Assembly (NCBI GenBank): GCA_963924565.1 | Contig: OZ004610.1 | Coordinates: 27,404,001 to 27,468,000, forward strand | DNA length: 64,000 nucleotides | Source of the DNA: Ascidiella aspersa | Lineage: Eukaryota | Direction of reading: 5' to 3' | Part shown: positions 1 to 64,000 of the stretch, one piece after another | Numbering within the stretch: position 1 is the stretch's first letter | Layout of the letters: every line of letters begins with the position of its first letter | Notes under the pieces: model-generated | What the model was told of the DNA's origin: nothing | Seen by the model: only the letters and a program-made list of their open reading frames with translations | The model's database searches: none | Made by a program: the position numbers and the translations under genes

Positions 1-728
1 AATATCGGAATTTTTTGTTTAGCGATCCAAAGTAGCGATTCTACCTTGAAAGGTATTTTTACTTGAGCGAAAGCAAATTTCGGCCTAGTTTTTGGAAAAA
101 AATACCTTGGAACGTTTCGATTTCTTCTAATTTGCTCCTTTGGGCATAGTAATGACGTCACTTGGTATCGGCTCTGTTTGTTTTTTTTGTTTTTTTTTGT
201 AGTCTGTTTGAAATATTTATGTGTTAGTCCATGTATAACCACGACGTCATTTGGCGTCAGCTAACTGGAGGTTCGGGTTGAGGTATTTTCACTCCGGAAC
301 ACTAAGTCTTCAATAGTCCTTGAATTAATTTACGTAATAAAAAGTCGTTGAAAAACTTGACGTTTTTCCAAAATCTTTGAATAGATAGTGGTCTTTAAAC
401 TTATTTTTATGTGTAAAAGTCGTGTGTTTAGAAGTGCTACTATAAAAAACACTAAAAAGCTATTTTTAATTGTGTTGACGAAGGCTTTTATACTGTTTTG
501 TTTTCGAAATATATTTTAAAAACGTCAAGCGACCAAATTTTAGGTTTCTGAAAACGTAGAAACTTTTCTTGAAAAATCTTGGAAAAGTCTTTGATATTTT
601 TTTTTATAAATTTGCATGACAACCCTGGTTTGGAACACAACACACGTTTTTGAGTAATTACAATAAAATACTGAAGCCATTATATTCGATAAGAAACGAT
701 AATTTTATCATTTTATCTTCAATTAAAT

Positions 729-772
729 TTTACACTGACAATGGCACGAGGTATTGCCGAAACGTTTGCAAA
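729..772 (+). ncRNA. Degenerate minimal type-I hammerhead motif (family A)
   Basis: tttaca-CTGACAA-T-GGCA-cgaggtat-TGCC-GAAACGTT-tgcaaa: stems I and II plus a palindromic ACGT stem III, with a G8-to-A change. Confidence 0.5.
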
Positions 773-845
773 CACCAAACTGACGTTTGTATCGAATCTA
801 ATGGCTTTAGCATCTTTATTGAAACCCTGGTTTGTTTCGTCACAG

Positions 846-12975
<12,130 letters not shown>

Positions 12976-13005
<30 letters not shown>

Positions 13006-13202
13006 GCGGCCGGCGAAATTACGCGGCCCGGCGCCGTGCTGTAGAGCCCTATACCGGCCCGGTAATTTTTGCGAGTCGTTTAGGGCTGTTGTGACTAGTC
13101 ACTACTACCAGAACCAGATTCCCTACTACTGAACGGCCGGCGAAATTACACGGCCCGGTGCTGTGCTGTAGAGCCCTGTGCCGGCCCGGTAATTTTTGCG
13201 AG
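12976..13202 (+). repeat. 100-bp duplication of the PI4KA stop-codon region
   Basis: 12976-13075 is repeated at 13103-13202 with about 6 substitutions. Confidence 0.9.
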
Positions 13203-13577
13203 GAAAGAGATCTATAACCTACCGAAAAAAAATTTTCTTTATTATTTTATAGTCACCAAGTTTTTTAAATAATGCGTATGGGTGCCATGTAGATCTCATC
13301 TATTCGCAATTTACAAGGCCCGACTTGCTTGCAATGAGTGTCTTCACCGACCTGGCAATTTGCATCTGTAAAGCGGCGTTTTTCGATTGACCAATTTTGC
13401 CGCAAGTAAAGCACATACCTCGAATTTTTAACTCACTCACACTGTCGCAATGACAGTTTATTCCCTCAAATGGCCGTTGCTACAGGCACCGGCGACCGGC
13501 GTATTTGCCAATAAACTGCCCGATTTTCTTTCCGTAGAGCGCTGGCCGCTGTTACGAAAATCGAATTGTGTTGTGAC

Positions 13578-13634
13578 CAGGGCTGCGAACTCGTTTAAAA
13601 AGCCCGAGTACACGAGTCTGACTCCGCAGCCCTG
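13578..13634. mobile_element. 57-bp micro hAT-type element
   Basis: TIRs cagggctgcg / cgcagccctg; TSD gttgtgac / tttgtgac. Confidence 0.7.
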
Positions 13635-16600
13635 TTTGTGACTAGAGTGGTTCGATAATATCGGTCGGTCGATACCCGATACCCAATGGTAGTAACGGTA
13701 CTTGTCCGTTGCTGATCCGATACCAAATTAATATGTCCATCATGGTTTACGACCCAACTATACATTTTTTTGCCTTAGAAGGTAAATTGCTCAGAAAACG
13801 TACTTTTTAATTAATTTGACCAGTTTTCCTTATTTGAGCATGGCAATGACGCCATTTGGTATCAAATCGAACAGTTGTACTTTTTGCCGAAATTTCTTGA
13901 ATGGGTCGGAATAAAAAACAAGTATCGGACATCCCCAGTCGCTATACACGCTTTGGCATTTTCCTTGGCGTTCATTTGCAACGACTACACACGCTTTGGT
14001 ATTTTTCTTGGTGTTCATTTGCAACGACTAAGAGCTAATCCACAAAGTTTTTTTTCGTTGACATCTTTGCCGCTTTTTTTTTCTTTATATCGGGCCCCTG
14101 CCAGCTGCGTATTAGTGTTTGCATTGTGAAACGCCACATATACAAAGTTAATTCTATTTGTGCCGCATTCAATCGCTTGGTGTGATATTCAATACGAGTT
14201 GACCTTTCCGTATAAATGTTCGTTTTTGTTCTAATTTCAGACGCTTAACTGTACAATCATGCAAGCACTGCTTTGTAGCTATCACACAATCAAACGCCTG
14301 TCCCTACCATACGTAGAAAAATATGTGTGACACGACATTCCGACGTAACATGTGTTGCCCCACACAAACCGTTGGTCCGTCACGCTTTACTTTCTCAGTT
14401 ATTGGGCATCGCATATGAGTATACCCACCTGTTTTTTTCAGAGATGTTTAATACTTTAATTTAAGTGTTCGGTCCACTTTTCGCGCTTTATTATTAGCTT
14501 CGAGACGTTCGACTGATGTTTTCTGTTTTTTGAAAGGCTGGTTTTATATGTCCCAAAAAGGTAGTGCTTTGTGGACGTTTGTACAGAGTTGCCAGATAGT
14601 CTTTGAAACTTTAAAATATTTGAATAGATTTACGCATTAAAGTCTTTAAAAACAACCCTATGTTTTTCCGAACGTATTTGAAGTCTTTAATTTTATTTCC
14701 GACTTAAGTTGGGTGTTTAGAAAATGCCATTAAGAAAAAAACTCATATTAATCGTGATGTATGGCATCGGGCGATCCCAGTTTAGGTTTTCGAAAACCTA
14801 CTAATTTTCATGTCAAAAATCTATGACAACCCTTTAGTAGCTTTAATTGTATTTATACCATGCACCCTATTCGTTTAATTAGCCAAAGAAACGAACCTAT
14901 ATATCGCTTTAGCAGTATGACTCATATTGTGGTTGTTGTAGTTTTGAGACCCTGTAGTCCCGACATCGTTTGAATGCACTGTGCTAGTCGCCACTTTTTC
15001 TAAGGAAAGCAATTTGTCTTTTGGGCAACCAACCTATACGCTTTTAGCAGATGCAATATTTCTCTTTGTGGCTTGTGTTTCGCCAGTGGTGGTTTATTTT
15101 GTGGCATTATCTAGGGTTATATAAAATGCTCTTAGATTCTCTACTATCTGTCAAGAAATAAGTGCAAGGCAATTCCAGTACCATGTTAATTTCTATAAAA
15201 ATTAACTTTGCAGCAAACGGTTTAAATTTCCGAAAAGCTGTCGTAAATATATTGACAATTTGTCTGCAGTTTTATCGTTTTGTCAGATTAATACAAATTT
15301 ACACTCTAAGTTAAACAAATTGAAGTAAATATTAGGGCTTTTTCTCTCTCATACTCGAAGTAAACCTAGTTCTATTAAGTCAACCTAGTTCTATTATTTT
15401 TTTTTTCAGTTTTTTAAAAATTATAATTTTTTTTTGGTTTTTTAATGTATTGTATAACGATGTTTGCAACCCTATTAAGGTTTCCCCCATTTCTTTTTCA
15501 ATGACCTGGAAAAATAACCTTGTAATTTATTTCATGGAGCAGACGATAAGAATAGCACTTGCTTATTACTGTTTTCTTTCTGACTCTGACCTACGCATTT
15601 TCCGCATTCCTTCGCTTTCGTTTCTTTCTTTCGCTGTATTTAATTATAATCTTAAAATTTCGTCGGCAAAAGTCAACCCGTATACGTTTTCTTTAGGCTT
15701 CCATGAAAATTTATCACCGCCAAAAACAAAAATAACAAAAGAAACAATGTACTTGCTATAGGCTGTGTATTAAAACAGCCTTTTGTTTGGCCACAAGAAA
15801 ATCACAATTCCTGTTTTTCGTGATTTTAAATTGTTATTTATCTGTAGATGTCAATGCTTAGCGTATTTTGTCTTGTTCAAATATGTTCGTCTTCGTTTTA
15901 ACTTTCTATGCGATTTTATATTTTCGCACTTCGGTGTAAAGAAACAAACGAACAACAGAACTGTTTTAGTTGAACCTAGAAAAATTGTTTTGGGTAGGCA
16001 AAAAGCTATTCGCAATTGCGATTCGTGTCTAGACATGTTGATTTGCATTTATTTGCCGGTTAGTAATTCCCAGAAAATTCTGGACAATCGCCAACCTTAG
16101 TTAGCACTAGTCAGAAATCGGTTATCATTTTGCAGGTTTTGCCAAAACGTGTTCAATTTTTCCGGCAATATGTTTCGCTTTTAAAATCTGGTTTGAGTGT
16201 GAAATTGCATCAAAGGTAAAAGTAACACGCGACATGACTTAAACATTTTTTCTCGGTCTATATGTAGGGGTGTAGGTGTAGGACGGTTTTGGCTTTATGG
16301 AAAGCGTTTGTCGTACAAAAGTGTCTGCAAACCCTTCAAAAAAATGGTGATTGAAATTCCGAATATTGTTGGTATTTTTTGTGTGTTACAAATGGGACAA
16401 AAATGCGAATTGTAATGTTGGTACCTAAGCCCTGTGTTAAATGGCTTACGAGCCTCGCAAAGTTACAAAACGAAAAAAATACCATTGTTTTCTAATTGAT
16501 AGACTTTCCAAACATTTTAGCCGTCTCTAGTTTTCAGTAAAATATCAATGCACACAGCTATTCTATATGCAGTAAAGTCAAGGTATTCCTGTTTATTTTA

Positions 16601-18019
16601 TTAAAGGTGTAAAGACTAATCTAATTAAAAGCTACAATTTTTTTACACCTCATTGTCTATTGTATCTCTCCTTGACCGAAAGATTTTCAGCCAGTTAGTT
16701 CAGGATTGGATTTAAGAGTATAAAAACAGCTTATTAGTGAGAAATTTCAAGAAAAACTGCGAAATTGAATATCACCACAGGCCAGGAATAAACTGCTACT
16801 TTGTTGTACGGCTTGTGTCGCATCCGTTTAAATATCTCACGGACTGTTTGATCGCAGATGTTCGCCCGTCACAAGTATTTAATTAAACCTCTGATATTAG
16901 TTTTCCTGTTTCAGCGAATTTTGGCCAATCGTAATCCGCTTGGCCTGGCCCAAGGCTACATAGTTAATCACCGAAGCTTTAAGGTTGTTTACAAATTTTA
17001 CACCGCGCCTATAAATACTTGGGCCTCTGCCGAAGCGACTTTGGAGTTTGAGCGTTGAGCCTAAAATACTCGTAGCTTCTTAAATTAGGGCTGGTAATTA
17101 TATCTGTTTTCAATGTAGCACCAATGTCCACTGTGTCGCGCTTATAAAAGGCAGTTCGTTGTAACTTTGAGTTTTAGTGCGCCTCTGTCAAAGTTGTAAC
17201 TGAGTGGTTGTAGAGAAATCAGGTTTGCAGCAGTTTTGCATTTTTGTCAAATTTTTAAAAATCTGCGTAAAAATGTGTGGTTATACACCTCTCCGAAGAT
17301 AGCCGAAATCCTAAGTAGGCCTACACTAAACACAAAATTATGACAGCTGAGCATAGGGTCCACTCCAATTATTCTAACAGATTTGGATGAGCAAATTGTG
17401 GGCCTAAAATGAGAAAGTTGTAAAACAGAAGATTTAAGCGTTTATTGACAAGCTAAATCATTTACCACACAATTACCCGAAAAATATTTATTAAACGTTT
17501 AATGTATGCTATGCTTCACGCAAACTACGAGCCAAGTTATGCTTTGATCTTACAACCAGCTAAAAGTTAGATCAGTGTTCCCCAACCTTTTATAGATTAT
17601 GCCAACCCCCAGAAAAAATAAACAGATAGCGGCAACACTACTAGAAATTTTGTTCTGTGGTTTACTCTAATTTCACATTAAACGAAAGTGGAACAAAAAT
17701 CAAGTTTAAAACAATATAGGTAATTGTATGTTGATTTATTGTTCTATAATAGTACACAAAGAGTTGTATGAAAAGGCTTAACAAAAACAGCAGACTTCAA
17801 ATGCCGTAAGCGTACCTAAAAGATTCCCAAATACCTGGCGACACACTTGAGCATTAGAAATGGCGGCCGTTTTTGCCGCGGCACCGGTAGGGAGCCACTG
17901 AGTTACATCATCAAGCAGCCTGGTTCGTAAACAATAAAGAGCCACACTTACAAGCCGAAACCTTGTGTGTTTACCGACAAGCAGGTTTGACAATAGAGTG
18001 AGCGTTACAGCATTACAAT

Positions 18020-21000
18020 ATGAGTATTGTCGAGGCACCGGCACCAACCACGTTGGAAACGAGAATCGAGTGCGATGTGGCACCCAATATGATCCGCTCC
18101 GAAAACAACTTCTTCATGGGATTGGAAGTGGTAAGGAATCATGCGCGCGGTTTTATTGATGTTGATCTAAAAGCAAGGCAATATTCTATGAAAATGTTTA
18201 AGAGTGCCCTTCAATAATAATTCAGGGAGATTGAAGGCTAAAATGCATTTAATACTGAACTGCGAGATAAGATAATGTGAATTATATTTAGAACCATATT
18301 GTTCAAAACCGGTTATGTTTTGGGGGGTTAATACACTTGGCTATACTTTTGTTTTATAAAATACTTTAGCTTTATGAACATAACTTGCATATAAAAAAAC
18401 AAAAAAATATTTCAATATGTTTTGCAATTTCATTCGGCGTCTATCAGCTGATTGGCAAAATTCACTTGCACAAAATGGATTACGTAAGCAGTTTGGTATC
18501 AATTCGGTGTTATACTCTCATATACAATAAATTTTATTCTAACACACACAATACAGCAATGGCATTTCAGAGATGTAAAGTATATTTTTTTTGTTTATTC
18601 TTGGCTGTATTTGCCATGTGCTGTTCAGCCAACAATGGACCGGATGCGGAGTGATCGATTAAGCTGATAAAATGGTTGTTGACACTTCGTTATCACGTTT
18701 AATCGTCGTGTAAATTACCGCGTGCAATAACCATCACGTCCGCACGTGTTTAAGTGATTTATTGTTGTATTTACAAGTATTTGTTGGGTTTTGGCTGATA
18801 CAGGAAGAAACATTATCCCAAAAGCTTTAAGACTAGTGATAGTTGCTTAATGAACTCCTGGTAAACAAATACAAGATACGGATTTAACTGCCTTTTTCAA
18901 CCATTTTTGTTCAGGCAATCAGGTTTTTTAACCTAATACGTAGCAAAGCCGAAGTTTTTGATTTCCTCTAAAACAGTGATTCCCAACATGAGGGTCGCAA
19001 GGGCTGTCTGGGGTAGGGTCACCATCGGGCCATCAGGGGCACATGCAAGGGCGGGGAGCACGTGGCCATGGCCCCACCTAAACTGACTATGACCACTAAA
19101 TAACATTTTTTGTAGGTAAAATCTGTAAAAAAAACTTCGAATCTAAATATGTAGCTAGAAATCATTTTATTTTTATACTTTTTTACCCTAAAGGCGTCAT
19201 ACGTCCTATCGTAACATCGAAAATTAAGTTTGGGCAACTTAAACGTTATAAAAGTATTTTGTTCTTCGAGCGAATCAGTTACATCGTTTTAGCTTTTGTA
19301 TTGACAGTATAACAGCTGTTCATCTTCATTCAAAAAAACGAAATATTATGTTCATAATGTTGTACTTTTGATAACGTCACGTATAGGCGTAACTTTGTGA
19401 TGTCATATTTTGAGGTTGTGACGTCAATGTATGATGTAACTATGTGACGTCATCTCTAAAAAAAATTGTCATGCCAAACCTAAACAAAATTTTTAGATCC
19501 GCGCCTGGCCCCTAATAGCATTCGATTAAGCAAAGATTGACAAGAAAAAACAGTATGAAGTAAATGCTTATAGCAGTAGCCCAACGACAGTCGTAAAAAT
19601 GTGTTCAGGTGTTATTTTCTTCAGTGAGCCAGTTATGTTTTTAACCCCATCATTACGCCCGTTTCCAATCAATGAATATAGTATAATCTACAGTCAAACA
19701 GTTTTGCTAATAAAATTGTAATGCTACGAATGGAGGCCTAAACTGTAACTTTAGCTTGTTGTGCATACTTTTGGTCACGTTTCGAAACACTTAGTCTAGA
19801 AGTGCAAAGATTTTGATGATTTGAATGTGATTTTGATTGTGGTTTTTGTGTTTCATACACCAAAATTGGGGGGGAAGTTTTGGAAAACTAAAATGGGAGT
19901 CTCAAGAACAAAAAGGTTTGGAACCACTGCTCGAAGACATCTAGAAGTGGCCAACAACATAATCCCTAAAAACATTGGATTCTGTCACTAATTTGGATCG
20001 CTTTATTGCCTACTATAAGTCAAATATAGCCTATAGCTTTTGGTTCGACAACCAGACTGTGACGGCCAGCAATATAGGTCATACTCAAGAATAGCAGTAT
20101 TCAATCACCGGTTCGTTGGAGCTTGTAGTAAGGTTTACAAAACACGGGATTTAGGTTTTCCAACGTAAACGTTTCGTAGTTTCTGCCGCAATCTTAATTG
20201 TAATGTATTTTTGCCTTAAGCAGGCTTGAACAAGGCTAAAATACCATTGAGCAGTGTAATAACGTAGGCCAATATAAACAAGCAAACAATATGATCACAA
20301 GAGTTTTTATTTGGAAAATAACTTTAATTGTTGAGTTTAACGGAGTTTCACCGCTTTTTTGTTTTGCTTTTTATTTCGAACTTTACGTTTTGCCTTGACG
20401 GCCGAAAATTGAGCTTTTCGAAATTTTTTGGGGAGAGAACTAGTTTCGAATCGATTTTTAAGTTTGGAGGTAAGTTGCAAATTCCTCGTTGTTGATATAT
20501 ACTGATGGCTTCAAATAGGGCATTTTAAAATAAACGTTTGACATGTTTTCACCAACACAAACTCGTTTTATATGGTCATTTGAGAGTCGCGATTGCACTG
20601 AAAATGTTAAATAGAGTATAATCACTCAATATTCAGCCAAATAACTTAAAGTATTTAGAGTGTAACCAATCGCATGAATAAAAACGCACCAGGTGACGGA
20701 AAATTAGTTAAAAACTAATCACCGAGTTCTACAAAATTCATAAACTCCAAATGCAATTCGAAATCTACTGGGCCGGACAAACTGAACCAGGCTAAAACCC
20801 ACTGTATACGCAGGAGTAACATCAAACCTACTCTGTCGCCCATTCATGCACTTATTGGCATAAAAATTTGTTCTTTCAGAAATTCACGGTCGAATTTGCA
20901 AAAGTTAACCAGAAACAGGAGGAGGATCCGAAGTATCTCTTCACCGACAAAGAGTTTCCTCCGGACGACAATTCTCTCGTCTTCAAGAACAAAGCTCCGG

Positions 21001-24000
21001 CCGGAGTGGTCTGGAAACGACCTCATGTGAGTTGACCAAGTCCCGATTGCAGTGTTGTAATGACTTAAGTCAATGACGTGACTTAATTGCACTTAAGTCA
21101 CTGTTTTCAAATGACTTGACTTGACTTAAGTCTTTGGGAAAATGACTTGACTTGACTTGACTTAAGTCTTCGGGACAGATGACTTGAGTTAAAGTAAAGT
21201 GTTTTCATTAAACATTTCTTTGTAAAATTGGGTTATTTATCCTAATATTTGCACGTAAAACAATTTGATTGCCCAATTACAAAACAATATTAGAAGCGCA
21301 ATATTTAATAGAACATAGTCATTTCCTTTGAGAATTTTTAAAGTGATAAATATTTTGTTTTAGAAAGAGTGATTATTTTTTTAATTGGCTGAAATTTCGT
21401 GATAATATTAGTTTATTTGTGAATAGGTTTTCAGCAGATTTACAAAAATACGTACAAGGAATTCACTTTTAAGAATATCAAAGCCCATACAGAAGTAGGA
21501 CATCAGATGTTGAAAATGAATAAAGAGTTATTCGAAACGTTCAAAATGATACCTACTTCTGTATGGGCTTTGATATCCTTATTAGGTCTTACTACAACCT
21601 CCAACCATTATGCTCCAAAGAATTCACTTTTATTTTAAAGAATTTTTTTTTATTACACTTAATTTTTTCTAGGTCTCTAGAAAGGGTTTATTGTAGGATG
21701 TCCGTAAGATAACACACGTGTTTACAACACGATATTAGCTGGTTAACAAAAGGTGCTCAAATATTTATCTTTTACGATTTTTGTAAATTTACCTTTGGTC
21801 AGTACCACACATAGGGTACCACTGTAAACACCCTATGTCTCTACCTTGGTCTTGTCTTAACTGATGTTTTTCTGCTTCAGGAATTCGTGAACGATGCTGT
21901 TTTAGTACACGGCTTCGGCAAAAACGACGTTGCCCAGGGTGACCTCGGAGATTGCTATTTCCTTGCCGCAGCAGCTGCGCTTGCGACAACTCCTAAGCTC
22001 CTGACCAAAGTATGCTTGCAGTTGTAAAACTGTATAATTAAATAACAAGATAAATTTTAGTTGACAGACGTATTTTTCCTATTTTGACCCTGATACACGG
22101 TTGTGCGAAAGCTCATCAAAAGTAAAATGCTATATAAACACTGCCACTTGTTTTCAATTAACAAATGAAAGCTATGAACGACGGTTTATAATTTTATTTA
22201 AAGCAAAGCAATAACAAACCACTGAAGTGCACTTGGGCACTGTTTTTAAATGACTTGACATGGAAAAAATAGCTTTTGGATTGATCGTTTTGTGCACATG
22301 ACTTGACTTAAGTCCTTGTGTCAAATTACTTGGGTTGAAATTACAAGTGTTTTTGTAAAATATTTCTTCGCAAAATTGTTTATTTTCATCTCAGTTTTTG
22401 GCACGAAAGCAATCAGCTTGCTATGTTGCGATGTCGTTATTTTTTAGTTGAACTATTTCTCATACATGGACGGTAAAAACTCGACTTGAACCCAAGTCAT
22501 TTCAAAATGACTTGGATTATCTTCTGTTATCTCTTATTTTTAATTAAACAACAAACTTATTTTCCTCTCGTTTTTCAGCTGATCCCTTCCAACCAAAAGC
22601 TGACCAAGGACGGCAAGGCTCCGGAGTACAACGGGATGCTGCAGTTCCGCTTCTGGCGCTTCGGACGCTGGGTGGAGGTTGTGGTGGACGACTACCTGCC
22701 CACCATGGCCGGCTACGGACTCATCTACGGCAGGAGCACAGACCCCCGGGAGTTCTGGGTCTCGATGGCCGAAAAGGCCTACGCCAAGTAAGTCGATGTT
22801 GCTTGGATACTATTGGGTTGTCCAATAATATTGTTTGGGAGCCAATATCCGATCCCAAGTGACGGTATTGATACGCCACCGATATTAGAGTGGTATTGCC
22901 GACATGATACCAAATTTATGTAGGAATTTCGGCAATGATTTGCGATTCAGCGCAATGATTTTCTAAGGTAATTTTTTTTTTATGTTTTAATAACAACTAA
23001 ATGTAACTCAACCTCTTTACGCTAAGGTAAATTTTGCCATGAAAATCTGGAAAATCGCTTTGAACGTTTCAATCGCTTCTTGTTTGCTGCATCTTAATGA
23101 CGTCATTTAGTATCGGATCTCGATGCTTTTTGTTCAAAATATCGTGTCTCGGTATTGAATTAAAATGTTAAGCGGATATTAATTGGATACTTACTTCTCG
23201 GGTGAAGTACAACTTTATGACACCTCACGTTTTCCTCGTTTGAATGTAGTCAGAAGACAATGTTTATATAAGTTAGAGGGTTTGGGTGAAATTAGTTTAT
23301 TTTATAAGTGGGAATAGATCCATTGCTTACACATTTATTACGACGCATTTATTAGCTTAACTATTTCTGAAAAAGCGACCAGGGTAATTTTAAGCGAAGT
23401 GTTACTTTTCGCGAATAATAATTAGTGACTTTTTGATGTTGCTGTACATAAACGTACCATGGATTTTCTAAAAAGACATTCCGAGATTAAATAAATGGAA
23501 TAGTTACCAAATATTTTTAGTGTAGCTCTAACGAGTGTTGAATTGATTTTTACTGACTTGACTTTTGCAAGAAACTTTCATTTTTTGCAGGGCAAACAGC
23601 GTTTTGTGATTAAGTGTAAGCCCCCCTTTTTGTATTGTTTTTTTAATTGTAAACGAATCTCAGTAAGTTCTTTGATGTTTTATCGAGATGGCAATGAAAC
23701 AGATAACTGATTTGTGATGCTATAACCTGACGTTGCAGGTTAAATGGGTCGTATGAGGCGCTGAACGGAGGACAGAACACAGAGACCCTCGAAGACATGA
23801 CAGGAGGCCTGGCGATTCAGTACATGATCAATAAGTCGGACAAGAACACCGTTTACAAGCGGATTGCAATGTTCGTGCTAATCTACCGCAGTACTCGATA
23901 AAAAACGTAAAATATTTTTTTAGCTGGACTAGATTTCTTTTCAGGCGATTAAAGAACGGGCTGATCATCCAAACCCAGTAGTCACAATCATTGTAATTTC

Positions 24001-27000
24001 AAAAAAGATGGAAATCCTTAACTGTACAGTAAAACAACAACCCCTGTTAAAATAGTAGCAAATTTATTTTACCAGAAACTATTTATTTAATCGTAGGCTG
24101 TTGAATAAATATCGGTCAATATCTACTAGATTAACTAGTACCTTTCGAAAATCTAAAAAGTGCCTTATATAGGCTTATACTGATGTTACAAAAACAGTCA
24201 TATACAGAATAAACAACTAAATTAAAAAAGACAAATATTTGTTTTTTTAATCGGCATCGCCAGTTTCTAAAGTTAAATTTGGTAAAAGCAATTCAATCGT
24301 GGTTTGCAATCCGCTTTCCGTATAGATTGTAATTGATCCTTGCGCACAGATTAAATGTGAAACAAATAACTTTTTTATTTCACATTACAGGGCTAGACGC
24401 CATCACAGCTTCGTGTGTGCGAGTTTATTCGCCTTTGGAACGAAGGCAAAGGAGGTGGAAGGCAAGGGATTGGTGGCAAACCACGCCTACACAGTCACCG
24501 GAAACGCCGTTGTAAGTTTACAGTTGGCCCAGTCGCTCTGTAAGGACCGATATTTTCATGATTTGTTTTGTTGTGTTTACCTTTTCTCGGCTTATTCACA
24601 AACAAAGATGCGCTAATTCCTTAACAAATGTTTGGTTCCACCTCTTGTGTGAAGCTAAAATTTGCACAGAAACGCAAATGTGATTGTTGGTCGGCCAGTT
24701 AGGTTATCAACACTCCAGTGTAAAGGACAGAATTTCTCTTTCCGTGGCGATTTCGTGATTTTTCCGTGGCGATTTTCATGATTGTTTTTACACATGTACC
24801 TACTACGAAAGTAAGCCGATTGATTTTCAATGTTTAAATGAGAAAAGGGGCTAATGCCGAGGCCAGTAATAACTAGACTCTAGTTTGATTAAATTTTGCA
24901 GCCACTGAAACGACGTAATGAGGGTTTTTTTCACCAACTATCTCTGTTTTGACTATTTCACTATCTCTTTTTATTAAAATGCTATCGTCTTGACATCTCG
25001 CAATGTAAATGTGCCTGTTAGAAAAATAAACAACTCCCACTTATGCAAACCTAAGTGCCGGCACCCGAATCATTTTTCGTTGAACTATCCAATAAATCAT
25101 GACATTGATTGTTGTGACAAGAAACGCGGAAAATCACACAAACCATTAAAGCCTGCTTTTCTAACTACCATTGGGCCGACACAATTTTCGATCCAGTTGA
25201 TAAGTTTCCGTATGTAACTTGCTGTTTTTGCCGCAGGTAAAACTAAGCACAGGCGAGTCGGTGAAAATTTTGCGCGTTCGAAACCCTTGGGGCACCAACA
25301 AGGAGTGGACAGGCTCTTTCAGTGACAAGTAAGTCAAAAACGAGTTTCCTATTTTAAAAGTTAGGATATTTTTGGTTTATTTTGAACTGATTTGTCCTTA
25401 AGATGGAGGCAACATTTGCACTTTTAATAACTCTTCACTAGCCTTGGCTATTCACAGAATTACGACATTTCTAATACTTTGCTTTCATTCTTTCTAAATC
25501 TAAACAATAATGTCAAAGCCGGACTACTGTACTTTTTCCGCAATGCACTACATTGATATTAATTTATTATTTGCCCAACATTCATGAACAAGGCCAAACA
25601 TGCAGCAATTATAACCCATAAGTACATTATGCCAGTTTTGAACACTATTACCACACTTGTTATATGTGCTACACATTTTTGTTTTGTTGAGTCCGCAAGT
25701 TAGAACAACGTCCATGTTTTATTGATTTTTGTGTACCGTCTTTAATTTAGTTTATATAAGAACACAGCGAAACAATGGCGACAAAAAGGAGACGAGATAA
25801 AACACAATATTAGCGAGGGACGATTTAGCAAGAAGAAAACAAAAGATCGCTGGGTATTCGGGACTTGGATTCAATAGAGCACTGTCCACTTGCAAAGAAC
25901 GTTATTCATTTTATTATTCTTAGTAAGGATAAGACGTTCCGATTTCGGGACCGATTTGATCATTCTGAGAAACTTGTTTAAATTCAGGACGGATTCCTTA
26001 CAACGGTAAATACATACGTTCACACAAGAAAAAACAATTCAACAGGGTTTCAAATTAATCCGCCTCTATACCAAACCACACATAAATACGCTCTGTTTCC
26101 CAGGTCAGAAATCTGGGAGAAGGTAAGCGACGCCACCAAGCAGGCGCTCGATTTCAAGGTGAAGGGCGACTCCGAGTGGTGGATGTCGCTGGAGGACTTC
26201 TGGTCCAACTTCTCGTCGATTACCATTTGCACATTGGGGCCTGATTTTAACGAGGACGGCGACCTTTCGCACGTCAGGTATACCATAAAGATACAAAATG
26301 GCGGCCGAAATACACCGGTTGCTCGATTGTTAGCTGAACGCCCCGTCGCCAGCTAATTTTTAGTTTTAACTTTTTTTCGTATACGCCAGGGGTAGCCAAC
26401 ACTTCGATCGCGATCGACCGTTCGATCGTCACGTCATTAGAGTAGCTGCCGCGCATAAGCCGAACATTATAATAACCACTTTCTGTCTGGACGCGCCTAT
26501 AAAAAGCGTTCTTTGACGTAATGAGTTCACCTCTCGTTAAATTTACGCCGCAGGCTTGGAATGCAATAAACGCTCGAAATGTTCAATAAGTGTTCTTGCG
26601 ACTTTTTGACTGAACCAGTCGATCACCAGTCTTTAAAAAATATTTCAGTTGATGGCAATCAAACGTAAGTTGGCTTTACACCTTCACTATACGCTATTAC
26701 AATTGCGTTGGTTCAAAAAAAAATAACCATTTCTGTCCCTGGCATTGGAGTTAACTTGAAAAACTGAAGAGTTAGGATATTTGTCTATTTTTATGATACG
26801 CTGCATTAATCTTTTCACAGAATAGCTTTTTGTTTTTTCTGCGTTGCATTCTGTTCCATAATGCAAAACGTCTTGCAAAATACATTCCAGGGTTTAAGTG
26901 TGGCCGACATGCTCAGATGTTTTTAATTATGTGCAAACTGGTACCACAATTTAAAACTTTTTTCGGCGACCTATATTTAAAAAAAGGAGTTGAAAAATAA

Positions 27001-29952
27001 TAAAAATAACCATAATAGACAAACAAAAATCATATTTGTATTTTTAGCGACAGCGCAAACAAAACCTATTTATCTCTAAATACTGTGTCCTGGTTGTTGC
27101 AGTTCCCAAATAAAAAATCTTCTATTTTACCAACATAACCTTGTTTTCAGTTGGCATCTTTCTACTGTACGTGGTCAGTGGCTGGAAGGAAAATCAGCTG
27201 GTGGATCGAGAAACAACCCGACGTTTGACACAAATCCGCAGTTTCTAATGCATGTTCTTGAACCGGGTACGTTTTTTTTTCACGCTTTGGAGGCAATACG
27301 CGCTAAACTAGAATATCGCAAACTTTCTTCTGGGTTCCGATATTATTGGGATGTTTGTGTTCAACAACAACAATTTGAGGAAAAAAGTTTAAGGTGCAAC
27401 TCGTCCGATAGCCTACTAGGGTGGTTTCGGTGCCGATTCGATATTTCTGTAGGAGCCATTATTTGCAATCAAACCAAGCGATTTCTGCCGTAAAAGGTCA
27501 ATTTACCAAAAAGCAGTAGGTTAACCACTTATCAGAAGACCACCTTAACCACTGCTGGGATTAATTAAATTTCCTAACTCTAAGGCAAACTAAGCCTAAT
27601 TACCTAAAAAAAATTATGTATTAATTTAAACGTTTTAATCGATCGGAAGGATCAACATATAACTTTTTCAATTAACCAAGAAAAATAGAGATAAAAATGT
27701 GCTCTTTTAGACGATCCTGTTGAAGAAGAGACCGAGGAGGGAGAAGAAGATATGACCAAGATGAGCTACGTCCAGGTGGGATTAATGCAGGAACACAGGA
27801 GAGTCGACAAGAAGACAGTCGTGCCCACCTACGGAATTGGGATGACCATCTTCAAGGTATTTTCACAGGAGACGACTTTCGTGGTTCCCAAAAAGGGAGG
27901 CCCAAAACATGGGTCGTTGCTGCGGCTCACTGGGGTACCATTTTTAGTTCTCAAGGGCGCCGAGAAGTATTTGGGAATCTTTAAAGGTTACTGATTTGAT
28001 AACTTATGATCCTATTGAAACACTCTTCGTGTAAGATTAGTGTACAATAAATAAAAGTTGTTGATTGTACTGTCCCAGTAGTGTTTACTGTGATCATACA
28101 GTAAAGCCTTTATGGTAGGGGTGCCGCAATCTATTAATTATTTACGGTTGGTGCCGCAAGCCATAAAAGGTTGGGACCACTGTCCGAGCCAACATGTAGT
28201 GTGGAGAAGCTTTTTCGGTGTTCTGTTATTGCGTCGTTTATTAACTGTTTTCCATACTAAATATAGCTTTTTGTAGAAGCTCAGTTCATTATATTACAGA
28301 TAAAGCTGAAATCGTTTATCACTTTTTGTTAGCAGAATCTAGAATAATTTTATACAAAATGATATAAAAAATTTCCTTCAAAATTTGGATTGTTATTTAT
28401 ATAAAAAAAAATTGGACAACAAGAGCCCACCACTGTGGTAAAACTTTTTTAGCATTAGATAACACGAGCATTTGGGGAATAATGGTAGGAGCTAGGAGGT
28501 TATAGTAAGACGTAGAAAGAACACCAAAGCCCATATAGAGGCATAGGTACGATTTGAAGCGTTTCGATTAAATCTTTATTTATTTTCAACTTCCTTAATT
28601 CACTTCGATGTTGAAAGTAAATAAAGAGAAACGTTAAAAAGTCTACCTATATAACAGGGGTGGTCAACCTACGGCCCGCGGGCCAGATCCGGCCCGCCAA
28701 CGCAAATCAGAAGGCATTCTTCGTATTTTCTGCTTATTTTAATTACCTAAAAGCATTTTTTTGTGCTTAGTTTAAATCTTGTTCCTCCATTAATTGTAAA
28801 TCGCAAAATACCCTAGTTTTAACTCTGCTTAACAGTCGTTGCGGTTGTTATAATAAGATGCGTACGGTCTACACTCTACAGAGTTGAAAGTTAACGGCCC
28901 GCAGAGACCTTTCTGGGTTTGATTTTGGCCCGCGACCAGAAAAATGTTGCCCACCCTTGCAATATAGCAGGGATGGCGAACCACTGTCCCGCGGATCACG
29001 AAGTGATCCACCACACATTTTTATTGACCCACTTGTATCTCTAGAAATATCGAAATGTTATTAATCATTTTCAGAAAAGTATAAATAAAAGAAATCAATT
29101 CTTTGTTAGATATCACTGTACTGTTTAAATCAGGGCTACCTAATCTGTGGGTTGTGCAAAAGTGTCCTAGGGGTAGAGGTATATTAACTGCACTTCAACA
29201 AATGCGTGCAGAAAAGCAGACAACTAAAAGCATTTTGTTTATCGCTGAAAAAGGGTGGCGATCCTGTAGAAAAATATAGAGCTCGCAGACTAAAAATTAT
29301 GAAAAACCTGGCTAAACCATGCTTGAAAAGCTTTCTGCCGAACTCCTCCAATTCCATAAAAAATGGTTAAGCATTTGTTAACTATTTAGGTTCGTATTAT
29401 CCGTGGGAATCCGAATTTGGAAATCGTCCAAAAACCTTAAATTACTAGCCCAAGCAATAACACTAAAACGACGCAGCAGCAAAGTTTTGCGTAAAATTAG
29501 AATATAGTTAAATATATGACCCACTTGTGCATTTTGTAAGAATTAAGGTCGTGTTTGTGATCCGTGCGATGAAAAGGTACGCGATCCCTGCTATATAGCC
29601 TACTTCTTTATATAGACTTTGCTATTCTTACTCCGCATGACAAGATATGTTTTAAACGCTTATATAAAAAAAACATACAAAGGCGTGAAATACAGTACCA
29701 ACACCTTCTTAAAATCTTTTTCAGCTGAATGCGAAGCGGGATACCAAACTGAATGCAACCGAGGTCCTTACAATCCCAACCGCCGCCGAAAACCGCTCGT
29801 TCGTTCAAACTCGTGAAGTTACTCTCACCGCTTCCGTCGAACCCGGATATTACGTCATCGTACCCGCCACCTTCAGCGCCGGAAAGTCGAGTTCATTTTT
29901 CCTGCGCGTCTTCACCGAGAAGCCGATCGAACTTACAGAGTTAAAAGGATAG
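18020..29952 (+). CDS. Calpain-family cysteine protease, about 534 aa, CysPc plus C2-like domain III, no penta-EF-hand. Exons: 18020-18130, 20880-21026, 21881-22009, 22579-22787, 23739-23870, 24391-24511, 25237-25328, 26104-26277, 27151-27266, 27711-27856, 29725-29952
   Basis: The catalytic triad motifs QGDLGDCYFLAA, GLVANHAYTVTG and RVRNPWG are intact. Also present: FRFWRFGRWVEVVVDDYLP, EKAYAKLNGSYEAL, and domain III motifs SAGGSRN..F.TNPQF and PGYYVIVPATF..FFLRVFTE. Exon lengths sum to 1605 nt. Exon 1 is inferred from an ATG plus a phase-0 GTAAGG donor and is less certain. Confidence 0.92.
21471..21619 (+). mobile_element. Fold-back element with a U3-A8 variant minimal hammerhead core at its tip (family C, copy 1)
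   Basis: About 29-bp inverted arms enclose TTGAAAA-T-GAATAA-agag-TTATTC-GAAACGTT (21510-21541). Flanked by the direct repeat gaattcactttta at 21459-21471 and 21620-21632. Confidence 0.7.
22082..22158 (+). ncRNA. Degenerate family D hammerhead copy
   Basis: ttttgac-cCTGAT-ACAC-ggtt-GTGC-GAAAGCTC-atcaaaa. The downstream tataaacactgccacttg resembles the right arm of the 33442 copy. Confidence 0.55.
28478..28592 (-). mobile_element. Degenerate family C copy
   Basis: The reverse complement reads gTTGAAAATaaataaagatttaatcGAAACGCT followed by a diverged arm and tail (ggaggttatagtaagac...caaagcccata on the plus strand). Confidence 0.6.
28655..29590. mobile_element. Two abutting hAT-type MITEs (28655-28959 and 28968-29590) sharing a target site
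   Basis: TIRs caggggtggtcaac / gttgcccacccttg and cagggatggcgaacc / ggtacgcgatccctg; three related 8-mers ctatataa, caatatag and ctatatag. Confidence 0.75.
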
Positions 29953-32357
29953 GAACTCGCTACTCGACTTTAGTTTGCTACTTGAAATTAGTTTCTAACT
30001 GCGCTTTAATTAATAGTTTAACAATCGCGTATTTAGAAGTTTTGACTGTTTATGGAGCCGTAACACGTAGCAGTTGGTGTAGTATTTAGAACTCCTTTGT
30101 TTTTATAGCCAACACAGGGGTGGAACCTACAGCCCCTTGCCTATAACACTTGTTTTTGCCAAAAAAAACGATCGAACTAACTCAGCGAGTTAAAGAGCGA
30201 CGAACTCGTTTCTATACTTGATTGTTTAAGTATCCTCAATAAGCTTTGTTTAATTGTTTAACAGCTGTTCAAGCTCAACTCTTGAATAGTTTTGTATTCT
30301 TTTATACACGAACTCGGCACGAGCATTGAATTTCGAGTACTTTTTGTATTTAATTTCGTAAATTGAGGTTTAGAAAAATACTTTGGCTATTGGTTTAATT
30401 AAGTCGATCGTGGAAAGTTTGACTGTTTGTGAGGAACCGCATATCCTTATGGCGTATTATAAAGATTATCTTATTACTATTATACAAAAACAAGCCTATC
30501 GCTTTCTCATATAGTAAACGCATGATATCATGCTTAAGTATAACTTTATTTAATCTGCCCTTATCTTCGAAGCTTAAATAACTTTAAAAATTGCAATACT
30601 GCAATACCTATATGCCACAAAAATTAGGGTGTCTTAAACATAATACGATAAGTTTTACAAACTTATTGCTTAAGCTGAAAAAGTTCTTGTTATTTTGATA
30701 TTTCTCGATATAGAGTGTTGGACACAGTTCAAAACTACAGAATAGGTTGTGTATAGAACAGAATAAATTGCACATTTGCATTACTTCGATAGCAAATTTA
30801 TTTTAATCCAAATTCGAATTTCCAATAATGTTTAATGCGGTCTATGTGTCTGCAATTTCAATTTTTGCAGGGCGTTATTTCATGTTATATACTCATTTGA
30901 ATAAACTAACAACTTGTAATATTTGCAACCCCCTATTAATATTTATCGCCAAATCCACATAACATTTTTGGGGCGGAAGTTTGTTAAGCTGAACGCTTTC
31001 TGCAGTGCCCAACGTTTTTAACCCTTCCTATGCCCCAACAACATTACTTCGGAAACTATTTGTACACGATGCGCGATGTTTATTGCCAATATTAAACGCT
31101 CGTATTCGCACATTTATTTGTCCTTACGCTACCGCAGTCGAAGACAACAAGACAAATCGGTGAAATTCCACACCGCTGTTGTTCTTTGTCTCGTGGAAAC
31201 GACATCAGAGAGTTGAGAAGGCTGAATAGGCAAACCAACGGTCACAAGTGGATGGCTGATGCGACTGGCTAAAACCGAGTGACGGGCCGGTTAACTGGAT
31301 TAAGTGGAGTGCGACTGTTTACACCTGCTACTGACAAACTCTCTTCAACTACTGTAGAGTAGCCTCGATAGTAGATGACCCCAGTTAGCGGCCCGTTTGG
31401 TCATTTTACTATGTGACAGCCTCTGTCAGAACAAAAGGGTTGTGTAGATGTATATAGAGGTCGCTTTAGATGTCGATTAGAATGGTGTAGATGCTAATCC
31501 CTTGCACCAGGTTACATTTTAATGAAGTTAGGCAAGAAGGACGGTAAGCCTAGTTTTTACTGGCCTTAACCCAACCTAAACGAAATTTGAAATAAATCCA
31601 CGAGTCAAAAAACTGCTTTATTTTGTTGCTAAAATGCAAGAAAGGTCGGGAAATATAAACAGTTTAAACTAATACGTAACGTGTATATCATATTTGATCC
31701 AATTCTATTATTGTGCTACATTTACGGACATAAGAGCCCGAACTAAATGTCTGCATTTGCTACGATCTCACTATTGTCGCATTGTATAACTATAATAAGT
31801 GACCTGTTATTTTTTTACAACTGTTGTACAGTTTGTTTTGTAACCAAATTTAGCCTGGAGAGCTATCACAGCAACATGGTCACAAAGAGTCGCGTCGGGC
31901 TCTGGACCGGGATGTACATAGACCTTTACAGAGAAACATAGTTTGAAATTAAATATTTAAGCAAAAATTGCAGTGTACACAATTTTGCGACGAAATAGCT
32001 GGCAATAGACTATTTCTCGTAGCGAAAGTTGCAAAGTTTATTAGGATTTTATTTAAAAATTTATTAGGATTTTATCTGATCTACTATACATTTTAAGTCA
32101 ATTTGAATAGGTCCAAGTCCCAGAAACTATTCCTGTATAGCCTACCTATTCACTTCGCTGTTCATTTTTTAAGTCTCCAGTGAATATATTCTGCGCAGCG
32201 GTTATATAAGTTACAGGGCCATAGCTAAGAAACTTACCTGGACTATCTCAATAGCGTGTTACGTTTTAAAACAATTTGCCAGCAAACAATTTATTTTCTG
32301 TACAACAGCTCCCTCGCTAGTAGATTCGTAAGCAGGCATTTCAACTTCTTAAAAACC

Positions 32358-35115
32358 ATGACCACCGACAAGTTAAGCGAAGAGGAACAGGTGATGTTTC
32401 GGGAGGCCTTTAAGAAGTTCGACAAGGATGGAAGTGACGTAGTGAGCACTGATGACGTAGGAGCAGTGCTAAGAGCGGCCGGACAAGCACCAACCGAATC
32501 GGAGTGTGACGACTATAAAAAGGTAAGGCACAAGTGTAGCAGGGTCTGACGTTAGCACTATTTTTTTACTTGTTTTTGTTTGTTTTACAAAATAAAAGCG
32601 TTAAGGTGTAATTATTTTACCGTGCTTTATAAAGAGTGCAAAATGATTGAAAAAACACATTTTTCTACTATAAAATTCTTAACATTTGTAGTTTAATTCT
32701 GCAATGGTAAAGCGTGTTTTAATCGTTATTTTGCTTTCAAAATTCATATGGTTTAGAAAGCACAGGAAAATATTCTTTTCTAGCTATAATTATGAGGTGT
32801 TCTTGCGTAGTGTAAGAAAATGTTTTATAGGTGCAATTTGACTTGCTCGAAATTACAAAACCATAATTTAAAGTATATTGCAGCCCTAAAAGAATCTTTT
32901 GCAATTCACGCCAAGTTTGACGTTTAGATTTTTGTTTTCTGCACCAATTTGACAGTCGTAATCAAGCGTGCTAAAAATACAGAAGCTCGTACAAGTAAAT
33001 TATGGCCAAAATATAACTATGAGGTTAGTTTTTATGTTAATTTGCGCTTGGTGTTGACAAATATCAGGATCTATCGAGAAAACCGTCATAATGTTATACG
33101 TGACTTTTCTGGAGTTGGAAGTTATTATCAAAAGACATATCGGCAACAGCCGCAGACTATGAATACGTCAGTCTTCTACCGACATTTTGAACACCCGCAT
33201 TTCCTGCTGCTTTATAAAAAGTTAAACCAGCTTCATTTACACACTAAGGTCTATTGAATTATCCTTGCGTTTTCAGGAGTTGGACCCCAAGGATTCTGGC
33301 GATGTGGAATACAAGGACTTGCTCGATTTGTATTCTCGCATTATGAAATCAACCTACGAGATGGACGACGAACTTACAGAAGCCTTCAAGTGAGTATATG
33401 TTCTAACTTTATATATGGCCGTATTTGTCTAATTCTAAATAGAGGAATCAGGTGGAACTGTATAAAGACAAATTGTAAACTTTGACCTGATGAAGCACGG
33501 CTGTACGAAAGCTGCTCGAGAATTAAATACAATTTGTCTTTATACAGTGCCACCTGATTCCTCCATGCTCTAACTCAGTGCTTCTCGACCTATTGGTCGC
33601 GACCCAAAATTGGGTTGCTGTTAGATTTGGTTGGGTCGCCGACCGCAGCAATCACATGTTTATACTAATTGAGATTGGTTCTGAGAAGGATTTCTCAATT
33701 AAGAAAATTAAAGAAGCAATACAAATAATGTCTTATAATTAATTATTAAAATGTGAAATTCTTTATGATAATGCCTATTTTTTGTTCGCTTACAAGAAGC
33801 TAGTTTTTAGTTCGCTTACAAGAAAAAACAATTGGGTCGCCAAAGCTTAGTCGTCATACTTACGCCTAATATTTGGGTTGCCGCGAAAAAAGGTTGAGAA
33901 GCACTGCTCTAACTGATGCACTTCAGCAAAACTACTGTAACGTTTTGCATTAACATTTGTAAAAGTTACACCTAAAGCTAAATGCGAATTTCAACCCCTG
34001 AACTTTTCTATCTAGTGTTTGAGCCGCATAGCGCCTGGTATAGGTTACCATGGGCACATTTGTTCTAACACTCTTTTATATGCTTGGTTTCTGCTTTAGG
34101 TAAGCCTTTTATTAATGTCCTGTTCTAAGTGATAGTTAAATTTTAGGTATTTTCTATGGCCTTTATTTTTTTCTGTTACATGCCAAATAAATAGGCCCAG
34201 TCCTATTTTGGCTTTTTTAATATTGTATTGAATTATACTATTTGCGTTTAAAATGTCCAAACTTTGAAACCTGTTTGAATTTTAACAACATTAAAAGCCG
34301 TTTCTAGAAATGAAAGATTTGTACACATGTACAAGGTGATCGAGCCATTTTGAAGTCATTTTTGATTGACGACAACGGCTTACGTACCATATAAGCCTTT
34401 GACAAATTAACCTAATCTGTCCATCAAGATGCAAGAAAGACAGTGTAGAAAAACTTATAGGCTGTGGTGAGGTTCGAACTCATGACCTCCGGCCATACCG
34501 GGACCGTAATTCTACCGATAACTGCGTTCCACAGGCACAAAATGGAGCGAGTCGCACGTCGTGAAACACCCATGACACCATTGCTTGCCGCATCCTGGTA
34601 TCAAAAACAACAACTTCTAGAAACTAAGTTAATTAAACGTTACAGACTTGTAAGTTCTTCCCTAAGAGTCTCTTTTTTACGATTCCCCCAGAGTTTTGCT
34701 TGATCCAATTCTCAAGTCCGGTAGTAAATCAATAACAAGCTTTTAGCAAAAAATGAAACGACTCTCATCAACCTTCGTTTTTTTATACTTTAAATCAAGG
34801 GTTTCCAACCTTTTTTACACCGTGAAAAGTTTGATAAACCAATTCCCCCCAACCTAAAACCCCTTGGGGGTCATGGCCCACAGGTTGAGAACCCCTGCTT
34901 TAAATCGATATCTAAACCGCAAAAACGTCAGGGTTTTCGACAAGAACTTCGACGGTTACATCACAGCGGCCGATTTGCGTAAGCACATGACCACACTGGG
35001 AGAGAAGCTTTCTCAGGAAGAAGTTGAGGAAATGATAAAAGACGCCGATCCAAACGGCGAGGGAAAGATCAATTACACCGAGTTCAGCTACGCAATTATA
35101 CACGACAACACGTGA
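32358..35115 (+). CDS. Divergent calmodulin-like four-EF-hand protein, 153 aa. Exons: 32358-32522, 33277-33389, 34932-35115
   Basis: Translation [26 protein letters not shown]...[55 protein letters not shown] is colinear with calmodulin. EF1 and EF2 loops are degenerate; EF3 and EF4 are near canonical. Confidence 0.92.
33442..33563 (+). ncRNA. Hammerhead-like motif (CTGATGA...GAAA) at the tip of a 36-bp hairpin (family D)
   Basis: Arms 33442-33477 and 33528-33563 have one mismatch. The loop contains CTGATGA(33487-33493)-A-GCAC-ggct-GTAC-GAAA-GCTGCTC. Confidence 0.65.
33576..33906. mobile_element. hAT-type MITE
   Basis: TIRs cagtgcttctcgacc / ggttgagaagcactg; TSD ctctaact; a related copy lies near 5354-5550. 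Confidence 0.9.
34460..34536 (-). mobile_element. tRNA-derived sequence (SINE head or tRNA pseudogene)
   Basis: On the minus strand: ctgtgg...ccacag acceptor-like stem, A-box-like cgcagttatcggtag, and T-arm tgag-TTCGAAC-ctca. The anticodon arm is imperfect. Confidence 0.55.
34796..34897. mobile_element. Short hAT-type MITE
   Basis: TIRs caagggtttccaacc / ggttgagaacccctg; TSD ctttaaat. Confidence 0.85.
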
Positions 35116-36501
35116 GAGCGCTCGCTGTCGATTTTTTATTCACGTCGGGGTGTTTTATATTGCGTTATCCTTTTGTGCTGTTGTGATATATTGTTGAAAT
35201 TATTTTTATACATTACATACTGTGAGCCTTCTACGGCAAATCTGACACTTTATTTTTCTATAGCAAATAGTGACGTTTGTTTTTTCGGCATTTTTATTGC
35301 AATGCTACATTGTATTGAAGAACAGGGCTGAATGCACTTTTAGTTCCACCGAAATATAAACGTTAGACACAAACTTAACATATTGCTAAATATTTACAAA
35401 GGTACAAGATTTCAATATACCATGCAAGTTGCTTTCCATCTATAAGTACAGAAGCATTATTCAATTAATGTGTATACGTCAAATGGTAATATAACATCTT
35501 CTGGTTTGATTCTAATAGGTTATTGCAACAAAGTTTAGTAAAGTATAGTCATCAATATACGGATGTAGGCTTACAAAACATATAGTACGCAACAAGGGGA
35601 ATCAGTTCAAAAGGAAAGACTATGATTCTTGGATTTCGTTGCAATGCATTTTGTGCAAATAAGCAAATATCGACAAAAACATATAAAAAGCAAACGGCGA
35701 TTGTAGAAGTTTACAGGTTTGTTTCTCGCAAGCGTACCATGTACAAATGGGTGTTTTTTCTTCTGTAGCCCGTCAGTAACGCATATCAAACACAGAGTAA
35801 TATGCAAGTTCTTTTAAACTTGAGTACCTACTAAATGAGCTGTCGAAGAGGTTCGGGTTTACAATGTTGTACCGTCCTTAATAAGATTGTCGCCCGGAGC
35901 CCACCATCTGCGTTCACAGGACACAGCAGAACGCGCAAAATAGTTCATGTCCTTGACCGCAAACAAATCAGTCGAAAAGTTGTATTTTTTGGTATTGACT
36001 AGCATTCGGATAAACACCAGTTTAGTCGTCATGGCTTTGATTTGTTTTCACAAAAAATGCAGACCAAAACAACAATCCTGTCGTTCAGAACATCAGCCGG
36101 TAAAATAGCAGTAGCCTACCTTTGTTGGCGTTTGTGGTCAGTTCTTAGGTCAAACCATTAACTGTTTTAAAATAATAAAGTTTCTATTAAAAATACATAG
36201 GCCTACATAAAGGTTATAAAAGTTCACATGTCCGTAATCATAGAAAAATTAGATAAGGCGATTGATATTATACGAAATGGAACAATAAGCCTGTCGTTAG
36301 CCAGAGAAATACCAGTGCGTTTATAGCGTTTGTTGTAAGTTAAGCCAAACCATTAACTGAAAGACTTCCTTAAAAGAAATAAGCAATGTTTCCGCCAAAA
36401 ACATACTTAGTGTCTACTGTGGCGCCTACAAACAATATCCATAATCAAGGCCCATCAGAGACGGCCTTATGTGCAAAACAGTTCATAAACACTTAAAAAA
36501 A

Positions 36502-39500
36502 TCAGTCAAAAAGCGACAGTTTTCCTCCGTTAGCAACCTGCCCGTTCGGTTCCTTTTCCGACGCCTGCTTAAAGTTGGCAATATCCTCCATCGTGATGTC
36601 GAATCCGCTCTCGTAGGTTCCACCGAGTTTCGGCTCGTTGTCCGAGTTCAGTTTCATGGCGCCGTCGTACTCGACCGAGTAGCGTGGCGCGTACGAGTCG
36701 GAATCAGGCTGACCCCTTCCGTACCCGTCCTCCATGCCGTGGTCGTAGAACTCGACTATCCCGGACGGGACTCGGTCGCTGGCCTCCGACTGCGACTCCT
36801 CGTTGATAGTTGCTAGGGCTGGATCAATGGGATGACGATCGTAGCGATCCGGGGAGGACCTGTCTTCAATCTCGTAGTTTTCTCCTTCGTAGTCTTCCGA
36901 AACCGGGAGCTGGTTGAGTTTGGCGTAGAGGTCATCCTCTTGGAAGTCGGCAGAGGAAGCTTCGACCTCGTCAATCGCATCCAGATGATCTTCTTTGTCG
37001 TGGTGATTTGATCCACGGAGGTCATCCTCGATAAGCTTCTTGTCGTCATCCTTGTAGTATCCAACTTCCACTTCTTCAACTCCGTTGGTTCCATAGTATT
37101 TTTCCGCATCTTTTTGAGCATAATCCCGGAGTCCCTCATCTTCGTTATCTTTGCCTGGTTGATACCCAAGGTCGTCTTTTAGTGCTTCATTTGTGTTTTT
37201 GATTTCCGTGTGGTCATACCCGTACCCCTGGTTATCATCGTCGTCATTTACTTGTCGTTGGTCATTCACAGTTATACCCTCTATTTTATTCTCTTCCCCC
37301 ATTTTTGCATCATCAAGAGGCAAATCCTCATGGATCAGGCTGCTTCGGCTCCCCGAGATCGTTGAAGAAGTCTCGCTTTCTGATGCATCTTTCTCCTCAT
37401 ATTTAAAAGCCGAGTACTCTTCCTTATTTTCATTTGGGCTGTCATCGTGTATCATCAGTTCTTCTTCGGTCCCAGAACTGCTCCTTGATCCTGCGTCCGA
37501 ATCCTGGTTTACACCGATTGTTCTCGGGACTCTTTCGAGTTCGATTTCCGTTGATGAGATTCGATTTGGCTTCGAAGGCTGATGAAGAATAGGTAATTGT
37601 TAATTTTTAAGTTGGATTTTTTTACTTATGCATTTTTGAGCAACATAGCCCGACCTTTTGTCGTAACTGATTACCTTCTTGAGATTTATTGAACTTATCA
37701 CTGTGTTTAATGTAATGTGACGACTTCAAAATTGTAGAGACCTATACTGCAGGTTATACACTCAACAAACGCGATACTAACAAAATTAACTATTAATAGA
37801 TAAAGTAAAACTTTAAATTTAATATAAGCCTAAATTTAGAATTTGTAGACTAGAAAAGTTTTAACAAATACCACGAACCTTTATTATAACAAAACGGATA
37901 TATAATTTGATAAATGTTGGTATTAAATTTCTATTTTATAACTAAAATTTATACCACCGATTTAAAGTATCTTGATCTCGCTGAGATATTTTAGACCAAA
38001 TAACCGAATGACAAAGTTTTGGTTTTAAACTTTTTGTTGTACACTACACATATATTTGTTCATTTTTGTCGCTTTTAGTTTTGTCATGTAAAATACTGTT
38101 CGCAGTACTATTTTATTATTTCTCGGTCGTATGATTTGAACCAAAAGCACTTGCAATTTGTGGATAATAATGTTAGCTTTGATACCAAACCACCAACAAA
38201 TTTTAGCGATAACGCACCTTGAAAGAGATAGGCCGACTCATCTCCCTTGACAACTTAAACCTCAGGGCCATGATCCCGTTGGGTCTGGATGCTAGCTCCC
38301 GGAGGCACTTCCACTTGTTCCTCCCCTCCAGGCACATTCCGCTGAAAGCAGGACTCGTGGCCGAGTTGACGGAGAACGTGGGAGAGTTGAGTCCGCTCGA
38401 ATCCAACATCCAGGGAGCGCAGAACAACACGCCTGTTGGAAAATCCAAGCTAATATTGAAGAAGGTGGCATTTTGAACGTTATAGTTTTCGTTCTAAATA
38501 CTACCTACTTATCTTTAATTAACCTACTAATTTCAGTTCATCTGCCCTAAGTTGAACCACATAGAAAGTTACCACAGGTTTTGCGCTACGACTTTTTTCT
38601 AACAATGCCGCCCCAATATTAAACACAATAAATACTCTATTTAGTTGTGCAGTCCTGTTTGAAAGTAGGCCTATACAATAACCAAAACCTCCAAATATGT
38701 AGCACAGTAAACTTTGCTCACCTGGCAATTCGACTGAGATGTCGAAATCGAAGTTGAACTTTTCCAAATCCAGTTCCGGTGTTTGTTCTGTATCATTGGT
38801 GGGAGTTATTTGCACCTACACAATCAAGAAGTTATATATGAAGAATCACAAAATAATTCCCAAATATTATTTTTTTAGTAAAGGGAGCAAATATCGACTT
38901 TTATTCAACGGTAAAACACCTACTAAATTCATTGTACCACTGATGCTGTGATAAATGATTTGTAAAATCGGGTATTGTAAATAACAAGATGTTATAAATT
39001 AAAGCAACAACTGGCGTGCTGTCTAGGTCAGTGGTTCTCAACCGCCGGTCCGCGTCCACATTCCTGTCGGCCCGCCAAATATATTACAATTTTATATCTG
39101 CAAAATTCAGGATGTTAAAGGCTTATCCATCAAATTTAACTTCCCCAGCTCCGTAATTTGCAGCTTTATGATGTAACATAGAGTTAATGGTCTACTTTGA
39201 ACTTTATCGTACGTCACAATGCAAGTGTTGTTCCCAACTGTTTAAATGTAGCTACAACAAGTTTAAGTCTTAAACTTTAAGACCAGTTGTGTGTGAAAGC
39301 TAAAAAGTGTTAGTTGCATACTGTTGCGTTATTAAATTTTGGGTTGATTTTGATTCTCAAAAGTCCACCGGTCCGCAAAATTTGTTTTAAAATTTTACCG
39401 GTCCGAATGCTAAAAAGGTTGAGAACCACTGGTCGAGAACCACTGGTCTAGGTTAAAATCAGTGATGAAGTATATTTTATATGTTTATATTGTGCGAGTA

Positions 39501-42500
39501 TAAATTAGAAGTTTTTTTGTGGTTTCTGCTGGACATTTCAGTTATGTCGAAATGACCATTTGAAGCATATTCCATTACCTCGAGTTTGGTTCCGTAGGGC
39601 ACCGACTGAGGGGGGATTACAATGTCGGAATCGTTGGGCAAGTGAATGACTCCGTCGCCACCAGAACCCTTCCATTGCTTGTTGAAGTCGTGTCGGTTAA
39701 ATCTACGAAAATACGCAATAATATCTCGTAAATTGGGCAACGACGTAATGTCCTCATTTTGCAGAGATTGTTCTATTTTAATATTATCATCTGAAGACAT
39801 TAAATCATTTAACCACAAATATGTGTTCTAATTTAAGAGTAAATCTGCAAACTGAGAAGGGACAATCGTAAAACTTGTCCCTTTTCGGATAATAAAAATG
39901 AAATCAATAAACATGACAAACGATTACTTGTAATGCGGTTTATATAATTTTACACAAACAAACCGTAGTTTTTCAGAAACAATCCATATAAGGCAATTAA
40001 ATGACAAATTTATAATTTAAGCATAATGGTTGGAGGTTGTAGTAAGACTTAATAAGAATATCAAAGCCCATACAGAAGTAGGTATCATTGATGTTGAAAA
40101 TGAATAAAAGAGTTATTCGAAACGTCCAAAAGAATACCTACTTCTGTATGGGCTTTGATATTCTTATTACGTCTTATAATTTAACGTTTGACATTTTTTT
40201 TAAATCCTCGTAATTCGCGTATTAAATTAGTCTAGAAAAATGATCACTCACGGTGAGTGCAACTATGAAGAAGGATTATTTATGTGCAGCATTGACCGTT
40301 CATTTTAGACTTATGCTTTTTTAAATACATTCAATAATTTCAGTAAAGTGTGCAATGTGTTGTTACCCGTCGACATCCGTGTTGTAATTGTTGAAAGGGT
40401 TTCCTCCGTAAAAACTGTTTCCTCCTTCTGAGAACATCGAGAGTCTCGAAGATGCGCGTGACGTCATATATTGTTGCGAGGCTTCGGAACGGATCGTTCT
40501 CTCTGTTTGCAAAAAAAAACACATCAAGGATAAGGTGGAAAATAGATGTTTTTAACTTTGATAAAGTTTTTAACTTTGATAAAGTATGTCGCAATTTACT
40601 GACAAGAACGGGTACAAAGTGTGGCTGTCTAAAATCATGGACGTGTTTAAACACATATTTATAGTGAACTGGTATCGTACTTAACAAACACACGTAATAA
40701 GGGGAACAAATTTAGATTATTAGTGTTTAATTATGAAGAAAACTAGAAATATTTTACTTAAAACAGGGCCCTGTACAATGTTAAAATAGTTTGACAATTT
40801 TTAATTTTTTCTTAATAAAATCTCCATTACTAATTCGTGTTTGAATTAACATTGAACTAAAAAACAATTCCTGACAGGTAGAACATGACAGCCAAGTCCA
40901 CGATGTTACGTATTTTTGCTAAATGCATAGCAGTTGTATTTGATGGGCAAAACAACGCAGCACATTGCCTATTACATTGGTAACAAACAGCATTCGCCGT
41001 ATTTAACGATCAGTATATCGAGTTTCAAATCTAATTAGAGCACAGCGCCGAATGTTCCGGTAGCACTCTTATACCTTCAAGCTGTTTTTCCTCCCATAAC
41101 AGAATACCCCTGATCTCTTCAGTGGCAGCAACATCACTCGGTTTTCGTCCCTCCTTGTCACGTAAGCGAACCTGGAGAAAGGCTTGCTTTAGTGTCGTGT
41201 TGACAATTTCGAAGCACCCATAAACTTGGACTAAATCGCTCCCTAGAGTCGTTATTGCGCTGCGTCATTTTAGGGTGGAACAAACCGCATTCCATATTTG
41301 CCAAGTGCAAACGGAGAACGGCTACACGGGGCCACCTTTTTAGAATTGGATAGAATAATATACATATAGACAGAGATCCAATATTGTAATGACTTAAAAG
41401 TGCAGTTAAGTCACTGTTTTCAAATGACGTTTTAAAAATGACTGCTTACTATGTGTTGCACTTTAGGTACGTTATTGCTCGTAATTGTATAGTTACTAAT
41501 TTTAGAAGTTTGACGTTTAATGTTTATAACAAGGACTTGACTTGCTATAATTATGACTGACTCTGACATCACGATTTATTGAAAACGACTTGGACTTGAG
41601 TTAGTTAACAAATGACATGACTGGGTCTTAAGTTTTCAAAATGACTGCTTTACAACACTGCAGAGTTCTAAGAGGATAACAGTTCGCCACTTCACTCATA
41701 AACATTTAGTACCATACCCTGATTTTGTGACTCGGGGAATGACAGACTGGGTTTCTAGTGCAAACGATTAGTGTGTTAATCGTACCTCGATTACTTCGAT
41801 TACAACGGCCTTACCTTAGCGTGAAACTTTAAAAGAAGAAGAACGGATTTGTTTCCCGACCTAGAAGCAACGTGCAAGGCCGTTTCACCTGCAAAAACAC
41901 AATTTGTTAAATTTTATGACGCGCCACCGTGAACGGTAATCCGGTCCCACACAGTACAAACACCCGATCCGACTAACTGCTTAATTGGAAGCCTTCAAGT
42001 CGGGTTAAAATATTACTTATTCATCCTTTAAGCCGATAATTAAATATCTGCTAATCGACTTATTTAGATGATAAGGCCTAATGCGATCCTTTAATTATTC
42101 TCGACTTACTTGTGCTTATTTATTCGGCAATAAGGTAATGTTGCTCATGCATGGACACGAGTGTAAATTTGATGTTTCATGCGCAGTAAAAATAACGCAT
42201 CACATAAAGTGATTTGTTTTATAGCCTACACTCCTTATATTACGTCCATGCTTAAAACAAACGGAATGTTTCTTCATTGGTATATTTGAACACATTAACA
42301 CTGCAAGGTCAAGCAAAATCAAAAAGTATGTCACATATACTAGGCCTATATCGGCAGCGAAATCTTCATCCGTTACTTTAGAAAAAAATAACAGTACCTT
42401 TTTCGTTCTTCAAATTGGGGTTTCCCCCGAACCGCAGCAGTATGCCGGGGATCATGGGGTCGACCCCCCTGAAAGCGGCGCACAAGTGGAGTGCGGTGTC

Positions 42501-45500
42501 CCCCTCGAAATCGGGGATATTCGGGTCGGAGTCGGCAAGCAGAAGTGCCTCGATTATTTTCAGGTCGCTGCCGCCTTTTATTGCACTGCACAGAAACGCG
42601 ATTTAAATTAGGCCATATAACTTTTGTAGTAAAAAAAGTGAATCAAGAGAATGATTAGGTTTAAATTTTAAATACTAAAAGAAATGCAATAAATAGTCAT
42701 TAAAATTCATGCTAGAGATGTCCCATATTTCGTATTTTATCGTTTTACCTATACCCGATATTTTGTACTATAGGCCTACAAGCGACCGTGCAAAATTTCA
42801 TCAAATTGAAAACTTGTAAATGCTTTAGGGTTGTTAAGCAAAACAATGCTTTATAACGGGGAAACTTAGTTATCTTTATTGTATTAGATTTCATGAAACC
42901 GCCCAGTTAGATTGCGATGACTGAAATGCTTAAATTAACTATAGTTATCGGGTAAGCCACCCTACAGTTTAAGACGTTCGTACGAGTACCGCAATCCACT
43001 TGATTTCGGGTATCAAATATTATCGGAAATCCCCAATTCATACTATGACTTTTAGAAGGAAACGTTGAATGACTTAATATACTGGTGAATAAATAACGGT
43101 AACCAGTATAGAACAGCCACAAAAAGTCATATAATAGACACTATATTTTTTAGCTTAAATACACTGTGAGGACTAATGCAACACGTGGCGTCAATAAAAG
43201 TCAAAATGTATATATTTTTAAAATGTAATGGAGTTGCATTCGGGTTCTTTAAAAATGGTACAACAAGTTTTCTTAGTTTAGTGCATTAATTTTTAACGAA
43301 AACTTAAAAGTAAGAAACGTTCGTTTTCTGTATGCTAAGCGATGCTGGATGGTACCTGTGAAGAGCGGTTTGCCCTCTGCTGTTCTGGATCTTACAGTTG
43401 GGACCGGCATGTAATAAAGTCTGTACAACCCCTACGTTGTTGTAATAACCGGCGGCGAGGTGCAGTGCTGTGTTACCATCCTCGTCCGTGGCATCTGCAC
43501 AGAAACAAGCATTATTATACAGGGTGGGCCAAAAGTAGACTTACAGTTATTCCACAGCGTTGGCTTGGAAGAAGAGGTAGCATTAAATGGCCACGACGCT
43601 CACCTGACCTGACACCAGTGGATTTCTTTTTGGGGGGTGTTATAAAGAACAAGGTGTATGAGAAGAACCCCAAAACAATAAATTTACTTTTAGACCCAAC
43701 CCCTACTTTTTATAACTGTAAGCCTACTTTTTGCCCACTCTGTATATAATAGGTGGATAATGTTAACTTTATTACCTCTCAGAATGGAACGTTTTTGCCG
43801 ATGCTGAGGTCTAAACTTTGCTATATAACTGGGTAGGCAGGCGTTTTATCTTGAAAGCAAGTAGTGTGCCGGCGACGGCCGTTCGTTAATTTTTTTTTAC
43901 ATTTGATCTGTTTATCATTCCTAAATTCTACAAAATCTACGAAACACATATAGAGTAAATAATACGAATCGCAACAAAATTTAGGATATATCTTTAAGGG
44001 AGTAAACGGCCAAACATAAAAGTTGATTAACTAGGTTTTATAAGACGAAAAATCGCTTACATCAACGATCATATACGTTAGGTAAAACTCGACTCAACGT
44101 TAGTAGAAAGTATTTTTGATACAAGGTTGTCGGTGATCGTCGGTGGTCATAATAACATCACTACCAAAGCCTAATAGGTCGAGCTTTTTAACATTGTTTT
44201 TGTATGTAGGTTTGGATACATAGTTGTATTATAACTGATAAATACAAGTACGTATTGAAACGTTTTTTTTAAGATCACTTCGACTTACTCGAGGCTTTGG
44301 TATTCAGTTTTAAAGTGGTCGTTTTTTTCAAGACAAGACACTTGAAAACAAGCTTGTTACTCAAAGCATGTTGTTGTTTTCTGTAACACTGCTTTTTCAA
44401 ATGTCGATATAACAAACTTGCATCTAATCTAAACTGTTGACATCGGTTTATATTTTCCCGGGTTATATCCTGATCCTGAGGTCCGGAGTTTAATTTTACG
44501 CATATAAACTGACGGGTATTTTAGATTGCTCAGATTTTAGAATACTCAGGGGTCAGCAAACTTTTTTATAAAGAGCCGGTTAACTGTAAGGCCTGGCGAT
44601 TGCGGGCCGGATAATTTTTCGTGTCAAGCTTTATTAACTTAATTATCGTTAAACGAATGGAATTACAACCGCAAAAATTCCAACTTATTTTATTTTTATC
44701 AAGAAAAAGGGTAGCGGACCGGCAGAGTTTTTTTTAAGGTTTGGTTTGGGTGACCGCTAAGTAGTTTTAAGAGACCGCAAGGGTTTCATTTAAATACCAA
44801 AAAGTTGCAAGTCCAAAATTTGGGAAACCGCTGGAGAAATTTGGGGGACCGTTTTTTCAAAACACCTTAAAAAAACACTGCGGACCGGTGGAATTAACTC
44901 TACGGGCATTCTTACATGATATTACGACGAGGCAATCTGTGACGTCATTTATGAAAAATCCAAAGCCCCCAACAAATCCCTGAACCCGCCTTTGTCATAA
45001 CATAACCAATATTTCGCCTTTTTTACTCTTTTTTTTATGTTTGTGTTATTCGAAACGTACAAAAACGCTGCCCCGAACTTTGATATTCTTACTACTTCAA
45101 ACTACAACCTCCAGCCATTATCTTAAGATTTATTCGAAACTTAAAAAAATGCTGCCTAGGGCCCTAAGCTACTTCTGTATGAACTTCGATATTCTTACTA
45201 AGTCAAAACTGTGGCGCACGCTGGCCATAGTTTGGCGACCCCGGTTTAGCTTCAAACGTAAATCTGACTAGGACAACAAACAAAATCCTCCATTCACTCA
45301 CCGACGTCCTTCACGTAATCCAGCAGCTTGGTTAGCACGTCCACGTTGTTCTTGGTCTTGGCCGCCTGATGGAGCGACGTGCGCGACTTACGACCCCCCT
45401 GGGACAGGGGTCGGTTGGGGTTAGCCCCCTCTTTCAGCAGGTTACCCACTTCGGTCGCCTTCCCCTCCTCGGCCGCGTCGCTAAGCGCCTCATCGCGCTG

Positions 45501-45524
45501 TTCCTCGCTTATCTTGTTGCCCAT
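36502..45524 (-). CDS. Ankyrin-repeat protein, about 788 aa, with N-terminal MGNKIS, a ZU5-like middle segment and a long acidic tail. Exons (minus strand): 45524-45302, 43494-43356, 42585-42398, 41888-41815, 41171-41075, 40502-40367, 39702-39579, 38815-38722, 38432-38218, 37578-36502
   Basis: Repeated ankyrin motifs: RTSLHQAA, DEDGNTALHLAA, NSRGQTALHSA, DFEGDTALHLCA, NEKGETALHVAS, DKEGRKPSDVA. Ten exons join in frame (2367 nt) with GT-AG boundaries, and the last exon contains the 317-aa D/E-rich ORF. The C-terminal exons are assigned by phase consistency only. Confidence 0.85.
39029..39445. mobile_element. hAT-type MITE with a 14-bp duplication of its right end
   Basis: TIRs cagtggttctcaacc / ggttgagaaccactg; TSD gtctaggt; gagaaccactggtc occurs twice in tandem. 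Confidence 0.9.
40021..40173 (+). mobile_element. Fold-back element with a U3-A8 variant minimal hammerhead core (family C, copy 2)
   Basis: Near-identical to the 21471 copy; the core ends GAAACGTC. Flanked by the direct repeat ttataatttaa at 40010-40020 and 40174-40184. Confidence 0.7.
41379..41660. mobile_element. MITE of the GACTT-repeat family (relatives at about 21050-21190, 22220-22515 and 48465-48915)
   Basis: TIRs caatattgtaa / ttacaacactg; TSD cagagatc / cagagttc; internal (GACTT)n motifs. Confidence 0.75.
43520..43742 (+). mobile_element. Internally deleted Tc1/mariner-superfamily element
   Basis: About 31-bp TIRs cagggtgggccaaaagtagacttacagttat / ataactgtaagcctactttttgcccactctg with TA flanks. 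The internal fragment encodes RWLGRRGSIKWPRRSPDLTPVDFFLGGVIKNKVY, the transposase SPDL motif. Confidence 0.9.
44723..44880. mobile_element. hAT-type MITE, same family as 11059-11219, nested in another MITE starting at 44548
   Basis: Near-identical internal sequence; TSD cggaccgg. Confidence 0.9.
45046..45204 (+). mobile_element. Two tandem truncated family C fragments
   Basis: gttattcGAAACGTAcaaaa...tttgatattcttact...actacaacctccagccattat, followed by ttattcGAAAC...ctacttctgtatg..gatattcttactaagtc. Confidence 0.6.
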
Positions 45525-47359
45525 CTTTTATCTTTTCAGGGTTCGGGTCGTTTCAAAAACGCGCCTACTGCACATGACGCCGTGAAAATCTGCGGCGTGA
45601 AACAATGTTTTTTTTTTATCAAGGTATAATCGCGTTGTTTTTTTGCGGTACAATGACTGACTCGGCGCCTCGGGTTATTGAACTTTTGAGTTCACATATT
45701 TGGCCATGGTAGGCCACATTTAGCTCGCATAGTATTTTTATACGAACAATAATAATTAATAATTTAACCAAGCGTAATGATTTGTTATCAATTGGGTGGT
45801 TTAAAATAAATATTAACTTCTTACGATGAACGTTATATATTAAAAAGCATTCAAAGATCCTCCCAAATCTGCTTCAGAAATATAAATATAATATAAAAAG
45901 CTTTCAGGAATATATAATATATTTTTGTTCAATAAAAGGATGTCGGACTTTGTGTGGTCCATTTGCTTATTTCGTTTTAAAAAAAGGTCCCGGCCCCGGG
46001 CTATTGCATATTTGGGTGTATATATATTCCGGTTTACTAAGTCAAATTGAAAAGGTAAAACATTTCTATGAGAACTGGAAAATTTCCAACATAACATCAG
46101 CAAGACAATACAATGAAATATCATAATATTCGGAACATTCACAACACGTAATAACGAAACAAGTTTAATCCAATCAAGTTGTGTTTTAAAAGGTTTACTC
46201 ATACCGTTTCTAATTGTCGCATGTCACACTATAACGTCAGTAGCCTACGTCACGTTTAAGTATTTACCGTACACTTTTCCAGTTTTAAAGTTTATTAAAA
46301 AAATTATGGGCTGAAAACTGGGGCACAGGTCAGCTATTTCGATTATGACGCTTCATTACTGATTTAAACGACAGGAGTCATTCTTGAATTCTGAAGCGAT
46401 TTTTGTTTGTCAATCGTCTCGCTGTCCGACTACCACTCGCTAATCTGGGTCATAAAATATATTGAAAACTCATATTGAGAAGTAACAGGCATAAGTCTCG
46501 TTATTAGAAAGCAGTGCTGCGGCCTTGAAAGCTGCATATATGTGCAGGCTAAAAAACTGTCTGAATCGCAAAAACTGCTTAAACTTTTGACCTGAAATGA
46601 ACATTGTTAAGGTTTGAATTTCACGATTTGGACATGAATGTACTGTTTCCCAATAAAATTTCACTTGTTCCAGACGAAACTTATACATATCATTCAAAAC
46701 TGGATTGACCATCAGGCAAATCCTTTCATTAAAGTTTTACAGCGAATTTCGCTCCCTTGACAAAGATTATTAAAGCAACACGACATTCTGTTGAAATTCT
46801 AAGTTTTAATTTTATACATTGCTATTGAAATACGATTTCTTGACTTCTTATCCCCCTTAACACAGCTTTGGCGAAATGAGTTTCCCCATATCCGTTGAGG
46901 TTATACTCAAGGTATATGGGTTGTCACGCGCTGACTGTGAAAAGGAAATGAAACTAATTGCGTCGTAAAGTATTTAACCGTTGCCGCCGTTTCACGCCGG
47001 GTTCACAAGAAAGCACTTTCTCTTTTACAGGATTAACGTAACTTTCAAAAACGTCGTACGACTTTGACGCACGGACGCGTTTATCAACAAGACGAATCAG
47101 AAATATTTAGAATCAATCGAGGCACGAAAGCGTTAACCAACGCAAAACAATTTGGAACTTGGAAGGTGTTGTTGACTTTTACGTCTGAGTTAAAAGGCGT
47201 TAAAAGCCTACCGTCTTGGTAGTTTAATTTTCCAACTTTCTATTCTCTTTTTAAGAATGTGCGACATTTATATCGTTACTTCATTTTGTCAAAAATAGCG
47301 GTCTGTACAGCTGTCAGCGCAATATGGTTCCTCATATGACTACAAAAAAACACTTGAGG

Positions 47360-47775
47360 AGTCCTGTTTTTGCCGTGATATATCAGTTCGCTAAACTCAA
47401 CAGCGCTAATACCTATTTGCGGACATAAAAAAACAAAGCTTTCTGGAAACGAAAATTTTCTTTTGGCACCATTCGAGTGTAGACTCTTTTAGCCTTCCTG
47501 ATCTGTTTACATACAGCCCCATGTGAATTCCTGTTTTCGCTATAAGCCTGTCTTCGGTTCGCCAAACTCAACAGCGCTAATACCCAATTGCGGCCATAAA
47601 AACAATGCTTTCTTGAAACAATCACTGTCTACTGGCAAGTGTTGTGTTTATCTTATTTTAGCCTTTCTGATCTGTTGTCAAGAAAACCACGTTTTAAATC
47701 CTGTTTTCGCCATAGGCCTGCCTTCGGTTCGCCAAACTCAACAGCGCTAATACCCAATCGCGACCATAAAAATCC
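47360..47775. repeat. About 170-bp tandem repeat, roughly 2.5 units
   Basis: tcctgtttt..gttcgccaaactcaacagcgctaatacc..cataaaa recurs near 47362, 47529 and 47699. Confidence 0.8.
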
Positions 47776-48579
47776 AGCGTCTTGTGGAAAGAAAAATTGT
47801 CTCCCGGCATGCCTGTGGCAAAACGCAAATAAACGAGGCGCTTTGGAGAGAGCCTGGCTAAGTTTGACTAGGAGGTGTGGTTATATTTCGCTCTTCTACG
47901 CTAAGTACACATGAATAGAAGGAATTGGTACAGGTGCGAGCCTATCTGAGCTGCTCATGGGTTTATAGCCGTAAACCTAACCCAGAAACAATTACTAAAT
48001 CCCCTTAACTCGTTAAGACAGTAGCAAAGTTTTAGCACGCAGCTTTAATGATAGTAACGTGTTTCATTTTTGTTTTGTATCTCACCAATTACAAAAACAT
48101 AACAAATAATTGCGCATGTGCTGCGATGTCCACTAACACTGCCTTAAGCACAACTTACTCTAAATTTTACTCTTGTCTTTTGCCAATGAATTACTTACTA
48201 TTCGTCATATTGAAATCTGATTTGATTTTGAGAGATTTACGTGTAAAAGTAGTAACATTTTTTTTTAACCGCGTCTACTGTTTTAGGAGTTAAACCTTTT
48301 CGACTACTATTGAATGGAATAAAGCCGACACAGTCGAAGTTAATCAGGTTGTCAATGACATTTCTTGGCCTAAATCTCATTAGTCTAATTTACAGACAAC
48401 GTTCCTACCAACTTTTTTTACAAACAACCCTTCATCGTTCCAGTGAAAAGACCACATTCCAACCCAAGTCATTTGTCCGAAAGACTTAAGTCATGGCAAG
48501 TCGTTTGTCCAAAAACTTTAGTTAAGGCAAGTCAGTTTACCAAATATATATTAAGTCAAGTTAAGTCATTACCTTAAGT

Positions 48580-48898
48580 CAGGGGTTCTTAAACTGGGGT
48601 CCATGGACCACTTGGTGGTACGTGAACTAGTTTTAGGGGGTCCACGAAGGCCTAATTAAAATATTAGTGTATGTATTCAAAAAATAAACAATTTTTTAAT
48701 GAAAAAGGTTTAATTAAAAATATAACGTATTTGAACTGTGTATATTTAGAGATCATTTCACTTCTACATATTTTTAACGAAAACAGTACACTTCTAAAGT
48801 TATTTGTTATTTCTCTCAAAGCTTCTTGCCTGTCCTGGTCCACGAGTAGCAAATAATTTTTTAAGGGGTCTGCGGTTAAAAAAAAATAAGAACCTCTG
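48580..48898. mobile_element. hAT-type MITE nested in a GACTT-family element
   Basis: TIRs caggggttctta / taagaacctctg; TSD ccttaagt / ccttaaat. Confidence 0.8.
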
Positions 48899-49014
48899 CC
48901 TTAAATCATTACAACAATGATTCGCTCAACTCCTTTGGCACACATTACCGAACAATGCCGAAATATTCTAAACGCGTTGAGAACAAAAACGCCGATTTTT
49001 AGGTTCCTTTACAT

Positions 49015-49876
49015 CAGCGGTTCCCAAACTTTTCTAAACATTTTGCCTGGCGGACCCGTTGCAATTATTTTGATATTTCGCGGCCCTATCAAATTTAAAA
49101 GGTCAGTTGACCCATATTTATTGTAATACACTAGAGCAGTCACAATTCTTTCTAATGTAACAACCTTCTAACTCAGGGTGGTCCACGGTTGACTGCATCG
49201 CGGGCCACAATATTTCTTGCATGTTCTTTGCGAGCCACATAAAGTAGGCTAAATGCGTACCAGGAGCGGATCAACGTTTTTCGTTTGGTCGAGGCATGAA
49301 ATGTTTAAAGATAACCTCACAAAGTAATATCGAAAGACAGATACGCCCCAGAAACTTGCTTCTTTCGTCGAACTTGTGCGCAAACAAAATGGAATGTTAT
49401 GAGACCGGGAAAACTGGTGTGCGCGAAGCGCGAAAAATTTGCGTATTTGACAAAAAAATTAATTAGAAGACTGCATTTTATAAGCGTGTAATGTTCGCGT
49501 AAAAGAGATGTTGCATACTCCCCAATCGCTAAATTACAAAGACGTTATCATTTCGCGCAAAAAGGTTTAATTAACCAGATCAATTTGGCTGAAATTGCAA
49601 CTGGGTTTGGACCACCTGTTCTAACTAATACAAACGATTCGCTGATAGCAGGTAGTATAGCATAATAGATGCTTTATGATGTCACAATAGACATCATAAA
49701 ACACGCTCTGATTGAATAATAAAGCATAACTAAAGACAACAAAGATGACAGATAATGTTTAATACATAGTCAAAGACTAATGTTTAAAAACATAAAAGAC
49801 TAATTCTCCTTGTTGACCCTCTGAAACTGCTGTACGGACAACATTTGGTCCGCGGACCCCAGGTTGGGAACCGCTG
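49015..49876. mobile_element. hAT-type MITE containing a nested hAT-type MITE (49174-49618)
   Basis: Outer TIRs cagcggttcccaa / ttgggaaccgctg with TSD ctttacat / cgttacat. Inner TIRs cagggtggtcca / tggaccacctg with TSD ttctaact. Confidence 0.85.
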
Positions 49877-50116
49877 CGTTACATAATCGAGTAAGCAGAA
49901 TAACTTATAGTGCACCAAAACATACGAAGCAAACATCTTATCACGTTGCATTTTTTCAAATTCTAAACATTCGCCAGTACAAAAGCGCAATGTGCAGTAT
50001 TGCCAATTGGCAATTACAGTCAGTGTGAGGAAACGTCAATCAAACAACATATTTTCCAGTCCTATGTAAGCAGATGATTTAATTTGACCTAGGTCAATTG
50101 CAAATAATACTGCAAC

Positions 50117-50120
<4 letters not shown>

Positions 50121-50168
<48 letters not shown>

Positions 50169-50183
50169 ATATATATATATATA
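50121..50183. repeat. Compound (CT)n(AT)n microsatellite
   Basis: Directly visible. Confidence 0.95.
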
Positions 50184-50500
50184 TTACGTCTCTGTTTACT
50201 TCAATAAACAGCAAGCTGCGAACATGGCGCCTATAGGCCTAAATATGTTTAAACGGTTAGCGAAAAAAGGCTGTCTTATCGCATAACGTTCTATGGCTAT
50301 TTGATTTGATTATCAAATATAAATCAGAGCATACTTTTTCCATTTAACAGGTGTGATAAATCTATGACATTTAGCGGGACCTCAATTGTTTAAAAATAAT
50401 ATTAAACGATGAACTGTCGTCTACGTGAATCACAGTATTAGATTAGCATCGACAAATTATAGGTAGGCCCTACGATGTATTACGTAGCGATCGAATACCA

Positions 50501-50947
50501 CAGTGGTCGGCAAACTGTGGGCCGCAGAGCCATTTTTAGTGGGCCGTGAGTTACTTTTGAATAGCTTAGTGTTATCACATGTAGTTGTGAGCCGCGTGAT
50601 GGCCGTACAATCGTACATTCATTGAACTTTATTTTAAAAGTTTGTGTGACAAAGAATTTTTATATTTTCTCAGCGAGGTGCAGACTCAAGTGTCAAATGT
50701 GGTCCTGACAGCCTGTCCAACTAATTTTTTTTGCCAACTTTAACCATATGTTAGTGAAACATTTTTCGAGGTTCGCACGTATACTTTTTGTTTTTTTGTT
50801 TTACATTATGGCATGGCAGTGTTTTGCGCATCGAGGCGCCGAGTAACATTTCACCTCAGAAACAAATATCCTGAATCCATCACTGTTTTCGTAGACGTTT
50901 TGCATAGTGGGCCTTCAAAAGCTTCGAAAAAGTTTGCCGATGCACTG
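50501..50947. mobile_element. hAT-type MITE
   Basis: TIRs cagtggtcggcaaact / agtttgccgatgcactg; TSD gaatacca / gtatacca. Confidence 0.8.
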
Positions 50948-51372
50948 GTATACCACACTGTACATCATATTTTCATTTCCTTGCCGAATAACGACGCTCT
51001 ATTTGCCTAATTCTGCGCTACGCCTTTCCAGTCAGGCAATTCTGAATTTGCAAAAACTATAGATACATCATGTATTAACTTAAGATCTCGTTCCCCATCT
51101 TGTGGTTATTTTAACGAAAACCTTGGGCGAGTTAACGAAATCCAATGCTCAATGGCTTACTATACTAAGGGGCCTTTGCTGTCCGATTGGCCACCAATGG
51201 CATTAGTTGGTGAACCTAAAATGAGAACGGCGACCAGATTAGAACGAGCAATCGGTTGAAATAGGATTCACACTTCCTTTCGGGCGATTTGTTTGCTTAA
51301 AAATGTGCATCATTCTAGCTTTCCAGAGTGGCCTGTTGGCGTTATGTTACCAACAACAAAAATTGCAGGCTA

Positions 51373-51442
51373 CGTTTTTTAGAGCTTGTTTAAAACTGGC
51401 TGTAAATAGCCACAGCCAGTTTTAAACAAGCTCTAAAAAACG
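51373..51442. repeat. Perfect 31-bp inverted repeat with an 8-nt loop
   Basis: cgttttttagagcttgtttaaaactggctgt-aaatagcc-acagccagttttaaacaagctctaaaaaacg. Confidence 0.9.
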
Positions 51443-52510
51443 ATATGAAAATTGGAAATATGTTGGCCATGGTAATTATAATCGGAATTTTGACAGTTTA
51501 TCTAACAACCAACATACTGTTAGCCCTACGACTTTAACCAGACTGGCTATAAGTCCACAATGTTTTGGCAATTCGATGGCTAATTAAAAATATGTGGTAC
51601 CTAATTGAGTGACTGCAGTAATAACAGCAATTTTTTCAGACACTCTTGTAGCGCGTAGCTCATTATTTATTTATTCAATAGCATGTAATATATGACGATC
51701 GTGTCATATTAAAACAAAAATATGACCTGAAACTTCACTAGTTCTTATTTCAACGACATCTTACATCAGATATCAACAGGTTATTTTAATTTTATTAAAT
51801 AATCGAAATTTGTTTAATATTACCATGAATCTTAGAATAGAAAATTGCCGCCAACCAATCACAAGCTATCATTTTTTAAACTTGCAATTCGATGCTTATT
51901 TTCGAAATGGTGGGGTTTCTAGCTACAAATAGCATTAAAGATGTGTTCATATCGATTTTTTTGGGCGAGTAAAAGTTTATCGCGATGCTGACAACACGGC
52001 AGCCGTGAGCAGTTATTGAAACATGGAAAAAAATAAGAAAAACAATTGGCACGATGAACGATCGGGTAGGCACGATACAGCAAGTTCAAAATTAGTAAGC
52101 ACTAAAGTAACAAGCGGTAAAGATCACTGTTTTTTTGGATAAGTTCCACATAAATTCACATAATTTCCAATATTGAGGAGGTAGGTTGAACCCCTTTTTA
52201 TTGGTACAGCGTATGGTTTGTACTTTACCCCAAAGCGTTGTACAAATATTATAAACATCCCGCGGCTTGCTGGAGTCTAGTCAAAACCCACAAGGCATCG
52301 CCCAACTGCAGTAGCCTTAGATAAACTGTTGCTACTAGACATAGAAATACAAATAAAAAAAACGGCTCCTCTGCCTCTGGTAATTGTTATTCTGTACCAA
52401 CCTATGCTAGTCTCCTTGGTAAAAGGTTGGCAAAGAACTACAATTACCAGAGGAGCTGCTTTTTGATTTGCAGTAGCTTTACATCTTAGCCGAGGCAAAA
52501 ATGGACAGGA

Positions 52511-55500
52511 CTATTTTTCGGGTAGGGTTGGCGATTGGCCGTTTTCGTTCCTACAAGCCGCTTCACTAGAAGAGATATCAGCAGCCTGAAGCAGTTCCTT
52601 CGCCAAAGAACACAAAACAACGGCCGGACTCTCTTCTCTCCAGCTGCCGTCGCCAACCACAACAGCTCTAGATTTTTTAACGGGCGAAGTCCTGGGAGAA
52701 CCACCAGGGGGCGTTGCGTCGTCGTCCCTGGCCTTGACCACTTCCGGGGTCCCGTCCGGCGTCGCCACGGTCACGGTGTCGGTCTTAGGGGTGTCCCCGG
52801 ACGTTTTGGCGCACTCTGGCGCCAGCGGCGTGGCGTTCAGCGGCGAGCCTTTGAATGGGTGAAGCGGGGTCTTGAAGAGCTGACTGTCTTCCTGGTTGCT
52901 TGTGGAGAGCGAAGATACGACCGTGATGGCAGAGAGGACGCCTTTGGCTGAAAGGATACAGCGCGCGAACCTGCGGATTAAATAAGTTTTAGAATGGTTA
53001 ACGCTGAACTTGTTAGGGGTGGATCTTTTTTTTTCTGGTGCTTGATTTGGCTAAGTAACGGGTATCACATAGTGATTCGCCGCGTACATCGTTGACGATT
53101 GCGAGCTATCTACTTTTTTGATCTGTGCAGCACAATTTTGAGGTTTTACTTATCAAATAAAATTCATTTAGTCTTACTTTGGAATGAAAACGCTATTTTG
53201 ACAATATATACCACTGATGTTAACCAGCCATCTAGGATTTCAACGTACAACGGCCAGTTATAATACATACGTCAAGTCTTGAGTACTCTGAAAAATATTT
53301 TCTCTTTTAAAGTACATATAAAAATGGATTGAAATCATTTAAAGAGACCATATTTTTCTGTGCCTCTTGTTTTACCATACAATTTACGTAACAGATTTTT
53401 AGGTCACCAATCTTTTCCAGTATATATTTTAAACAAAATCAAAACTAACTTGAGGATGAGTTCTTTTTCTTCGTCATCAATTTCCAGGACGATTTGTTCG
53501 ACATCTCCATTTCCATTTGGTTCGTTGCCGTTAGCAGCTTTGCTTTGCAACACAACTGTTGCAACTGACAGACAGCAGGAAACTGAAACTTCACTGGACG
53601 ACATTTCACTTGAACTGCTGTAGTCCACCTTAGGGTGGGAGGTCATCCAATAAAGGCATAAGGAAGATAGCAGGGAAACAGTGGCTCTTCTCATTGAAGC
53701 TATTGACCAAAATGGAAGTGTTTTAATGAAATTCTTGAAGAGTATAAAATGTAAATAAACTCAAAATACAGTTAACACCAAGCAAGAAAGTAGCTGATAA
53801 AAAAGAGCTAGCCAGGTTTAATAATGTGTTTAACAGGAAAAATATTAGTATTTGTGCTTTGATACTTTGGCCGTGATAAACATGAGTAACACACCAAATC
53901 TAGAATATATTAAAATTAATGAAAAAAAAAAGATGTGCATAATATAACGTCAAAACCTAAAAAAAAAATCAAGATACTTAACATCGTATTGGTTTAAACT
54001 GTGATTTAAACAGGTCTAATTACATGTTACACTTTTTTTTGGGGCAAGATCTTTAGGCAACCGGTGTATCATTATAATAGGTATGTAGTTATTGAAGGTT
54101 AGTAAAACAGCAGATGCGCTGGATTACATATGTATGATAAATAATTTAGATATTAGATAATTTAGATATAAGTTTTTATTAAAGCTGACTGTGGCAAGTG
54201 ACAGTTAAATACAACAGTATACCTCTGGTGTGCTCAACACAAACACACAGTACACACTTAACAAAATGAACACAATTAAGGGTTAAGACTATGCATATCT
54301 TGCTGGATACTGCTGGTTGTTCAAAATTCTTACCTAAAACAGCCTTTCCTTTATCCAGCTCTGCAATGTTGTGAAGTGCATGGAGAGAATGGCTAAGGAG
54401 GTGCAGGGTGTCTGCTGAACTGTCCTTATTTACCTGGGCAATGCCTTCCAGTAACGCTCCTAAAAGGAAGATTGTTTTTAGTGATTTAAAACCACTTTTA
54501 CGGAATGAAACTCAGCGCACCTACCAACAAACTCTTTCGTACAGGAGTCTTTTGCAAAAGTTTCACTTGCTTCAAAAATCTGATCAAAAACTTCAGATAA
54601 ACTTCGCAGTAGACCACCTAAAGATATTCAAATTATCATGTTATGATCTTACTAAGTTTTATGCTTAATTGTAGTATTGTCACTCATGCTAAACTAGGGC
54701 AGTATTGTAATCCTATAGCAAACTAATATAAGCATTTCAGTGATGGTTTGCAGTTTTTACCAAAGTAAATTTTTAGAAAATAGTGTATTCACAACAAAGG
54801 GTAATTAACTTTCTGAAGTTTAAGCGAATTTTGGCCAAATATCTAGAAAAACGTCATTTCACATTGGATGGTCAAACTTTTTTTTTTTAAATATTGTGTA
54901 TCAGTACCACAAGCACAAATGATCACATATCTAGTGATCAGGCAAAGTAACATTGTATTACTTACTGTTTGTTGAGCTATTAAAAATAAACTGAGCGTTT
55001 TCCATTACTTCTGATTGGTTCCCCTCGAAAGACTTGATCCAAACATCATTAAACTTTTTGCTATTCAGACACACCCTAAATAACCTGACTAGTTCAATTA
55101 AGGTCTGCGTATCAGGTGTGGCCAACAAAGCCAGAAGAACTGATCTAAAAAATAAAAACAATTGTAGATTATTATTTTGGCAAAAGAGCATACATGCAAA
55201 AGTATTATTACCTTAAAGGCTCTTTATCGGTGATTGCTTCGCAAGCTTTTTCACTGCACGCCATGTTGCCGAGAATTCCTACAGATATTTCCTAAATTTC
55301 AGGTCTGTTAAAGTAAACCACTCACAAAGCTATGCCATACATTATATACGGATGATAGCAGAATACAATAAATGTTTTAATGCCTGTTTAAAGATTGCAC
55401 TTACTGTAATTCTTGGTGATTTGCTCTTAACGATGACACCATACAGAATATCAACAATGTCAAAGTCTAATAGGAATACTGCAACATCCTGTTAAATTAA

Positions 55501-56276
55501 GGAACTTAAGACACATAGCTTTTAAGTACACGCCATTCAACATCGTTAATTTGTACAATCAAAGAGTTTTACAGAGATTGCTAAACAACAAATTAGCAGA
55601 TATTAACACGAAATTAAAATTTCAACATTATAACAATACCATTACATAAATTTATTTAGGGTTAAGTACATAGTAGAAAGTAAGATAGTTGCTAAGCAAA
55701 GATAGGTCAGCAATACCTGGTCAACACAAATGTCCCATAGTTTGCAGGCAGAGTCTTGAAGGTCATCGCTCACATCCACAGGGTCATCTTCGGGACTGCT
55801 CGCATGTCTATCCACTTCCTATTTAGTGATTATTTAATAGGTCAGTGTTATGCATAGTATATAGTACAAAATATCTATATATCGCAATATAGGTTCATAG
55901 AAACAAATTAACATTGAACTTGCAATGCTTGTTTTATATTTTCTTAACCATTTGATGTGTTATCAATATGTAATAAAAAATTATGGCAAAATGGATTATA
56001 TTTGTAATGTAACACTTGTATTCATCACCATGAAATTAAAATTACTGCGAAATGGATTATATTTTTAATGCAAGACTTGTATTACGGCTGAGGATGCATA
56101 TAAGTTTAGATTGTAAAAATCACAAATCTAACTGGTAAGTTACCAACATTTATTATTTCCATCAATGTTGCAAGGACCCACTTCTTGCTTATAACAGTGT
56201 TTCCGACATTGTCAGCTCGGTAAAGGTCAGGGTCTGTCTCAACCTCCGGAGGTGGAGATGGATTTCGGTTCTCCAT
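52511..56276 (-). CDS. SAAL1: Protein SAAL1 homolog, about 500 aa. Exons (minus strand): 56276-56148, 55818-55717, 55488-55405, 55291-55212, 55144-54966, 54617-54525, 54459-54334, 53699-53450, 52970-52511
   Basis: The N-terminus MENRNPSPPP...ADNVGNTVISKKWVLATL and the motifs CKLWDICVDQDVAVFL and KSKSPRITEISVGILGNMAC match SAAL1-family motifs. Exons join in frame (1503 nt). Confidence 0.9.
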
Positions 56277-56399
56277 AACAACTCTATGTGGTCATGTTTT
56301 TCTTAATTTCATTTCACTTTTGGTTTAAATTAATAGATACCTTTTTGTGTAAATATGAAATAAATGAGAGAGTTTTTTGTAGGTATTTGTTAATCGTAT

Positions 56400-56997
56400 A
56401 TATTTGTTACCCAGGAATATAATATTGTATGCAAATGTACAGTTTTAAGGGATTAATTGAAAAACAGGGTATTTTATTATGTAGAATTTAAGTCTCGTTA
56501 AATTGAAATGATTTTTTTGACAGATATCGTTGATTTCGAAAACTCCGTTAAAATTTGAAAGCCATGCAAAAAACGTGTAAAACCAGAAGGACAAAACACC
56601 TTAATTTTATCACACAAAATCATTTACGCTCCATTTTCCCGATTATAGTGTACGTTTCCAGCAAAGCGTGTTCAAACACGAGAAAAAGGCAAATCGCAAG
56701 ACCCGCCAACATGGCGGAGCTTTTAAAAACTTCTCTTGTTTGTTTATTTTGTTGATATTACCATTGATTTCAAAAGTTTAAACACAGTTTTAATTCTTAA
56801 ATTAATATTAAAAAAAAATTCGCAAAACTGGCAACAATAGAATCGAAAACTACACAAATATTGACGCCGTATTTGAATTGCATTTAGCGGATGAATCTGG
56901 AGTTTGACACGTGACTTCGATCGGCGTGCTTTCGGCTTCCCAAATCTAAGAAACCATTTTCCTTCGACGATCGAATCACTCGTTTATTTCCGAATCG
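56400..56997. promoter_or_regulatory. Probable bidirectional promoter for SAAL1 and KHDRBS, with a YY1-type motif and a non-coding first exon of KHDRBS
   Basis: The genes are head-to-head. The interval is locally CpG-rich, AACATGGCGG lies at 56708-56717, and a strong donor CG|GTAAGT at 56997/56998 pairs with the acceptor at 59536. Confidence 0.6.
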
Positions 56998-57169
56998 GTA
57001 AGTGATTTTATTAGCTTTTAAAGTGTTCGTTGTCGAAGTTTTTTGTTTCTAATACATTAAGAACTTGGGAAGTGATTTCCTTTTTCGATCATTTAAATTT
57101 TAACTAGGTGTATAAATTGTTCGTATTGCCTTCGCTTATATTATCTAGTTTGCCCATAGGAGATCTGGG

Positions 57170-57808
57170 GGCGCTGGTCTAGAATCCTACCACAGTTCTA
57201 AAATCAACGCACAAAATTTGAGTTAGGGTGCGGGTTAGCGTTCGGTTGTGGGTGGGTCAAGTATTATTATATTCTTTGTTTAATAATAATACTTGACCCA
57301 CCTCAACCCAAACGCTAACCCTAACCCAAATGGTGTTTCGTTGTGGTAGGATTCTAGACCAGCGCCGATCTGGGCGCTGGTCTAGAATCCCGTCAAATTT
57401 TTGTCTGGGGGTTTATATTACTAACATTGTTTGGTTCATGTTGGGTCAAGTGTTACTTTATATATTACCCTATATTTATTTGTTTTTTGCAATTTCATTT
57501 TTGACAACTCGTTTTCGTTAAAAAAGAAGTGACCAGCGCCACTCGTTTTGTTATTTCTGAAATAAATGTAGTAGGATTCTAGACCAGTGCTGTCAAGTGT
57601 CAGTAGCACCTCGCCAACTAGTTGGTTTAACTATAATTTTGTGGTGGGGCCCTGGTCTAGAATTGTACCACAACGAACATTTAAGGGTGGCGGTTTGTTT
57701 GGGTAGGCTAAGCAATATTATTAATTAATAAACCAACACTCAAACCCAAATAATGTGCCTTGCTTTAATAATTGTATCAATGCTATGGTAGGATTCTAGT
57801 ACAGCGTG
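57170..57808. mobile_element. Cluster of three related fold-back elements with GCGCTGGTCTAGAATCCTACCAC termini
   Basis: The copy at 57170-57366 is a long palindrome with TTAGGG/CCCTAA-like motifs; diverged copies lie at about 57373-57591 and 57651-57808. Confidence 0.75.
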
Positions 57809-59557
57809 TCCGGGATAGTTCCCGTCAGCCATGAGATAGTAGTTTTGCCAAGGTTGTCAAATTTCCTTTTCACATAAAAAAATACAAACGTCTTAAATAT
57901 TGGGCAGTGTCAATTAGTACTAGACGGGGGTGCGGTTGTTGTATATTTTGTCAGGGCTTAGTGTTTATTTTCAATTTTTACTTTATTTTTTTTTAATATT
58001 TTGTATTGTGTACTTTATATTATATATTTTGTTTTTTATTTTCCTTAACTTGTTTCTGCAAGCAAAAACAGATATGGGCCGAAAACTTCCCCACTTAACT
58101 TATGCCTTTGATGCGAAAGGGGTTCAAATATGGCGTAGAATTTGGGGAATGATCGAAACATATATTTGATAAATAGAATTTACGTAGATAATGCGTATCG
58201 TCATTTTATTAAATTTTGACCAGCTTACGTGTTTGAAAAGCAAATATTATGATTCTCTTAAAGACTAAAAATTGTTTAACGCCTATGGTTTGCTATACTT
58301 TTGCAAACTTTTACTCGGTAATTTTTTACCATGGCTTGGGCCGAGCAATCACTGTTAAAACAGGCTTTAAATCTGTAGTTTTAAACAATATGAAAAACAT
58401 TATTATGTTCTCAATACGCAAACTATTAAATCGAAAGTTTTGCTAGATGTTTAGGCCTGATGTTGGTAGTATGCTGGTTGGAGCAAGATGCACGACAGGT
58501 GCTAACAGAGAGGCGTAGACTGCCTTAAGATTTCGCATTAAACTTGCGGCGGTAAATACACCCTATTGACACTTAATTATTAGGCGAAGACTATCGCAAA
58601 GTAATTGGTCGCCCGAAAAAAAACTAACGCCGCATTGAAAGCAAGCATTATTAATGAGTCGCTGCTTTGAACATCTCTACTCGCAATGCTTCCCTCCGTT
58701 AATTGTACGGTGGGTGAAACTTTATTCACGGCCTTACCTCTTTGTGTATTACCGCGACAATACGATGAAATACGATTTGGAGAATATTGGAAAAATCGTA
58801 TTTGGAGAATATTTGCTATTTGCACCTGTATAGTATGTTACTCCAATCCAACATATCAACACACAATTTTAAGTTGTGTAGGCCTGGTGTTGATATGTTG
58901 GATTAGAGTTGCCACCAGATTTCGCATTTAAATTTGCGGCGGTAAAATAAGTTGTTTCTTAACAGCATTAAGTAATTTTACTAAAGAGAAGCCTCGTTTT
59001 AAAATGCAAGTCGCACGAGCTCAGTTTAGGACGTGCCACTTCGCACAATGAAAGTCTCACGCGCGGGACAATAAAGCCCAGCAGGCGGTCAGTCGCTTCG
59101 TCACTTCACAAGCTGAACAAAGCAAGCGAATATGAACGAATTCTGTATGAAAGTTTTTCTGCTGCTAGTTGGCAGTCGTTAGCTACAAAGTGCTAAAACG
59201 CAATGTTTCAGGTTTTTACCCCCCAAGCAAAGGCCCCTGGGGGTGCAGCCTCATAAACTTTTACAAAGCACCTACATACCACTCTACGCCATGTCTGAAA
59301 ATTTAAAGGTTCTACGATGTCTACTTTTTCTATAAAGCTTCGGACAAAAATCGGTCTGAAACATACCATAGGAAACCAAAAAAGAATAGCGGCAAAAACA
59401 AGATATGTCCCGAAAATAAATTTTCGGCCCATATAATTAAGCAATGAGTTTATAATTGAATGATTAATTCTTGTACTTCCCGGATGATTATATTGAGCAT
59501 GCCATTTTCATATAATCTCTACTCTTTGTTGTTTAGTGAAAAAATAACCTACTTGCA

Positions 59558-62169
59558 ATGGAGAAGCACGAAGCTACATACTTGCCAGAATTAATGGCAG
59601 AAAAAGACAGTATTGACCCATCTTTTGTTCATGCTGTCCGCCTTATTTCAAGTGGTGAGCAGTTATTTTCTTTTACAAAAAGTAATTTTTTGCACCGCAG
59701 CTTTTAAGGCATGTTTAAAAACTTTCCTAGTTGTGTGTTTGCCCTAACACCACTTCAAACGTTAGCGTCACAAGTAGAGACTTTGTTGTGTAGCCGACAG
59801 CTTTTAACATTGAATTTTCATTAAATGAGATAAACACCCCAGGCAGGCCTTTATTTCTAATATCTTTGCTAAATGTATAGAGTTGAGTCTTACTTGTATA
59901 GTTTGTATCAGGATGAAATTACTGACAAAATTTCTTTATTTAGAAATTGAAAAAATCAAGAACCCACAAAAAGAAAGACAGGCCAACAAAACCGACAAAG
60001 AAGACTTTCACAATGTGCACGATACCAAATATCCTAAAATTGAATGTAGCATTAAAGTCCCAACAGATCTATACCCCCGAATAAACTTTGTTGGAAGGCT
60101 TATTGGCCCCGGTGGTTCAACGTTAAAGGGAATTCAAGAGGTGACACGCACTCGTATTGCAATCCTTGGAAAAGGATCGATCAGGGACAAGAAACGAGTA
60201 AGTAGCAGTCACATATTGGCCCCATTTAATAAAAATGTTAAGAATAATAATGAGATGTTAAACCACGGTTTATTTTTTAGCAAGAGGAAATTGCTTCTGG
60301 AAATGAAGAAAAGTTAGCGCACCTTAAATTACCCCTCCATGTCAAGATTACATGTGTAGCACCAGTAGAACAGGTAAAACACTTTTTTAAGCCATTGTCC
60401 TAAATTTTCAATTGTGGAGTTGTAAACCACTAGAATTGCTAAAGAATGTATTTTAGGTGAACTATTGCTTATTAACAATTGTGTTTTCTGTTTCCAGGCT
60501 TACATGAATGTTGGCAGAGCCTGCAGTGAAATTACTAAACTTCTTCATGTTGACGATGAAGAGGCAGCAATGATGAACATGGAAGCCCCTTCACAGCGTG
60601 GAGGATTTTCAGGCCGCGGTGGAAGTGGCAGAGGCGGAAGGTAATTCAAAACCAACTGAGTTGAATGTTGAAGCATCCTGCTAAGTTTTATCCTTTTGGC
60701 CTGCGTTTTGTTTATCGCATAAACATAATTACATCGGAGTCCCTTGTTAAAATAGTTTTTTTCCGCTTGCAGAGGGCGAGGCCGTGGTAACCTCTCAAGT
60801 GGGGGAAGGGGTTCTGGAAGAGGGTCGAGAGGATCTGGCAGAGGTTCTACTGGTGGAAGAGGTAAAGAGCCTTGATAAATAATGTTTTGTCCGGTTTCAA
60901 TGATGACAATTGCAATCACGGAAGGGTGGTTTACTGCCTTGCTGATGGTTTGGGAAATAATCTGAGAAACCATTTAAGCAAACAGAAATGTTCTCCTACT
61001 TTAGTACTGATTCAAGTCTTGTAACCATAAATTTAAACTCTTTTGCATTGCATTGCATTACAGGCCAGGCAACTGCTCGAATGAACACCCGTGGAAGAGG
61101 GGGTACTGGTGGAGCCAGGGCAGCAAAAACATCGATGCTTCAACAGGCACAAGATCCATATGCAGCACAAGTTGATGAATATGTAAGCATTTACAAAACT
61201 TTTTTATACCAAACCCAGATTAGACTTTTAATTTGTTGTTGGCATGATTTATGGACACTGTTTGGGGGTGCTTCTAGTAGAAATTTAGGTACTCCGTCCC
61301 TCTAAATAATAATAATAAATCTTACAGTAATTTCATTTGATCGACTCTCCAACAGTAAGTCAAAGACTACTAATTCAGTGAAATACCTGCCTAGCAAATA
61401 AAATAATTAAGCATTTAAAAAACTGAATACCAAAAGATTAATATGTCGTACACAACTTCTATTTTGACCTTGACTTTAGCAGTAGATTTCGAATGAAAGA
61501 TAAGTTGGCGTCTATGGCGTGATTTGTAGCTGAATTTAAATTATTGTTTGTTTTTTTGTAGGGTTATGAATATGATGGGTCATATGATGGCTACGGAGCT
61601 GAATATGCCGAAGCCGGTTACGAACAGGGATACGGTGAAGCTGCCTATGCTGAAGCTTATGATGATGGGTGAGTTGTGTAATATAAATAGATGGTGGTTC
61701 TTAAACTGAGACCGTGCAGCAGTTCTAAATACACCATTTAAGCTCTGGTTAGAGCAATTGACTTTAGTAGTACTGATTTAAATGTGCTGCTATGTCCTAC
61801 AGTAATTGTTTTTTAACTTCTAGTTATACTTTAATTTGCTTTGTCTTAAGAAAAAAGTTCCACTGGGACTAACAAAATATTTCTTTGTTGTCTGCCAAAC
61901 TGTGATTGACTTTTTCACCCTTTAAATGTTTTTAGATCCTACGGTACCGCAGAGTCCTATGATGCCTATTCCTATGGTGATGGATATGGTAAGCAACATG
62001 AAAGAAACCATAACTGATCACTTACAAAATCTCACAACTCTTGTTTTGTATTTTAGATGCATACGGCAACGGAGCTACTGATGCTTCTTATGGAGTTGCA
62101 GCAACCAAAAGTTTCCGTGGAAAGATGAGAGGTGGCACTGGAAGGGGTCGTGCCTCAAAGCCTTACTGA
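59558..62169 (+). CDS. KHDRBS: KHDRBS/Sam68/SLM-family STAR RNA-binding protein, about 355 aa. Coding exons: 59558-59654, 59944-60197, 60281-60373, 60498-60640, 60773-60861, 61064-61182, 61562-61668, 61936-61988, 62057-62169
   Basis: Qua1 motif [22 protein letters not shown], maxi-[43 protein letters not shown], an RG/RGG-rich region, a Tyr-rich tail and a terminal PY-NLS-like GRASKPY*. Exons join in frame (1068 nt). Confidence 0.95.
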
Positions 62170-62816
62170 TTTCCTGTTGCTTACTGATGGTGATGCAGCC
62201 TTACACATTTGAGGTGTGCATTGCAGGAAATCACATAAGGAACTACAAAAACTTGGGCGCAAACTTAAACTACAAAACTCCCTTTAGCGCTAAAGACTGA
62301 ATCACCAACAAACTATAGTGTTAGTCCTTTTGGACTACTAAACACAGGCTGTTTGGCCAGTCGTAAAAATGCGCTTTTAATCAGTGTAATTATGATCAAC
62401 TTAAACCATTTTTTCAAAGTAAGATCTCCCCAAACTGTTGATTTGAAAATTAACCACTTGTGTGATCTCAACTTTGCTAACTTTTTTATTGAAACAACGC
62501 AAATTAATTCCACAAATGATAGTGGTAAACTTTAAACAAACTGTGCCCGCTAACTTCTTTTTCTTTCTTTTACAGTTACAAACCAGACTTTTAACAACAT
62601 TCAATGCTAAATGTCTATTTGTTTTTCTTTTTTGTAAATAAATCCTTGCGAACAATTTAAAGTAAACACCACTTCTAGTTATAACATTGTATAGCTAAAA
62701 ATTTTAATGCTTCAATTGTGTAGTGATTTCAAAAAGCTTTAATGCATTCAATGCTCAAAAAATATAAACAGTCAATGTATCACTTTTTTGTAACTTTTGT
62801 CTTTCAAAATATTTTT

Positions 62817-62822
62817 AATAAA
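62817..62822 (+). promoter_or_regulatory. Candidate polyadenylation signal of KHDRBS
   Basis: AATAAA after a T-rich 3' UTR, about 650 nt past the stop codon. Confidence 0.45.
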
Positions 62823-64000
62823 AGTGAATCTAAAATACTGACAAAACGTTATTATTACGATGTAGCTGAAATTGGCAAGTAATAAGTCTTAATGAAAATG
62901 CGCAAATACCAAGGTACTGTAATAAAAATCCAAATTTAAGTGATTGGTTTGTTGCAAATTTAAGTGAACAAAACATGCAAGTGAATAATAATGTGAAAGC
63001 AAAAAAAGTGTTAGATCTGAATTCCTTGAAATAAAGGCATGAATTTGCAATTTGTGCCAAAAATACAAAATCGCCAACAAACATCGTGAAAAAGAACGAA
63101 ACTTTTCAAGAGACGGCTGTGATAAATCTCAACAAACGAAAGGATAAGTTTTAAATGATGAAAAAAACAATATCCCAACTAAAAAGTAAACCAACCAAAG
63201 GTAAAGTAAAACTGTTTTTCGCTCTTTGCAACTAAACTGCTTAGGTTGAACTAAAAATATCTGCATCAAAATTTTAAACGTGCGTAAAAAAATCTTTAGT
63301 AAGAAATAGAATTTTTAACTAGGTAAAAAAGAGTTTTTGTATCTAGTAAAACTTGTTTAAGGTTTTTTAAATGGAGCCTATGATAAATCGTTTTTTTTTT
63401 CTGTATAATCTATGAATGTACTGTGTGAACCTCATTTCCTGACTTTTATAAAACGTTCTTTAGATCACTGGTGAAGTCGTTTCAATTGCTTTCCACCTCG
63501 AGCAGCTTTTAAAAGGTAAAAAGTTAACACAATATGTAAATTTTTATTTATGGCAAGCCTATGATGAAAAAACTTCTTTCCCCATCATATGTATTGTGAT
63601 GAAATTTATCTATAAGCTCAACTAAACTGAGGTTGCTGCCTAAACAGTATTTATTTGTATGTTTAGCAATTTTTTTTTCAGCAAAACCATAACCCTATTT
63701 AATTTGTTTCAGGGGATAAAGATTTTAAGAAAACAATTGAAAGATTTATCATTTTTGGTAAGTTAAGGTGTTTTAAACCTATTTTAAGTTTTTAAAAAGC
63801 CTTAAAATTTTCCAGAAGTCTTTTAAATTTATAATGGTGAAAGATGATATGGGTTTAGAAAACATTTTTACACTGATTTGGTACTGTGTTGAACCATTTC
63901 TATTACTATTAATACTGTTATGTATTCAAAGTTTAGAGCAATCCAATTTTGTTGATGAAAAGTGTTGCAAACCATGTTAGGTTCCATCTAAAATCTGGAG

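What the first reader, a model, noticed from the sequence alone, without database searches (positions are those of the whole stretch)
21459..21632. Hairpin element tipped with a compensatory U3-A8 hammerhead and flanked by a long TSD
Seen: the loop of this fold-back reads TTGAAAA T GAATAA agag TTATTC GAA ACGT T, and the long inverted arms directly extend stem I (2 bp, a small internal loop, then about 30 bp). The same TTGAAAA occurs in three copies, so it belongs to the source element rather than to post-insertion decay. Established: core positions 3 and 8 pair in the active hammerhead, so C3-G8 to U3-A8 is a compensatory double change. A 13-bp flanking duplication here and an 11-bp one at the other copy fit target-primed retrotransposition, not the fixed 8-bp or TA TSDs of the DNA MITEs nearby. 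Inference: a roughly 190-nt rod-like RNA, possibly self-cleaving and retroposed, disguised as a MITE. This copy is in sense orientation within calpain intron 2.
Basis: partly seen in the sequence, partly recalled or inferred. Interest (0 to 1): 0.85.

Follow-up and report, generated by a model that had tools for sequence, protein, structure and literature searches.

The report
Penelope-type mini retroelement inserted as hairpin
The fold-back is one of over 1,500 copies of a 114-base non-coding retroelement that inserts like this genome's Penelope-like retrotransposons and carries their minimal hammerhead motif in a variant described in 2014, so it is a clean example of a known kind.

Summary
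Window 21472-21619 is a strong fold-back flanked by an exact 13-bp duplication. Its tip reads as a minimal hammerhead with a U3-A8 core. The second copy has an 11-bp duplication.

The "190-nt rod-like RNA" does not hold. The mobile unit is a 114-nt sequence with a fixed 3' end (21506-21619 here). Alone it folds no better than shuffled sequence. The left arm is a second, partial, inverted copy added at insertion. Its junction differs in almost every copy, some copies lack it, and it never carries the last ~30 nt (the "tail").

Three features match the genome's own autonomous Penelope-like element (PLE; reverse transcriptase plus GIY-YIG endonuclease):
- head-to-head arms;
- a tail on one end only;
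- 10-14 bp duplications.

That PLE carries a canonical minimal hammerhead at the same distance from its 3' end.

The motif meets every published minimal-hammerhead feature except a long helix I. The U3-A8 variant was reported in Schistosoma PLEs in 2014. Cleavage is untested, and insertion ends do not pile up at the predicted cut site.

This scan already reported the same family on other DNA of this genome (s1-787249, s1-788655).

The parts
21459..21471 (.). Left target-site duplication, GAATTCACTTTTA
   Evidence: Exact 13-bp repeat of 21620-21632.
21472..21499 (-). Inverted partial copy of the unit (reverse complement of unit positions 47-74). It has no tail. Its outer end abuts the TSD.
   Evidence: Alignment to the 114-nt unit (L001 = this copy); arm I1.
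21500..21505 (.). Junction filler ACATCA. ACATC is the reverse complement of unit positions 1-5.
   Evidence: Fillers of this type recur in other copies.
21506..21619 (+). Full 114-nt unit, 98.2% identical to the reference copy L023, ending in the fixed 3' end ..GCTCCAAA.
21510..21541 (+). Minimal hammerhead-like motif:
- core U3-A9, TTGAAAA (21510-16)
- extra T (21517)
- stem II GAATAA/TTATTC with loop AGAG (21518-33)
- GAA (21534-36)
- palindromic ACGT (21537-40)
- H17 = T (21541)
The predicted cut is before C21542.
   Evidence: Sequence; descriptor match; features as listed in PMC4209133.
21590..21619 (+). A/C-rich 'tail' (unit positions ~85-114). It is present on this arm only.
   Evidence: Outer ends of inverted arms cluster at unit positions 73-84 in young copies and never include the tail. 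The same holds in the genome's autonomous PLE.
21620..21632 (.). Right target-site duplication
40021..40173 (-). Second copy, with the tail-bearing arm on the minus strand.
- Reverse complement of unit positions 40-109 at 40020-40089.
- Tailless arm, unit positions 1-86, at 40090-40176 on the + strand.
- 11-bp TSD at 40010-40020 and 40174-40184.
28471..28649 (-). Third, old copy (77% identity). The full unit is on the minus strand. The opposing arm (unit positions 1-50) is cut by another repeat.

Best explanation
The fold-back is a dead insertion of a 114-nt non-coding retroelement, copied into DNA by the machinery of a Penelope-like element (PLE).

The unit has three parts:
- a minimal hammerhead motif with a U3-A8 core, 4 nt from its 5' end;
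- about 45 nt of body;
- a ~30-nt A/C-rich tail.

Proposed steps at insertion (inferred):
- The GIY-YIG endonuclease makes a staggered break, which gives the 10-14 bp duplication.
- Reverse transcription is primed on both DNA strands.
- One cDNA starts at the very 3' end, so it carries the tail, and usually reaches unit position 1.
- The other starts internally at positions ~73-84, so it has no tail, and stops at a variable point.
- The two cDNAs are joined head to head.

This yields a genomic hairpin that mimics a MITE.

The hammerhead motif is inherited PLE equipment. By analogy with published PLE motifs it is at best a weak ribozyme that needs a dimer or a protein. Nothing here shows that it defines the ends of the inserted copies.

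Shown: the anatomy, the copy statistics and the parallel with the resident PLE. Inferred: two-strand priming and which PLE supplies the enzyme.
For: 1. Family anatomy. In about 60 loci the tail-bearing arm is nearly always unit positions 1-114 with a fixed 3' end. The upstream inverted arm runs from an inner end of 1-53 to an outer end of 73-84.
2. L021 and L023 are bare units with 12- and 11-bp TSDs. L032 has only an 11-nt inverted piece.
3. In 100 sampled copies the 20 nt upstream of unit position 1 are nearly all different. Roughly two thirds, by eye, are inverted-arm pieces broken at many points. So the hairpin is made anew at each insertion.
4. TSDs are 10-17 bp, mode 11-13.
5. The genome has an autonomous PLE: an ORF with RVT_1 plus a C-terminal GIY-YIG domain.
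6. That PLE carries a canonical minimal hammerhead: CTGATGA, A, GCAC/GTGC, GAA, AGCT, T, with a 6-bp helix I.
7. Its insertions show the same signature: head-to-head arms, one ending ~27-36 nt short of the other (the tail), and TSDs of about 10-12 bp.
8. The geometry matches. From hammerhead core to tailed 3' end is 116 nt in that PLE and 110 nt in this unit.
9. Published PLE traits:
- an inverted 5'-truncated copy at the 5' end, and a 30-40 bp tail at one end only (PMC8557442);
- a PLE protein that cleaves and extends both strands, initiates internally in an AC-rich region, and has a tail lying between the two start sites (PMC11167929).
10. Published motif traits (no helix III, palindromic 15.2-16.2, an extra nucleotide after A9, G10.1-C11.1, a long helix II, a U3-A8 variant) are all present.
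11. When both arms carry the motif, they share the same H17 base in 10 of 10 cases, my count from the rows.
Against: - The unit has no sequence similarity to the one autonomous PLE family I could read. Other PLE families could not be fetched.
- No copy among about 60 loci, nor among 100 upstream contexts, runs on into a coding region. So the enzyme donor is unidentified.
- Helix I is only 2 bp in the bare unit.
- The hammerhead-competent dimer is less stable than the best dimer fold: -8.7 against -15.2 kcal/mol.
- Only 1-2 of 100 sampled arms begin at the predicted cleavage site.
- Rfam reports no hammerhead. However, it also misses the canonical-core PLE motif at 33487, so this is uninformative.
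- RNA data could not be obtained.
Confidence: 0.85

Rival explanations
1. Same PLE-type retroposition, but the inverted arm arises by snap-back. A single cDNA reaches the RNA 5' end, folds back and copies itself. There is no independent second priming event on the other DNA strand.
For: - Both arms carry the same H17 variant in 10 of 10 pairs.
- Many junctions are near-perfect palindromes centred on ..ATC A GAT.. with fillers equal to the reverse complement of unit positions 1-10.
Against: - Snap-back gives no reason for the inverted arm to stop at positions 73-84, exactly where the tail begins.
- Window copy 2 and several copies of the resident PLE have the longer arm on the tailless side. 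There the tailless arm holds sequence that the tailed arm lacks, so it cannot have been copied from that arm.
- A PLE protein extends both strands in vitro.
Confidence: 0.2
2. One reading: a ~190-nt rod-like, self-cleaving RNA (retrozyme or viroid-like). The long arms are part of the transcript and extend hammerhead stem I.
For: This genomic copy folds into a very stable rod. The motif sits at its tip.
Against: - Bare 114-nt units with TSDs exist.
- Junctions differ from copy to copy.
- The unit alone is unstructured.
- In full hairpin copies the motif is paired with its own complement (L026-L028, L030).
- There are no tandem head-to-tail arrays delimited at the cleavage site, apart from one 143-bp array of whole hairpins in L013.
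- There is no pile-up of ends at the cut site.
Confidence: 0.04
3. A SINE-like element mobilised by a LINE. The hammerhead-like motif is a chance look-alike with no function.
For: - TSDs are variable and 5' truncations occur.
- Cleavage is unproven and helix I is weak.
- About 16 chance descriptor hits are expected genome-wide, extrapolating.
Against: - There is no poly-A or simple-repeat tail.
- The inverted arm plus a one-sided 30-nt tail is a PLE signature, not a LINE one.
- The resident PLE places its canonical motif at the same position.
- All four non-descriptor traits listed in 2014 are present.
Confidence: 0.07
4. A fold-back DNA transposon (MITE) with long terminal inverted repeats.
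For: Superficial appearance: 30-bp inverted arms flanked by a direct repeat.
Against: - The arms are not terminal on the right; a 38-nt tail follows.
- The outer and inner ends of the left arm vary.
- Many copies have no inverted arm.
- TSD length varies from 10 to 17 bp.
Confidence: 0.02

Closest known systems
Minimal hammerheads (min-HHR) of metazoan Penelope-like elements, including the U3-A8 core variant of the Schistosoma mansoni Cercyon PLE (Cervera & de la Pena 2014, PMC4209133)
   Same: - No helix III.
- Palindromic 15.2-16.2 (CG here).
- An unpaired nucleotide between A9 and G10.1.
- A G10.1-C11.1 pair.
- A long helix II (6 bp).
- U3-A8 in place of C3-G8.
- Mostly dispersed single motifs, or pairs on opposite strands 100-700 bp apart or less.
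   Different: Helix I is only 2 bp in the bare unit, against 4-5 bp in the Schistosoma families; a 2-bp helix I is reported for Drosophila virilis. The sequence is unrelated. Activity is untested here.
PLE insertion architecture: inverted 5'-truncated copy plus a 30-40 bp tail at one end (Craig et al. 2021, PMC8557442), and two-strand cleavage/extension with internal initiation (PAc, PMC11167929)
   Same: - Head-to-head arms.
- A ~30-nt A/C-rich tail on one arm only.
- AT-rich targets.
- The same signature and the same TSD size as the resident autonomous PLE.
   Different: The whole element is only 114 nt and encodes nothing. Its 5' end is sharply defined rather than randomly truncated.
Non-LTR retrozymes of animals (Cervera & de la Pena 2020, PMC7229834; Li et al. 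2026 preprint, 10.64898/2026.07.22.740005)
   Same: Small, non-coding, hammerhead-bearing, and proposed to be non-autonomous derivatives of PLE pLTRs.
   Different: Retrozymes are tandem arrays with one type I hammerhead per unit and give circular RNAs cut at the hammerhead site. This family is dispersed as single insertions with TSDs, and its ends are unrelated to the cut site.
Non-autonomous Chlamys PLE derivatives such as MRC1 (Craig et al. 2021)
   Same: Short non-coding elements mobilised PLE-style.
   Different: Those share their 3' ends with identified autonomous families. No such partner was identified here.

Membership tests
PLE-type insertion (Penelope-like element derivative) | Inverted 5'-truncated copy directly upstream of the main copy | tested here: met
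   Present in most of about 60 loci and in roughly two thirds of 100 sampled copies. Feature definition.
PLE-type insertion (Penelope-like element derivative) | [quoted passage not shown] | tested here: met
   The tailed arm ends at unit position 114. The inverted arm ends at 73-84. The resident PLE shows a 27-36 nt difference.
PLE-type insertion (Penelope-like element derivative) | Same target-site duplication as the genome's autonomous PLE | tested here: met
   10-17 bp, mode 11-13, against about 10-12 bp in six PLE copies.
PLE-type insertion (Penelope-like element derivative) | RT plus GIY-YIG ORF in the element, or a 3' end shared with an autonomous PLE | tested here: not met
   - No coding sequence lies next to any of 60 loci.
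- There is no similarity to the PLE family read here.
- Other PLE families could not be fetched.
Minimal hammerhead of PLEs (min-HHR) | Conserved boxes with a 3-8 pair, GAA, A15.1/U16.1 and H17 | tested here: met
   - The motif reads TTGAAAA ... GAA A CG T T/C.
- H17 is T in 65, C in 34, A in 1 and G in 0 of 100 listed copies.
- No C3-G8 version of this family exists. There are only 19 C3-A8 and 4 U3-G8 single changes.
Minimal hammerhead of PLEs (min-HHR) | Extra nucleotide after A9, G10.1-C11.1, helix II of 6-8 bp, palindromic 15.2-16.2 | tested here: met
   T; G-C; 6 bp; CG. Criteria.
Minimal hammerhead of PLEs (min-HHR) | Helix I of 4-5 bp | tested here: not met
   Only C-G and A-U pairs are possible in the bare unit. 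Longer pairing exists only where an inverted arm was added.
Minimal hammerhead of PLEs (min-HHR) | Self-cleavage after H17 (as a dimer or with protein) | not testable with these tools
Indirect evidence: no excess of arm ends at the site.
Rfam Hammerhead_1 (RF00163) and other Rfam hammerhead models | Covariance-model match | tested here: inconclusive
   No hit at E <= 10 and no hit genome-wide. The canonical-core PLE motif at 33487 is also missed.
Non-LTR retrozyme | Tandem head-to-tail units, each with a hammerhead, delimited at the cleavage site | tested here: not met
   Insertions are dispersed with TSDs. Unit ends lie at positions 1 and 114, not at 36/37. Only one 143-bp array of whole hairpins was seen (L013).
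MITE / fold-back DNA transposon | Uniform terminal inverted repeats and a fixed TSD | tested here: not met

The most novel reading that the evidence does not exclude
The 114-nt unit may be close to the minimal RNA that a Penelope-like RT/endonuclease can mobilise in trans. Its 5' end lies just 4 nt before the hammerhead core. That would mean the U3-A8 motif is needed in cis, either as a protein-assisted ribozyme or as part of the RT recognition fold, rather than for trimming the ends. As a by-product, sense-strand intronic hairpin insertions like this one would supply long double-stranded RNA stems in host pre-mRNAs.
Probability: 0.25. Interest if true: 0.45.

Novelty: new member of a known kind. 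Interest (0 to 1): 0.25.

Why it matters
The result corrects a tempting misannotation. Repeats that look like MITEs can be retroelement insertions made by two-strand priming.

The family also gives a large natural data set: more than 1,500 arms, with sharp RT start sites at unit positions 114 and ~73-84. This agrees with the 2024 in vitro model of PLE integration.

A 114-nt trans-mobilised unit that keeps the hammerhead motif would be a convenient substrate for asking what that motif does in PLEs. That question is still open.

It does not reveal a new ribozyme class or a new transposition mechanism.

Tried and rejected
- **Rfam scan of 21000-22100 at E <= 10.** No hammerhead. The whole-genome RF00163 search gave 0 matches, with only 74 of 39,749 candidates scored. 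Both are uninformative, because the canonical-core PLE motif at window 33487 is also missed.
- **Search for a C3-G8 sister version of the motif.** None found.
- **Search for an autonomous parent.**
  - tblastn of PLE ORFs against 60 family loci and the window found no coding sequence next to any family copy; the only hits were short, one of them the separate PLE mini-insertion at 33481-33567.
  - The one recurrent upstream context (C2, 4.0-kb period) turned out to be an old hairpin copy inside a non-coding tandem repeat.
- **Shared private substitutions between arms, to tell one template from two.** Too few shared differences to decide.
By eye, no recurrent leader in the 100 upstream contexts. 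This was not tested formally.

Full report
**Observation**

Window 21459-21632 is as described.
- Two 30-nt arms (21470-21499 and 21552-21581) are 97% complementary.
- The RNA fold is far more stable than shuffles: -60.5 kcal/mol, z = -9.9.
- GAATTCACTTTTA is repeated exactly at 21459-21471 and 21620-21632.
- The tip reads TTGAAAA T GAATAA AGAG TTATTC GAA ACGT T at 21510-21541.
- A second copy at about 40021-40173 has an 11-bp duplication and reads ACGT C. A decayed third copy lies at 28471-28649.
- The element lies between calpain coding stretches (within 20820-21032 and 21815-22024), on the coding strand. I did not verify the intron number.

One detail matters. The right arm is followed by 38 nt (21582-21619) with no counterpart on the left. 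In copy 2 the same 38-nt sequence sits on the other side, in the other orientation.

**Family anatomy**

The genome (308.6 Mb) holds this repeat in large numbers.
- 857 exact matches to core + stem II + GAAACGTNC, with none for the reversed control.
- 1,538 arms with an exact 18-mer just after the motif.

I read about 60 loci. They resolve into a 114-nt unit with a constant 3' end (..GCTCCAAA).
- L021 and L023 are bare units flanked by 12- and 11-bp duplications.
- L032 has only an 11-nt inverted piece.
- Most copies carry, directly upstream of unit position 1, an inverted partial copy.
- In young copies its outer end lies at unit positions 73-84, so it never includes the last ~30 nt.
- Its inner end lies anywhere from 1 to 53. 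Short fillers are often the reverse complement of unit positions 1-10.

The window copy is: reverse complement of positions 47-74, then ACATCA, then positions 1-114.

In 100 copies sampled by pattern, the 20 nt upstream of position 1 are almost all different. So the hairpin is not inherited from a hairpin-shaped source. It is made at each insertion.

The bare unit folds no better than shuffled sequence (z = +0.47). Exact TSDs in 30 young copies are 10-17 bp, mostly 11-13, often overlapping the terminal CAAA by 1-4 nt.

These data exclude a TIR transposon.

**What moves it**

The genome has an autonomous Penelope-like element (PLE). [quoted passage not shown]

About 235 nt after the GIY-YIG domain, every copy read carries a canonical minimal hammerhead: CTGATGA, A, GCAC/GTGC, GAA, AGCT, T, with a 6-bp helix I.

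Its insertions show the same signature as the 114-nt family:
- two head-to-head arms;
- one arm ending 27-36 nt beyond the other, an optional 34-nt tail;
- TSDs of about 10-12 bp.

The distance from hammerhead core to tailed 3' end is 116 nt in the PLE and 110 nt in the unit. A mini insertion of that PLE lies in the window at 33404-33566.

This architecture is the published hallmark of PLEs.
- A purified PLE protein cleaves and extends both DNA strands and starts reverse transcription internally in an AC-rich region. The tail corresponds to the stretch between two RT start sites (PMC11167929).

The unit's tail is A/C-rich (..ACAACCTCCAACC..). I therefore read the element as a non-autonomous PLE-type retroelement. 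Its hairpin results from two converging cDNAs. One starts at position 114. The other starts at ~73-84.

A single-cDNA snap-back remains possible for some copies, because of palindromic junctions and the same H17 base in both arms in 10 of 10 pairs. It does not explain two things:
- the tail boundary;
- copies such as window copy 2, where the tailless arm holds sequence absent from the tailed arm.

**The hammerhead motif**

Cervera and de la Pena (2014, PMC4209133) defined PLE minimal hammerheads by these traits:
- absence of helix III;
- a palindromic 15.2-16.2;
- a nucleotide between 9 and 10.1;
- a G10.1-C11.1 pair;
- a long helix II;
- a short helix I.

They also reported a U3-A8 covariant core in the Schistosoma Cercyon PLE, with about 1,300 hits. 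They saw only weak cleavage of dimeric constructs.

The motif here has every one of these traits except helix I, which is 2 bp in the bare unit. A descriptor built from those traits is expected 0.003 times per 64 kb by chance and hits twice in the window.

H17 is U (65), C (34) or A (1), and never G, in 100 listed copies. There is no C3-G8 version of this family.

Against activity:
- The hammerhead-competent dimer (-8.7 kcal/mol) is less stable than the best dimer fold (-15.2).
- In full hairpin copies the motif is paired with its own complement.
- Only 1-2 of 100 sampled arms begin at the predicted cut site.

This echoes the PAc result: hammerhead mutants do not affect insertion in vitro, and no RNA ends map to the site.

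Rfam finds nothing. It also misses the canonical-core PLE motif at 33487, so that is no evidence either way.

**What remains open**

The enzyme donor is not identified.
- The unit shares no sequence with the PLE family I could read.
- No copy continues into coding sequence.
- Other PLE families could not be fetched.
I could not confirm that.
- Expression data were unavailable.
I did not test this.

**Verdict**

- The retroposition inference and the U3-A8 reading are right.
- The rod-RNA and self-cleaving retrozyme model is not supported.
- Both the motif variant and the insertion architecture are already in the literature.
- The same family was already worked up by this scan on other DNA of this genome (s1-787249, s1-788655).

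It is a new member of a known kind, with modest value as a natural minimal PLE substrate.

Noticed in passing
window 33404-33566: Mini insertion of the genome's autonomous PLE family. It has two head-to-head arms, with the inverted tail on the left. Its canonical CTGATGA..GAA AGCT minimal hammerhead starts at 33487, with stem II mutated. The TSD is about 9-10 bp, G[T/C]TCTAACT. Rfam reports no hammerhead there.
   Followed up: partly
window 28471-28649, 38439-38481 and 45045-45204: Older copies and fragments of the same 114-nt family, at 75-86% identity. The + arm of the copy at 28.5 kb is interrupted near 28655 by a GC-rich repeat.
   Followed up: partly
window 21815-22024 (+): The calpain catalytic-cysteine stretch reads GDCYF rather than the usual GDCWF/L. 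The calpain coding stretches are on the + strand, within 20820-21032, 21815-22024, 22477-22788 and 25204-25329.
   Followed up: no
L062 (G000:C11:2088-5303): A small contig carries a 571-aa ORF with a UvrC-like GIY-YIG N-terminus, and a neighbouring ORF with an NTPase-like (GKT-containing) start. It looks bacterial, so it may be a contaminant or symbiont contig in the assembly.
   Followed up: no
L074-L076 (G000:C2:929316-940377): A 4.0-kb tandem repeat with at least 3 units. It contains an old hairpin copy of the family and has no ORF of 120 aa or more in the parts read.
   Followed up: partly
L013 (G000:C2:34865741-34868887): Three head-to-tail repeats (143-bp period) of a whole hairpin insertion, joined without an intervening TSD. 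This is a PLE-like multicopy tandem insertion.
   Followed up: partly
G000:C2:30628752-30640503: GIY-YIG matches spaced 3,422 bp apart, with one more on the opposite strand. This is probably a tandem array of a second PLE family. The sequence could not be fetched.
   Followed up: no

Follow-up and report, generated by a model that had tools for sequence, protein, structure and literature searches.

Within the 64,000 nucleotides of Ascidiella aspersa DNA analysed here (the window), two short inverted repeats at 40010 and 21471 carry the same hammerhead-like core and appear truncated on opposite sides, raising the question of what kind of element leaves mirror-image copies of itself. An earlier note on this DNA took the full element to be a perfect hairpin of roughly 70 bp, cut back asymmetrically during insertion in a manner reminiscent of Penelope-like elements. 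The reading favoured here, with a probability of about 0.72 for the whole, is that a Penelope-like retrotransposon (PLE), of which an intact 840-aa RT plus GIY-YIG copy lies elsewhere in the genome, left 40010-40184 as a non-coding mini-insertion, likely formed from two cDNAs primed on one cut and joined head to head. It is one among at least several hundred short insertions of PLE debris in this genome.

Layout of the insertion

The two-arm mini-insertion spanning 40010-40184 consists of two copies of the start of a PLE reading frame, ~80 and ~110 bases long and placed head to head, with TSDs directly flanking both ends. Its features and those of the sister insertion are given below in unit numbering, in which r0 is the first base of the hammerhead core.

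40010-40020, left TSD, 11 bp, TTATAATTTAA, repeat of 40174-40184
40021-40089, minus strand, inverted arm with tail, r103/104 down to r35, without the core (alignment to the intact copy L198)
40021-40047, minus strand, Penelope 'tail', about r78-r104, ~5 nt short of the usual r108-109 end (alignment; tail concept as described in PMC11167929 and PMC8557442)
40090, plus strand, junction G, non-parental (T in the parent), likely a copied cap or an RT-added base
40091-40173, plus strand, tail-less forward arm, from r-3, where the parent ORF has its first ATG, to ~r78; 1 nt inserted in loop II (alignment to L198)
40092-40128, plus strand, minimal type-I hammerhead motif, predicted (read by the description in PMC4209133)
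40094-40100, plus strand, U3-A8 core
40101, plus strand, extra U
40102-40107/40113-40118, plus strand, stem II, 6 bp
40119-40122, plus strand, GAAA
40122-40125, plus strand, palindromic ACGU
40124-40126, plus strand, GUC triplet
40174-40184, right TSD, 11 bp, TTATAATTTAA (read from the sequence)
21459-21631, plus strand, sister insertion in mirror configuration with a GUU triplet (sequence and alignment to L198)
21459-21470 and 21620-21631, sister TSD, 12-13 bp
21470-21499, sister short inverted arm, r71-r42
up to 21506, sister junction insert, 7 nt, last base G at 21506
21507-21620, sister forward arm with tail, r-3 to r110

The core at 40010 closes with GAAACGTC at 40119-40126, ending in the GUC triplet, and has the same orientation as the core at 21510, which reads GAAACGTT; the earlier note had described both this arrangement and the 11-bp TSD correctly. 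Its placing of the distal segment also holds, on the left at 40010 (from 40021) with the complement on the right in the 21471 copy (to ~21619), such that the first is tail-left, short-right and the second short-left, tail-right. In a repeat search of the window 40020-40089 pairs with 21545-21614 (70 nt, 97%). The two copies are mirror images because of the known optional PLE tail, not because a symmetric hairpin was truncated. Folding is far above chance in both (z = -12.8 and -9.8 against shuffles for the 40010 and 21471 copies), the stem within the 40010 copy being ~43 bp and the 70 nt of the proposed hairpin being the length of the left arm.

The unit and its parent element

A search of the genome (308 Mb, 75 contigs) with the 40010 copy yields about 1600 first-look candidates, and the 31-nt core has 774 exact genome matches against 0 for a reversed control. 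At related loci the right-hand sequence recurs in reverse complement as the left arm, which reaches inward to a variable extent and often across the entire core. The unit is therefore linear and ~113 nt long, the apparent hairpin being two unit copies head to head. Some copies continue upstream to a TATA-bearing region and then RT and GIY-YIG coding sequence; 219 candidates have an upstream pLTR and a search with the 5' part of the ORF finds 13 candidates genome-wide.

The parent copy L198 (G000:C3:10.337 Mb) has at L198:1382-3904 an uninterrupted 840-aa ORF of which the first ~37 codons are the unit. This single ORF encodes RT followed by a C-terminal GIY-YIG domain, as in EN+ PLEs, with matches to PF00078 at residues 406-553 (E=2e-9) and to PF01541 at 742-779 (E=7.4e-4, 20.2 bits, under the 22.6 gathering cut-off). 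Of 7997 candidates scored against it, 1394 are relatives at E<=1e-30, and a PDB sequence search with it gave 0 matches at E<=0.01. Pseudo-LTRs are present as direct repeats flanking L198, L199 and L201 and in a tandem array on C9 with a 2671-bp period, and inverted 5'-truncated copies occur at 90 of 118 core-selected loci and in the long insertions L122, L123, L125 and L197. The parent is thus a canonical endonuclease-bearing PLE, and the 40010 family is a new PLE family with a layout already known for PLEs. It is likely of the Poseidon type, as judged from the position of an ATG where hammerhead stem II begins and from a linker that is not Cys-rich, with one Cys by eye (clade criterion as described in PMC8557442). 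The likeness to Penelope-like elements drawn in the earlier note is therefore upheld, the asymmetry being a PLE signature, and its ~70-bp perfect hairpin gives way to the linear 5' end of a PLE ORF.

The C9 array (L196/L197, G000:C9:23.485-23.496 Mb) comprises about four PLE units, every one of which shares a private stem II change with the inverted terminal arm; frameshifts or early stops interrupt the units seen. Of the two structures for which the earlier note had proposed a search, tandem arrays are represented by these PLE units, and symmetric copies with two long ends were 1 of the 79 classifiable two-arm loci selected by the core.

The closest comparison is with PAc, the Poseidon element of Anolis carolinensis, for which the following features of the 40010 family are also described: an RT with GIY-YIG at the C-terminus, hammerhead stem II beginning with an ATG, two positions of genomic ends that bound a 30-40-nt tail, AT-rich targets and tandem arrays (PMC11167929). 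Counted from the first ATG the distal end of the 40010 family lies at ~113 nt, and from the second at ~104 nt; in PAc, in which the hammerhead core is C3-G8 instead of U3-A8, it lies 111-118 nt into the ORF (PMC11167929). The main text on PAc describes neither a strict one-tail rule nor an added 5' G, nor head-to-head products of ~110 nt in their hundreds (PMC11167929). Insertions of Pen2a_Av and other EN+ PLEs are described with an inverted 5'-truncated pLTR, a tail at one end only on either side, a TSD of ~8-12 bp and a pLTR containing a TATA box and the first ORF codons, all as in the 40010 family (PMC3846280, PMC8557442). Unlike these, most 40010-family insertions have no ORF body, and their start is the ATG, which leaves out the TATA box above it.

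Outer ends, tail and TSDs

Two sets of loci were selected by an exact match to the core, a criterion that requires one arm to extend to r0 and is biased towards young copies. Set A started from 97 core matches on C1, reduced to 86 loci by merging both-core pairs and to 78 by excluding seven segmental duplicates (L090, L131-L134, L160, L170) and one long insertion (L126). Set B comprised 40 GTC loci on C2-C3 taken in listed order; within it L220 duplicates L219, and was counted in the end-class tally and left out of the TSD/end-position and junction tallies. Minis also lie inside segmental duplications at L089, L090 and L131-L134 (six copies on C1, 5.9-6.15 Mb) and at L114 and L118-L120 near contig ends on C2, C3 and C5.

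Of the 118 core-selected loci, 90 are two-arm loci, and in the other 28 an inverted arm was not detected. A single tail, carried by one arm or the other, was found in 76 of the 79 classifiable two-arm loci (50/53 on C1 and 26/26 on C2-C3, one of the latter a duplicate), the exceptions being one locus with two long ends and two with two short ends (p=2.7e-19 against independent ends). A both-tail copy with a TSD, L053, was seen among the query-selected loci. With asymmetric ends in 76/79, the family does not consist mostly of symmetric copies with fixed ends, which would have made the two window copies ordinary later deletions.

Mapping the left and right ends across copies, as the earlier note had suggested, places the outer ends in two clusters ~32 nt apart, at r~109 and r~75-77. 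In the 52 of 117 loci that passed the anchor and TSD filter, the first TSD base fell at r106-111 in 48 and the short end at r69-82 with modes at r77 and r75; the TSD was 12 bp in 23 of the 52 (range 10-18 bp, 75% AT). The ~32-nt difference is the known PLE 'tail', a 30-40-bp extension described at either end of PLE insertions (PMC8557442, PMC3846280) and, in PAc, as the span between two RT start sites (PMC11167929). The 40010 family thus has the 30-40-nt tail on one end only and the short variable TSD in AT-rich DNA expected of EN+ PLEs. The 2.5-kb L123 insertion and the ~11-kb C9 array likewise combine a tailed end with a short one, and each has a TSD of ~12 bp. The earlier proposal that asymmetry arises during insertion stands, with TSDs abutting both ends and mirror images occurring; the outer ends are two recurring positions and not random truncations.

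Overlap between target and template averaged 2.1 nt on the tail side and 1.6 nt on the short side against shuffle means of 0.56 and 0.42, values inflated by the search for the longest TSD, which the null ignores. Microhomology of ~2 nt is suggestive only, and differs from PAc, for which priming is described as non-homologous (PMC11167929).

Junctions and 5' starts

The inner junctions range from r-18 to r92, with both arms reaching to within 10 nt of the core start in 52/90 two-arm loci and arms often far exceeding 70 nt. Among 81 two-arm minis 77 distinct junctions were found, the sole junction seen more than twice being a perfect palindrome (4 loci), and therefore no palindromic master is being copied. 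In 41/78 loci of set A and 27/40 of set B the forward arm started with the A of the first ATG (r-3), and in a further 7 and 1 at r-5. A G precedes these starts in 51/76 (34/48 and 17/28; p=1.9e-9 against 1/3), where the parent has T; it also precedes 10 of 12 solo copies that start at r-3, and both window copies carry it, at 40090 and 21506. Between the TATA box and r-3, downstream of it, are 25-32 nt, a spacing judged against the typical TATA-to-start distance.

The non-parental G suggests a copied mRNA cap, with a C added by the terminal-transferase activity of RT explaining it equally well. We infer that the parent mRNA is capped and that its 5' end lies close to the first ATG, at r-3 or in some cases r-5, at this spacing from the TATA box. 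Such a start would put the priming site only ~113 nt from the 5' end, and would therefore account for the excess of minis over long copies. In L202:1061-1846 (G000:C2:23.3915-23.3923 Mb) sequence from the first ATG to ~670 nt inside the ORF is fused to a second r-3..r109 unit with a G before both starts, which suggests a template jump. RNA run X6, from an organism that shares about half of the sampled words and may be another species, had no pile of molecule starts among the 2379 reads on this stretch, mostly partial alignments, and loose read ends at r109, r75-77 and r-3.

One cDNA or two

The sequence of events proposed would begin with a staggered cut of ~12 bp at the target, on whose two strands two cDNAs would be primed at two internal sites on the RNA. 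With the priming site ~113 nt from the RNA 5' end, RT would run off the capped end with a G added. As two same-sense cDNA ends cannot anneal, they would be joined head to head by trimming, microhomology or short templated inserts, and since the arm that is trimmed would vary between events, mirror-image insertions would follow. Lacking a promoter, the minis would be by-products that lead no further. The formation of inverted repeats and one-sided tails is described as unresolved for PLEs (PMC8557442, PMC11167929); the Poseidon protein PAc is reported to nick and extend both strands, with RT starting at two internal sites bounding the tail, and is predicted to be a dimer (PMC11167929).

Two sets of observations bear on the number of cDNAs. 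Firstly, the tail arm is trimmed to r10 or beyond with the short arm keeping the core in 26/60 two-arm loci on C1 and 4/30 on C2-C3, the reverse being seen in 5 and 3. Neither arm contains the other in this tail-arm-trimmed class, which includes 40010, such that simple fold-back needs an extra deletion step, and the trimming (26/60 on C1) argues for two primed cDNAs over simple fold-back. Secondly, the two arms were compared in 107 pairs, query-selected loci included. At r31, the GTC/GTT position, they were concordant in 42/44 (19 discordant expected if independent) and they shared 16 rare variants against 2.5 expected; both arms therefore go back mostly to a single RNA or a single source locus, or became alike through later homogenisation. 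At r39 they were discordant in 11/65 where 3.3 were expected from a 5.0% background. Two RT events on RNA of one source are the simplest reconciliation and fit the extension of both strands and the predicted dimer of PAc. Templating of the arms by two independent RNAs from the whole pool was also considered and is ruled out by the concordance at r31.

The most durable alternative keeps the PLE origin and has a single cDNA fold back by self-priming, with the junction shaped by later trimming or deletion at the hairpin tip. Self-priming has been proposed for PLE inverted junctions (PMC3846280), the concordance at r31 and the shared rare variants are what fold-back would produce, and 30 of 39 junction inserts of at least 7 nt hold a 6-mer from the first 18 nt of the unit (a bare count without a control). 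It is nevertheless unlikely, in that 30 of the 90 two-arm loci including 40010 have a tail arm that lacks the 5' part and another arm that lacks the tail, in that the discordance at r39 exceeds its expectation, and in that PAc extends both strands in vitro (PMC11167929).

Returning to two primed cDNAs, a fuller version can be put forward tentatively, at a little short of even odds. A dimeric enzyme would prime both strands of the 12-bp cut in one event, one strand always using the distal RNA site and the other the proximal; the template would be capped mRNA, and most insertions would be pairs of run-off cDNAs ending in the cap G, making the minis a natural record of the PLE insertion mechanism. 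In the open-access literature searched, a twin-priming rule, cap copying, a near-strict one-tail rule with counts and an added-G 5'-end pile-up were not found stated for PLEs. The hundreds of young minis together with an intact parent ORF form a data set for testing the one-tail rule, the cap-G idea and twin priming against fold-back.

At the r39 site (window ~40134) A has changed to C repeatedly, with GTC as well as with GTT copies affected and often just one of the two arms, and the change is present in 468/940 first-mate-plus reads of RNA run X6. It may be a recurrent site of RT error or mutation.

The hammerhead motif and its triplet

By hammerhead numbering the 40010 motif has U3-A8 in place of C3-G8 and an extra U after A9. 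The core nucleotides, stem II, palindromic stem III and NUH triplet agree with a predicted minimal type-I hammerhead, with helix I being only 2 bp (third position A-A) instead of 4-5 bp; Rfam gave no match within the window at gathering score. Metazoan PLE hammerheads are described as minimal motifs of low activity with no helix III, a palindromic 15.2-16.2, an extra nucleotide between 9 and 10.1, G10.1-C11.1 and covariant U3-A8, including the Schistosoma Cercyon U3-A8 variant, and as occurring in many dispersed truncated copies and opposite-strand pairs (PMC4209133). The 40010 motif resembles them in each of these structural features, and its family in the dispersal and pairing; it differs in the 2-bp helix I, as in the D. 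virilis variant (PMC4209133), and in having GUU in two thirds of exact cores.

GUC, which the earlier note called the preferred triplet, is present at 40010 and is the minority form in the genome (249/774 exact cores). The full-length copies examined have GUC and the long 5'-truncated copies mostly GUU, and GUC is a subfamily marker rather than evidence of an active ribozyme; by this triplet 40010 belongs to the same subfamily as the intact ORF. Inner ends at r31-33, beside the predicted cut, are found in 5/34 (p=0.026, uncorrected), a weak excess. Cleavage by the hammerhead as the source of the main 5' end was considered and is ruled out, the starts piling up at r-3.

The triplet also enters the proposal that the minis propagate themselves as a non-autonomous family comparable to SINEs or retrozymes, templated by their own hammerhead-released transcripts. 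In its favour are the ~1600 first-look candidates against 219 with an upstream pLTR and 13 with the ORF 5' part, the presence of minis in RNA reads (run X6, possibly another species), the predominance of GTT where full-length copies examined are GTC, and the uncorrected excess of inner ends at r31-33. The proposal is improbable given that 77 of 81 junctions are unique, that the main 5' end, r-3, precedes the ribozyme instead of coinciding with the predicted cut, that the minis have no TATA box and a helix I of just 2 bp, and that head-to-tail tandem arrays of minis are not dominant in the sample; long 5'-truncated GTT copies with a TATA box exist and could be the GTT sources. Non-LTR retrozymes, described as short, non-coding, hammerhead-bearing and PLE-derived like the minis, are head-to-tail tandem units with a hammerhead in each, whereas the minis are head-to-head pairs with unique junctions (bioRxiv 10.64898/2026.07.22.740005). 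Assignment to this class was rejected, as head-to-head pairs and solos dominate, beside a few multimers (L048, L166).

A fixed symmetric ~70-bp hairpin element or MITE, truncated on one side at insertion or deleted later, is very improbable, for although every copy folds as a long hairpin and L053 has both tails and a TSD, the unit belongs to an RT ORF as its 5' end, both-tail copies are 1/79, the inner junctions vary from r-18 to r92 and the same end rule holds in 2.5-kb and ~11-kb insertions. Classification as a MITE or fixed hairpin was likewise rejected, symmetric terminal inverted repeats with a shared interior being absent where ends are asymmetric in 76/79 and 77 junctions are distinct in 81. 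The minis are ordinary PLE debris that could be mistaken for a MITE or a hairpin RNA gene in repeat annotation.

Other repeats in the window

Older, diverged relatives of the 40010 family lie at 28470-28640 and 45040-45206, one a head-to-head pair with a long tail arm and one an apparent head-to-tail pair. Another inverted-arm element at 33439-33566, probably from a different PLE family, has arms of 39 bp (95%) that enclose a hammerhead-like core of the canonical form CTGATGA...GAAA. Short tandem arrays occur at 6393-6757, 9133-9278, 12973-13202 and 47383-47809 with periods of ~109, 73, 127 and 170 nt, and dispersed or inverted repeat families that look MITE-like are present at 5387-5542/33600-33874, 17567-17886/27915-28175, 21103-21207/22296-22341/48444-48507 and 57168-57677.
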